A DNA stretch of 63,941 nucleotides, counting the filler, from Craspedostauros australis (Eukaryota), in the NCBI GenBank assembly GCA_030167865.1. It is 17 parts of 17 records of this genome, joined end to end, with 100 filler letters (N's around TTAATTAATTAA, not from the genome) between each part and the next. Parts side by side here need not be neighbours in the genome. Positions count along the whole stretch, not along the records: positions 48,448 to 53,006 come from JALAGF010000199.1; 16 more parts are not named here. One strand, 5' to 3'. The position numbers were made by a program, and so were the translations under genes. The notes below the pieces were generated by a model. It had not been told where the DNA came from and searched no databases. It was given only the letters and a program-made list of their open reading frames with translations. Shown here piece after piece: positions 1-63,941 of the stretch (its first letter is position 1; each line of letters opens with the position of its first letter).

Positions 1-85
1 TTCGGAACTCCGACAACTCGAACAGCACACAAATAAAATCTAAATCAGTACCAAAAAGACAGCAAACAACACGAAAGTCATCACG

Positions 86-2698
86 ATGTCAAGCAACGAA
101 CCGACCATGGCGGACCTCGAAAAAGGGCCACCTTCCAGCCGCAACAACGGCGATACGGAGCAGCCTCCACACAGTATCCCCCATGCTCAGGAACCACCTC
201 ATCGCACCAGTGTCACAGCCAAAAGAGCGGAGGCAAACGGTGGAGTAATGGTTGAACTGGCTCCCGAAGAGTTCACCACCGAGTACAAGCCCAGAACAAG
301 CACGTGGAAAACGACGCTGAGGAAATACGGCGACAACATCGAGCCGTTCGCGACAGCCTCTGGTGCCCATTCTATTGACTACATGGCAGGACAGATGTGG
401 AGCGCCAGAGCCAAATGGTACGGCAAAGACGAGACGGAGGCAACAGCCGCAAACCCCTCAGTCAAGGATTGGGAACTGTTTTTCCGGCGAGTTCTCAATG
501 GGCGACACACGCAGTACGGCCCGATGAGTCTCCCGTCCGACGACCCAAGGCGCAAGCGAGTGTGCATGGCGATCATGCGGATGGCGTCCACCGATCCACG
601 GAAAGTCTTCCAGGTCAAGCCAAGTGGGGGCGTCAGCTCCAGATCCAGGCCAGCCAGAGCTTGGGAGGCAGCGCGTAGGGTGCTGGGCACCAACTACGAC
701 GTGGGAACGGCCCCAGATCTCTCCGTCACAAGCCTTACTGACAGTGAGGATGAAGAACGGGACCCAGACAACGTGCCAAAGCTGCCAGTCATGGCAGGCC
801 AAGATGCATCCAAAGGATCCCCAGGCGGCCCCAACCCGGCCAAACGGTCCAAGATCTCGAAATCTCCGAATCGCAGCACATCAGTGCTGGGCACAAGCAC
901 CAACAGATTCGCGGCACTAGCGGGCGAAGAGCCAGAAACGCAGCCGGAGCCAACCAGTGACGTGCCAATGCAACTGAACGATGAAGGCTCCAAACAACCC
1001 CCGCAACCAGCGGCGCACGCACCAACAGCCCCTGCCCCAAGCGGCAGCCGGAAGACGGCAGCACGACGCGCAGGCGTCACGTTCAGCCAGGTGGCCTCCA
1101 CAATTGCCATGGACGACCAGTCCTCGGAATCCGACACAAGCCAAATCCTGATCGGGCTGCCCAGCCTCCAGCACACCACCAGGTTCATGTTCAAGATCAA
1201 GGCTGACCAAACTGAGCCTGACACCACCAAAGCACTCCGTGACAGAATTGTGGCATGGTTCCGGCAGGTCAGAATTGTTGATCCATCGGCCATCATCCTG
1301 CCGTGGAAAGATACACTCGACGAGCGTCGGTACATCCAGCACGTGGGTCAAATCCCAGTGGAACTACAGGATCTCCGCGTGTTCTTCAAAGGCATTCGAG
1401 CATCCACGATGGACAGTGGCCTGGCATATACCAACGTCAGAATCACAACAGACATGCACCCCACCAACATCACTGCGGAAAGAGATGCGGAGATGAATCC
1501 GTACTACTACAAGCACCAGGAAGGACTGTACATCAGCATGCTACAGGTCGAGAGTACCAAGGAGATCGGGTTCCTGCTATATTCTGGAGGCTTCAACGAT
1601 GTCAAGGGCACCATGGAGCTACTCAACCGCGAGTTCCGCAGACGCCACAAGAACACCAGAGTCGGCGGGAAGCTCAAAAACATAGTCATGGTGTGCGACA
1701 GCACAAGAGAAGCCTACAAGAACAGCGGCAAGCATTGGACGATGCAGCCCTGGCGTGCTATCAAGGTCGAAACGGAGAGTTCGCAAGCAGCCATCGCGGT
1801 GGAGCGAATGTGTGCGCTCCTCAACGAAGACGACAACCGGCCAGCAGGGCTCCGCCTCCGGTTCCTTCCGGAAGCCAGGTACGAGCAGATGACGGAGAAG
1901 AAGCGACGGCACCGTACAAACCTGGTGCAAAAACATCAGGCAGTGCTGTCGAGTCTCAAGTACGTGGACACGGCGGGGGTCACCAAGCTGGACGACCCAG
2001 TTCATGGGGACAACCGGGAGCACGTCACGCTCCGGTCCCATATAATGAGCATGCGGGATGATCAAGGACGGCCGATCTTTCAAAGCCTTGACATGGCACG
2101 TGCACATGACGACCAGCTCATTGGCCACGTGTTTGAGGAGAACATGGCCCAAGCCTCTGCCATCATGAGCCTCCTGCCAGCCGTTGCGCGCATTCAGCTG
2201 GGCACCAAGACAGAGAAGTGGTTCAGCGTCGATGCGTGGCATGCAAATCTCAACGTCACGTATGACAGCACGACTAAAGAATACAATGCGCCAGACCACA
2301 GCAACCTCGAGCACCTCCTTGAGGAGGAGTTTCCGGCGAGTGTGGTCATCACCAATCTACCACCAGACCTTGCCTCCGTGGAGAATCACCGACCGGCAGC
2401 GCTCGACTACAGAAGCCTGTTTGGTTCAGGAACTACGGTGGGATCCCACATGACCATGAACTCCGCAGTGACAGGAGTTCCCGGCTCAGGCGACGCAGCG
2501 TCCATCGCGACAACAGACTCCGAGAAACGCAGGGAGGCCACTAGAGCAGCGGCGCGAGAGCAGGAACGACAAAGAAAGGAGTCCCTCAACCAGGCCAGGC
2601 TCGAAATTCAGCGCGCGGAGATCGACAAGCTACGCAAGGAGCTCGACGCCCAGCGCAGCAACGCCAACCCCGGGGCCGGGGCTCTCCCGCAATGTTAG
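86..2698 (+). CDS. LINE ORF1 protein (870 aa), with disordered linker, central conserved domain and C-terminal coiled coil
   Basis: Lies directly upstream of the EN-RT ORF. Its central block (HTTRF..VDPSAIILPW..YTNVRI..MLQ..IGFLLYS) aligns by eye with the ORF at 9147-10299. C-terminus is charged and heptad-like. Confidence 0.82.
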   Translation: MSSNEPTMADLEKGPPSSRNNGDTEQPPHSIPHAQEPPHRTSVTAKRAEANGGVMVELAPEEFTTEYKPRTSTWKTTLRKYGDNIEPFATASGAHSIDYMAGQMWSARAKWYGKDETEATAANPSVKDWELFFRRVLNGRHTQYGPMSLPSDDPRRKRVCMAIMRMASTDPRKVFQVKPSGGVSSRSRPARAWEAARRVLGTNYDVGTAPDLSVTSLTDSEDEERDPDNVPKLPVMAGQDASKGSPGGPNPAKRSKISKSPNRSTSVLGTSTNRFAALAGEEPETQPEPTSDVPMQLNDEGSKQPPQPAAHAPTAPAPSGSRKTAARRAGVTFSQVASTIAMDDQSSESDTSQILIGLPSLQHTTRFMFKIKADQTEPDTTKALRDRIVAWFRQVRIVDPSAIILPWKDTLDERRYIQHVGQIPVELQDLRVFFKGIRASTMDSGLAYTNVRITTDMHPTNITAERDAEMNPYYYKHQEGLYISMLQVESTKEIGFLLYSGGFNDVKGTMELLNREFRRRHKNTRVGGKLKNIVMVCDSTREAYKNSGKHWTMQPWRAIKVETESSQAAIAVERMCALLNEDDNRPAGLRLRFLPEARYEQMTEKKRRHRTNLVQKHQAVLSSLKYVDTAGVTKLDDPVHGDNREHVTLRSHIMSMRDDQGRPIFQSLDMARAHDDQLIGHVFEENMAQASAIMSLLPAVARIQLGTKTEKWFSVDAWHANLNVTYDSTTKEYNAPDHSNLEHLLEEEFPASVVITNLPPDLASVENHRPAALDYRSLFGSGTTVGSHMTMNSAVTGVPGSGDAASIATTDSEKRREATRAAAREQERQRKESLNQARLEIQRAEIDKLRKELDAQRSNANPGAGALPQC

Positions 2699-5600
2699 CA
2701 AGCACTGCAAGCCGCGCGCAGTCCGGCCGGCAGAGCAACAGGCAAGACAACACCGATCGATCAGGCACGGAAGAGGTGATCGATCAATTCGCCTCCATAG
2801 GTGGGGACACCCAAAACATCGTCCCAGGTCACATTCGGGTCGCAGCGCTCAACCTCGGCGGCCTACCCATGGACGAGACCGACCCCAAGTATCAGGACCT
2901 CTGGGAGACAATCCGCAAGTACAACGTCGACGTCATGCTCCTAACCGAGGTTGGTATCAACTGGAGCAAGGTGCCGCGGCACAAACGGCTCCACGAAATC
3001 GTCCAGCAGAACGTACCCCAGTCACGCACCGTCACGTCGCACAATCAGTCCAACCCGATGCGGGTGAGGCAGTGGGGTGGGACAGCAATCCTTATCAAAG
3101 GCAGCACCCGAGGCCGCATATTGACAAGCGAGAAAGACACCCACCAATGGGGCAGATGGGTCAGCGTGCTTCTACAGGGCAAAGGCCACATCAAGGTGCG
3201 GCTGGTGGCTACCTACGTAGCAAACCGGTCAACCAAAACCCCAGGAACGGTGTACAACCAACAGGCGTCCAATGCGGCTGCAGTGGGCATCGACGCGGAT
3301 CCCATCGACCTCCACCTGAGTGAGTTGCAAAGCCAGCTTCATCAATGGCGTCAAGCGGGTGAGACGATCATCCTGGGTGGCGATGTCAATATGGACGTGA
3401 GGAAGTCCCGAGTGAGTGCGATGTTGGCTGACGAAGGAATGACAGAGGCACTTTCCACGCAGCACCCACAGTCAGCAGCCACCCACATTCGGAACCGCAG
3501 CAACGTACAGATCGATGGCATCTGGTCCACTCCGGAGGCGATGGCTACTCAATCAGGGGCCACACCATTCGGTCCGTGGGACCATCGCATGGTATGGGTG
3601 GACTACGCAACCCAACAGCTCATGGGCAGAGGCCGCAGTCCAACACAACCATTCCGCGGTCGCAGGCTTCAGCTGCAAAGGCCGGCCACGGTCAGCCGGT
3701 ATCTCGACTCGTACGCCGAAGCGGCTCGACAGAGCAGGTTGCTGGAGCGCGCCAACGCGCTGGAGCGGGAGGTGACAGGGGCGCCCCTCACCCAGGAGCA
3801 AGCGAGAGCAATCGAGGACATTGATGCGGATCGCACGAAGGCTATGCTCAAAGCAGAGCGATCGTGCCGCAAAATCCGAGTGGGAAACGTCCCGTACTCG
3901 CCACTGGTGAACCGCATTCAGAAAGCCCATCAGTTCTGGACCGAGTCCCTGCGGCGAAGGTCGGGCCACCAGGTCAAAGGATCCACCATCGACAGGCTGA
4001 AGAAGAAGGCGCACCTGGAGCACGTCCGCACCCGTGACATGAGCACGGCAGACATGACAGTCGAGCGAAACAAGACGTGGCGTCAGCTCAAGAAGGAGAA
4101 ACGGCTGGCGGCGCAACACCGAGTCGATTTCCTCCGAGCGAATGAGGGATTCATCCAAGAAGGTGGCGGGGATCCCCTAAAATACAGGAAGCAGATGGCC
4201 GAACGGGAGGAGACCCGTGCGACGTTCAGACGCATCAAGCAAGCTCTGGCAGGCACGGCCAGCGACTCACAGGTCAGCATGGTCGTCCACGACGGGCCAG
4301 GCGGCAGCGGGGAGATTCTCACAGACTCCGAAGAGGTAGCAGGAGCATGCTGTGCGACGAACATCGCCAAATACCAACAAGCGTGGTCCTCCGAACTGTG
4401 CCAGCCAGGCCTGAGCCAACTCGTGGGCAAGTACGGCACGACCGCGGGCGCCGACGCCATCATCATGGGGCTGGTGCCGACACAAGTCCAGCACGGCACG
4501 TCAGAGCTTCTCATAGCTCTCCAGCAGTCGCCTCGAGTCACTCCGTGGCGCCCGTCCGACACCGTCATCTCCACGGAGTGCCACACAGACGGGTGGCGGA
4601 AGATCAAGGAGCGCACGTCTTCCGGTCCGTCCGGCATTCATTTTGGTTGTTGGAAGGCGAACACAAGGCGCCCAGAGCTGGCGGCCATCGACGCGATCAT
4701 GCGGTCGATTCCGTACTGCACAGGCTACAGTCTGCGGAGGTGGCAACAGTGCACCGACATTCAGTTGCGCAAGCAGCCAGGAAATCTGTCTGTCACCAAG
4801 ACCCGCACGATAGGGCTAATGGAAGGGGACTTCAATATGAACACCAGGCAGCTTGGCCGGGCTGCCAGGGGCCACGCTGAGCTCACTGGGACCATTGCCG
4901 AGGACCAATACGGCAGCCGCCAGAACCATACCGCTCAGGAGGTGCTCGCCAACGTCTGCATGGCGGACGACATTATGAGGATCTCTGGGAGAGCGACGGC
5001 GGTATGCTCCAACGATGCCAAAGGGTGTTACGACCGCATCTCACACCCCGCGTTCGGCATGGCCATGCGCCGCCAAGGCGTCCCCAAAGCTCCCATTGAA
5101 AGCGTGCTGCGCACACTGCAGCGCATGGAGCATCGCATCAGCATGGGGTCAGGTGTATCCAATACCAGCTATTCGGGTGCAGGTCTCTCCAACCCGATCC
5201 AAGGCCTCGTCCAAGGCCTGGGAGCTGCCCCCACGGGATGGCTCATGATCAGCTCGGCGCTGATCGAGCGAATGCAGAACAAAGGCTATGGGTTCCAGTA
5301 CGGCGAGACGGGCCAAAGGGAGCACCGGGTGGTCTGCTTCGCATATGTGGACGACACCAATCTCGTTCACTCGCTCGAGAGTTCCGACGCAGCATCGCAG
5401 TCACGCGAGTTCCAACACATGGTTTCCTTGTGGGAGAACATGCTCTCCGCTTCAGGAGGCTGCCTGGCACCTGAGAAAAGCTTCTGGCAGCTTGTCCGCT
5501 TCCGGTGGGGCAACTACAGATGGCAATACGACAGGCGAACCCAGCCCCAAGACATAACAATGCGGGGCGACGGCGAGCAAGGGCAGGTTCTCCAACACAA

Positions 5601-8286
5601 GCCAGTGGACGAGGCCAGCAAATACCTTGGAATGATGTCGCGCCGTGACGGCAACCAGAGGGAGCACGCCGAATATCTTCGGGCGAAGGCTGCCGAGTGG
5701 GCTGCCCACATCCAGACGGCCCGGATTTCGAAGCAGGACACCGAGATTGCGCTCAAGGCGGTCCTGTGGCCGGCCCTCACATACTCGCTAGCTGCCACCA
5801 CGCTCACCCGCGGCCAGTGCGAGACCATAATGAGGCCCGCGCTCAGTGTGGCGCTTCCACACATGGGGATCGTGAGGTCCATTGCAAGGCCGTATGTGCA
5901 CGGGCCCCGGCGGCTGAATGGCCTTGGCATACCTCACCTGTTCACAGTGCAATGCAAAGCGCACTTGGAGCTGGTTTGGCGACACTTTGAGGCTGACACC
6001 ACCACAGGACGGCTCCTACGGTCATCTCTATTGCAGCTTCAACTGTGGTCTGGAGTCGTCGATCGGATCCAGCAGCTCCATCGCCGTTGGCGGAAGTGGA
6101 CCCACGACACGTGGTGGTCACATACCTTTGACATGATGAGCCAGTCCGAGCTTCACATGCGACAGGTGTCACCAGCCTTACAGCCCCCTCGCGTGGGCGA
6201 TGTCACTATCATGAGCCGGTTCCTCGACTGCACGAGCGACGAAGTGGAGCTCCGCAAGGCCAACGCAGTCCGGGTGCATCTGCAAGCACTGTGGCTGTCG
6301 GACATCTGCGATGCCGAAGGGGGCAAGATACACCCCATGGTGCTGCGCCATCTACCCGCTACACGTGCGGACAGTGACCTCCCATGGCCGAAGACGGTGC
6401 CCCCGTCACAAGCTGCGTGGCACGCGTGGGATGCCTTGGTGTTGCACTTGCTGGCCAGGGACCGGCCGGGCGCCGCACTGCGCAAGCCTCTGGGGCCGTG
6501 GCACAGCGCGGACAGATTCCGCGTGCGGCAGAGCCAGTCCGGCCTGCTCGAGAGCCATCGGCCAAGGCAATCGCCGCAGCAAATTCTCCACACGGAGTAC
6601 AGATGTCGTCGAGTCCGCGGGGAGGCCGTCGCAGACGCCCATGCACACCGAGGCACCACGGTGGTGCTCTCGCTGGGACAAGTCCTGCGCCCTGCGCTGG
6701 CGACCACGCTCCGAGAGCACATCGTCGGCATGGGAGGCCTCGCAGACCAAATGCTCCGCCACGTGCGCATCCACGGGTCGACAGCATCCATCTCGACTGC
6801 CATCGCAAGCGGGCAGTGCGTGGCATGCTGCGATGCGTCGGCCAAAGACAACAGAGGCGCCGCTGCGGTGGTGATTCAGGACAGCCTCGTCCAACCCACT
6901 TCAGGTATCTTGCTCTGCTCTGAGGTCCCGGAAGGTTCCCAGCCAATGACGTCGAACAGAGCCGAGACAGCGGGAGTGCTACTGGCCATGCAGTTCCTGC
7001 GGGCCTTCGCAGCGTGGGCGGACGTGAAGGGGTCTGCCACCATTGCGTGTGACAACATGCAAGCAATACGGTCCAGCGCGAGGGCACGGCTCATCCCATC
7101 CGACGAAGCCGACTTCGATCTGCGGCAGGAGATCCAGCGTCAGCTGCAGTCGACAGCAGTGCGGTTCAAGGTCCAGCACGTCAAGGGGCATGCGGACGCA
7201 CGGGCGAACCACCAGTTGTCGGACTGGGAGGTTCTCAATGTCGTGGCGGATCACGAGGCCGGCAGACATTGGCGGGCCATCGACCAAGCCCAATCGTGGG
7301 GCTCGGTCTCCGGGGCGCCACAGTCAGCGGGCTGGGTAGTTGCAGACCTCAGCGGGCCAGTTTCAGAGGCCAGCTACGAGGCCGTCTCCCAAGCGGCGGC
7401 AACTCAGGGCCTGCGCAACAAGTGGCGCCAGCGCTGGGGGTCCGCCGCAAGCCACGCAGTCGATTGGAGGCCCATGATGAGGGCGTCGTCCCGATGGAGA
7501 GGCGGCCAGCAACGGGCCATCCTCAAGTTGGCGTCCGGGAACGCGGCGTCCGGCAGGAACATGTGCCGGCGTGGGCAGTCTGCCTCCGGGGCCTGCCCCA
7601 GGTGCGGGGCCGTCGAAGACAATTGGCATGTGGTGCGCTGCCCAAGCGATGACAGCAAGGCCATATGGGAAGACGCAGTTCAACGAATTCGGAAAGTGAT
7701 CCAGCCTCCTCGGGTCCGACGAGAGGCGGCCCAACTGCTGGTCAAAGCCCTCCGCATCCTCCAGCAAGGCGGCAACCCGCCGCAAGGCATTCGGCGCACG
7801 GCGACGCATGGCATTGAGGTGGCGCAGCATGGTGTCGGTTGGGACGGACTTCTTTGGGGAGGGTGGTCCACCGCATGGGAGCAGTTCAGCCCGAATCCGG
7901 AGCCAACAGCAGCGCGGAGACGGCCAGTCCACTGGCAGGCTGATGTGACTCACGAGCTGTGGCTCATGATCCTTCAGCAGTGGACGTCCAGGAACCGCCA
8001 GCTGCATGAGGATGGAACGCGCAGCCTGATGGCCCAACGCATGGAGTCGTACTCCACGGCGCTAAGGGAGCTCCCGCTCGCCTCGCTTCCGGTGCATCTT
8101 CGCCAGATCGCACAGCAGGTGCCAAGCACGACGCCCAAGAAGGCAGAGTGGCTGCTCGTGATGCTCCATGCCATGCCTCACGTGGCCGACACCATCCCCC
8201 CAACGCAAGTGGCATGGCTGAGGCGCGCTGTGTCAGAATCCCACCAGTCCGGGCGGCCCGCCTCGTCGGCAGCCCCGCCTTGCTAG
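2692..8286 (+). CDS. LINE ORF2 polyprotein (1864 aa): APE endonuclease, reverse transcriptase, RNase H, C-terminal zinc finger
   Basis: APE motifs ALNLGG, LTEVG, GGDVN, IDGIW and DHRMV (~2830-3610). RT motifs RTIGL, QYGSR, DAKGCYDRI, QGLG, YVDD and KYLG (~4590-5640). RNase H residues CDAS, RAET, CDNM, HVKGH and NVVAD (~6820-7270). Zinc finger CPRCGAVEDNWHVVRC. Confidence 0.95.
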   Translation: MLASTASRAQSGRQSNRQDNTDRSGTEEVIDQFASIGGDTQNIVPGHIRVAALNLGGLPMDETDPKYQDLWETIRKYNVDVMLLTEVGINWSKVPRHKRLHEIVQQNVPQSRTVTSHNQSNPMRVRQWGGTAILIKGSTRGRILTSEKDTHQWGRWVSVLLQGKGHIKVRLVATYVANRSTKTPGTVYNQQASNAAAVGIDADPIDLHLSELQSQLHQWRQAGETIILGGDVNMDVRKSRVSAMLADEGMTEALSTQHPQSAATHIRNRSNVQIDGIWSTPEAMATQSGATPFGPWDHRMVWVDYATQQLMGRGRSPTQPFRGRRLQLQRPATVSRYLDSYAEAARQSRLLERANALEREVTGAPLTQEQARAIEDIDADRTKAMLKAERSCRKIRVGNVPYSPLVNRIQKAHQFWTESLRRRSGHQVKGSTIDRLKKKAHLEHVRTRDMSTADMTVERNKTWRQLKKEKRLAAQHRVDFLRANEGFIQEGGGDPLKYRKQMAEREETRATFRRIKQALAGTASDSQVSMVVHDGPGGSGEILTDSEEVAGACCATNIAKYQQAWSSELCQPGLSQLVGKYGTTAGADAIIMGLVPTQVQHGTSELLIALQQSPRVTPWRPSDTVISTECHTDGWRKIKERTSSGPSGIHFGCWKANTRRPELAAIDAIMRSIPYCTGYSLRRWQQCTDIQLRKQPGNLSVTKTRTIGLMEGDFNMNTRQLGRAARGHAELTGTIAEDQYGSRQNHTAQEVLANVCMADDIMRISGRATAVCSNDAKGCYDRISHPAFGMAMRRQGVPKAPIESVLRTLQRMEHRISMGSGVSNTSYSGAGLSNPIQGLVQGLGAAPTGWLMISSALIERMQNKGYGFQYGETGQREHRVVCFAYVDDTNLVHSLESSDAASQSREFQHMVSLWENMLSASGGCLAPEKSFWQLVRFRWGNYRWQYDRRTQPQDITMRGDGEQGQVLQHKPVDEASKYLGMMSRRDGNQREHAEYLRAKAAEWAAHIQTARISKQDTEIALKAVLWPALTYSLAATTLTRGQCETIMRPALSVALPHMGIVRSIARPYVHGPRRLNGLGIPHLFTVQCKAHLELVWRHFEADTTTGRLLRSSLLQLQLWSGVVDRIQQLHRRWRKWTHDTWWSHTFDMMSQSELHMRQVSPALQPPRVGDVTIMSRFLDCTSDEVELRKANAVRVHLQALWLSDICDAEGGKIHPMVLRHLPATRADSDLPWPKTVPPSQAAWHAWDALVLHLLARDRPGAALRKPLGPWHSADRFRVRQSQSGLLESHRPRQSPQQILHTEYRCRRVRGEAVADAHAHRGTTVVLSLGQVLRPALATTLREHIVGMGGLADQMLRHVRIHGSTASISTAIASGQCVACCDASAKDNRGAAAVVIQDSLVQPTSGILLCSEVPEGSQPMTSNRAETAGVLLAMQFLRAFAAWADVKGSATIACDNMQAIRSSARARLIPSDEADFDLRQEIQRQLQSTAVRFKVQHVKGHADARANHQLSDWEVLNVVADHEAGRHWRAIDQAQSWGSVSGAPQSAGWVVADLSGPVSEASYEAVSQAAATQGLRNKWRQRWGSAASHAVDWRPMMRASSRWRGGQQRAILKLASGNAASGRNMCRRGQSASGACPRCGAVEDNWHVVRCPSDDSKAIWEDAVQRIRKVIQPPRVRREAAQLLVKALRILQQGGNPPQGIRRTATHGIEVAQHGVGWDGLLWGGWSTAWEQFSPNPEPTAARRRPVHWQADVTHELWLMILQQWTSRNRQLHEDGTRSLMAQRMESYSTALRELPLASLPVHLRQIAQQVPSTTPKKAEWLLVMLHAMPHVADTIPPTQVAWLRRAVSESHQSGRPASSAAPPC

Positions 8287-8466
8287 CTTGCATACGCCGC
8301 GGCTCGACAGCGCCACCCGGCCAGCATCGCGACACGAACAGGCTCCGACTGCACGACCTCTACTTTATCCGTTCCCGCTGTATGATACATGCAGAATAAA
8401 CGAGGCGGTACAAAAGCGCCATCGGCGCATAGGTAAAACTATAGTCTATGTGACACAACAACAACA

Positions 8467-9046
8467 TGGTCCTCCCTTGTGGCCACACGCCACTCATCCA
8501 ACTGGAAGGAGCTACGCACCCTACTCAGCACTCTGCAGCAGGTCGCCAACAACCCAGCATCAGCTATGGACGTCTTCGGCGCCACCTTCTTCTATTTCAC
8601 CGACAACATGTGCACCTACTGTGTTGTCGATGGAGGCACTTCCACGTCACCGGAACTGCACAAGATGGTCCGAAAGATCAAGCAGCTCGAGCTCCGCCTG
8701 TCGTGCCACCTCCAAGTCATCCACATCCCCGGCACCGCCATCATCACAGAAGGGACGGACGGACTCAGCCGTGGGATCTGGATTAATGCNGCTCATCAGA
8801 GGCCTACCTCATCACAGATCTTATCCGCGTGTCTGGCCCCGGCACCACTCCAACAACGGCATGTCTCCCGGATCGCGTCCCTCGCCTTCCCCGACACTCT
8901 CACGACTGTACTACTACGTCGATGGGATCGTCCCTGGAACCCAGAGAGCTGCATGAACTGCATCACCCTGTGGGCACCGCCACCAGAACTGGCCTATCAG
9001 CTGATCTACTTCCTGCTGGGGTGCTGGGCGGAACAACCATTGGATA
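8467..9046 (+). pseudogene. DIRS/tyrosine-recombinase retrotransposon RNase H plus methyltransferase-like C-terminal fragment, 5'-truncated by the LINE insertion
   Basis: WS..SSNWKELRT, FTDN, S.SPELH, VIHIPG and TDGLSRG match DIRS-type RNase H, followed by LWAPPP. An in-frame stop at 8434 lies inside the LINE 3' UTR and the first catalytic Asp is missing. Confidence 0.8.
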
Positions 9047-9146
9047 NNNNNNNNNNNNNNNNNNNNNNNNNNNNNNNNNNNNNNNNNNNNTTAATTAATT
9101 AANNNNNNNNNNNNNNNNNNNNNNNNNNNNNNNNNNNNNNNNNNNN
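9047..9146. other. Artificial contig spacer (44 N + TTAATTAATTAA + 44 N; stops in all six frames). First of 16; the others start at 10393, 11590, 17847, 20272, 23019, 24621, 30768, 32490, 34511, 47226, 48348, 53007, 55829, 61248 and 62780
   Basis: The identical 100-nt structure recurs 16 times. ORF-track proteins ending in XXXX-LIN are read-throughs into this spacer. Confidence 0.97.
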
Positions 9147-10299
9147 GATCGTCGTTGTTGGTAGTACTGTGACTCCCGAACAACCACCCTGCCGTCACGA
9201 TGTTGTGCTCTTGGATGTCTGACTTGGAGAGCGTGATAGCTGCAGCCTGAAGAGTACCGTCGTCGTCGAATACGTCCACTTCGGCCTTATGGGCCACCCA
9301 GATCCTTGTATACGTACTGAATCCGGTGCGTGCGTACAAGCTCTCCGTGAACTGTTTTACCGTCTCGCGGGCGGTCCATGGGACGTCCTTGGACGTCCAT
9401 GGACGCATCTCCTTGCTCTTCCGCCAGGCCACAATCTGCGCTTTGGGATCAGCTCTGAAGATGAAGGCCCTGACTTCGTTGAGACCGTCGATGACTTGGT
9501 TGATTAGGGGGTCGTTGGATTCCCTCGCCATTGGTAGGCGGATGTCGAAAAAGGTCTTGTGGAATTCGCTGAGGACGTCGTTCACACTGAGGAGCTGTGC
9601 CGGCTTAGGCGCTTTCCTTGGAAATGCCACGACCTTGCGTCTTGGTTTGCGTTGCTTCTTCTTTTTCTTTGGGTTTGGGGAAGTAGTCGTCTCTTCTTCT
9701 CCGTCGAACTCGATGCCCTTGGAGCGCATGAACACAATCCGAGCTGCCACCCATGCTGCCGTCTCGTGCGTGGACTTAATGCTTCCGGCTTCCCACAGTC
9801 TGGGGAAGATGTTGGGTGTTGCCACCAGACGCACCATGAGCTCCACGATGTTGATGTTGTTGTCTGGATGTAGCTTATTGTCATACGCGTCTTGGAATGC
9901 GTCAATCCACTCTTCGAGGGTCACGCCACGGTTGATGTCTTGTGCACCTTCTTTGAGATGGGCAATGGTTTCATCGAGTGCCCCTTCCTCGCCAGTAGCC
10001 GTAGTGAAGGGTTCGGCGTCGCGCGTCAAAAGATTTCGTTCGAGGAGAATGTCCCCCCACGATTTCTCATGGTCATGGCTCCAAATCCAACGGATGTCAC
10101 CCGACTTGGTGTCGTTTTTTGCTCCCTTTTTCCTGCTCGCTTCTCTGGCCTGTTTCCGGCCTCCTCCTCCATGCCCCGCCGCGGCCTTGGTACCATTGTG
10201 ACGGCCTCCTCGTCCTGATCGTCCCTGTGCCCTCTGCTGACCTCGGGAGTGCTTTGGGCTGGCTCCACTGGAGCTGTTTGTTGCGTCGGTGCGCACCAT
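9147..10299 (-). CDS. ORF1 of a second Ambal-like LINE family (partial, runs off contig)
   Basis: HKTFFDIRL..ADPKAQIVAW..YTRIWV..DIQ..AGWLFGS parallels the ORF1 at 86-2698. A decayed homologous copy lies at 37053-37846. Confidence 0.65.
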
Positions 10300-10494
10300 G
10301 GTCGATGGTTTTTCTGCGGTAGTAATTGTACACGTTCTACGTAAATTTTTTAGTACCGGTCCTACGTACGTCTTCTCGGTGGAAGGGTCACANNNNNNNN
10401 NNNNNNNNNNNNNNNNNNNNNNNNNNNNNNNNNNNNTTAATTAATTAANNNNNNNNNNNNNNNNNNNNNNNNNNNNNNNNNNNNNNNNNNNNGA

Positions 10495-11334
10495 CTCAAG
10501 ACCAAAGCACCCAGCGTCCTACCGAACAAGTACCGACCTGAACTGGATGGATCGCAACTGTGTGACTCCGAGCAAACAACATTTTATCAGCAACTCATTG
10601 GTATACTGCGTTGGACTGTGGAGCTTGGACGAATCGACATTTGCTGCGAGACCTCGATGATGGCATCGTACTGTGTCGCGCCACGAGTTGGTCACTTGCA
10701 TGCTCTCTTTCACATGTTCGCATACCTCAAATCTCACGATCGTTCTCGCCTTGTTTTTGACGATGCATACATTGACAAACCGCCTGTGATGCAACCCAAC
10801 TGGAACGATTTCTACCCTGACGCTCACGAGCAACTGCCTGCTGACATGCCACCGCCACGCGGAAAGGAGGTTCAAATGACGTGCTTTGTTGATGCTGATC
10901 ATGCAGGTGATCGCGTCACGCGACGCTCACGCACTGGTGTGCTTTTATTCCTGAATACNNNNNNNNNNNNNTGGTACAGCAAGAAACAGAACAGCATTGA
11001 GACATCCACATTCGGCAGCGAGTTCACGGCGCTCAAGGTCGCAACCGAGATCATCATCGGCATGAGATACAAACTCCGCATGATGGGCATTCCATTGGAT
11101 GGCCCGGCGGACGTACGGGTCGACAATCAGAGTGTGGTGTACAACTCCTCACTACCAGAATCACAACTGCGGAAGAAAGCCAATGCCATCGCATATCACT
11201 TCGTCCGAGAAAGCATCGCCGCGGGCATCCTGGTGGTCCAACATGAACCATCGGAAACCAATCTATCCGACATGCTCACGAAGCAACAACAAGGACCGAG
11301 ACGAAAAGAACAAGCACAACGGGTCCTCTTCTGA
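10495..11334 (+). CDS. Ty1/copia (CoDi-type) pol fragment: RT end plus RNase H
   Basis: The frame is open from the contig edge: YRPELD..YQQLIGILRW.VELGRIDI, FVDADHAGD..TRRSRTG, SKKQNSIETSTFGSEF, DNQSVV, AIAYHFVRE and N.SDMLTK. Confidence 0.92.
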   Translation, partial: LKTKAPSVLPNKYRPELDGSQLCDSEQTTFYQQLIGILRWTVELGRIDICCETSMMASYCVAPRVGHLHALFHMFAYLKSHDRSRLVFDDAYIDKPPVMQPNWNDFYPDAHEQLPADMPPPRGKEVQMTCFVDADHAGDRVTRRSRTGVLLFLNXXXXXWYSKKQNSIETSTFGSEFTALKVATEIIIGMRYKLRMMGIPLDGPADVRVDNQSVVYNSSLPESQLRKKANAIAYHFVRESIAAGILVVQHEPSETNLSDMLTKQQQGPRRKEQAQRVLF

Positions 11335-12472
11335 CCTCGGCACTGCGCAACAGTACCCATGGGTGGTCGGTCATGGGCTTTGCTCATGACTGGTGGGATG
11401 AGCGCCCTGTGGTGTCCACATGTGGGGCATGCAGCAGGTACATCCCGAATGCAACCAAAATGTGACGATACGACGGCTAGCATAGCCACCGCGCATCGAG
11501 GGGACCAAACCGGGATATGTATGAAACCGTTGAAACGGCGTTACACGATAGCCGCCGCTACCAATCATGGACGACACAGCAATGAGACANNNNNNNNNNN
11601 NNNNNNNNNNNNNNNNNNNNNNNNNNNNNNNNNTTAATTAATTAANNNNNNNNNNNNNNNNNNNNNNNNNNNNNNNNNNNNNNNNNNNNCAATTGTTTTT
11701 ACCTTGTCATTTTAACGCGATACTACGTAAGAGCTAATCAAATGAGTATAGAGGTTTATTTGTGGGACTGGATCGTACCGTGTAACTTGCACTGTGTTCC
11801 TTGTTTGGTCATGAGTCTGATTCGCAAAAAAAAAATTCTCAATTCGCTAATATGAAAGTCACGCCAGTCGACTTTCCCAATGCCGCCCAAACTGCTAAAA
11901 CCAGAGGCTCTCACAGTACGTGCTCATGATTAAACAATTTCCCTCTCTGACACGTCACTAATTTGGGACTAGCTAAGGCGGATCCACGGGATACTACGAA
12001 TCGGCGATCGAAAAGAGGAAGTACCACGGATGGGAGACACCATTCCGTTTTGCGAAGTTGATTTTGCGAATTATCGAGTTTGTTGTGATGTCGTTGACAC
12101 CATCGCGAAAAGATCTGGCATTGTGCCAAGGAAGAACGACTACAACAGTACTACAGTATAGTTACACGTTTGTGTATGGTATACTATATGTATGGGATAT
12201 CACTCGACACACAACAAGAAATGCGGCAACCACAACGGAACCTCCCACATCCCACAATCACATCCACGCTCATCGCATCCACGCTCATCGCATCCATGCT
12301 GATTGTATCCACTCTGATTGCATCACAATACCACCAAGGTCCCGTACCATCATATAATACCCGTATGCGTAGGTCGTACACATTTCAGTTCTCCTTGAAG
12401 CCGTCGAGAAACGAGCACCGTTGCAAGCACCCAAGGTATCAATCGAATCCACGCTGAGGCCGGTCTGCAACG

Positions 12473-14233
12473 ATGATGGACGACCCGACAACGGCGATCG
12501 GCGGCTCCAGCCGCAAGCGTTCACGCTCTCAGGCGCACACGGTTGCCACCAACAACGCCCGAATCCGCCTCAAGGGCATCGCGGCGGATCTGTCGGATGC
12601 GGCGACCATCGCGCATCAGCTGCTGGACAGCAGCAAGCGCAACTCGACCCTCAACAAGCTGCTGCAGCTGTCTGCGAGCCACGAGTCCAACTACAACCTG
12701 GGCTGCGACGATGTGCTCAATGCGCTCGTCACCATCGTGTACGACGACGTCTTCGAATGGAAGTCAGCCAGGCCGTTCAGATGCAGCAAACGCGACGAAC
12801 CGAGCTTCCACTCGAAGGAGGCGTGGACGACGCACCCGACGAAGGCTTGCGCTGCGTGGGCCCGGCACTGCGAGCACAAGCTCTCGCTGAGGTGCCTGGA
12901 GTCCGACCGATTCAAGCTCTACGAGATGGTCCTCGTCATCTTGCGGAATCTGTCCTTCGTGGCGGCCAACCTCCGTCTCATGGCGTATTCGCCCGGCGTT
13001 CTTTCCATTCTGATCGCCGCGCTGTACGAATCGACCGCATCCAGCAACCTCTGCAGCGAGGATGACACGACTGTGTCGTTGGCGAACACCAACACCAACC
13101 TCAGCAAGCTGGCGCTCCCGGCGCTCTACACATTCGTCAACCTCACACCGTACCTGGATGTGTCCGGGCAGAAGCTGCTCGCGGACAAGCTCTTCCTAGC
13201 CCAGGACATGGACCCAGCAGCAACGGCCAACTTCTCCAGATCCAACGAGGAGTGTCCGCCCGTCCCCGATACCGAAACGTTTGGTCAGATTGCGGATGGC
13301 TCATGGGGATTTGGCGGTCTCTGGCTGGCAAAGAAGATGGACACCAAGGAGGACACCATCCAGGACGTGCCGAAGGTCACTCTTCTGGCGCTCACGCGTG
13401 ATCAGCTGGTGTGGGTGTGGTCGATCTTCCCCGCATTGTGCAAGGTATTGGTGGATCCCTGCACACCTCGACTTGCGTTGCTGCAGGCCATCGAGCTGCT
13501 GCAAGAGTTCATCGGCCACGCCCGCGTCGCCGTCGTCGGCTCGATCGATGATCACGACACATCAGACAGCAAGATCGCGAGCTCCAGAGCCATCCTGGTC
13601 CGACTTCCGAAGAGCGTCCTCGATCGGCTGATTCAGCTGCTCTACGTCCCACGCCTGGGACAGGAAGCCATGGAGTACATGGATCCAACGCGCAACATCG
13701 TCACGCGAGTGTTGGCACCCAAGCTCAAGACCACCTACGACACGAGCGTAGACACTGACATCCGCGACCGCGTGCTGGATGTGCTGGTGCCACTGCTGGA
13801 GCTGGATTCTCCGCGCTTGGCCACGCAGCTCGCGACGGAGGTCCTATCGACGGGTCTGAGACGTCCAAACGTGGCCCTGTTCGACACGCTGCTCCCAATT
13901 CTCACGACGCAGGTGGGGAGGAGCGAGGCACCCCATCTGGCCACGCAGCTCCTTCGCGAGCTCAGTCGATCCAAGGAAGCCAAGGTCGGGTTGCAGTATC
14001 TCGAGGCACGCATGATCACGCTTGGGAGCAAGGACACCCGCATCGCGCAGCTTGCGATGAACCATCTCTTTGCCACGCAGGACAAGGGCGCGGCGACAGC
14101 GATGGGAACAGCAATGTCGACGGCAGTGTCCGCAGCCGCAGAGCAGAAGAGAGATTCGTTGACGCGAATTCCGTTGGGGGGTTCTGGCTCGTCTGCTGCG
14201 ATGGCGCCAAAGAGTACGGCAAATCAAAACTGA
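12473..14233 (+). CDS. ARM-fold protein, probable SWI/SNF ARID1/ARID2 (BAF250_C-like) subunit
   Basis: 586-aa leucine-rich helical ORF. ILRNLSFVAANLRLMA resembles the conserved RNLSF motif of ARID1/ARID2/Swi1. No ARID domain is visible. N-terminal RKRSR is a possible NLS. Confidence 0.5.
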   Translation: MMDDPTTAIGGSSRKRSRSQAHTVATNNARIRLKGIAADLSDAATIAHQLLDSSKRNSTLNKLLQLSASHESNYNLGCDDVLNALVTIVYDDVFEWKSARPFRCSKRDEPSFHSKEAWTTHPTKACAAWARHCEHKLSLRCLESDRFKLYEMVLVILRNLSFVAANLRLMAYSPGVLSILIAALYESTASSNLCSEDDTTVSLANTNTNLSKLALPALYTFVNLTPYLDVSGQKLLADKLFLAQDMDPAATANFSRSNEECPPVPDTETFGQIADGSWGFGGLWLAKKMDTKEDTIQDVPKVTLLALTRDQLVWVWSIFPALCKVLVDPCTPRLALLQAIELLQEFIGHARVAVVGSIDDHDTSDSKIASSRAILVRLPKSVLDRLIQLLYVPRLGQEAMEYMDPTRNIVTRVLAPKLKTTYDTSVDTDIRDRVLDVLVPLLELDSPRLATQLATEVLSTGLRRPNVALFDTLLPILTTQVGRSEAPHLATQLLRELSRSKEAKVGLQYLEARMITLGSKDTRIAQLAMNHLFATQDKGAATAMGTAMSTAVSAAAEQKRDSLTRIPLGGSGSSAAMAPKSTANQN

Positions 14234-14475
14234 ATACTCGACTCCAGAGTGGAACGAAGAGCACTCTACATGCGTTTCGGCGATAGATGCAGTACTTGCA
14301 TGATGGTTGATTGCTCATGGAACAAGCATTTGAATTGGGATTGATACAATCATCGAGATTGTCGATGGTGCATGTTGCTGCGTCACCTCCGGGGCACACA
14401 TCTTTTTGTTTACCTACACATAAAACATTCTCCCTTCGAACGATCAGGAGTGTTCGTGCAAGTGTCTTCCTTGAT

Positions 14476-14532
14476 GACGACGTTGTTGGTGACGACGTTG
14501 TTGGTGACATTGTTGTTGGTGACATTGTTGTC
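14476..14532 (+). repeat. 15-bp tandem repeat (GACGACGTTGTTGGT / GACATTGTTGTTGGT), about 4 copies
   Basis: Directly visible in the sequence. Confidence 0.8.
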
Positions 14533-15409
14533 GCTGGCAAGACTAGCGCATGCCTGGAATCCTTGGGAAGCATCCTTCTCGATGAACAAGCTAGCTTCCT
14601 TTGGCTTTACTCATTCGAATGAGTCGAGCAGTTTATCCACGACACATATCATAAAATGTGGAGGCCAAGTTTGTCCGCACACGCGGATTCTCGTCTGTGC
14701 GGAACCAAGCGCATCGTCGCCCCGGACCTCTCCTGGAAGGAGCCTCTCCTCCGCCAACACAACACAACACAACACAACGATCGAGGAACGGAAACCCGCA
14801 TCAGCGCACTGCGACCAAACAGGGAAAACGCTGAGCAACACATGCACAATGCGCCACAACATGACACCAACCCCAGCGTCCTTCCTTCCGCCCTTTCCTT
14901 CGCACGGTCACCTATACCATCATTGCGTTCCGCCTCATCATCCATCACCAGTCATCATCGCATCGCTACTGCGGCATCGTGTTCGACCTTCCTGCCTCAC
15001 TACAAGCAAAGGGTGAGCATCCAGGTACGGCTGAGTATCACGTTGCACCGGGTATATAGTGCCGCCAACTGCAACGCTCTCCATTTCCCACGTTGCCACA
15101 CAGATTGATTGATGACTGCTCATGCTGACAGCGCCGTTGCATTTCACCTTTTTCACTTCGATCCATGCAAACGGACACTCCTGCGCCCATGTTCCACCGC
15201 GCACATCTTCCCATTTTGATACGTGTAATACAACACGCGTGACGCTACATCACACAGACGATCAGAGAACAGCCAGATACGATCGCACTACTCCACTTAC
15301 AAGTACATCTCCGATCAGCACAAACCACACCGATACGCCGCTGAACCAACTGGATCTCTCGCTCCCTCCCCCATCTTCAAGCGCGACGGCAAGTTTCAAC
15401 CACAGCCTG

Positions 15410-17710
15410 ATGGCATCCAACGTAGACAGACAGACCCGCGCATGCGAGACGTCGCTGATGCGCGCATGCCGGAACCAAGATATTGCACAGGTCAAGCATC
15501 AGCTCGAATCAAGAAGCGCATGCCGATATCCACCAGGAGCCATCAAAGACCCCGAAGGCAACACCGCCTTTCATTACGCTTGCGCCGCCAGCAACGCGGA
15601 CGTGGCGAAGTGCCTCATCGAATCCAAACACGGTTCCATCGACGTCAACGTGCAAAACAATAATCTGGAAACGCCATTGCACCGTGCCTGCAGAAACAAC
15701 TGCGTCCAGGTCGTGAAGTATCTGTGCGAAACGGATGACCTCAAGGTCAACCAGTTCATTCAAGACTGCTGGGGCACTCTGCCAATTCACATCGTGTGCT
15801 ACGATTGGTCCATCCCAATCCTGAAGATCCTGATGGAAGCCGACAAAACCAACTCAATTTGCAGCACACCAAACAAAAATGGCATTACAGCGCTCCATCG
15901 CGCATGCATGAACCACAATCTAGAGGTGCTCAAGTTCATGCTGAGTTCAACGACAGCCCAGAAGATCGACGTCAACGTGAAGGACACGGACGGGAAGACA
16001 CCGCTCCACTACGCATGCGAGCTGGACCACTCCAAGATACTGGCTTGCTTCATTGGGTCCAACGTACCCAACATGAATGCCAACATCCAAGATGACGAAG
16101 GAAGGACACCTCTCCACCTTGCTTGTCGCAGCCGCGACGACAGAATGATGCGGCTTTTACTTGATCGACATTCACATATGGATGTCGACCCAAACATTGC
16201 CGATAAGAACGGTGATACGCCGCTGCATCTGATCTGCTCCTCCGCCCAGAGAAAAGTAATCCAGAACATGATAAAGAAGCCGAGACTCCCAAAGCTCGAT
16301 TTCCACAGAAAGAACACGGAGGGTCACACTCCATTTGAGCTTGCATGTCGCCAGAATAAAGATCAAACCATGGCACCTTATTTGGTGATGTTGGATCCAA
16401 GCATTGACATCACTGTCCAAGACAGCAAATCCGGCGACACCCCGGTCCATTGTGCGTTTCGCAATGGGTCCGTCCGTGCGGTACGATGCTGGATGGCAAT
16501 CAAGAAGTTCCCCGAAGCTTTCCGCATCCAAAACAAGGATGGGGACACAGCTTTCCACGCCGCCTGCCGCTCTGAGAACGTGAATGTAGTCAGGTACTTG
16601 ATCGAGTCGAGTAAAGTGGACGTTGGCGTTCAGACGAAGAACGGAAAAGGTGATACTCTTTTTCACATCGCATTCGCTTCCAGAGGTCAAGACATGCTTT
16701 CATATCTGATCAAGTCACATGAAGCCGAGATGAAGAGAGAGATGCAAAACAATGATGGCAACACTCTCCTTCATGTCGCATTGATCGACAATCACTCGCG
16801 GAAGTGCCTGTCGTTGATATGTCCCAACAAGGGAACTTTGGACGCGACGATTCAGAACAAAGACGGCGACACGGCATTACACCTTGGAATGAAAAACAGC
16901 AACACAGACATACGCGCAATGATGCTTAAATCCGACTCTCTTGTTGTCGACGGCAGCATCCGAAACCACAAGGGGGATACTGCACTTCACGCCCTGTGCG
17001 CCAATAAGTCTGCCGACACGAGTACGGCGTATGCGTTTTTTGCATCGGACCTGCCAAACGTAAATTTCAATGCCCAGAACAACCATGGCGATACACCCCT
17101 GCATGTCGCATCCCGGGAGGGCTCCGGGTACATTCTCAGATATATCTCGAGATGGCACAAAGACAAGTTTGATCCCACCGTCAGGAACAAGAATGGTGAA
17201 ACACCCATGCACGTTCTCAAACGAGATCGCCGGTTATTTCCAATTGACGAGGAAATGAAGCTCACCAGACTCTACGATCTGATCCGAAACAGAGCCATAG
17301 GATACCGCAACTTGCATCAAGCCTGCACCGTCGCAAACGGAGATGCGATAGATCGGTTGATCGCGTCGGCGCCGCCATCGGCGAACCTGCAAGACAAGAA
17401 TGGCGACACTCCGTTGCATATCGCAGTCCGCCGAAACCTTTTGAGGTCAGCGGAGTCATTGGTAGCATTCAAGGGGGCAGACCCGACAATTCGAAACTGT
17501 GCTGGTGATACTGCATTACACACGGCCAGCAAATGGAATCGAAAGAGATTGCTGAAGTCATTGATCAAAGCAGAGAGTGTGGCTGCTTCTTCCGATGTGA
17601 AGAACCATGAGGGTAAAACAGCATTCGATATTGCGAACGAAAGGGGCTACGATGAAGTCAGAGTGCTATTGGATGAAGCTCGTCCGAACAAACGCATGAA
17701 GGTGACCTGA
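15410..17710 (+). CDS. Ankyrin-repeat protein (about 20 repeats); likely start MASNVD at 15410, frame open from 15122
   Basis: Repeated D..G.TPLH.AC units at ~33-37 aa spacing. C-terminal RPNKRMK is NLS-like. Confidence 0.92.
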   Translation: MASNVDRQTRACETSLMRACRNQDIAQVKHQLESRSACRYPPGAIKDPEGNTAFHYACAASNADVAKCLIESKHGSIDVNVQNNNLETPLHRACRNNCVQVVKYLCETDDLKVNQFIQDCWGTLPIHIVCYDWSIPILKILMEADKTNSICSTPNKNGITALHRACMNHNLEVLKFMLSSTTAQKIDVNVKDTDGKTPLHYACELDHSKILACFIGSNVPNMNANIQDDEGRTPLHLACRSRDDRMMRLLLDRHSHMDVDPNIADKNGDTPLHLICSSAQRKVIQNMIKKPRLPKLDFHRKNTEGHTPFELACRQNKDQTMAPYLVMLDPSIDITVQDSKSGDTPVHCAFRNGSVRAVRCWMAIKKFPEAFRIQNKDGDTAFHAACRSENVNVVRYLIESSKVDVGVQTKNGKGDTLFHIAFASRGQDMLSYLIKSHEAEMKREMQNNDGNTLLHVALIDNHSRKCLSLICPNKGTLDATIQNKDGDTALHLGMKNSNTDIRAMMLKSDSLVVDGSIRNHKGDTALHALCANKSADTSTAYAFFASDLPNVNFNAQNNHGDTPLHVASREGSGYILRYISRWHKDKFDPTVRNKNGETPMHVLKRDRRLFPIDEEMKLTRLYDLIRNRAIGYRNLHQACTVANGDAIDRLIASAPPSANLQDKNGDTPLHIAVRRNLLRSAESLVAFKGADPTIRNCAGDTALHTASKWNRKRLLKSLIKAESVAASSDVKNHEGKTAFDIANERGYDEVRVLLDEARPNKRMKVT

Positions 17711-17946
17711 GATATCAGCATAGCACTTCCCCGACGAAGGCACGCAACGGAAGATCGGCTGGAGCAATCCGTCAGTACAACAGCGATGTAAAATGTACAA
17801 ATAGTTCATACGCTCGCGTGGCGAATCAAATCGGCACAAAAACACCNNNNNNNNNNNNNNNNNNNNNNNNNNNNNNNNNNNNNNNNNNNNTTAATTAATT
17901 AANNNNNNNNNNNNNNNNNNNNNNNNNNNNNNNNNNNNNNNNNNNN

Positions 17947-19983
17947 GTCTGTGAGAGAGAAGGCCTCATCGAGCAACATCTGCATCGCAGCTCTCAACGC
18001 CGAAAGTCTGGAACGAAGGATACGGGCATCAGTACTCAGCAGCAGCCCACGAACAACGCCAACGGAAAGCAAGGGTATCGATACACCTTCATCCACGATC
18101 AAGTCCAGGAAGCTGCGCTGTCGCTCGTTCCTCAAGACAAGCTCTCCGAGCTGCGACACAGAGTTGGTGATGTCCTGCTCACCTCATACTCAAAAGGTGA
18201 GATGCGAGAGGACAAGGTCCACATGATCGCTGGCCTCATCAATGCCAGACTCGATCTCGTACCCGCCACTGCTCAGCACTCCGATCGTCGCATGAGGATC
18301 GCCATGCTCAACTCCAAGGCAGGTCAGCTTGCTGTCGAATGCGCTGCATTCCAAGCTGCGGCGGAGTATTTCCGGACGGCAATAGAACTGTTGCCAGCTG
18401 ATCATTGGAAGACCCATCTCCATCAGAGCATCGACATCTTTTCATCGGCCGCCGAGTGCGCGTACATCAATACAAACACCGATGAAATGAAGCAGTACTG
18501 CTCGAGTGTGCTGTCATTGGACTGCTCCATCCTTCACAAGATCCGGGCGTACCGTATCTTCGCCGATGGCTTATTCATCGAATCCAACGAAACCAGAACA
18601 AAGAAGACGATCCCAACAATCCTGTCTGTGTTAGGCCAACTTGGGTGCAGGTTCCCAAGAAGCAAGCTTGGCAGGAACTTCAAGCTGATACGTGGTCTCC
18701 TGAAGGTGAAACTGACAGCATCGAGATGGACTGCGGAGTCCTTCCGAAGCAAGCCATTGTGTGCGGATCCAACGCAAGTGGCTGTGATGGAGCTGCTGGA
18801 TCAGCTGGTTGGCGTTGCATACTTCGTTCTCCCGGAATTGTTTCCTTTGGTCATCCTTGAGTGTGTGGAGAGGACTTTGAAGCACGGCATCCTCCCACAT
18901 TCCTCAACCGCCTTTTCTTGTCTTGCTTTCGTCTCCGGGTACGTGATGGGAGATTTCAAAACCGCGGAAACGATTGGCGAGATTGCCATGCAGATGACGG
19001 AACAAGAATCCAACCGGATCTGCGAAGCCAAAGTCATTTACAATCTAAGTATCGGCATGACACACTGGATAAAGCCGATAAAGGCTACGTTGCCACACCT
19101 ATGGAGAGCGCACGAGCTTAGCATGACATACGGTGATGTCAACACGGCTCTTCAAAGTGTTTCCGATCACCTGCAAACCAGATTCTTCACAGGTGAACCG
19201 CTGGCCCAACTTGACGAAGATATGCGAAGGTGCTTACATTCCATTAATGATGTGCCACACCTCAAGCACAAGGACTTTCTCAACATGAGTTGGCAGGCCA
19301 TTCGCAATCTCCGAGGCCTTTCTCACAGCGAAACGAAGCTGAAGGGAGACATCTTCGACGAAGATGCCTTCTTTGCGCACCCAACTGAACAGATTGACGA
19401 TGTCGCAGCGATTGTACTCGCCGCATACAGACAAATCCTCGTTGTATTCTTCGGTGACTTTGAGCTCGGAGCAGTCACTTCGGTCAAATCCTTTGACGAA
19501 TCCTTGAAGAAGTTCCCAGGAATGTGCTATCTTCCACTTGGCGCAGCGTACGGCAGCATCTGCTGTTATGCCGCTAGCTACACAGTCTCAAGCAAATCGA
19601 AAGCAGCCACATACCGCAAGCAAGGGGACCGGTGCCGCAAGCAGCTCCGCAAGTGGACCGACATGGGCAACCCAAACTGCCAACATAGCTACGCGTTGGT
19701 GCAAGCAGAACACAAGATGCTGCGATCCAAGTTCGGCTCCGCCGTCGTGAAGTTCAAGGATGCGATCGATCTCGCCACGAGCTGCGGCTTCACGAACGAT
19801 CAAGCGCTGGCGAATGAGCGCCTTTCGGAGTGCTTGACAAGGATGGGGATGGACGATGCGGCCAGTCAGGCAATGGAAGAAGCCATTCGGCTGTACGGAG
19901 AATGGGGTGCAATGAGGAAGGTGGAGAAACTGAGATTGATGCACGAGAAGACGAAGAAAGAACAGGCGAGCGAAATGAATTGA
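17947..19983 (+). CDS. C-terminal part of a STAND/AAA_16-type ATPase with TPR-like helical domain (partial)
   Basis: Frame open from the contig edge through YTFIHDQVQEAALSL (winged-helix HD motif), LNSKAG..A...AAF..A, and a C-terminal A.ANER..Y.EWGA..KV typical of this family. Confidence 0.8.
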   Translation, partial: VCEREGLIEQHLHRSSQRRKSGTKDTGISTQQQPTNNANGKQGYRYTFIHDQVQEAALSLVPQDKLSELRHRVGDVLLTSYSKGEMREDKVHMIAGLINARLDLVPATAQHSDRRMRIAMLNSKAGQLAVECAAFQAAAEYFRTAIELLPADHWKTHLHQSIDIFSSAAECAYINTNTDEMKQYCSSVLSLDCSILHKIRAYRIFADGLFIESNETRTKKTIPTILSVLGQLGCRFPRSKLGRNFKLIRGLLKVKLTASRWTAESFRSKPLCADPTQVAVMELLDQLVGVAYFVLPELFPLVILECVERTLKHGILPHSSTAFSCLAFVSGYVMGDFKTAETIGEIAMQMTEQESNRICEAKVIYNLSIGMTHWIKPIKATLPHLWRAHELSMTYGDVNTALQSVSDHLQTRFFTGEPLAQLDEDMRRCLHSINDVPHLKHKDFLNMSWQAIRNLRGLSHSETKLKGDIFDEDAFFAHPTEQIDDVAAIVLAAYRQILVVFFGDFELGAVTSVKSFDESLKKFPGMCYLPLGAAYGSICCYAASYTVSSKSKAATYRKQGDRCRKQLRKWTDMGNPNCQHSYALVQAEHKMLRSKFGSAVVKFKDAIDLATSCGFTNDQALANERLSECLTRMGMDDAASQAMEEAIRLYGEWGAMRKVEKLRLMHEKTKKEQASEMN

Positions 19984-20371
19984 TGCCTTGGGGATGGGCA
20001 AACAGCGCTGAGAACGAATAGATGAGCCATTACCCGTAGTCTGAACTCTACTCTCCTGCATTGTTCGCTCCGCACTTGAAAAGGGGTTTGGTAGTATTAT
20101 ATTATAGTTTACCACACGAGCTTGGTGCCAAAAGTTCATTCTCGAGCATCCAGGCCTCGACAGTCACAGGAATGTGCGTTCTGGGGCGTCTTCTGGATGT
20201 TGTTGCGCATTGTCGAAATTACTTTTGCGAGGTAAATCGCAGCCACCGATCCAGCCGCTGCCATCGTGTGCNNNNNNNNNNNNNNNNNNNNNNNNNNNNN
20301 NNNNNNNNNNNNNNNTTAATTAATTAANNNNNNNNNNNNNNNNNNNNNNNNNNNNNNNNNNNNNNNNNNNN

Positions 20372-20455
20372 GGGAGGAGACTGTCTCCGTTGTCACTCTT
20401 CAGAGGCGGAGGCTGCGGACGTCTGTCCTGCGTACGTATGCCAACACCCCCCCCC
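20372..20455 (-). repeat. Polypurine tract (G9, 20447-20455) and start of 3' LTR (TGTTGG from 20446 downward)
   Basis: The minus strand reads GTGGGGGGGGG|TGTTGGCATACG immediately after RNase H. Confidence 0.8.
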
Positions 20456-23018
20456 ACGCTGGAAGATCTCCAGCGGGAAAAATTGCTCTGACAGAGCGAC
20501 GCCCATCATGGTCTTGAGCGTAAGACGGGCGGAAGCGACCCATGATCAAGTCAGTATGGCGGAAGAAGAGAACCGAAGGCGTTTGCTTGGTACACGCATC
20601 TGCAGCGTTGAGATCGGANGCGACGTCCTCGATAAGAATAAGATCCCGATCCACCCAGTCACTGACTGCGAAGGTNCGGATATCAATATGTCTCGAATTC
20701 CGTGTAGGCTGACTTGCATTGGCCATCATGCGTGCTCCTCGGTTGTCCTCGAAGATGAGAGTTGCGTGCTGCTGAGGCACCCCGATCTCATCGAGGATGG
20801 AGCGAAGCCACAGAGCCATGCGGCCAGCATCGCTGGCAGCAACGAATTCGGCTTCGGAGCTGCTGAGGGACACAGTTGGCTGGACTCTGGTCTTCCATGC
20901 GACGGCAGCGCCGCCGAACATGAACACGATGCCAGTGACAGAGCGCCGATGTCGAATATCGGATCCCCAGTCAGCATCCACGTAGCCATAGACCGTGGAG
21001 AACCGGACCGTTGTATGACCATCCACGTTATGCGAAACGTCCTCCGGTGGTGAAAGAGGGACGGGCACCAGGATATCAGGAAGATCAGGCAGTGGTGACG
21101 GTCGCCAGTAGGTGATCCCAAGCTCCCGCGTGGCAGCGATGTAGCGGAAGAGGTACTTGACTGCCTCATAATGGAGCTTGGCCGGATTGATAGAGAACTG
21201 GCTGAGCTTCACCACCGGGAACGAAATGTCGGGACGGCAAGACACCATGGCCCAAATCAGCTCGCCGATGGCCTGTCGATAATTGAAAAATGCCGACTGT
21301 AGCTGTCGTCGCTCACCGTCAGTAGCCGGGACCTCAGCATTGTCCAGTTGCTTGATGTACCCATTGTCAGCACGCATGGGAAGTCGTTGTGACGACCGCA
21401 GGTCTTTCCAACCATGCTTTTGCAGCACTTTGTTCAGATACGTAGTACAGTGTACCGTCACATGCGACCTTCCTTGCGTGAGATCAAGTCCATTGTAGTG
21501 TGAGAAGAGCCCATGTCGAGTGATCGGTTGGTTGAGCTGCTTGTCGAGTAAATCGCAGAACGCGATGTAGGTGCTCTGTCGAGCGGTTGCCACGGCGAAA
21601 TCGTCGACTTGTCGCAAGATGTAGACGCGCTCGCTCTGAACGACCCCAGTGTAGAGACATGGAGCGTGGGTGGTGGATGTCAGGCCCATGCGGCGCATGA
21701 TTCCATTGACATGAATACTCCACTGCCGAGGCGCCTCAGGGTGACCCTGTAGGTTCTTGAGGACAGGCACAACATGGCCACGCGGAATTGTAGCATCATG
21801 TTTGTGCTCCCACCACGAACGGAACTGATCGTCCACCTTCATGTAATATCGTTGGGCGCTTGCTGGAGCTTCAGCAAATGCATTGGCAACATCAGCCCCA
21901 AAGATGAGCAGGCGCTGGACAGCCGCGATGGCCACAAGAATGCGGAACTCGGTGAGGTCGGGAGTGGCAGCATACGTGTGACCAAATACACGGACGTTGC
22001 CGCCTCGGGTGGAACCGTCACACACCGCGCGGGCCTTCTTGCGATTGTTCTCGTGGGCTTTCACGACATATACCCAGACCCAGTTGAACACAGCCGCGCC
22101 AGATGGAGGCTCCACTGGATCGCCGAACATCCCTTGATGGTGGTATTGCTCCATCTGCTTGAATTCTGCAGCTTGCCACTCATCCCAGTCATCGCCCAAC
22201 AGCAACTTGCGCCGCGTGAGTTTGGGTGCAGCAGCAACGGCGCGAGCGCGTGGCGATATCTGCCGGATGACGTCCTTAACATGTCGTAGCTGGTCGAAGT
22301 AGAGTTGTGGAACACCTTGTTGGGAGAGTGCATTGCGTGCCTCATCGAAAGCGAAGATAGCGATGATTGGACTCGTCTGGCGCTGTCTTGCGTTCGAAAC
22401 GATGCGGACGACATCATCACCACGCAACACGTCGTCGCCATCGAGGGTAAGCAGATGTGCAGACCGTAGCCGCGACCGCCACCTGGGAATGCGAGCCGCT
22501 GGAGTGCCAGGCTTGCAAGTCTGCAGCTGCAGTCGCCCGCAAGCATCGTCGGTCACCAGCACCAACCCAGCGCATGGATCAGACCCATTCACCTCAATGT
22601 CCTGCGCGAACGGAAAACCGAAAGGTTCACTTGTCATTTCCAGCGACCGTGCGAAACGACGAGGTGTGGATGAGCATGCGGCAGCGGCTGCGTGCAATTC
22701 CGAATCACCACACGCAACGCATGTCTCAACGGGTGTACGCCCTGCATCCGCATTGTCACCCTTGAGCGCGCCGTCCTTCGTAGGGACCAATGCTGCATCA
22801 CCTCGGGGGTCACGGAATCCCAGCTCGAACAGAAGTTGCGGTCCTGGAGGCCGATTGCTGGATGTGAAGTGGACCTCGTCGAAGACGATGTTGCCGGCTG
22901 TTTTGATGCGGCCAGAATCAAGGTCGTAGTATTGGTGGAGAGTCGGTGTCGCCGTGTGTCCCACGAAGATGCCATTGTACGTGTGAACGTCAAGCTTGGC
23001 AGGCGGATGCCCTGGCTT
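20400..23018 (-). CDS. Ty1/copia pol fragment: integrase C-terminus, PDZ-like insert, RT (QVDD), RNase H; the frame reads into the 3' LTR
   Basis: KLD....GIFVG, VVK..KKARAVCDGS, GADVANAF, QGHPEAPRQW, RQVDDF, YVDADWG...RRSVTG, SSSEAEF, EDNRGA and RHIDI. Confidence 0.93.
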   Translation of the reverse strand, partial: KPGHPPAKLDVHTYNGIFVGHTATPTLHQYYDLDSGRIKTAGNIVFDEVHFTSSNRPPGPQLLFELGFRDPRGDAALVPTKDGALKGDNADAGRTPVETCVACGDSELHAAAAACSSTPRRFARSLEMTSEPFGFPFAQDIEVNGSDPCAGLVLVTDDACGRLQLQTCKPGTPAARIPRWRSRLRSAHLLTLDGDDVLRGDDVVRIVSNARQRQTSPIIAIFAFDEARNALSQQGVPQLYFDQLRHVKDVIRQISPRARAVAAAPKLTRRKLLLGDDWDEWQAAEFKQMEQYHHQGMFGDPVEPPSGAAVFNWVWVYVVKAHENNRKKARAVCDGSTRGGNVRVFGHTYAATPDLTEFRILVAIAAVQRLLIFGADVANAFAEAPASAQRYYMKVDDQFRSWWEHKHDATIPRGHVVPVLKNLQGHPEAPRQWSIHVNGIMRRMGLTSTTHAPCLYTGVVQSERVYILRQVDDFAVATARQSTYIAFCDLLDKQLNQPITRHGLFSHYNGLDLTQGRSHVTVHCTTYLNKVLQKHGWKDLRSSQRLPMRADNGYIKQLDNAEVPATDGERRQLQSAFFNYRQAIGELIWAMVSCRPDISFPVVKLSQFSINPAKLHYEAVKYLFRYIAATRELGITYWRPSPLPDLPDILVPVPLSPPEDVSHNVDGHTTVRFSTVYGYVDADWGSDIRHRRSVTGIVFMFGGAAVAWKTRVQPTVSLSSSEAEFVAASDAGRMALWLRSILDEIGVPQQHATLIFEDNRGARMMANASQPTRNSRHIDIXTFAVSDWVDRDLILIEDVXSDLNAADACTKQTPSVLFFRHTDLIMGRFRPSYAQDHDGRRSVRAIFPAGDLPAWGGVLAYVRRTDVRSLRL

Positions 23019-24720
23019 NNNNNNNNNNNNNNNNNNNNNNNNNNNNNNNNNNNNNNNNNNNNTTAATTAATTAANNNNNNNNNNNNNNNNNNNNNNNNNN
23101 NNNNNNNNNNNNNNNNNNAGGCTTCAGTCCATACCAAGTTAATTACTAGAGTCAAGAGTGATCCACATCCTATTGAATGCCACAATCACTTCATCGTGTC
23201 GTTAACAGCTGCGCTGCCTTTTCGTAGACTACAGTATGCGTTCGACATTGGACTGACGAGCACAAACCAAACCCGAACGGGGTTTGTTGGTAGAACAGTG
23301 ATACAACGTATTTTCCATAGAAATGACATATATGCATATTTCCCTCAACTCCCAGAAAACGATGAAGGGAAACGGAGTGAGAAGGAGGTCTGAACATTGA
23401 TCCCATTCGATTTCGCTCTGTGTCATCATGACATTTGGTGGTGCTCTGTCGGTTGGTACCTTTGAGTGGATCGTAGGAACATTTCGTGGTCGTCGCTACC
23501 TCCTTCGTAGGTGTGCCTGTTGTGCACGTTGATACGAGTACCGGTATGTACATGCATTTGTCGTTCCACGCGCGGTGGACAAACCCACACAACTTCCTCG
23601 CTCTGTGAAAGTGTCTGACGCTCTCTCCCCAGTCCGCAGAACCAGTCCAATCGATGTTGTTTTGTCAACGCATGTTCCATTCAGAAACGATGTGGGGAGA
23701 AACGGCGGTACACCACCGAAGCCAACGTCGCCGGCTCCCCGCTTATATCTTTGGCGAACTCGACGTGTTCTCCTTCTACGTTATATGAAAAGCGGCGCAA
23801 TAACCGTCGATAACGTCTTCGAGTGGAATCCTTTAAGCGGAAACAGAAACGAATGACAACGCGAACTGATGCTTGAACAGGGTTGCGAACCCTTCAGTCG
23901 GCACGCCAATCAAACACAGCCGAAGTTATCCAAAGAACAGCCCCTGATGTGGAGCACGCCACGTCTCAGCACGTCCTGTGTTTCAGTACCTCGCCCTTGG
24001 CACGCGAATAGTCTCCCCACGATGGAACGACACGCACGAAACGCGCACAAGGACACAAGGAGGCACCGGTAAACGAACATTCGATGTGTGCGATATGTGC
24101 GAGCAGTACTAAATGGTACGTACAGTCCAGTACACACTCCACGGATAGTCTGTTACACTTCACTATTACACTGCATTTCGCTGCACTGTATTGCGCTGCG
24201 CTACATTCGACTGGAGTTGACAGGAAAACAGGAATAGGAACAAGACAAGGAACTGTGCCTGCGAACCCTCCGTGGTTGCACTTCACGAATACCGATGCTC
24301 TGGTGCGGAAACAGGGTTTACCGAAAGACGAACACCTCAATCCCACAGAACAAGCACGATGAACCCTCCTTCCCCCCTTCTCTTTCCAACCGCCGAACTG
24401 CGTGGAGACAACCAAGTGCGAGAGCGGGTTGACGTTGTGATCGGTTTTGTGCGCGCTTATGGAGCGTTAACGCGGGTTGGTTCGCAGCAGCATCGTCGCG
24501 CATTCTCATGCAGAACTGCTCGTAGAACGCAGTAGAATACAGTACTGTACATGGAGAGTGATGGAACGGTGCTCCGATCTGGCCTGATCTGGGCTGTTCG
24601 TGTTGTTCCTTCGTTTCGCCNNNNNNNNNNNNNNNNNNNNNNNNNNNNNNNNNNNNNNNNNNNNTTAATTAATTAANNNNNNNNNNNNNNNNNNNNNNNN
24701 NNNNNNNNNNNNNNNNNNNN

Positions 24721-27032
24721 CTCCATAGGCCGTCTTGACGACTCCGACTTCACCAAAGGTGCGAAGTCCGCTTGCATACTTCGGATCCTCTCCGAAGAAT
24801 AGGTGGTGTGGCGACTTGGTCTGTCCCTTCGCCACGGTGATGTTGGCGACCGCGGTCGCGACGTTGGCTGCCGCAGCCCATAGCCCATGTCTGTGCTCCT
24901 CGTTGAGCTGGGCGCCATTCAGCATGGATCGCATCTTTGTGTACAAGTATGCGAACTTGCGCTCGACTCTGCCGTTCTGTTGTGGCGTGTTGGATGCCGT
25001 GTATTCGAATGAGACGTCGAATCCGGCTTCGAGCAGATGGATCTCGGATGCTTTGTTCTCTCCGCTGTTGTCTCCACGAAAGATGATTGGCTGCCTGTTG
25101 GTGTGCGGCCGCATCTTCTGCAGGAATCGCTTCAGGAAGGCCGGTTGGTCGCTCTTGTTGGTGAGGAAGATGCTCCAGCAGTAATCTGTGTGGTCGTCTA
25201 TGATCAACACCCAGTACCGCTTGCTTCCGAAGCTCGTGTGCTTTGTGTAGCTGATGTCGATGAAGAATCGCTCACATCGTCGCGATGCTCTCGCGATGGT
25301 CGCCTTCGGGACGTTCTTCACTCGTGCGTTGGCGATGGCACAGTGCTTGCATGGCGGCATGGTGCCAATGATACTCCATCCATGATGTGATGCAGTTCGT
25401 TGCATTGCTTCAAGTGGGGTGTGTCCCAACATGCGATGGAGTGTGGACGCGTTGATGCCCTTCGGTGGATCCGATGTGACGGCCGCAGCCGTGATGTCTG
25501 TGCGTGGCTTGACTGCATGCATCTGCACACCAGTCACGAAACCATTTCGTGTGCAGAACACTCGATCGAACACGATCTTGTTCCCGTTGCCGTTTGCAAT
25601 GTCCATGATGATACCATTGTTGCCGATCTGGTATCCATTCTCCAGCGCCTTGTTCGTTGAGAACGGATTCACCCACATCTTGGGTGCGAACTTCACATCG
25701 TTCAGTCTGATGGTGCGCTGTGTGTTGTCGCGTTGCTTCACTCGGAGATAGATGGACCCCATCTTCGGTGAGTTGAGTTGCGTGTTGTCACCGACCTTCA
25801 CAAAGGACTGGATGTGGCGGATGTTGAACATCCCCTTGTCCGAATTCACAATGTGGCATGAGGCTCCACTGTCGGCGAGCCATGTGTGTTGATCGGGTGT
25901 GTCGGTGTGGTGGTCGGATGCACGAAAGCGCGTGCGATCCACAACCATGATTGCCAACTCGTCGTCGTAGGAGGAATCGTCATCATCATCGGATGATTCG
26001 CTCGTGCTGCAATCGCCCCAATCGATTGGAGGGCGCATTGGTGCTGCCTGCTGTGGTGGTTCCGGTCTTGCCTGTCGTGGTGGCTCAGGTCGCCTCTCCT
26101 GTGGTCGGTGGTGAAGGAGTGCCGCCATGCATCCTCCGAGGATGAAGTGCCNCTCCATGATGCTCAGTGGTGGTTGGCCGTGACGCTCGAGGATCCTGTT
26201 GAGAATCATGCTGTTTGCCAGGATCTCCTCGATTGACAGAAGCTCTGCCCTGACGAACATCGTTGACACTCGTCCGACGAATGCCATCTGGATACGTCGA
26301 TTGTTCGGGAACAGGTTGCAGGCCGCGTTGAGGATGGCGTTTGCGATCACTTGACGTTGTTCGATCTCGGCCGTGAACGTTGGATACGGCACAGTGTCGT
26401 GCCTGCCGTGCGCCCCTCGTTGATTGAAGAAATCCGTGGGCCCGAAGCGTAGGCCGGTTGGGAAGATCACGTCTTCGTGTTCATTGAAGACTCGCTGACC
26501 TTCTGGTCTGGGGGGACGGAATCTGTACTGGACGGCTGGTTGCCAAGTTGCGTCGCTGTCGTCGTCTCCGTCGTCTTGAGCGATCTCTTCTTCGGCGGAG
26601 CCAGCGGCTGACGCCTCTTCAAAGAGATTGTCGTCCAGGAGCATGTCTTGCTCAATCGGGGGCTCCCCGGCTTCCTTCATGGCGAGGATATCGATGTCCT
26701 CCTCGGGGTCTTCTTCTCGGTTGCCGTTGCTCGGCAAATCGTGCACGTTGAGGCAGTAATCGAAATCGAGATCAAAACGAGGCTCGTTGTCGAGCGCCAC
26801 CTCGTGGATGATTGGTCCGTCGTTGAGCCATGCTGGGATGCTCATGTTGTTGTGGACCTCGTCTGTTCCTGGAAAGTGTTGGAAGGTTTCAAAGAATGAA
26901 TCATCGACGTCGTAGGCGGTGTGAGTGTGTGAGGGTGTGTCAAGCATGGTCATCACCATCTCGAATCCGTCATCAGCGCCGTCTTGCGCCGTGCTTCCTT
27001 GCTCTTCCTGCTTTCTCTTTTCGTTGAACTTT
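24721..27032 (-). CDS. pol: Copia A pol (acidic insert, protease, integrase), partial; separated from gag by a 1-nt indel
   Basis: Colinear with the copia B polyprotein from KFNEK onward, with DSGA protease and DDE integrase motifs. Confidence 0.88.
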
Positions 27033-28497
27033 TCTTCCTGCAGTCTGCTTCTCGATGCCCTGGGATGCCACAGTAGTGGCACTTCCCACTGAAGCCGTTG
27101 CCACGACCTCTTCCTCTGTTGCCGCGGTTGCCTTGATTGCCGCGCTGATCTCCTCTTTTGCCTCTGTTGTTGTAGCCTCCTCGTCGGCCGTTGTTGGATT
27201 GATGGTTGTTGTTGTTGTCGGCCACTTGCTTTCTGTCTGGACAATTCGCAGACCGATGGCCATACTTTCCGCAGTTGTGGCAGTTGCCCTTGAATCCGCC
27301 TGTCGCAGCTACTGCCGCGTCGTCGCGCTTGCTGCCCGTATCTGCAAAGTCGTCCACGTACGCCTTTCCACCTTGGAGTTTGGAGTATCTGTAGTTCAGC
27401 ACATTCCGGATGGCTTCGATCGTCACCTTCTCTGGACCCATCTGAAGTTGGTATTTGAAGTTGCTCACTTCGTCGTCGTAGTCCTTGCTGAGGCTGCTGA
27501 GGACTTGCATGATCAGTTCTCTCTCACTGATCTCGTAGCTCACGTCTTGGAGACGAGTGCGAAGCAGCTCAAGCCTTGTGACGTAGATGTCGGGATCCGT
27601 ATCCCTTGCCATGCGCTTGGTGTTGAATTGGCGCTTCAGTCGCAGCACCGTGGATGTGTCAGTCGACTGGTACTTCTCTTTCAGCATCTTCCATGCTGCA
27701 GCTGGATTCCCCTTGGGGTGTTGCTCGTCGCAGCATTGGTTGATCAGCTGGATTGCCTGCTTTCCAGTTCCTTGCTCTGCATCCATCATCAGGATCAGAT
27801 CACTGAAGCAGTCCAGCGCCAGCTCGCGCGTCTCTTCAAGGGCCTCCCTCTTCTCTTCGTCACTCTCTCTCTCAATGTCCTCATTTGTTGGGATGGTCTT
27901 CTCTCCCATCATGATGTCCTTGAATCGTTGCGTACGCGCGTATGCCTTTGCCTGCGACTCCCACGCATTGTAGTCTTCCTTCTTCCCGCTGAAGAGTGGG
28001 GCCTTGCGCCTCTTGTACGTTTCCTTTGTCATCTTCTTCTTCGATGCTGTCTGCTTGCTCGTGTCTTGTGTGCTGCCTGTTGATTCGCTCTCTTCTCTCT
28101 CTTCTTCTCTCTCTGACTCTTTGTTGTCGTTGGATGCGAGGGGATCGATGCTGCTGTCTCTCTCTGACATGCTACCCCTGTCTTCTGTTTCCGTCTGCTG
28201 GACTTCTGTCTTGTACGCTTCCACTTTGATTGATTGCTGTGATGGAGTCGATGTGGGTGGTTCTGTTGATGCCGATATCGGTCTTGGCTGGTCTCTCTGC
28301 CGCGTCTCTGCGCCGGCGCTTCGTGCAGCTTGCTCTGCTTCTGTTTCAATGATGGCTCCTTGCTGAGCGCTTGTTTGTTGGATGGGTGCACCCGCTCCTG
28401 CTCGCGTGAGGTTCAGAGTCTCGTCCTCGTCCTCCTCGGTCTCGTCCTCAATCACTGGTGTGAGAGGGAATGCAGTCTCTTCGGTTTCTTTGCTCAT
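26953..28497 (-). CDS. gag: Copia A gag (two zinc knuckles)
   Basis: FSGKKEDYNAW, AWKMLKEKY, CHNCGKYGHRSANC and CHYCGIPGHREADC. The reading frame slips at ~27030 relative to the copia B homolog. Confidence 0.9.
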   Translation of the reverse strand: MSKETEETAFPLTPVIEDETEEDEDETLNLTRAGAGAPIQQTSAQQGAIIETEAEQAARSAGAETRQRDQPRPISASTEPPTSTPSQQSIKVEAYKTEVQQTETEDRGSMSERDSSIDPLASNDNKESEREEEREESESTGSTQDTSKQTASKKKMTKETYKRRKAPLFSGKKEDYNAWESQAKAYARTQRFKDIMMGEKTIPTNEDIERESDEEKREALEETRELALDCFSDLILMMDAEQGTGKQAIQLINQCCDEQHPKGNPAAAWKMLKEKYQSTDTSTVLRLKRQFNTKRMARDTDPDIYVTRLELLRTRLQDVSYEISERELIMQVLSSLSKDYDDEVSNFKYQLQMGPEKVTIEAIRNVLNYRYSKLQGGKAYVDDFADTGSKRDDAAVAATGGFKGNCHNCGKYGHRSANCPDRKQVADNNNNHQSNNGRRGGYNNRGKRGDQRGNQGNRGNRGRGRGNGFSGKCHYCGIPGHREADCRKKSSTKRESRKSKEARRKTALMTDSRW

Positions 28498-28723
28498 TCA
28501 GCGCTCGTCTCGCTTCTCGTCTCGTCCTTGATCACTCGTGTGAGAGGGTATTCTGCCACTTCAGTCTCTTCGGTTCATTCAGCGCCTCGCGCTCTTCGTT
28601 TCGTCCTCGATCACGCACGTGAGAGGGTATGCTAGCTTGTCTCTTTCTCGTCGCTCATGCAGCGTCTCTCGCTCTTCGATCTCTCCTTGCACAGGGCTTC
28701 CCTGGTGCTAACGTTTATAAACG

Positions 28724-29289
28724 TGTTGGAAGGCTCCGTGCACGGAGAATCGGTAGTAGTCACACTCTTTGTCGAAAGTGTTTCTGTTACTGTTACTGTT
28801 GTTGCTATTGATTGTTGGTGAGCGAGCATGGGGTATGAGATGATCAAGATGCTCTCTTGATCCATCTCTTCCTTGCTCTCATTGCTTGGTGCAATCCTCT
28901 TGCACCTCCATGCACATTGCTCTCATGTTGCTCGTTGATGTTGACTTGATCGTCAACGTTGTCGTTTCTCTCTCGTTGTCTCGTCGTTGTTCCGTTCTCG
29001 GGTTTTGTTGGATCTGATGATTGATCGAATCTGATGGAATGTTTAAAACATATTTCATTCCTGCAGACCTGGTAGGTAAGGTCTTGAGGTGACGTCACAT
29101 GTGGTGGATACTGTGGTATCCGCTGGTATCGCGGTATCCTGGCGTCGTAGTATCGCAGTGTCCTCGTGGTACAGCGATGGTATCCCTGTGACGTCATAGT
29201 TTTGTGTCGTGATTCCGCCACCAAATAGTCTAGATGGCGGCAAGCAAGTGTGACTGATGAATACACATCCGAGTACACACATTCCGACA
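28724..29289 (-). repeat. 5' LTR of copia A (~566 bp)
   Basis: Minus-strand termini TGTCGGAA...TTCCAACA form a 7/8 inverted repeat with TG...CA ends. Followed by the same 12-mer that follows LTR-B in copia B. The outer boundary is inferred from the inverted repeat only. Confidence 0.72.
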
Positions 29290-29345
29290 AAGTCATACCT
29301 TGACACATCGAGAACATTCGAATGACCAAATGCACACAGGAAGGG

Positions 29346-30144
29346 TGTTGACATGTACATGTGAGTATATGCCGAGATGTACGTGTATATGTGCATCGTT
29401 CACCCGTTATTCTCTCATACGCACTTGGACGGTACACTACATTCGTGTCAATAGTATGCTGTGATTCGTCAGAATTACAGCAGAAATGGAACACACGAAA
29501 ATGAGCAGAATTTCTGGAGGAAATTTGCAATCGACGATTTCTGAGAGAATTAGAAACATCGTCCGTCCATCCGTCAATGGAAACGTATGGTACCAAGCGA
29601 ATCTCGAGGTACTTCCCAACTAAGCCTCAGATGACGATATCATCTGACAGACCACTGCATCACCAATGGAACTTGGCATCTGGAGAGCAGAAGGACGCCT
29701 ACTGATGTTGACAGGATGTCATCATGTCACCACGTCGACATCTGTCTCCAGGTCAGAACAGGAGGCAAAGATCTGATGACCAAAGGACATCAAGATCATG
29801 GATACGAGAGGTGAAGTTCAAATGGTAAGTACTCATGGAGTAGGAACCAGTAATGAACAAACGGAGTATCGAATGCGGAGTACACATCAAACACAAAGTA
29901 TCATGTAGCACAAGTACACGATATTGAGAGAGAGAGAATACGAAGAGTAGGGAGAGAGCATCTCGCACACCAACTCATAGTCAGAGACTGAATCTACAAG
30001 ATAGACAAATGCGCTGAGAGCATCGGGCAAGAGAACAGACACCGAGAGGATCGGAGTGCTCAAGTAATGAAATAGCAAACAGAACGACTATCAACAACAC
30101 CGTCTTCCACGATCGTAGGCTTCCGTGAGCGGAACTTGCCAACA
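29346..30144 (+). repeat. Solo LTR, family B (~799 bp)
   Basis: TGTTGACATGTAC...GGAACTTGCCAACA, colinear with copies at 36245-37052, 48448-48814, 55929-56221 and 62698-62779. Contains an internal (AG)n tract. Confidence 0.9.
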
Positions 30145-32589
30145 GATGCATGGATGCAGAGTAGAGTATCTTGTGTATGCGAGCAGATCGTACGTTGGAA
30201 ATGCTAGCCAACAGGCAGATAGAGGAGTTGAACAGAAGAGTACGACCTACTCTCGAAATCGCAACTACCGCGATTGTCCTGATGCGGATTTCCTCCGGAT
30301 TCTGTGTCGACTCCACGGACCGCTTGTTTGGGGAGGACGGAATCATGGGGGATTGGGTCAAGTTGCAATATACCATGATGTCACTGAAAATTGCTGAAAA
30401 TTGGTATTTTCCCTTCATGCCCCCATTGACCGGTGACCGAATTGTCTGTACTACCACCAGTACACACGATTGAGCAACAAATGGACAGGCACTCTACCTC
30501 CAAAANNNNNNNNNNNNNNNNNNNNNNNNNNNNNNNNNNNNNNNNNNNNNNNNCTCATCCTGCATGCACAGTTGATGCTTCTCACTTGCCTCTTTGCCAT
30601 GTGTTCCAAGATTACATATGTATGAAACTGACATCTTCCATGCAGGATGTGCCGGTCTTGGATCAAAAGCAAGACTATCCTGGAAAATTGGAACAAGACT
30701 AAGACATGGAACACTCGCACCTTCACTCCAACAATTGGAGAATCAGCTCTCAAACCTGCCAAGAGCGNNNNNNNNNNNNNNNNNNNNNNNNNNNNNNNNN
30801 NNNNNNNNNNNTTAATTAATTAANNNNNNNNNNNNNNNNNNNNNNNNNNNNNNNNNNNNNNNNNNNNATGGCGAGGCAGAGTACGACTATGATGACATGG
30901 ACGAGCACGATGACGATGTCTCGGTGCTAACGTACGGTTCTTGAGAGCGATGTCGAGACAGCCCGAGCAACCGAAGTGCTCGTATGAGTATGCTGCTAGC
31001 AACAACGAGCACGTTGTGACATCGTGACATACCACACCATGACATACATGGCATACATGGCATACATGACATACATTGAATTGATGAATACGCGTACAGT
31101 AAAGTGTAGAGTATTGCACATTGCGCACCATTGCACAACCGCAGAGGACGCCATTCCACGATTCTGGTATTACTCTGGAGTAGACACGCGTAAAGATTGT
31201 ATGGTACTATTGTAATGTGCTGTGTTAGGATCGTCTCTCTTCAGAGCTTTGGCGAGGACAGTTACAGGCGAGGCCGGGGGCTGTACCAAACTGATGCGCA
31301 AGCGCATAGTATTATGGAGGATTGGGCGCCTTTTCTGCGAGGATCTGCGAGGAAGAATCATCTACTTAACTTCAGTGTGAACCAGCAATCGAAAACGAGA
31401 GCGACGCCACGGTGAGAACATGGGGCACCAGGTGACGTGATATTGCACATATATGAAGAACAAGCCTATCTTCATACAAAGCAGAACTCCGATTTATCAT
31501 CCCCATTGTACCATAGGTCAGCGACGGTACTTTCCTATGTCCATCCTGCTCTGGCAGCTGTTTCATTGTTTGGATGGCCGCGTTGTTGGAGATTCGATAT
31601 GGGGGTTGCGGTAGATTAAATAATATTTTCTCTTCAGAACAACAAATTGGTTAGGGATTTACGGGATAATAATTAATACAACAGGAAATGAGTTTCCAGA
31701 CACCAAACAACGCAAGAGATCGAAGGAAAAATGTAATTTAATGTAGTTTGTGCGGATAGAGTGAAAGTTGTGGTAATGAATGTAAATGATAAAAAAACTT
31801 CGATACCAAGCTTTACGTTGTGGAGCGTGGATGATGCGAAGATGGTTACTGTTGGAGATGGAACAACTTCACCCGTAACATGTTCATGGAAGAGCCAAAG
31901 GGCAAGGATTCGCAAACCGTCACACAAACTGCGATGCGAAGAAGCTCGTATGGTACGACACTGCATTCAATGTACCAGCACATGCTTGTTGCTCGCACAA
32001 TCCGAATACACCACCAACGTTGAGAGCCCTTTTGTACCAGAAACTTGCGAGCGATTTGAGACGCAAGCAAGTTTGCCCACGTAGACAAAATGATTATCGT
32101 GTCGTGATCCTCTTTGTTAACCTGATGGTGCTGGCAGAAAGCCACGTGTTGCATTTTCACGAAGAGGGGTCAACGAACAGAAACCAATGGGATGTTGTAC
32201 ATACGACCTCCAGGTCGCAGTTGATGCACTCACGATAACACTAGTTGTGGAGTGTTTTTTGAGTTTTACTCGTGATGAGTCGTGATAAAGTAGACTAAAN
32301 TAGAGCACACCNAAAACCATCCAAACAACTGCTTATGATGTTATATCTCAACAACGCACCATTTAAAATTAAAACTAGACAGTTCATTCGGACGCTTGGC
32401 TATCGTTTATTCTGAATATCTTAGTTAAATTTGTATGAACTTTATTTTTAATGTCGTTTTGGCTTGCTGTCTGTCAGGTGGTGGGTGCANNNNNNNNNNN
32501 NNNNNNNNNNNNNNNNNNNNNNNNNNNNNNNNNTTAATTAATTAANNNNNNNNNNNNNNNNNNNNNNNNNNNNNNNNNNNNNNNNNNNN

Positions 32590-34510
32590 CGGTCTTGTGG
32601 CGTGTGGGTCCATGGATGATGAAGTCATCACAGTGGGCCCACACGAGAGCGGCGGGCAATCCGTCGGATCCGATGGCCACAAGTCCCTGTCCTCTGGTAT
32701 GGTCATAGTCCAGGCCTTGATCGAATGCGGTCCACCACATATTAGAGCGTTGAGTGCCTTGGTATATCGGAGAATGCTCGCGTAGTCGTCGGAGGAAAGC
32801 GGTTCCTAGCCTGCATGCGATAGCCGGTGATTGGCTAGATCCCATGGGCAGCCCAGCATACTGGTACATTTTTCCCGAAATCGGATGTTGGATGCCGAGA
32901 AATCGCCTTTCGTCAGGACGCGTTCGAAATTGGTAAAAATACTTCGAAGCATCCACCACCGCCGACCATCCACCGTGATACATTTGTTTCAAAATGTCGC
33001 GGCTTTTTGGAAAAATGGTCGGATCGGCCCCAATGAACTCGTTGGTGCGGTTTTCTCGCATGTTGGCGATGATGCGCCATTGATCGGGCTGCATGGGTTT
33101 CGGTAGAGCAAAGAGTGGAGCATTGACGACCACTGGATGAAGTGGGTCTTGCGGCTCGACGACGCCGAGGCTGAGCAGCTCGTCGACGAAGTCTGCCGCC
33201 ACCTGTTGTTGCTCAGCGGTCATGTCGGTGTTATCATGGTGTCCTGATTCCGGAGTGCCCAGAAAATTCATCGGGATCCCTTCTCGTAGATGGTCCCAGT
33301 GTTGCTGAGGGAATTCCCACCAGAGTACTCGTAGCTGTTTGGGATCGGGGTGTGTGTCCGTGTAGTTGGTGCGGTGAACGCGTAGGTCGTCGAGTCCATC
33401 CTCGAGTAGCGAAGCGGATCGTTCTCCGTACCGCGCACAAGCCTGCCGCAGGTTGCCCACACGGCGCCGATGCCAATCGCTGCTGGGAGAGAGGTCGGGT
33501 GGGGACCATTGATATTGGGAGTCGCCGTTGTTGTCCTCGGAGATGGTTGGCTGGGTCTGTCTTCGTCGTCTTTGTCGTCGTCGTTGTCGTTCTGTCGCTG
33601 GTGTCGTAGGCTGGGAGTGTTCGGAGTGCTGATGTACATGGCGGGCCAAGTCCATCAGCGGTGTGGAGAGGTACTCCAGCAGATGTTGTGACGGAGTGTG
33701 GAAAAGCACTCGCCATTTCGCCTGCTTCAGCACCTCTCCGGGGAGCGAGCTGCCCAGGGCTTTCCCTANCTCGTCTGGAAAGAGGCGTCGGACGCCTCTA
33801 TCCGTCTGAATGAGGGCAAGCCGGTCCATTGGCATCGCAGATGTTGCGCTGTCGACGACCGGCTGGGCGTTACTCTTTGTTATGTAGCATCTTTGCGGAA
33901 CTCCGCAGTGACGAAGACAGTTCGCCATGCTTCGTTCGGATGCGGGTTGGAGGTCTGGCCAGTCGATGTCAGATGCCGTCCACGTTGTTGCCGCCCTCAC
34001 CACCACCGTATAAATCACCGATACCGCTCCACCCATTCGTTGGTTGGGGAGGGCCTTGATCTGTGTTCCGTAACCGAGGTCCGTCCAGAGCTTGCACTCC
34101 CGTTTGGAGGCCGCATGTTGTATCCACCCCAGGTGGGGTCCTGTCCATATCTCGATGACTAGCCGAGGTCGTAGGTTGACTTGGCAGTGGAGCACCCAGC
34201 TACGCCATTCCGTATTCTGGACCCCATGGGCGACCAGAAAGTCCACCGGAAGTTCGTTCAGAATCCGGTGGGACACTCTTGCCGTCGACCCAAGGAATCG
34301 GGTCGAGTCCGGGTACGTTCGAAGCGTGTGGGGCAAGCCGTCGTCATGTGTGCAAAGGACATGCTCGAAAGCGGGCCAGATGCTGCTGGTCATGTGGAGA
34401 CCGAAGTTCAGTGTCGCGTAGCGCAGTGAACAGGTAGAGGACGTGGGGAGTTGTTTCGTGGATAATGCAACGATATCTGCTAAGTTAGAGCTTAGTAGTA
34501 TGTCGCTCGG
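32590..34510 (-). CDS. DIRS/tyrosine-recombinase retrotransposon polyprotein fragment: degenerate C5-methyltransferase-like domain plus RT (open at both contig ends)
   Basis: RT motifs FVDELL.LGV, PLFALPK, WRIIANM, VDASKYFYQF, GLPMG..SP and WAHCDDF. The frame stays open from 34393 up to the contig edge. Confidence 0.82.
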
Positions 34511-34640
34511 NNNNNNNNNNNNNNNNNNNNNNNNNNNNNNNNNNNNNNNNNNNNTTAATTAATTAANNNNNNNNNNNNNNNNNNNNNNNNNNNNNNNNNN
34601 NNNNNNNNNNAAAGCGCTCGTCTTTCGCGACGCACTGAAC

Positions 34641-35291
34641 ATGGGGCAAGGAGAGCTACCACACGACCACACCGCAGAATTGAAAGACCAGACCACGGAA
34701 GCCGAAATCCCCCAACTCGCGGTGAAGGGCTGGGCAGTGAAAACAACGCGCAGCAACGCGGAGTTACCACGGTACGTACTGCAGAAATTGGATGAAATGA
34801 GCACCGCCGCCAAAAAGGACCCGAAAAATCGACCAACAGAACACGAAGCGCACCGCCGATTGATGGAGCTGGAGGGAACAGAGACTGATTGGTTCACGCA
34901 ATTGCACGGAAGTCCAATGCGCGTGAAATCGTACCTGACTGCGGCGTACTACAGCTCACAACGCGACGCCAAGAAAACAGCCGCGGCATCAGGTACGACC
35001 GACAACAACACCAAAATGGCATCAGCATCATCACCATCACCAACAGCAACAGCAACTGCTATGGAACGTACAGGTACGAAACCATCCGAAAAGCAGAAGA
35101 GCGAAGAAGAGATGGAGGAAGAGGAAGAGATGGAAGAAGAGGATAGAGAGAATAGGATGTGGTGCGAGGCCAACACCACGAGGAGACACGCGGAGAATGA
35201 AGAGATGGTCCCCGAAGACGTGAGGGAAGCGATTCGGACGAGGATGAGAAGGAGACTGAAGGCGAAAATGGATCAACAAAATAAGGACTAA
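34641..35291 (+). CDS. Partial hypothetical protein; possibly a DNA-transposase C-terminal helical domain
   Basis: 216-aa ORF near the contig edge. The GWAVK...L.EM...R.KSYL pattern resembles C-termini of some DNA-transposon proteins, followed by an acidic tail. No catalytic motif is visible. Confidence 0.3.
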   Translation: MGQGELPHDHTAELKDQTTEAEIPQLAVKGWAVKTTRSNAELPRYVLQKLDEMSTAAKKDPKNRPTEHEAHRRLMELEGTETDWFTQLHGSPMRVKSYLTAAYYSSQRDAKKTAAASGTTDNNTKMASASSPSPTATATAMERTGTKPSEKQKSEEEMEEEEEMEEEDRENRMWCEANTTRRHAENEEMVPEDVREAIRTRMRRRLKAKMDQQNKD

Positions 35292-36244
35292 TTAATTCAA
35301 AATGTGAACAAATTCGCCAAAACCAAGAACACGAACACGTTATTTTGGATCGAACTTGTCGTATGTCTATCGCCCAGTTTAGGAGTAGTCAAAAAATGCG
35401 CACATTGACGGGTCCATAAAACCTAAACTATGGACTTTAAGATTCTGGGTAATTTTCCTGTTGCTATGGACACTATAATGAGTTGATTGGTATGCTTAGT
35501 TTGGTTGTAATCGAAGAAAAAGTGCCACTCTACTTTACAAACGGTTGGTCGACTCACTCACATGGCTCATAGAGGATTGTCGGTGGCCTGCAATGTGAAT
35601 CAAGGTGGCAGTCGAAGTTCCTCTAAAGAACAGACTACTTCCACTTAGTGTGTCCAGTGTCGCACCATGAAATTGTTTTTGGCGTGTCAATTATGGCGCG
35701 AAACCCTCCACCTACAAATACGGAAATACCTCTTTTCCCTCAACCTTCCACTCTCATTCATGAATTATTGCGGACTCAAATCCCACTTAATTCACTGAAT
35801 TCAATGCACTCCAGGAACTATATGCTCCTCTGAACCCTTGTGTTACAGCTAATCTCGATTCCATTGTCAGCCATACCAGCTAACAACTCCACACGACAAC
35901 AACAAGGAGATCCACCCTGCTTCAACACAAGCAGGGAATCCAACTACAATTCCCGTCCCTTGACAACCTGTGTTCTCAACTACAACCTTAATCAAGATGT
36001 CAAGACTTTGTACTTGAACGTAGAACAACTATGACAGATAGTGGAGAAAGAGAGAGAGGGCTTGTCCGTTCTCAGCACTAAACCTCAGATGGTCAGTGCA
36101 GGGCCACACTATCCAATTGAACATCGTTTCTTCATCCTACATCTCAGACTGATTGACTCACAATGCAGACTATTCAATATAACAAATAGCACAACTCAAG
36201 ATCAGCACAACCATTCTAATCTACTCATTGTCACCTACAACTAT

Positions 36245-36447
36245 TGTTGGCAAGTTCCGTGATTGGAAGCCTACGATCGTGGAAGACAGTATTGGTTGAT
36301 AGTCGTTCGTTTGCTATTTCATTACGTTGGCACTCCGATCCTCTTGGTGTCCGTTCTCTTGCCCAATGCTCTCGGCACGTTTGTCTGTTTCGTAGATTGG
36401 GTCTCCAACTATGAGTCAGTACACAAGGTGCTCTCTCACTGCTATCA

Positions 36448-36485
<38 letters not shown>

Positions 36486-37052
36486 ATTTTGTGTTCGTGT
36501 TCCATGATACTCCGTGTTCGATGCGTACTCTGCACTCGACACTCCGTTTGTTCACTGCTGGTCCCTACTCCACGATTACTCACCACTTGAACTCCTCTTC
36601 GTGTAGCCATGATCTCGATGCCCTTCGGTCATCGAATCTTCACCTTCTGCTTCTGACATGGAGACAAATGTTGACATGGTGACATGATGACATCCTGTCC
36701 ACACCAGTAGGCGTCTTTCTGCTCCCCAGATGTCACGTTCCATTGGTGATGCAGCAGTCTGTCAGATGATATCGTCATCTGGGTTTAGCTGGGAGGTAGC
36801 TCGAGATTCTCTTGGTACCATTGATGGATGGACGGACGATGTTCTAATTCTCTCAGAAATCGTTGTTTGAAAATTTCCTCCAGACATTCTGCTCATTTTC
36901 ATGTGTTCCATTTCCACTGTAATTCTGACGAATCACAGCATACTATCGACACGAATGTAGTTGTACCGTCCAAGCGCGTATGAGAGAATAACGGGTGAAC
37001 GATGCACATATACACGTACATCTCGACATATACTCACATGTACATCTCGACA
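36245..37052 (-). repeat. Solo LTR, family B (~808 bp)
   Basis: Reverse-complement match to 29346-30144 across its length, with termini TGTCGAGA...GCCAACA. Confidence 0.9.
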
Positions 37053-37846
37053 ATCATTGATGCTCACCAGTTCTCAAGCTTGTGGGTTCTTCCTTGGGTA
37101 CGCCAATACTTTGTTTTTCTGGCTTGCACAACTTCTTTTTGGATGTGGGGTTTGGAGAGTTGGCCTGTGGAGCTTCTTCATCTTCGTTTTGTCGAGATGG
37201 ATGACCTTGACCTCCATGAATACCGTCCTTGCTGCAATCCACGCAGCTGTCACATGTGTGGATAGGATCTGTCCAATTTCCACATCGAAGAGGAGAAGAT
37301 GTTGGATGTTGCCAACAGTCGCACCATGATTTGCAACATCAGCAGGTTGGATTCTGTGGTTAGTTTGTTGTCGTACGCGTCGCTGAACAGCTGCTTCCAC
37401 TGTTCGAAGGATACCCCGTCCGCCAGATCGTCCTTCATCTCCTTTACAAAGTCAATGGGCTCGTCAAGCGCGCCCTCTTTCCCAGATGCATCTTGGAAAG
37501 GTTCCAAGCCCCATGTCATCAGGTTCCTCTTGCGGAGGTTGTTACCCCAACTTCTCTCGTGCTGATGACTCCAAGCGCAATGGTTCTCGTTTTCAGTGGG
37601 TTGCTTTTTGGCGTCTTGTTGCCTGGAGAGTCCCTGGACTGTCGCTTGCCACCTTGGCCTCCTTGTCCTGGACATCCTTGTGCCATGGTCGGCATCGATC
37701 GAGCGCTCTGGTTGACTTTGCCAGAGCCGTTTTGTGCGCCTGTGCGCACCAATGTCAAATATTTTGTTCTAGTACTGATTCTACAGGTTCTACGTGAGAA
37801 TTTTCATACTGGTCCTACGTACGTCATCAACTGTGGAAGAGCCACA
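37053..37846 (-). pseudogene. Decayed 5' end and ORF1 N-terminus of the second LINE family, truncated by LTR-B
   Basis: WSHQHERSWG..RNL...EPF...GKEGALDE..DAYDNKL, TAAWIAAR and YPRK..LVSIND match 9147-10299 but are split over several frames. The 5' UTR motif is shared. Confidence 0.85.
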
Positions 37847-39063
37847 GGACATTCTTTAGTATGCAAAATATAGCATTATTTCACACTAAGCTTAGTGTGT
37901 TAATACAAAGTCCTGCGCAACCTGCTTTGCTCCCATTGGACAGGGGATGCCGAGGTCATCTGCTGAGCTGTTGGCATGGTGCGGAAAGAGACTGGTGGCA
38001 GTGGTGTTGTTTTCCATGTTTTCGTGTTGTGATTCGTGTGCTTCCAGATTCATTGACTCCAAAATAGCAAGCCGAGAGGAGAGCAGATGAACAACAGCCA
38101 GCAGCCAGAGATGGCTGTTGGCGACAACGAGCAGAGAGGAGGTCCAAAGGAACAGAGAATAGATCTGAAACGAGGACAAGGCCGCAATAAGAGTACGCAT
38201 ATGGAGGGAAGGCAGTGTGTGCTGATTGGGACATGGACAAAGATCGACTTCCTGGGACATAAACGGCAGCAGAACCGAGAACAAGACAGTGTGAAAGTCA
38301 AGCTGGTGGTCAAGATCTGGATTACCCACTAACCCACAACTCTGAATTTTGACAACTGATCCATGGCTCAGATGAATCAGCATCCTCGGCATGCCTACCG
38401 CTGCCACGCAATCCTCAACATTTCTTCGAAACCAACCGCCCCACCAACGCATAATGTGAGTGTGTCGATGATGGGCACGACTGGACATCTAATTGAAGCA
38501 CGACTGGCGTTTCCAAACCCAAATGCACGTCTACGTCCGCATGTCCAACGTGTCTAGAAATAGACTAATGCGAAAAATATAAACTTTTTAACTACAAGGA
38601 TCAGGAGCTTTTAACTTAACCCATATACTATCTACAACATAATAGGATGATTTAAGTAAGAATATTAAAAATCCGCATTTGTATACGATCGTATCCTGAA
38701 TGGGGTCGTATGTGGAGAAGCCGTATCCGTGATTCATTTCTTGAACTTGGCATGTCAATCCTTTGGCGAACTGAGCATCAAGACCAACAGAAAGTATCAC
38801 CAATGGCTTTTCCGCTCCCCTTCATCGGCCTTTGTGAAGGCAAGACCCCATGTTGTTCCGCCCTCTCTGGCGCCTTTGTCACCTCTGGTGCTGGTATTAG
38901 TATTAGTATTGGTGTTGGTACTGGTACTGGTGGCGAGACGCCCACAAAAGTGTCGTGGGCAACAACACCATCACTACCAGCGGCGTGCAAAAGATGCCCA
39001 TCACATCTCCGTCCTCAGAAGAAAGGCGCCACAAAAATACGAGATCCGCTTTCTTCCCGAAAC

Positions 39064-40917
39064 ATGGAGACATCAAACGTGAGCAAAGATGGAAGCGCAG
39101 AGGAGGGCGCTCATGTTGCCGAATCAGCCCCACCGAGTCATGGAGGTTGTAGGAGGGTGGACACTGATGACGTCGATGTGCCGCAAGGACCCCCTCTCAG
39201 GGCGGGGGCATCTGCAACATTGACAGCCTCAGCGCCTCGGCCGTCGAGTGACGCTGTTGGCAATGTGCGAATAGGGCCGTCCAGTATAGACCACTCTGGC
39301 CACATATCGAGCCACAATACTGCGTATCCAGAGCTTCACATCAAGCACGAACAATCCAGCGGGACATTTGATCCTGCAGGCAACCGACTGCCAGACTCTT
39401 CTCGCGATGCATCAATGCTCCACATGGTGGCAACACTGAAAGGACAAAATCATGACAACTCGTGCAACGCCGCGAGAACAAAGGGTCGGCGGTCCGACAA
39501 GCAGAGGAAAGCAAGTGGATCGAAAGCTGAAGCAGCAGCACAGGTTGATGCGGAAGGCACCAATCCAATGCAGCAACGCCCAGGAGCTGTCTCCATTTCT
39601 GGCAGGCAGCCGAACACACACGATAGAAATGATGAAGAATTTCCATCAGCGGCAGGTAACGCGGAGGCACAGACCTCGGTTGACGACAACGTCAATTCGC
39701 TGAACGTAATCGAAGCAACGATGGTCCCGGAAAGTCTCGCGGAGACTCAGTCATCCGACATCGAGGCGTTGGAGGAAGAGTTGAGACATTATCGCAATCA
39801 GCAGACTGTGTTTGCCACGGTCTTGGCAAAGGACCTAGCCCTGGAGCCCGTGTCAGATGGGGCGGAGCCTGAGGCCGACCCAGAATCGGAACCAGCATCA
39901 AAGCAGAAGAGCCGATATCTCTGGCCTCTGCTCTGCGTGGCGATTGTGATCATCATAGTTGCGGCTGTTGTCGTCCCATTCTTTGTGACGAGCGGAGGCA
40001 GCGACAACAGCGGTAGCAACAACAACAACAACAACAGCAACAACAACAACAACAACAACGAGGAAGAGGGAAGCATCGACATGCCCACTTTGTCCCCTGC
40101 CTCCCAACCCATGGCTGGATCAACTGAAGCGCCAGCACCAACGCCGACAGCTGGCCCGACAAATGCACAAGGAAAGCACATGCCAACCGTGGAACCATCT
40201 CCAGACTTCTCATCTGCTCCATTGTCGTTCCCCCCTGCATTCACAAGCCCGCACGGCGACTGGACTTTCCATCAATCAGCCGAATCAGCATTCATTGGCT
40301 CGATTGGTCTCTCAGCTCGGGCAGAATCGATGATGTTGTGCCAGCAACTTTGCGATACATCCGACTACACGGCAATGGCATACGACGAGGACTTGTATGT
40401 CTATGAATCAACCCAAGTCGATTCCAACTGCCACTGCTTCACGAACGTGGAGTGTCTTGTGGAGTACAATGGCTTCATCGACTATCACGAGCGATCATCC
40501 ACCGTAATGTACACACGAGAGGAACACTCGATCTGCGTTGGTATCCAATTCTGTGATGTCTACCCGGACAGCTTCATGTGCTACGTCGATGCAGGATACG
40601 AAGCCTCAGAGTTCACCATCGAAGGCGAAAGTCTCCGGTGGATAAACTCCGCCTCTGCGACATGGGAGAGTGAATGCATTCATTTCTGTGCCAGCCCGGA
40701 GGTCGACGTCATCGATTTTGAGACATACCAAGGCGGCTTGCAGGGAGACAATTGCAACTGCTATGGCAGTTTAGACTGCTTCCTACCTTGGGGTGATCGG
40801 GCGGATGCAGGATTTATTACCTTCAGAAGCTTCTTCACCAAACTCAACAGCACCTTTGGAACCTGCGACTCCGAATTCTGCGATCTCTATCCCCAAGAGG
40901 ACATCTGCGCCATCTAG
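39064..40917 (+). CDS. Single-pass (type II) membrane protein with P/T stalk and two Cys-rich extracellular repeats; likely start METSNV, frame open from 38710
   Basis: PGAV..EAT.V cytosolic motifs common in diatom membrane proteins, TM helix LWPLLCVAIVIIIVAAVVVPFFV, poly-Asn, PT.SP repeats, and a duplicated C...C..NCxC(F/Y)...C..FCD.YP..C module. Confidence 0.75.
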   Translation: METSNVSKDGSAEEGAHVAESAPPSHGGCRRVDTDDVDVPQGPPLRAGASATLTASAPRPSSDAVGNVRIGPSSIDHSGHISSHNTAYPELHIKHEQSSGTFDPAGNRLPDSSRDASMLHMVATLKGQNHDNSCNAARTKGRRSDKQRKASGSKAEAAAQVDAEGTNPMQQRPGAVSISGRQPNTHDRNDEEFPSAAGNAEAQTSVDDNVNSLNVIEATMVPESLAETQSSDIEALEEELRHYRNQQTVFATVLAKDLALEPVSDGAEPEADPESEPASKQKSRYLWPLLCVAIVIIIVAAVVVPFFVTSGGSDNSGSNNNNNNSNNNNNNNEEEGSIDMPTLSPASQPMAGSTEAPAPTPTAGPTNAQGKHMPTVEPSPDFSSAPLSFPPAFTSPHGDWTFHQSAESAFIGSIGLSARAESMMLCQQLCDTSDYTAMAYDEDLYVYESTQVDSNCHCFTNVECLVEYNGFIDYHERSSTVMYTREEHSICVGIQFCDVYPDSFMCYVDAGYEASEFTIEGESLRWINSASATWESECIHFCASPEVDVIDFETYQGGLQGDNCNCYGSLDCFLPWGDRADAGFITFRSFFTKLNSTFGTCDSEFCDLYPQEDICAI

Positions 40918-41422
40918 GAAACGACCTCCAGTACTGGCACCGCAGGTGTTGGCGACTTCAACGCCTGAACTGGCCTCGCATCGTGGACTCAATCATCATC
41001 TTTGCATGCAGAATGGACTATTTGTATTTTCATTAGCTGAGTACCATAGTCGTACATATTTTCGTCATGTACGAGTAGACAGTCTCATCATTGTGCATGC
41101 ACGAGCATGGTATAATAGTTACATGGAAGTGTCGTCACGCTTAGCTTTGCTTCGCTCCACTCGCTTGGCCCTCGTCACGTTACTGAGCCTTTCGCCATTA
41201 CCGCATGCGTACGATCTATTCGTTCCTACGCAGCAGACCACGCAGAGAGCAGCTGCTTCCTGGTGTGTGCGAGGAAGAGTCTCGTACTACTGCATCAATG
41301 CACTCGTCACATTCTTCGACAGGGCCAAGACAGAACGGACGAACACTAACCTTCCAGCAATTGTGGAGTAAGTATGGTACGAATACGATATGTTACCACG
41401 CTACACCCATGGTCATATTATA

Positions 41423-43357
41423 CTAAATTTCATTTGGAAAATCCACCACAACACCAATGGGTCTTGCGCTGCTGTCAAATGATGTCCCCGTTTCCGCCGC
41501 TCCTGCTTCCCCAGCTGGCGTGGCTGATCCCAAATCGAACGGATCTGTGTAGTAGCATGGATGTGAACTTTCCAAGCTAGACTCGTTGGTGGCGAACGTC
41601 GCGGCATCATCCCTGCGGCTCGTCCCGCATGCAATCGCGGCGAACGATGAAGATGCTTGCCTCCCCTTGCCTTGACGTTGGTATTCATCCCGCTTCCGTT
41701 GATCTTGCACCACGCGCCGTTGCGACGAACACAGAAGGCGATTCAGCTTCCACCCACGGCGTGCATTCGTTGGCGTACCTATCTGCTCTCGCAGTACGGG
41801 AGCCGTGGTATCGTCGACACTTGATTGCACGCTGGAAGCCGCGTCATCCAGCAAACTCAGCTGTGTCGCTCGAAAGAAGGCAATGTCGCGATCCTTACTG
41901 CGCGTCGGGCTGGGTGCGGCCGCCTGCGTCGCAGAGGCGTACCCGAAGGAATCGCGATTTGCCTCTTCAGCTGGCGACGCGCGAGCAGCGGAGTGTTCGG
42001 ACCGCGACAGCACGGACGCCACCAATCTGGATGGCTTTCGATTCGGTGACGTTCGCAGCGACGTGTTGACAAGGTTGTCAAGCTGTTCGCATTCCTTGTC
42101 GAAGTAAGCGTCCATGTTCTCGAGACGCTGTTCCCGGTTCCTTCGAATCTGCGCGAGACGTTGCTTGTAGCTGCTGAGATTGTGGCTCAGGTTCCGCAGC
42201 GATAGGTTCTGATCGAATGGAATTGCGACGGCCGATGTTGCAGTTGGTATTCCCTGTTCGACCTGAGATGCGGGTTGCATTGGCTGGAATGAATCCGGTG
42301 GCGCTGCGGCTTGAAGACTGTGGGATTGAGACGGAGATGGCGCCTGGATCTGCACCGGTTGGTGAGGTCGCTGCTGATGTTGGCTGACGTATCCGCATGG
42401 CGAAGGCTCAGCCGTGATGTCGAGATGGGACGCCATGTGCTTCCTGTTGATGCGAGAACCAAAGCTCCCACCCTCGTCGTCCTCCTCCGACGATGAGAAG
42501 ATCAGCCGTGGCGGCGAGAGAGACGGGCATGGAGACGGCGACGGTTCTGCTGCTGCGTTGCAGGACGCAGTCGATCTGACTCTTGCGCTGGCAAAGCTGT
42601 CGCTCCGAGTCGGTTCCAACGGGACCTCGCTGCTCTGGGTTGTCCGGTATTCCTCCATCCCTTCACCGCTGTCCCGCGGTTGGTGGGAGGATGGGTTGGA
42701 CAGTATCTCCTGCTGAAGCATCTGCGCACCACGGATGATCGAGTTGTCTGACTGCCTGTTGCTTCGACTGCGCGAGCGCCGCCTGCTCCTCGATCGCGAA
42801 GCAGAGGATGACGACCTGCGCAGTTCGTAAGATACCCCTTCTTCGACTGTCATGGTGCGCCCCCTTCCTATGGCCACAGCCGCGCTTCTGCTTGCAGCAC
42901 TGCCCGCAGCACTGATCGTTCCACGTTCGACAATCGATGGAGAGGAATGAGAGGAGTGCATTCGCGTGGACGACTGGATGGAGAGAGCGCGAAGGTCGTC
43001 GAGGGCCAGCTTGGTTGCGGCGCCACCACCATTGTCACTAACTTCGTCAATGTCACCGACGTCGCCAACGTCACCAATGTCACCAATGTCACCAATGTCA
43101 CCAATGTCACCATTGTCACCAACACCATCGCCAAAAGCACCTGTAACATCTGGAACAGCAACAACAGCAGGATCGTCGAGATGGAGAATGCCGCTGGTTG
43201 CACCAATGCCATCACCAAAAACATCGAAGCCTCTCTGTTGTTGCCGTTGCTGCCGCTCCGGATGCTGCTCGGCCTCCTCCCTTTCTTCCAACTCCATTCC
43301 AGAGTACTGCTCCCTTTCGTCCATCATCGCCACCATCGCCAGATTTTCGGCTTTCAT
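41423..43357 (-). CDS. Low-complexity Ser/Arg/Gln-rich hypothetical protein
   Basis: 644-aa ORF with (GDI/GDV)n repeat, RS-rich segment and a short coiled coil. No recognisable domain, and exon structure is uncertain. Confidence 0.5.
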   Translation of the reverse strand: MKAENLAMVAMMDEREQYSGMELEEREEAEQHPERQQRQQQRGFDVFGDGIGATSGILHLDDPAVVAVPDVTGAFGDGVGDNGDIGDIGDIGDIGDVGDVGDIDEVSDNGGGAATKLALDDLRALSIQSSTRMHSSHSSPSIVERGTISAAGSAASRSAAVAIGRGRTMTVEEGVSYELRRSSSSASRSRSRRRSRSRSNRQSDNSIIRGAQMLQQEILSNPSSHQPRDSGEGMEEYRTTQSSEVPLEPTRSDSFASARVRSTASCNAAAEPSPSPCPSLSPPRLIFSSSEEDDEGGSFGSRINRKHMASHLDITAEPSPCGYVSQHQQRPHQPVQIQAPSPSQSHSLQAAAPPDSFQPMQPASQVEQGIPTATSAVAIPFDQNLSLRNLSHNLSSYKQRLAQIRRNREQRLENMDAYFDKECEQLDNLVNTSLRTSPNRKPSRLVASVLSRSEHSAARASPAEEANRDSFGYASATQAAAPSPTRSKDRDIAFFRATQLSLLDDAASSVQSSVDDTTAPVLREQIGTPTNARRGWKLNRLLCSSQRRVVQDQRKRDEYQRQGKGRQASSSFAAIACGTSRRDDAATFATNESSLESSHPCYYTDPFDLGSATPAGEAGAAETGTSFDSSARPIGVVVDFPNEI

Positions 43358-44429
43358 CTTTTATGCCAGGAAGGCTGTTGCTGTTGCCAAATCGAAGGCC
43401 ATTGCACAGATGGCCACCGTTTTCGTCCAGTCTCCTTCACTTTATTGGCAATGCCGCTCTCACGTCAGTGAACGGAGGTCTCGTTCCTGTTTGGAATGTG
43501 GTCGGAAAAATGAGGCACATGTTGTTATGCATGATTAAATTTTGGCGCGTGTTTCACGTTTATCCGTTCTGGTGATGGACATACGAATCTCGTGTACTCG
43601 TTCATCCATCTGTTCTGCCGGTGATTGTCGCAGCGACTGTCGCGGACGTTGAAGAGAGGTTGTTCGAAAAGGACTTGTGCTTTCGCGAAACTTGTCGCGG
43701 GCAGTTGTGTGGAGCAACATCACAAAACAAGTGATGTGCCGCCCTTTTGTCATGATGGCAACACCATTGAACAACATCTCGCGCCCATGGAGTCCGCGTG
43801 AGGTGGTGCACAATCTCTCTCCTCGAGATCTCTTGGGTCGGCATTGGAGTGAAGCGTCACGCGATGGGCATGAAGCACGAGTATGAGCTGCGAGCGAGAG
43901 CACCGCTCATCGTCGTCTTCGGTGGGCACTTGTTCCTCTCTCTCTCTCTCTCTCTCTCTGGAGGTGTATCTCGATCGTAGGAATCCAGCACTATCCTCGT
44001 TGCAGCCACAGCGCTCGTGTCAGCATGATACCATACCAGCACGCGCACGAAGTCTGATGAACCATCTGACATCGGCACAGAACAATGACAACGAATCCCA
44101 GCCTTTCGTGTCTCTCATTGTTGCAGGCAGCCAGCCGAGTTGCTCTCTCCGGAGATGGCTGGGGAGAGCACCATACGTACGTACAATGGCCCATCGAGCA
44201 CAATACTTGCACATGTGGACAGCACGCCAGAACAAATCGGTCACCACAGACCCCCCATTCATTTCTTCATTTCCTGTTGTGGCATACCATACGTGCGTCT
44301 TCCAAAATCATGTGCTGTGCTAAAATTGTGTTATGGATACTTACTCCAAATATTCTTCCTCCCCCCAGTTTCTTTCAAATCTTCTTCTTCTGTGCTTGTG
44401 CGATCGATCTGTCACCCTTGTCGTTGCTC

Positions 44430-47225
44430 TCAAGCGGCATGGCCGGCTGTTGTGTTGCGACCGGCGACTCTGCCCCCGTGCATTGATGTCGCCATTTGCT
44501 GCCAGGATGGCGAGACATTGTGCAAACTCTCAGTCGATTTCAGCGGATCTGCGTCGTCCCAATTCACCCCGTCACCTTCTCTTTCGTCCGCAGCTGCCGC
44601 CTCCAAGGATTCCATCTTCACGTACTTATCCCAGTAGTCCTTCAGGATCTCCTCCCCGCGTTGTTCCCATTCGATGCGGTTGGCCTCCGCGTGGGTCAGG
44701 TACTCGTTCGATGTCACGCCAAGGACGTTGCAGGTCTTCAACCGCCTCGCCAGAGGGATGACGTAGAAGTCGAAGAACTTCATTTCACCTTCGTACCAAT
44801 CCTTCGATGGATCCTTCGTGATGTGTCCATCCCGGAAGGCCTTGTACATTTCTTGGAACAACCGTTCGTTCCATTTGATGTACGTGTGCCAATGCTGCAT
44901 GGTGTGTGCAACATCCGCCGCCTGCAGGAAGTGCTCGTACACTACCGTGGCCTGGAGGTCGGTGTGGTTGTCAGGATGAGAGATGGATGTCCTTGATCGG
45001 ATGGATGTCCTCGATGCGGTGGATGCTTGTGATGAAGCTGATGCTCTGCCTGTATTAGGCGCGGGCATCGCATCTGGTGGATTCTCACCACCGTCCTCCA
45101 TCACGCCATCAGCCTCCCCAGCAGCTTCAGTTGCAACTGCGGCGGCTGCGGCCGCGGCGTCTGCGGACACCGAGGAACGAACGGATTCGTTGTTGAATGC
45201 GGTCTCCCACCGTTTCTTTCTGTGCAGGTTCAGTTTCTTGTCCATGATGTCCGTGGCCATGACAGCTTGGACGACGAGCTGGCGGAATCGACCCAGCTCT
45301 GCTTGATCGGTGTAGATACATGCTCTGAGCTTGGTGAACTGTGGTTCCATCAGCAGGTTCCATGCCAAGTCAACGGAATGCTGTTCGGCGATGGACTTGT
45401 TGTTGTAGAGCTTGGCGATGGTGTGCTGATGCTCCGTCAGCGTGGAGTTGGGAACACCGAGATGATCGACGTCGTGCACCAATGCGGAGAAGACGGCCGC
45501 GAATTGGACCAACGGATCGGAACTGAGACCTTCGATGACGGGAAGGTTGGGCTCTTCGAGATCGCCGCTCGAGATGCGCGAGAACAGGATCCGGAGACCC
45601 TGCACCACATGGCTGGCGTGCGCGAAGGAATGGAAGTCGTTCTGACGGTAGAGGCCGGCGACTGTTCTGACGAAGTCGGTCAGCTGCACCAGGACGTCAT
45701 GGGAGAGATCGAAGGCTTCCATATCGCGACGACGGGTGGAAGAGATTGCATCGTTTTTGAATGGCAAGAAGTTGCGAACTTCATTGATGGTCATTGCCCC
45801 GAACGGCTGCTTGATGTCCATGTTCTCGATCATGGCAACGTAACCACTTCGTCCATCGCGCGAAGCTACGAGCTTCTTGAGGAGCTGCTCCAGGACCTTC
45901 ACGTTCCACTCGATGTGGTGCTCCAGTTCCAATCCGCGCGTGGATTCGGCATTGTCGACAGCTGGATGGACGGCAGCCTCGTTGGGGCTGTCCTCGGAGT
46001 TTGCATCGGAGAGGCGATCGTTGGGACTAGAAGCGGAGGACGGTTCGCCCTTCAAGACGCCCCAGTACGTCTTCATCTCGCCCTTCCCCTTTGCGGTCAC
46101 CACATCCTCACGAGGACGGACCCAGGCGCTCTTGCCGTGCTTCACAATCTCATCTGCTGTATCCTGTGACATGTGGATACGATTGGGAGCTCCGGAGCTT
46201 TCGACTCGAGCGGCCGTGTTGACGGTGTCGCCGAAGAGCTGGAATCGTGACTTCTGTCCTCTCAGCACCCCGGCTGTGACAGAACCTGAGTGCATGCCGA
46301 ATCGCATGGACAGCTCCGCCGTGTCGGGACCGAGTGAGCCGGCGAGATGATGCACGATGTCGTTCATCTTGGCGAGGCAGTGACGGCAGAAGCGGAACAT
46401 GACGATGGCATGGTCATTCCTGGGCTCCGGTAGGCCGCACGCGGCGACGTAGCAGTCGCCGATGGTCTCAACCTTGAAGACCCCCATGCGGACCGCAATC
46501 TTGTCGAATGCGTTGTAGATAGACTCGAGGAGGGTGAAGACTTCGACTGGTTCCCGTGTGCTGGACCATGCCGTGAAACCGACGATGTCGGCGAACAGCA
46601 CGGTGGCGCTCTCGAAGAAGTCCGCAATTGGGCTTGAGTGAGAGTTGCCTCCATTTGCAAGTTGCGCCTCGTGGTCGTCGGGATGGCGATGGCCGTTGCC
46701 GATGCGGAATGCATCCAGCCGCTTGCCTTGATTGGGCTTGGTGGTGTCCGGCCCTTCGTTGTCGAGCAGACGGTCGCGGACATTCTCAGGGAAGAGGCTG
46801 CTGACGATGGCGTGGGACTTGGTGGCCGTGGTCAGCACCTTGTTTTGACGCTTCTCCACCACCTGATCGTACAAGATGAAGAACATTGCTGTCATGAAGA
46901 AGATGAGCACCACGACGACCGTGTTGATGATGGCTTCGCTGTCCCTGTAGGTGTCGCGGAATTCCGTGGATGGGTAAAGATGGAAGGAGTACGTGCACTC
47001 CTCTGTGCTTCGGAAAGCAGTGAACTTGGTGGAGACCTCCAAGTAGTTGTAGGTCGTCTCATGAAGGTCGCCTGTTCCCAGGTATTCAACCCTGGGTCCA
47101 TCGATGAGGTAGGTGAGGGATTGATCGCAGGTATTGCGGACGACCATGTAGATGCCGTCGATGTCTTCAGGGACGAGGTTGAGGAAGTAGTTGTGCCAAG
47201 GCATTTGGGCTGTCAGCTGGCCCAC
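44430..47225 (-). CDS. Receptor-type class III guanylate/adenylate cyclase - phosphodiesterase fusion (5'-partial)
   Basis: TM helix, then FADIVGFT, KVETIGDCY, RFGMHSG and RFQLFGDTVNTAAR. PDE motifs FHSFAHA, HDVDH.G..N, EQHS, ATD and ADVAH. Confidence 0.93.
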   Translation of the reverse strand: MGQLTAQMPWHNYFLNLVPEDIDGIYMVVRNTCDQSLTYLIDGPRVEYLGTGDLHETTYNYLEVSTKFTAFRSTEECTYSFHLYPSTEFRDTYRDSEAIINTVVVVLIFFMTAMFFILYDQVVEKRQNKVLTTATKSHAIVSSLFPENVRDRLLDNEGPDTTKPNQGKRLDAFRIGNGHRHPDDHEAQLANGGNSHSSPIADFFESATVLFADIVGFTAWSSTREPVEVFTLLESIYNAFDKIAVRMGVFKVETIGDCYVAACGLPEPRNDHAIVMFRFCRHCLAKMNDIVHHLAGSLGPDTAELSMRFGMHSGSVTAGVLRGQKSRFQLFGDTVNTAARVESSGAPNRIHMSQDTADEIVKHGKSAWVRPREDVVTAKGKGEMKTYWGVLKGEPSSASSPNDRLSDANSEDSPNEAAVHPAVDNAESTRGLELEHHIEWNVKVLEQLLKKLVASRDGRSGYVAMIENMDIKQPFGAMTINEVRNFLPFKNDAISSTRRRDMEAFDLSHDVLVQLTDFVRTVAGLYRQNDFHSFAHASHVVQGLRILFSRISSGDLEEPNLPVIEGLSSDPLVQFAAVFSALVHDVDHLGVPNSTLTEHQHTIAKLYNNKSIAEQHSVDLAWNLLMEPQFTKLRACIYTDQAELGRFRQLVVQAVMATDIMDKKLNLHRKKRWETAFNNESVRSSVSADAAAAAAAVATEAAGEADGVMEDGGENPPDAMPAPNTGRASASSQASTASRTSIRSRTSISHPDNHTDLQATVVYEHFLQAADVAHTMQHWHTYIKWNERLFQEMYKAFRDGHITKDPSKDWYEGEMKFFDFYVIPLARRLKTCNVLGVTSNEYLTHAEANRIEWEQRGEEILKDYWDKYVKMESLEAAAADEREGDGVNWDDADPLKSTESLHNVSPSWQQMATSMHGGRVAGRNTTAGHAA

Positions 47226-47474
47226 NNNNNNNNNNNNNNNNNNNNNNNNNNNNNNNNNNNNNNNNNNNNTTAATTAATTAANNNNNNNNNNNNNNNNNNN
47301 NNNNNNNNNNNNNNNNNNNNNNNNNTGGCAACAACCCTCCCTCTCCAACCTCCTTGCCTGCTGTGGTTCATTTCATCCCATCATCAACCTTGCACCTCCT
47401 TGCTTATCATTCGCAGCATCCCCCATACTGCCTTCTTCTTCCAGCTTGCCTTCTTCGATACGTCACCTTCATCA

Positions 47475-48347
47475 ATGGCATCTTCTCTTCCACCTGATGC
47501 TCCCAATGCCAATGACGACTTGCCCACAGCTTCCACTCCAGTTGCAACAACCGGCCATGGCAATGTCTCTCCATCCCAGCAGCTTCATCCCTTTGGACAT
47601 GTTTTGGATGATGGAATGGGTGATGCAGGCAAATACACCCATGAAGAAGAAGGAGATGGCATCTGTGTCAACAGTGATGACGAGGGTGCAGTGCCTACAG
47701 TGGTGCCTCCAGATCCTGTTGGTGATTTTGGAGTCCAACCATGCTCGCTTCCTGGCTACAGCCATTGCATCGTCCTCCCTCCCAAGAAGGGGAGTCAGGA
47801 GATCTCTGTGGAGTGGAAGGTGCTCTCGGCCTACGACCATGCAACAAAAGTGACTGTTGGAGAAACGCACAAGCTCGCTCTCCTCCATGCAAAGGAAGAG
47901 ATTTGTTCACTGCGAACAGCTGTCTTGCAACGCTTCCCCAAGAGTCCTCCTGGGTCTCCACCATACATGCCAACACCCCATGACTTGATCCACGATGTGC
48001 TGGGTCTCACATCTCCCATTTTCATCCGTGCATTTGGCCCAAGCGGGCTGGATTTCTCATATCCTGAGTACATGGAGTTCCTCTATGCCATCACATCACA
48101 GATGGTGGAAGGCTGCACCATTCGTTGGCTCTATGATGGCGGCAATGCTGCCACGCTTCCCAGCTTTCCCACCAGACAGCACTACATTAATCTCTGGGAT
48201 CGTATTCAACGCAATGGAAACCCTGTCTCTCGGACTGGCCATCGCTTTGTTTGGACCGAATTGGAAAGGGCTTTCAACATGACGCTTGAGATTCTTTGTC
48301 TTCGTCATCGTTGCCCGAATCGGATCGTCACATTGGATGATGACAAG
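47475..48347 (+). CDS. Possible piggyBac-like transposase, N-terminal part (runs off contig)
   Basis: Ends at W..LE.AFN...VTLDDDK, resembling the approach to the first catalytic Asp of piggyBac-like transposases. The sequence looks CpG-poor. The rest of the catalytic domain is not visible. Confidence 0.38.
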
Positions 48348-48447
48348 NNNNNNNNNNNNNNNNNNNNNNNNNNNNNNNNNNNNNNNNNNNNTTAATTAAT
48401 TAANNNNNNNNNNNNNNNNNNNNNNNNNNNNNNNNNNNNNNNNNNNN

Positions 48448-48814
48448 CATGAAGATCATGGATACTGAAGGTGAACTTCAAATGGTAAGTACTCATGGAG
48501 TAGGAGCCAGTACTGAATGAACGGAGTGTCGGATGCGGAGTACGCATCGAACACGGAGTATCATGCAGTACAAGCACACGATGTTGAGAGAGAGAGAGAG
48601 AATACAGAGAGGAGCGAGAGAGCATCTCGCGTACCGACTCATAGTCGGACGACCGAATCTGCGAAACAGATTGAAGCGCCGAGAGCATCGGGCAAGACAA
48701 CTGGTGTACACCGAGAGGATCAGAGTAGCCAACGTAATGAAATAGCAAACAGACGACTATCAACCAACACCATCTTCCACGATCGTAGGTTACCGTGAGC
48801 GGAACTTGCCAACA
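48448..48814 (+). repeat. 5' LTR (3' part) of copia B
   Basis: Matches the distal half of the solo LTRs and ends GGAACTTGCCAACA. Confidence 0.9.
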
Positions 48815-48896
48815 CGTTTATAAACGATAGATCAGGGCGAGCCCGCGGATCGTATCGTGCGAGGAAGACGAACATCATTCAAGAGCAGCAAGCTGA

Positions 48897-51800
48897 ATGA
48901 GCGGGGAAGAGGAATTGAAAGACATTCCTCTGTCCAATCCGGCTATCAAGAGAGAAGAAGGTGCAAGTGAGACTCCACCACGAGAAGAGAAGGAAGCAGC
49001 CGCGACTACTGTCCTATCAGGCGCACACGCAAGCGCAATCAACAAGACCGAAGAAGAATGGTCTGCAAGACTACACCGCGAGGAGAAGAGGATTCTCAAG
49101 ACGGTCAAGCAAGAGGAGACTGGTGTGACGAAGAGCATTCCCACAGCCAAACAGGGTGGGAAAAGTGAGACACCACCAGGAGGAGAATTTGTGAGCAAAT
49201 CAATCCTCGCGAAACAACAAGCGGAAATCGAAAAAGTGACAACACAGAAACAGATGGAAATCAAGGGCGCGAGCGCACCAACAACGAAACAACGAATCAA
49301 CATGGCGACATCAGCCAACATGAACAAGCGACGTATCAAGGCGTCGATGTTCAGCGGTGAACAGGAAGACTACAGCGCATGGGAGTCCCAAGCAAAGGCA
49401 TACGCTCATACACAGAAGACAAGAGACGTGATGTTGGGCAAGACGAAGATTCCAACAGTGAGTGAGATCGCGGCAGCCACCGGCGAAGTCAAGGAAGCGA
49501 TGGAGGAGATATACGAACTGGGATGCGACTGCTTCAGTGATCTGATCCTCATGATGGATGCAGAGAAAGGAAAGGGCAAGCAGGCCATCCAATACATCAA
49601 CCAGTGCGTCTCCGACGATTATCCCGAAGGAGATCCACACGCAGCGTGGAACGTTCTCGCGGAGAAGTTCCGTCCATCTGACGCAGCAACGAAGATCAAA
49701 CTCAAACGTCAATTCAACAACAAAAAGATGAAGAAAGACTCGGACCCCGACATCTACATCACGCGACTCGAGGGTCTACGCTCGCGTCTCCACGATGTCA
49801 AGTACAAGATCACGGACGAGGAGATGATCATGCAAATCCTCAGCACGGTGAGCAGCGAATACAGAACTCACATCGTGAACTTTCATCATCAACTCACGTT
49901 TAATCCGGAACTGGTTACCATCAACACGATCAGAGGAGTACTCCGCACTGCATACGCCACGCACAGAGGAGGCAAGGCGTACATCGACGACTTCCAAGAC
50001 AGCAACACGAAGAGCAACGACACCAGCTTCACAAGCACCGGTAACTTCAAGGGTACCTGCCACAACTGTGGCGTGTATGGTCACAGATCTGCTGATTGCC
50101 CAGAACGCAAGAAATCGAACAACAAGAACAACAACAACAACAACAAGATGAACGGAAAGCGCAACAACAATCGCAACAAAGGAAGTAGCTTCAACGGGAA
50201 GTGCAACTACTGTGGCATCTTCGGACACCGCGAGGCAGAGTGCCGAAAGAAGAAGTTCAACGAGAAGAAGAAGGCCGACGAGCAGGCCAACACAGCAACA
50301 GAAGGACACGACAAGAGCGGGCACGAGATGGTACTCTCGGCAAAGGACATGCCGCTCTGCATGTTGGTGTCCGACGACTACATCGAAGACTCCTTATTCG
50401 ATAACTTCGAGTACGTCGGGAATGACGACGAAGTGCAGGACGATGAGATCGTCCTGGAGTGGCTCAGCGAGGAGCCAATCATCCACGAGGTGGATCCAAG
50501 ACGCGAAGTGAGCTACGAATGCTGCTTCAACGCGCACGACCTGATCGGACCATACGGCGACGAAGCCGAGATGGGCAACGAGGCCATCGATAGCGACATC
50601 GAAGAAGCCATGAGTGAAGAGGCCGACAACGAGATCAACGACAATGATAGAGGCCGAGACGAAACGAACGGCGGCGCAGCACCGCCTCCTCCAGTGGCGG
50701 GGAACAACAGATCGGGTATCTTCGACAAAGATGACAGCGACGAAACCGAGGATCATCCGGACGACAGCTTCAATCCAAACGAGCGTGTCGTCTATCCAAG
50801 AGACATCGACTTCCCATCGATTGGGAATCCCAACGAATCAAACTACCTCCATCGTCATGACACCATTCCGTACGGAACGGAAACAGCATTGATAATCCAG
50901 AAGAAACTCATCTTCGATGCTGTGATGGAAGCAGGGGTGAAACTGTTCCCAGGAGTCGCACAAGGAGTGCTGAGACCAATATGGGTAAACATGATGGGAT
51001 CGATCCTATCCGAGAACTTCAGATCAATCGAAGAGATCCTCGCCAATTCGGTTGTCATCAATCGCATACTGGAAGCGGCTGAGACAGAGACAATCCCAGA
51101 GACGGATCTTCATTACATCCTTGGAGGGTGCATGCGTGTGCTCTTGCGCGAACGACCACGCGTCAACCCTTACGATCCAGCCACAGGATCACATCGGAAC
51201 AACACAATCCCGTCGGACTACGCACAATTACCCGACGACATGGACGATGAGGACCACCGCCATCCATACAACGAAGATGGAGTTCACGAGGATGAAGACG
51301 ATGAGAACTTCGATGACGAGATACCTGCGGCAGCCGTGGAGCAGCTCCACGAGCTGAGCACCAGATACAAGGACACTTGGCTCGCCGACAGCGGAGCTTC
51401 GTGTCACATCGTCAATTCAGACACCGCTCTCTTCAATGTGCGGCACATCAAGTCCTTCGTCCAAGTGGGAGATAGCACGAAGCTGGACTCTCCCAAAATG
51501 GGATCCATTCGCTTAAAGGTCAAGCAACGAGACAACACTGGCCACATCATCCGGCTCGATGATGTGAAGTACACACCAAAAATGGCAGTGAACCTTTTCT
51601 CCACGAACAAGGCTCTGTACAACGGTTACCAGCTTGGTAACAACGGCATTCTGATGGACATCATCAACGGATCCGGAATGAAGATCGTATTCGACCGAGT
51701 CTTCCCCACATCCAACGGATTCATCACAGGAGTGCAGATGTATCCCATCATGCCAACGGACGACGACAAGGCTTGCACAGCTATCATCAAGAATCCATCC

Positions 51801-53006
51801 AAGGAGATCAGCGCAGTGAACTTGCATCGAATGCTCGGCCACGCGCCACTCGAAACCATGAAGCGGACGGCCGCTCAGTACGGATGGAAGATCATTGGCG
51901 AGATGCCGGTATGTCGCGACTGCGCGGTCGCGAACGCAAGAGTGAAAAACATCCCGAAGGCAACCATTCCAAGAGCAACTCGCCGCGGCGAACGACTCTT
52001 CATTGACATTAGTTACACTAAACACATAAGCTTCGGAGATAAACGCTACTGGACCCTGATCGTGGACGACTGCACGGATCACTGCTGGAGTTTCTTTCTC
52101 AAGAACAAAAGTGATCAACCAGGGTACATCAAATGATTCGTCCAAACGATCAAATCACAGACTGGTGATCAACAAATCATCTTCAGAGGTGACAACAGCG
52201 GAGAGAACAAATCCACGGAGGATACTCTCATCGATGCAGGACTCAACGTGAAATTCGAATTCACGGCATCGAACACGCCGCAACAAAACGGCAGAGTGGA
52301 ACGCAAGTTCGCGTATCTCTACACCAAGATCCGCTCCATGCTCAATGGAGCACAGCTCGACGAAGAGTATAGGCATGGCCTGTGGGCAGCAGCTGCGAGC
52401 ACTGCCACCGCCATCGCCAACATCACCATAGCGAAGAATCAGAAGGAGTCACCACATCGACAATTCTTTGGCAGCGATCCACCATATGCGGATGCACTCC
52501 GCACATTTGGAGAAGTGGGTGTTGTGAAGACTACCTACGGCGGGATCACCGCTAAACTCAAGAACAGAGGAGAAGAGATGGTGTTCATCGGATATGCACA
52601 CCAACACGCATCAGGGGTCTACAACATGTACAGACCANNNNNNNNNNNNNNNNNNNNNNNNNNNNNNNNNNNNNNNNNNNNNNNNNNNNNNNNNNNNNNN
52701 NNNNNNNNNNNNNNNNNNNNNAACATATCCAACGAAACAGGAACAACGGACGCAGACGGCTTCACAACCATCGGACGGAAGGGAGCAACGCCAAGAACGG
52801 CAACGCGTCAAACATCGGAAGCGAAGAGAGTATCTTTCGCTGCCAGTAACAGATACTACATCCTATCAGACAGCGATGATGAGGATAATGAGGACGACGG
52901 AGCAGTGACTCAACTAATCCAAAATGACGAGGAAGATCGGAGCGAATCCAATCATGAAGATGATGAGATCCTACCATCCGGCGACGAAGCCGACGATGAC
53001 ACAGGC
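48897..53006 (+). pseudogene. gag-pol: Copia B gag-pol with a premature TGA at 52134-52136 inside integrase
   Basis: The 1079-aa ORF continues in the same frame after the stop (FVQTIK..IIFRGDNSGEN..PQQNGRVERK). The stop aligns to Arg in copia A. Confidence 0.9.
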
Positions 53007-53106
53007 NNNNNNNNNNNNNNNNNNNNNNNNNNNNNNNNNNNNNNNNNNNNTTAATTAATTAANNNNNNNNNNNNNNNNNNNNNNNNNNNNNNNNNNNNNN
53101 NNNNNN

Positions 53107-53688
53107 CGCATCCACGATGGCCGAGAGATTGCCACCTGCATTGAATTGGTCGTACTTTCCCTTTCCATAGTGACATGGATGCGAGTCAGCCCGTCGCTTG
53201 TTTGATGGCATGGGTGATTCATTCTGTACAGAGTGAGCAATTGCGGATGTGTCAGTTTGAGACGGCGGAGATGATGGGGGCGGCGATGGTGACTTGGTTG
53301 CGCCATCATTCAATCTATGCAAGAAACGGTCCACCAATGCTGATTTGCCCGTCCCTGAATAGCCGTGGATGAGAACGACCTGTGCATCCTTGTTGCTATC
53401 GGCACTACTGCTGTCATCACGTGTGGGCTTCGTCAGTGGTTTGCGACATATGCGGCCGTAGATCGAATTCAATCGTTCCAGCTCATCTTCGCGTCCCACG
53501 AAGGTGTTGAGCCGCAGTTGATCCCACTGTTCGTCATCGTCATCGTTGCCATCGTCGTCGTCACCGAAGGTGTGGTTGTCGTCGTCGTAGATACTGTGCT
53601 TGGGATCATCGGTAGTGTCTGTGCCTGGATGTGATGAAGCGTACGTTTGATCATCCGTCTGCTCACAGGGAGTTGTTTTGTCTGCCAT
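53107..53688 (-). CDS. N-terminus of a STAND/AAA_16-type ATPase (partial)
   Basis: FVGREDELERL, Walker A GYSGTGKS and GKYDQ. Confidence 0.85.
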
Positions 53689-55460
53689 GGTGCTTGATGC
53701 CTTGTCGATCGATGGTTTCGAATGGTGCGAAGTATTGCGGGGTCTGATGTTGCGAGACCCGACGGATTATACCGACACTGTCTTGAAAGAGCGTGTTGGT
53801 ATTGGCACGTGGATGTATTTGTGTATGAATGAAGTGGCAACGGTCTCTCTCTCTCTGAAGCGAGGACGTTGGCACGTTCAGCTGCAAGGATGAAGAGCCG
53901 GGGAATGCGATGTGAGTGCTGGTGCTCTCCTTCGTGACAACAGACTGTTGGCAGGGATGTTCGCAAGCACTATGTCGTTTCTGGTCACGGCCTTCAAGGC
54001 ATCACGATGGCGCCGCGCAAGTTTGGACACTGCTGTTCCAGCAACCCGAAATGGCTCCAGGTGGACAGCGAAGGAGGCACGAGAGACACTTGGAAACGGT
54101 AATGAATGTCGCAGTGTTCTTCGTTGGTGCTTTGGATGGAGAATGGGTCATGGATGGACACAAGCGAAGTTCTGAACGGCTATTGCGAACATTTATGGTG
54201 ATTAGGCAATGTGCCACATAACGTTTGTTCCGAGTGTTCGCGAATGTCGGCGACCTACGAGAACAAGACAGGTTCCAACCAATGCACAAACTGGCTTGTT
54301 GTATTTGAGTTATTCAGCATGCCCGCAACGACAACAACATGTTGACGTGGAAAAGTCCGTCGCTGAACCGAACACGGATTGGCCATCAACACAGAATGTT
54401 CGACATGGCGAGACTGATGTGATCCAATCCTGCTAAGGTCAATCTGAACAACATGGCTCCCAGTGTTCGAAGCCCATGCCCGCACTGCAGGTGTCTTTGC
54501 TGTTGTTCTCCTGTTGATGTTGAGCACTTGATCTTGCTCATGTTCTGCACAACAAGAGTTCAGAACAAGCAGTCCTCCGACATTGCCATGCAACAGATCC
54601 AACAAGAAGAATCATCAGCCATTTCACGGAGTAACACGACCCAAGATAGAGAGAAGATACCACTAACGAACCAGTACCACAAGACGATTTGCTATGTTGG
54701 TGAAGTAGTGTTGAATAAATTGTATTATACCGTAGCTCCACAATCGCTACCATTGAGGTCGCGGATCCTTCCCAAATCACAGAGAAGCATGAAAAATACA
54801 CTAAGTCCCATCCTGTTCCGTGCGAAGAAGAACACAGAACACAACAGAACACAGCACCTCCATTCAACGGCACAAATAACCATTCAGACACGATCTGATA
54901 CAACGCCACGTATACCACAACACCCCTTTTCCACACAGAACAACAATCTCCTTCAACACACCAAACCAGACTTAATCTGTCCGAATGACCACAACACCAC
55001 CTCACTTATGCTCCGTTCCGGCTTCTTCCTCCGCTCCGTCTTGGTTGCGAAGTGCCGCAATCGTCGTTTGTCAACGACACACAGGCTGCGTACTTCTGCA
55101 ACTGCACGCGCAGAAACACAACAGTATCGCACACATCCACGGAGAATTACGCACAATCGGATAATCGCAATGGAACTCCTCCGTGACCTTCGGATAAAAC
55201 GGCACATCTTCTTCTCCCGTCTGTTCTCCCTCGCGTAACTCACCGATTACGGGAACGCAAACACGTGGTAATGGTGTGCGCTGACGGTAACACGATGACG
55301 CCACCACACAACCACACGACCACAAATCAACACGGAAGTCAACACGATGTCCCAACCGCACCTTCCTGAATTCCGCCAACTCCATCTCATAAAACCAAAT
55401 CACCATCCACCTCACTCCAACTTCCTTCGAATCAACCCAACTTGACACAACAATACAACC

Positions 55461-55828
55461 ATGCCAGCCTCAATCGCAATGCAACCAACCAACACCACCA
55501 CCACAACCAACAACAATAACAAGAGAAAGAACACAAGGAAGAACCATGGCAAGTCCGTCGCCTTCCATCAAACTGTCAGAGTCAAGGAGATCATCCACAT
55601 CAACGACTACGCCAACGATGAGATCGATGCTTGCTGGTGCTCAAAGCAGGACAAGATCCACACCAGACAAGACATCGCCAACACTCTCAGACAGCACAAC
55701 AGCAACAGCAACAGTAGTACCAACAACAGCGATCTCGACATTCGCGGCCTGGAATGCCGCACCAAGCAAGGATCTCAACAGAGACGAGCGGACCGCGATG
55801 AATCCATCTCCGCTGTCCTCGATGAACA
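55461..55828 (+). CDS. Diatom-type hypothetical protein (KxVxF...W...RGLE...AVLDE family), partial
   Basis: KSVAF, EI.ACW, RGLE and AVLDE form a pattern recognisable from an expanded diatom family of unknown function. Confidence 0.65.
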
Positions 55829-55928
55829 NNNNNNNNNNNNNNNNNNNNNNNNNNNNNNNNNNNNNNNNNNNNTTAATTAATTAANNNNNNNNNNNNNNNN
55901 NNNNNNNNNNNNNNNNNNNNNNNNNNNN

Positions 55929-56221
55929 GAACGGAGTGTCGAATACGGAGTACGTATCGAACACGGAGTATCGTGTGCGACGAGCACACGATGTTGAGAG
56001 AGAGAGAGAGAGTACAGAGAAGAGCGAGAGAGCATCTCGCGTACCGACTCATAGTCGGAGACTGAATCTACGAAACATATTGAAGCACCGAGAGCATCGG
56101 GCGAGAGAACGGCGTACACCGAGAGCATCGGAGTAGCCAAGTAATGAAATAGCAAACGAACGACTATCAACCAACACCATCTTCCACGATCGTAGGTTAC
56201 CGTGAGCGGAACTTGCCAACA
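55929..56221 (+). repeat. LTR family B, 3' part (3' LTR or solo LTR)
   Basis: Highly similar to 48520-48814 and not followed by the palindromic 12-mer. Confidence 0.9.
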
Positions 56222-56421
56222 AACGGCAAAAGGAGACAACAACTGGTCTACCAGGAGTCACGCAGAGCTCGCGGAGAAATACCATTTCCTCCTTACCAAG
56301 TTGCAGTTTACTTGCACACTATTTCTACTATTTCAACGGTTACTTGTTGACATTGTTGGATTTCGCCTGATTTTGATAATTGAAGAGGCACAAAGACCTC
56401 ACAATTCGCAAGAACACAAAC

Positions 56422-57452
56422 ATGTTACTCCCACGCGGAACTTTCGCTGCTTTTGGGTTCGGACTGATTGGGTCTCGCCCAAGAAGCATGCTTGCGACCG
56501 ATCTTTCTCTGGAGTTGTTGCAACAGTTCGCGTCTGTGTTTGAGACACATCCAGACATTGTGCACATCTTGTGGAACGAGCTCGTAGACGCTCGAGCTCT
56601 CCCGCGCGGGGCCAAACCCAAACATCTCCTTTGGACGTGCGCGTTTCTTCACCTGTACGTGTCTGAGACTGCGCTCGCTGCAGTGTGCAAGTGTTCCGCG
56701 AAGACACTTCGCAAATGGATGTGGCTGATGATGGCAGCCGTTGAAACCGTTAAGGATCGCATTGTAAGTACTAATAATTTCGCACAACCGAACTGCAACA
56801 CAAAATTCTGTTCACTCCATTCACTCACACTGGGTTCTCTTTTTTGTGGTACCGCTCCCATTGACAGATTGTCTGGAACCGTCGTTTCGTTGGCGCAAGT
56901 CACGATGCAAAAGCTCTTGTGACGGTTGATGGGACTGACATGCGAGTCACCGAACCGAAACCATTTGACAAGAAGTGGTACTCGTTCAAATTTCGCGCTG
57001 CTGGTTTGCGTTCCGAGTTGGCTGATGCGATTTCTACTGGCGAGATTGTTTGGGCGAATGGGCCTTTCCCGTGTGGCCTGTTGAACGATCTTTCGATCAT
57101 CCGCCTCGGCCTGAAACCGAAATTAGTGCAACACGAAGTCGTCGTCGCAGATGCCGGATACCGTGGGGACCCTTGTGTGTTTCCCCCAACTTTTCGCGCG
57201 GATGGCATCATGCGGTGCCGCCACGAAACGGTCAACAGGCGAATCAAGCACTGGCAATGCATGCACCTGAAGTGGCGGCACCATGTGGACAAGCATCGCC
57301 TTGCATTCAACGTGGTGGCCATCCTCACCCAAATTGAACTGAGCAACGGCTTCCCCTCGTTTGACGTGGTTGTCGCGATGCAAGAAGCACGCAAACGTGC
57401 CATCGCCCAAGCAGATGCACAGCACACACACAAATTAGCCTGTCCCACTTAG
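56422..57452 (+). CDS. PIF/Harbinger-like DDE transposase (DDE_Tnp_4 type), two exons: 56422-56763 and 56868-57452
   Basis: A GTAAGT...ACAG phase-0 intron (56764-56867) joins the two ORFs into ..KDRI/IVWNRRF..VDGTD. Catalytic motifs VDGTD, ADAGYRG and RHETVN.R.K.W. Start codon uncertain. Confidence 0.85.
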
Positions 57453-58839
57453 TAGTAACAAATAGCCCAACTTTAGCAAGCATAAAATGTTCATCCCACA
57501 TGCCCCCCTTGCCTGTTTGAGTGAGCGTTGTTAGGGCGTCTTGGTTATGGGGTAATCAATTTAGTGTTATGTTTTGCTGTTGGAGGTTCGAAAGACTACT
57601 TGTTGTGGTTGCATGTGGGACGCACTGAATAGCCAGTTCAGGAGGACCAAGGAGACGATGAGACACCAATGCTTGCCCAAGAGAGTCCCGGTTTGAAACA
57701 TGGACAAACGAAGGGCAACATCAGCAAGGCATCTTGGCCACCCAACCGCAACGACGTTAAGCGGAGGGATGGGTTCGTGGTCTCCACCACTGCCCACAAC
57801 GGTAGTGATGCCAGCGCCATGGGTCATCAGCAAAGAATGCGGTGAACATCGCGAGAAACGTTGGGGAGTGACGCGACGCTCAGGGAGGAAGAAACAAAAA
57901 GAATGTGACCTTTTCTCGTGTTGAGTTCTGCAGTTGGCGAATCAAAGCCAATGAGTGTCCGGAGCACGAGGTATGGCGCATATTGTTGGGAGCCCTTCAC
58001 CTGAATCAAACGTGGTGTGAACAGGAACCGCACGAGGAGGAACTGGAAGAACGCAAACGGCTGTTGCGAATCAAGATTTCTGCGGAAAGCAAGGCTGTCG
58101 TACGGGACTGCAGTATTGATAAGAAGACAGCGATGCGATGTCGTGGGTCTGGAATGGGGACGTCTTGGGGCAGACACGACAGGGCTGGAACGAGCGCAAA
58201 GCGGACATCATTGGCATTGGCACACAGTGCACGACATGTCAAACACGTACGTAAATAAGCGCAACGTCATGTCGACACGGGAAAGGCGTGCTCTAGTAGT
58301 CCCATCAGTGCATGACTCGACAGACCCAAAAACCGCACAACACACCCCAAGCGTGAACAAAGCGAAAATCAACGCAAAAAGAGCCTTTACCGCGCTTCCC
58401 TTGTCTCAATCCCCAACCGCGTCCACCTAACGACCTCGCGACTTATCATGTCTCACAAACAAGAACACCATGGTGGCGTCCCAACCACCACTGAATCGCG
58501 GCGCCAAAACAATCACTCTTTGGCTTCGATAAAGCAGATGAATACAGGCATTCTTCTACTCGGTAAGAGCCAAGCAATTCACCAGAATTGTGACCGGGGA
58601 GGAAGTGTGTGTGAACAGAAAAGCGTCTCCGCCCAACCGCAAAACCGGCCAAGTACGGAAGGATGCCAGGGCCGTGTGCGAACATCGAGGTTGTGATGGT
58701 TTGTGCTCTTTGTACGGTTGTTTGTTAGCGCGTGTTTAGCGCCCACTTCCTTGGGCCTGTCTGTGGCCAACAACACACCCAGTTTCTCATGTTGCCATAC
58801 TTTTCCGAAAACTGCACATTTGCACCAAACTCATCTCCA

Positions 58840-61059
58840 ATGGATCTGCCCAAGATGGACCAGCAAACGATACCCGTCGTGGACGATGGGACCCAGTCTG
58901 GTTACGGCGACATTGACAGCACCTTTGCGACTGATGATGGTACCAACGAGATCGAAGAAGTTCGTCACGAGTCTCGCTGGGATACGATCAAGGTCCGCAT
59001 CTGGCGTGTTCTTTTGACCGCGTCGTTGCTCATCACAGCCTGCGCAGTCACGTGGATCACCTACCGATCTCTCGACGATGAGCAGAACGACAACTTTGAG
59101 ACCGCGGTGAGTTCATCGAACCATGAACGTGTCACAACGTCGTCACTCGCCGAGTGTCAACGTCATCTCGGTCCTTGTGGAGCTTCCACGAGTCTCTTGC
59201 CAGCGGCATTGCGTTGTACAAGCACACACCTCTCACACTCCAAATCACTTCCCTCTTGTCCCATCGTGCTATGCTGTGCCATACTACTATGATCCACATA
59301 CTCTACTTACTCGGATGCATCATTCCCATCTGCTCGATCCCTGAATGCCTCGTCTCGCCTCACACACACACCACGAAACATGCAACCTGTGGCCGGCAAT
59401 ATCTGTGCAACCTAACCAACAGTTCGAACAATTCTCGAGAACTATCGGCGATGCCGCCGTGGACCAGCAGGAGGCCTTGCACCTCGCCTACTACGGCTTT
59501 GCTGACACGATCTCATCGCAAACCGACGGAAGCGGGAAAGAGTGGCCATTCGTCTCCATCCCATTCTTCAACAAGAATGCAGCCACTGTGTTGAAGGAAT
59601 CTAGAAGTGAGGGACTCCTATTGAATCACGTTGTGAAGTCGGAGCAGCGAGAAGCGTGGGAGAACTGGACCATCCATCATCACATCGATCTGGTGGAGGA
59701 GGCCCACATGCTGGAGGATGGCAACCTCGACGATCTCAATCCCGTCGGATTCCACCCCTTCATCTCCCAGTTCGCACGAAATGGATCATTCATCCCTGAC
59801 AAAGAGCGCTCCATGCACTTTCCAGTGTGGGAATACGCACCTGCTCCCTTCACCTTCGGTTTCATCAACTGGAATGCGATGAATAACCCAGCGAGGATCA
59901 ACACCCTTTTCAAGCTTGGTGATGAGCTTCTTTACAACAACATTGATGCCTACTACGATGCCTCTCTCGGCGTCGCTTTCACTGAAGAAGAACACGAAGC
60001 CATGCACTCTCAACTTGGCGACTCTGATGTCAGCCATCCCCACAGCTACTTCGATCTCCCAGTGCACAAGAAGGTGGGCGATCCAAGCTCTGAGGTCGTC
60101 GCAATCCTCAGCGGCGCTGTTGCTTGGGATGCATCTCTGAACAAACTCTTGCCGGATGGAGTGGAGGGTATCATCACAGTGGTAAAGAACACATGCAACC
60201 AATCCTTCACATATGAAATCATCGGAGCTGACGCTGTCTTTCTGGGAAATGGTGAGTCACAAGCTCTTCGCTACACTGACCTCATGTTGTGAACAAAGAA
60301 GCAGAAACCAATGCCTTCAACCTACACACCTTCGGACCACGGGCGCTCCCCTCTTTCATACACAGCCTTTGTCTGCATGCTCCATCACACTGCCTTCAAC
60401 TATGCACATATTGCACCTCCGGAGTCCGAATACCGTACTTTCTCCACCAACACGATCTGACCCATCCTCTGCTCTCCATGCATACTCCATGTTTCGTGCT
60501 TCGTTCTTCACACTTGCATGCCCCACAGGTGACAAGCATGACACGAAATACGACAAGTTCGAAAAGTCTGTCACTCTCTCCCAGCCCAAGAACAAGACCC
60601 GTCTTGCGAACGAACCAGGACATTGCATGTACACCATGCACATCTACCCGTCGCAAAGATTTGAGGACAGGTACGACACCTTCACACCCGAAAGGTTCGG
60701 AATCATCGTCATGGCGACCTTCGTCTTTGTCATCGCCGTTTTCTTCGTCTACGACCTGTTCGTCTACAAGCGAAACGAAAACCTGGTGGAGAATGTTGCA
60801 AGATCCAATGCCATCGTATCATCCTTGTTTCCCAAGAACATCCGCCGCCGATTGTTGGAGCAGGAAGCGATTGCTCGCAACAGCGCAGGTGGCGATGGCA
60901 AGACAGCAGCCAACAAACGCATCGCAAACTTGAAGAACTATCTCAGCGGACACACGTCGGAGGATTCGGCGAACGAAAAGCCATTGGCCGATCTGTTCCT
61001 GGAAACGACCATTCTGTTTGCTGACATCGCTGGTTTCACAGCCTGGAGCTCAGTCCGAG
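58840..61059 (+). CDS. Receptor-type guanylate/adenylate cyclase paralog, 3'-partial; exons 58840-59106, 59423-60251 and 60529-61059
   Basis: GTGAGT/CAG, GTGAGT/CAG and GTAAGC splice sites keep the frame (ETA/FEQF; FLGNG/DKHD). Two TM helices flank a CHASE-like sensor. The end LFADIAGFTAWSS is homologous to 44430-47225. Confidence 0.88.
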
Positions 61060-61347
61060 GTAAGCGGTTGCGCCCGTAGTGTTGTCCGAGAGCTTGAATT
61101 GCACTGTCGTTAATATCCGACGTTGTTGTTGCCATTGCTGCTATCATTGCTGCTGCCATTGCTACTGCTGATGTGCTGCCGCCGCTGCTTCGCCATCGTC
61201 CTTCTCACGTTTTCTGGATTATGCTTTGGATTGCTTCGTTTCAACCCNNNNNNNNNNNNNNNNNNNNNNNNNNNNNNNNNNNNNNNNNNNNTTAATTAAT
61301 TAANNNNNNNNNNNNNNNNNNNNNNNNNNNNNNNNNNNNNNNNNNNN

Positions 61348-62697
61348 GAGGATGCCTATCTCGACGAACTGCAGGGAAACTCCTGGCACGCCAACAGGCA
61401 CTCTCGTGACCGCAACACCCCGCGCATGCATGCAAACCACTCCTCAACTACAAAGGAAGCTCGTCTTCTGGAACAGAACAAAGGAGGCAAACGCATGAAC
61501 GCCAAGGGCAAACAGGCCAACAAGAAAACACAGCAAAAGAAGGACCCTTGGATCACAACACCCCCACGGAAGGGTGAGCCACAACAAAAGCTCATGAACA
61601 ACAAGACCTTCCACTGGTGCGCGAAGTGCCGCCACTGGCGCATCTCCCACGGCACAGCCGGCCACATCGACGACTTCAAGCACAAGCCAAACAGCCCACA
61701 GCTCGAAATCGACCATGCAGCATGGACCTGCCTCTCCGCCGAAGCTCACGCAAACGAACGCTCCTGGTGGGCCGCCGTGTGGAACGTGTTCACTGCCTTT
61801 GAAACCATCAACATCGTCACCGGCACCTTTCTCCTCTTTTGTGCAGCACAAATCTCTCTACTCGGCATCGAGTGTGGATGGCATGTAGTGAGTATCATGA
61901 TGTGGATGACGACAGCCATTGTGCTATTCGCCCTTCACACCAACGTCCCACGCCAGTACCAGCCAACTCCAATGCGAACCATCCGCCAGGTCAACACGTG
62001 GAGGAAGAAACAAAACAAGTCAAATAGAGCAAGACCACGCTTCTATCACTACCCGGCAACGCCCTCGAACGATCTCTACGACTCTCTGTTCGGGAACGAC
62101 GACTTCAAACATTTTCTCCTTCACAAGCGCACCAACGCGAAACATCACGCCCCACGTCACGCCCCAAGTGCGAACCACCAAAACAAAACTCGCCGCGCTC
62201 GCCGGTTCCCAAAACACCAAAACTCCTGTCGCGCGCGAAACCAAATGAATCCCGCTCGTCCACCGAACCGGCACACGAAACATCACTGCGACTTTTACCA
62301 CTTAAGGACTTCCACTCGCTTCAAGCGGGGGTCTCACACAGATCCAAGTGAACATCAGAGTCTCCGCCACAACGGTAACACAAGCGAAGCACAGCCTCAT
62401 GGACACACAGGCACCAGTCTAATTACCAACGCCTACCACACCCTCGCAACAACCTTCGGTTTCCAACATGCCTTCGCCGCACCCCACAAGGTGGAAGGCA
62501 TCATCCCTCAAGACGGCTCCTTCGATGTGGTATGGGACACCGGCGCCTCCATCTGCGTGACCAACGATATTAACGACTTCGTGGGCCCTACGTCTGCTCC
62601 AGCCTCGCAAACCTTCCTCAACGGGTTTCTTCGCCGCACCAAGGTAAAGACGAAAGGCAGGGTTGAATGGTCCATCCTCGACGTCAACGGCAACCCT
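61348..62697 (+). CDS. Ty1/copia (CoDi-type) gag C-terminus, hydrophobic segment and protease; interrupted by LTR-B
   Basis: Frame open from the contig edge, with the gag zinc motif FHWCAKCRHWRISHGTAGH and protease VVWDTGASICVT..DF..G.V.W. Confidence 0.8.
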
Positions 62698-62779
62698 TGT
62701 CGAGATGTACATGTGAGTATATATCAAGATGTACGTGTATATGTGCATCGTTCACCCGCTATTCTCTCATACGCACTTG
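62698..62779 (+). repeat. LTR family B, 5' end, inserted into a copia protease gene
   Basis: TGTCGAGATGTACATGTGAG... matches the starts of the solo LTRs. Confidence 0.9.
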
Positions 62780-62879
62780 NNNNNNNNNNNNNNNNNNNNN
62801 NNNNNNNNNNNNNNNNNNNNNNNTTAATTAATTAANNNNNNNNNNNNNNNNNNNNNNNNNNNNNNNNNNNNNNNNNNNN

Positions 62880-63373
62880 ACGATCATGATGGTGCTTTTG
62901 CGTGATTTCAACGATGTCTTCGTGCCGGTAGCATCGTTTCCGGAATACAGGTAGATCTCCCACGACACTGTCACCCTCCAATGATATTCCTTGACCTTCT
63001 TGACGACGTTGTGAACGGTGGTCTTTTCAGTGGCTGCGAACATGGATCCTGATGTCTTGGTAGTCTCCTTGGTCTGGAAGCTCGTGTTGGATGGTACCTC
63101 GACGAGCTGCTCGCTGAGGAACTCGGCCGAATCGGACGCCTCGAATCGCAGAGTGGTCGTCTTGGAGGCATCGATTGCCTTGAGGATTTCCGTCGTCAAG
63201 CCAAGTCGCTCGAGGACGTTCGTGAATGAGATGATGGTGGTATTGGTGAGCAGATCGGCCATTTCGTACTTGTTATCGTACTCATGGTCAACCTCATCGG
63301 CAAGNTGGGGGTTGCGATCGACGTGAAGAATCCTTTCGACCGACTTGAGTGCTTTGCCGACTACACAATGCAT
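62880..63373 (-). CDS. Hypothetical protein, partial (start and exon boundary uncertain)
   Basis: Coding-like composition, open to the contig edge, no recognisable domain. Confidence 0.55.
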
Positions 63374-63941
63374 GGTGTGGGATATAGGGTGATGGTTGCA
63401 TAAGGTATACGTAAGATATTCGGAAGGTATAGAGTGGAATGTTCGGAAGGATTGTGTCGGCGACAGGTGGCAGGTAGCAGGTCAGTAGAGTACATGATGT
63501 GAAGGGGTGCACAGTGCCGACAAGTTGGAGAATGACACATTGAGAAACGCACAGTTTCGGCACCATTGTGGGTGCGATTGTTTGCAGCATCATCGTGAAG
63601 GAATCTGAAAGGCATGATTGGAGGCAATAACACCTTCACGGCGGCTTCCATCAATCACAACAGAGCCATGCAAATCGACAAATCACCAAGCGAAGAAGTG
63701 CAACCAACTGCCCCATTGCAATTCGCAACCGCTGCTTTGGTGCTGGCATTCATGCCAAGGCTTCGATGGTACAAGTATTGACATCAGTGCACCTTCACTC
63801 ACCATCGCGACGGAATTGATGGTCGTAATACTCGTTGTACTTCATGGTGCTCGAGCTTGAAGGTGTTTCTGGTTGTGGTGGAGTCGTGGTGGTGTTGTGT
63901 TTGAGTTGTTCGGTCTTTCGATTTGTGTGGATGCTCCTCTC

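Follow-up and report, generated by a model that had tools for sequence, protein, structure and literature searches.

A covarying palindrome at the primer-binding position of copia retrotransposons from Craspedostauros australis and metagenomic relatives, and its possible role in priming

Introduction

Copia retrotransposons that lack a tRNA primer-binding site (PBS) have been described in fungi. In the GalEa elements there is instead a 9-bp sequence, palindromic with the last A of the LTR and followed by its inverse complement (PMC5445492). The part of that report consulted here weighs Tf1-type priming and a dimer initiation site (DIS) for this palindrome, and no model fits. The fungal sequence (CHSeq1) occurs in essentially two forms, CTGATCAGT and CTAATTAGT; the latter, found mostly in low-GC fungal families, could be a product of RIP. 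How reverse transcription starts in PBS-less copia elements has been open since the fungal CHS were described without a mechanism. Also PBS-less are the bivalve TRIMs, which have inverted repeats (PMC6934838).

Priming from an element's own RNA is known from Tf1 and sushi. Tf1, a gypsy-type element, primes with the first 11 nt of its transcript, which RNase H releases by cutting an RNA duplex (PMC7175516); the duplex at the PBS is about 11 bp long (PMC7175516, PMC4600332). Palindromes that join two genomic RNAs include the retroviral DIS, PAL1 and PAL2 of Ty1 and the PBS-PAL of MMTV, all beside or within a working tRNA PBS (PMC6844567).

The window analysed here is the whole stretch of 63,941 nucleotides (filler included) from Craspedostauros australis, in which separate contigs are chained by N44-TTAATTAATTAA-N44 linkers. 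A preliminary description of this DNA had proposed that a palindrome replaces the PBS in two divergent copia families, and that this might be an undescribed mode of priming. The suggestion of novelty does not stand, since the consulted part of PMC5445492 already describes, without a mechanism, a palindrome replacing the PBS in fungal GalEa copia. In the literature covered (outside Repbase, GyDB and subscription journals, and in part as excerpts), no such site was found for diatom or CoDi6 copia elements beyond what PMC5445492 and PMC6934838 contain. The consulted parts of PMC3601003 and PMC3587641 contain nothing on a palindrome site, and neither does the main text of PMC2806351, as distinct from its supplement on structural features, on a CoDi6 primer site.

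Results

Layout of the sites in the window

The palindrome CGTTTATAAACG is present at 48815-48826 (+) and 28712-28723 (-), each time immediately 3' of the LTR end CCAACA. Its reported place directly behind the terminal CA of the 5' LTR was thus confirmed for both copia B and copia A. Downstream of both sites is a copia gag (Retrotran_gag_2 and zf-CCHC; Pfam). The features of the window copies are:

48448..48814, + strand: 3' part of the copia B 5' LTR, cut by the contig start, with the end CCAACA; aligns with three LTR-B copies
48791..48810, + strand: U5 arm of the predicted U5-leader stem of B (duplex -20.7 kcal/mol)
48815..48826, + strand: palindrome CGTTTATAAACG at the PBS position of copia B (sequence match)
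48835..48860, + strand: leader arm of the predicted U5-leader stem of B (folding prediction)
48897..52136, + strand: B ORF for gag, protease and the start of integrase, 1079 aa, two CCHC knuckles; terminates at a stop within integrase in the window copy
28724..29289, - strand: copia A 5' LTR, 566 bp, TGTCGG...CCAACA; start set by the A-family loci L104 and L143
28728..28752, - strand: U5 arm of the predicted U5-leader stem of A (duplex -27.3 kcal/mol)
28712..28723, - strand: the same palindrome at the PBS position of copia A; 14 nt (28711-28724) once the last A of the LTR is counted
28679..28703, - strand: leader arm of the predicted U5-leader stem of A (folding prediction)
26953..28497, - strand: A gag ORF, 514 aa, two CCHC knuckles
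24721..27244, - strand: A protease-integrase part in a different frame, cut by the contig end
29338..29345, + strand: polypurine tract AGGAAGGG of a B element; the same tract precedes the 3' LTR of locus L144
29346..30144, + strand: complete family B 3' LTR, 799 bp; internal control, with the palindrome neither behind nor inside it
36245..37052, - strand: second complete LTR-B copy, no palindrome behind it
55929..56221, + strand: partial LTR-B copy, no palindrome behind it

In a self-alignment of the window, the similarity of the B 5' LTR to the three other LTR-B copies breaks off exactly at 48814. The spacing to the palindrome is zero, which supports the view that the palindrome takes the PBS position. 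Also upheld was the report that the palindrome is missing from the LTR-B ends at 30144, 36245 and 56221, which have unrelated DNA behind them. With its polypurine tract and B pol end, the LTR at 29346-30144 is not a solo LTR but a 3' LTR. Element A (LTR 29289-28724) lies within the pol end of a B element (about 29290-29325), and the B polypurine tract and 3' LTR follow.

Scanning the window with up to one mismatch to CGTTTATAAACG gave no third site, and there is a single match with two mismatches, at 55065. The window contains about 20 other perfect 12-nt palindromes, contig linkers excluded. Palindromes of this length are not rare in themselves, and the significance of CGTTTATAAACG lies in its identity plus its position. 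An assembly artefact was ruled out; the linker sequence differs, and the feature recurs in unrelated assemblies.

Copies A and B share 46% identity in gag and 69% in protease-integrase. By these identities they are sister families, and alone they count as one observation rather than two. Evidence from outside the pair was therefore needed for the shared 12-mer.

Several other features of the window were recorded. The gag and pol frames of copy A differ at 26953-27244, and L143, of the same family, reads through. The A leader contains tandem repeats of about 85 nt that extend into the start of gag (28412-28678), and their number varies among copies. Also present are a LINE-type element (86-8286; ORF1 of 870 aa and an endonuclease-RT ORF2 of 1864 aa), an RT-RNase H from another copia lineage on a separate contig (20400-22964, -), and host genes for a guanylate cyclase-phosphodiesterase fusion (44430-47225, -) and an ankyrin-repeat protein (15122-17710, +).

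Copies across the genome

Genome-wide, CAACA followed by the 12-mer has 73 exact matches, not all of them independent insertions as some contigs look duplicated; a reversed-pattern control has none. Each of the 30 matches that were fetched is followed by a leader of the A or B type. Searching the genome for gag without regard to the motif yielded 145 matches. Among 20 further stretches picked for divergence, of which two are decayed copies and two do not show the site, families D and E have CGTTTCGAAACG in the same position.

When the four central bases were freed, 138 genomic sites matched (control, 13). By hand count of the 100 sites listed, the centre is TATA in 52, TCGA in 45, TTAA in one and non-palindromic in two. 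Freeing the CpG positions gave 77 perfect sites among the 100 listed (hand count); of the 23 variant sites, three look like chance matches. The commonest change is G12->A (nine of these 100, all of the TATA form), followed by C1->T (seven), and the T1/A12 double change is absent from the 100 listed genomic sites. Judged from the G12->A copies of family B, the base adjoining the LTR seems not to need to pair in copies that appear to have spread. Five B-type loci with a common LTR-end variant (L062, L064, L078, L147, L149) all have A at position 12, giving a 10-bp palindrome.

Metagenomic relatives

Relatives were collected by protein alone, through protease-integrase alignment against metagenomes, which gave 79 loci from the best 80 of 107. 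A gag match was present in 56, of which 47 had at least 60 nt upstream; 32 loci were dropped before the count. The criterion was preset as the best palindrome of 10 or 12 nt behind NNCA, at most 400 nt from gag, and by it 38 of the 47 relatives have a perfect palindrome. Shuffled sequences gave a mean of 1.2 and a maximum of 5, and a coding-window control 6 of 174. Among the remaining nine, L177, L178 and L203 have one mismatch at the same place, L153 is doubly decayed (by eye), L191 is perfect across the end overlap of its contig, the contigs of L167 and L201 start inside the site, and L183 is too short. L226, a distant relative on a long branch, has neither a palindrome nor a recognisable tRNA site before gag. 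The assembly search gave no upstream DNA for the outgroup-like family L245/L246, and the limits of the palindrome clade are accordingly provisional.

The LTR pairs of L163, L200 and L204 diverge exactly after AACA, with the palindrome behind the 5' LTR alone. Zero spacing to the LTR end is thus set independently by these pairs and by the LTR copies of the window. In 27 of 27 flank-distinct elements the site starts at the first base after the LTR (26 AACA, one AGCA), and this is true of 10-mers and 12-mers alike. The perfect 12-nt forms are CGTTTTAAAACG, CGTTTATAAACG, CGTTTCGAAACG, CGCTTTAAAGCG, CGCTTCGAAGCG, CGCTAATTAGCG, CGTTATATAACG and TACTTTAAAGTA; the perfect 10-mers are CGTTTAAACG, CGCTATAGCG and CGCTTAAGCG.

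Viral contigs gave one weak locus and prokaryote genomes none, and an Rfam search with seven loci found no match. About 230 nt before gag, L168 has a 33-nt near-perfect inverted repeat within the LTR, and L161 has a 16-nt palindrome in a similar place.

Covariation

Fifty elements were reduced to 27 with distinct flanks, of which 23 have 12-mers that were aligned gap-free, in 21 distinct rows. The preliminary description had asked whether relatives keep palindromy through compensatory changes, and they do: five of the six pairs vary on both sides, and there are no one-sided changes. Pairing was found in 99.2% of 126 cells, a value that is partly built in because the sites were picked for palindromy; the unbiased figure is the 38 of 47 given above. 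None of 500 shuffles equals the observed covariation, and slid registers are 23-52% paired. The informative point is the variety of forms, not the pairing percentage. The innermost pair is UA in 12 rows, AU in five and CG in four, and the next is UA in 19 and AU in two. Pair 4:9 is invariant, and the CG ends are almost fixed.

Form switches occur within separate branches (support of at least 95) of a quick tree based on 50 protease-integrase rows and SH-aLRT only, with five short rows excluded. Here TTAA/TATA switches occur twice (L174/L200 and L154/L161), and there are switches of TCGA/TTAA (L190 group/L196 group) and TATA/ATAT (L181/L186), and also in L173/L209. Symmetric CpG decay was rejected as the source of paired changes: it cannot yield TATA, TTAA, AATT and ATAT, and it cannot turn U-A into C-G at pair 3:10. 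Long ORFs and a CpG o/e near 1 are found in most carriers, with lower o/e values in L209 (0.38) and L202 (0.65).

The central bases would form the loop of a hairpin, and so can pair only between two strands. Paired changes that include the centre thus suggest pairing between two RNAs. The covariation itself fits any function that needs two-strand symmetry, the DNA level included.

Predicted RNA structure

Folding prediction pairs the final 26 nt of U5 ahead of AACA with the element's own leader at a mean of -15.3 kcal/mol, compared with -9.5 for cross pairs. This specificity was equalled in 0 of 10000 permutations, and the own leader ranks first or second in 17 of 27 elements. In the window, the U5 arm of B (-20.7 kcal/mol) fits its own leader better than all 26 other leaders, and that of A (-27.3 kcal/mol) places its own at the top of 27. 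The stem fit is weak, with a mid-field rank, in L178, L185, L186, L204 and L207. The loop enclosed by the predicted stem is 20-37 nt long, mostly 22-32, and the palindrome is predicted to sit in it. At 28734-28747 and about 48792-48805 there is a small alternative U5 hairpin (CTCCG-loop-CGGAG in A, TTCCG/TACCG-loop-CGGAA in B) that competes with the U5-leader stem; it may be a switch.

For 11 perfect variants, the predicted dimer has -10 to -21 kcal/mol versus 0 to -2.6 for the hairpin. When whole junctions of two copies were co-folded, the palindromes paired strand to strand in eight of nine cases, with a gain of 8-16 kcal/mol. The earlier suggestion that the palindrome could let two genomic RNAs anneal is therefore favoured by both the covarying centre and the predicted folding energies.

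Search for another primer

Comparison of upstream or LTR stretches with the site (38 tests, including the complete LTR-B) gave best runs of 5-9 nt, which is the shuffle level. The LTRs of the window contain no complement of the site within two mismatches. With no upstream complement, Tf1-type priming in the form given by PMC7175516 is excluded wherever the LTR is complete. Across 64 tRNA strings (nuclear and organellar, with near-duplicates and an incomplete nuclear set), the best run is 8 nt, compared with 9.2-9.9 for shuffled strings. For this set, the earlier statement that the site fits none of the usual primers holds: no tRNA 3' end, tRNA half or LTR stretch is complementary above chance. 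Neither of the two outcomes named in advance as fatal to the idea, such a complement or free loss of palindromy among relatives, was thus encountered. The spread of variants is also hard to square with any conserved tRNA.

Other copia lineages of the same genome do have such sites. The host iMet tRNA is matched at its 3' end by 19 complementary nt in L243 and 12 in L242, and in its 5' half by 14 nt in L250 and L251, whereas the palindrome clade has no such complement. Detection of these iMet sites indicates that the tRNA test works where such sites exist.

Priming by a half of tRNA-Ile, the first lead, was dropped after CGTTTCGAAACG and further variants turned up. On a mitochondrial-type contig (C1217; L041:14-87), the acceptor arms of tRNA-Arg(UCG), CGTTTA and TAAACG, equal the halves of the A/B palindrome. 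As a primer these arms are non-contiguous and fit one variant only, and the match was treated as chance. More than 20 of 100 listed tRNA-pattern matches belong to one tRNA-like repeat without a clear anticodon arm (C537:769-817, C768:725-773, C835:236-284 and others), which is probably a tRNA-derived SINE.

Discussion

Comparison with known systems

The palindrome feature is real, widespread and strongly constrained. Its nearest counterpart is that of GalEa, as described in the consulted part of PMC5445492. Both are found in copia elements with no tRNA PBS, as a conserved palindrome directly behind the CA of the LTR that begins with C, may include the last A of the LTR and has a proposed PBS role, with no Tf1-type complement. 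The GalEa palindrome is 10 nt long and that of the elements here 10-12 (14) nt, and the clades differ by RT motifs. GalEa has its two forms, whereas the elements here have many two-sided changes. Neither CTGATCAGT nor CTAATTAGT is among the 16 site sequences of our 50 elements, and CGCTAATTAGCG has the core CTAATTAG in common with fungal CHSeq1. A downstream partner of the CHSeq2 type reaches 8 of 9 matches in three of 27 elements, with a mean of 6.2 versus 5.9 for shuffled sequences. In its place is the predicted U5-leader stem, with the palindrome in the loop that it encloses. The start of the B leader (48827-48835) is ATAGATCAG, one letter off both fungal CHSeq2 forms (ACAGATCAG, ATAGATTAG); there is no CHSeq1-type partner, and the likeness is probably due to chance.

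GalEa proteins have the motifs KSRLV, DITQAY, QTDD and CQPEA and a single C-C-C-H knuckle (PMC5445492). The B-related L144 has ARLVA, DVVTAF, YVDD, SRPDI and two CCHC knuckles. Differing in these motifs and lacking CHSeq2, the elements described here do not belong to GalEa and at most function in the manner of its CHS. Membership of Ty1/copia is indicated by the PR, IN, RT and RH motifs of L144, in that order, by the LTRs and polypurine tract, and by the gag, knuckle and protease barrel that Pfam identifies in the window ORFs. The elements look CoDi6-like, a likeness drawn from described features rather than from alignment to a named CoDi6 reference: they share the copia order, the RT motifs of the main Copia lineage, and the tandem CCHC knuckles reported for CoDi6.2-6.5 (PMC2806351).

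The tRNA-free priming from own RNA proposed below is shared with Tf1 and sushi. The Tf1 primer is the start of the transcript, whereas here the only complement is the site itself. The palindromes of retroviruses, Ty1 and MMTV join two RNAs, as is proposed here; they accompany a tRNA PBS, and the palindrome here replaces it.

A proposed mechanism

Where minus-strand DNA starts determines where the LTR ends, and the primer must therefore end at that spot. Something must pair there, and the site is the only complement that follows every variant. This points to another copy of the element RNA that would pair there and, either cut at the palindrome or terminating in it, prime, a reading to which we give a probability of roughly 0.55.

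The palindrome would serve as a self-complementary primer-binding site. A predicted stem between the U5 end and the leader would keep the LTR end and the palindrome in a loop, and two element RNAs would join through their palindromes in a duplex of 10-14 bp, as the covariation suggests. A cut or a short transcript would provide a free 3'-OH on one strand at the 3' end of the palindrome; a cut would most likely be made by the element's own RNase H, as in Tf1. The free end would face the first base behind the partner's LTR, from which reverse transcriptase would copy U5-R. The second strand transfer would use a match between the primer palindrome, as copied into plus-strand strong-stop DNA, and the copy of the site in minus-strand DNA. 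Otherwise the usual cycle would stay the same. Dimer formation and priming would be one step, with no host tRNA.

Some observations weaken this reading. A symmetric duplex offers no obvious reason for cutting one strand alone. The outer pair is loose in family B (G12->A), and the T1/A12 double change, a possible product of copy-correction by the primer, is absent from the 100 listed sites.

Alternative explanations

The palindrome could instead be a dimerisation or packaging signal only, with a primer that is invisible in the sequence (a protein, or a very short or split tRNA contact). A palindrome in a stem loop has the layout of a dimer initiation site, and the covariation and energies fit equally well. 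Palindromes drive the dimerisation of Ty1 RNA, and MMTV has one inside its PBS (PMC6844567). Against this, the known cases also have a tRNA site and none was found here, and nothing obliges a signal of this kind to begin with the base right behind the LTR, as it does in all 27. We consider this explanation unlikely.

Improbable in our judgement is fold-back priming, in which a single RNA, cut after the palindrome, primes from its own hairpin. The 3' end would land correctly with one molecule, and four-pair hairpins are predicted for most variants. Yet each of the five forms seen (TATA, TTAA, TCGA, AATT, ATAT) has a self-complementary four-base loop, which a hairpin does not need; hairpin energies are about 0, with no hairpin predicted for TACTTTAAAGTA or CGTTTAAACG; and the cut would probably strip the site from the template, leaving no overlap for the second transfer.

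Similarly little weight is given to a role of the symmetry in DNA, where a dimeric protein might bind it or where it might assist plus-strand transfer or end processing. Dimeric DNA-binding proteins do read two-fold symmetry including the centre, and the invariance of pair 4:9 and near-fixed CG ends would be in keeping with this. Sequence and length, however, vary while symmetry is kept, even within one genome (the 52 TATA and 45 TCGA centres), and priming would be left unexplained.

In anticodon loops, purine 37 and U33 are fixed. A short tRNA-half site, with positions 2-9 pairing to the anticodon arm of tRNA-Ile(IAU) for TATA or tRNA-Arg(UCG) for TCGA, would end at tRNA position 40 as in Drosophila copia, and in that register host tRNA-Arg(UCG) offers an 8-nt run with one G-U and tRNA-Ile(AAU) 8 nt if A34 is inosine (by eye); it is very improbable and largely refuted by the variants. 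Purine 37 or U33 would be disrupted both by the 10-mers and by forms with A at position 5 (CGCTAATTAGCG, CGTTATATAACG), 8 nt is below the shuffled-tRNA level and the 14 nt of the true iMet-half sites of this genome, and the palindrome is not explained. This rejection is tempered by the tRNA set scored, which covers part of the nuclear isoacceptors; a nuclear Ile(UAU) tRNA was not found in the genome search.

Significance

Relative to the fungal data, what is new is the many natural two-sided changes, including those at the palindrome centre. The broader form of second-RNA priming, that a large copia clade has abandoned tRNA priming and that two packaged RNAs pair at a palindromic PBS, one being cut to prime the other, is tentative and falls somewhat short of an even chance. 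If true, it would be a fourth way to start minus-strand synthesis, beside tRNA, tRNA-half and Tf1 priming, in which one RNA of each pair is spent and dimerisation and initiation are a single step. It would also explain the fungal GalEa CHS, which would imply more than one origin of the solution. A clade with no fewer than 145 gag matches in this genome would then escape annotation tools that rely on a PBS. The elements would be independent of host tRNAs and beyond the reach of tRNA-fragment silencing.
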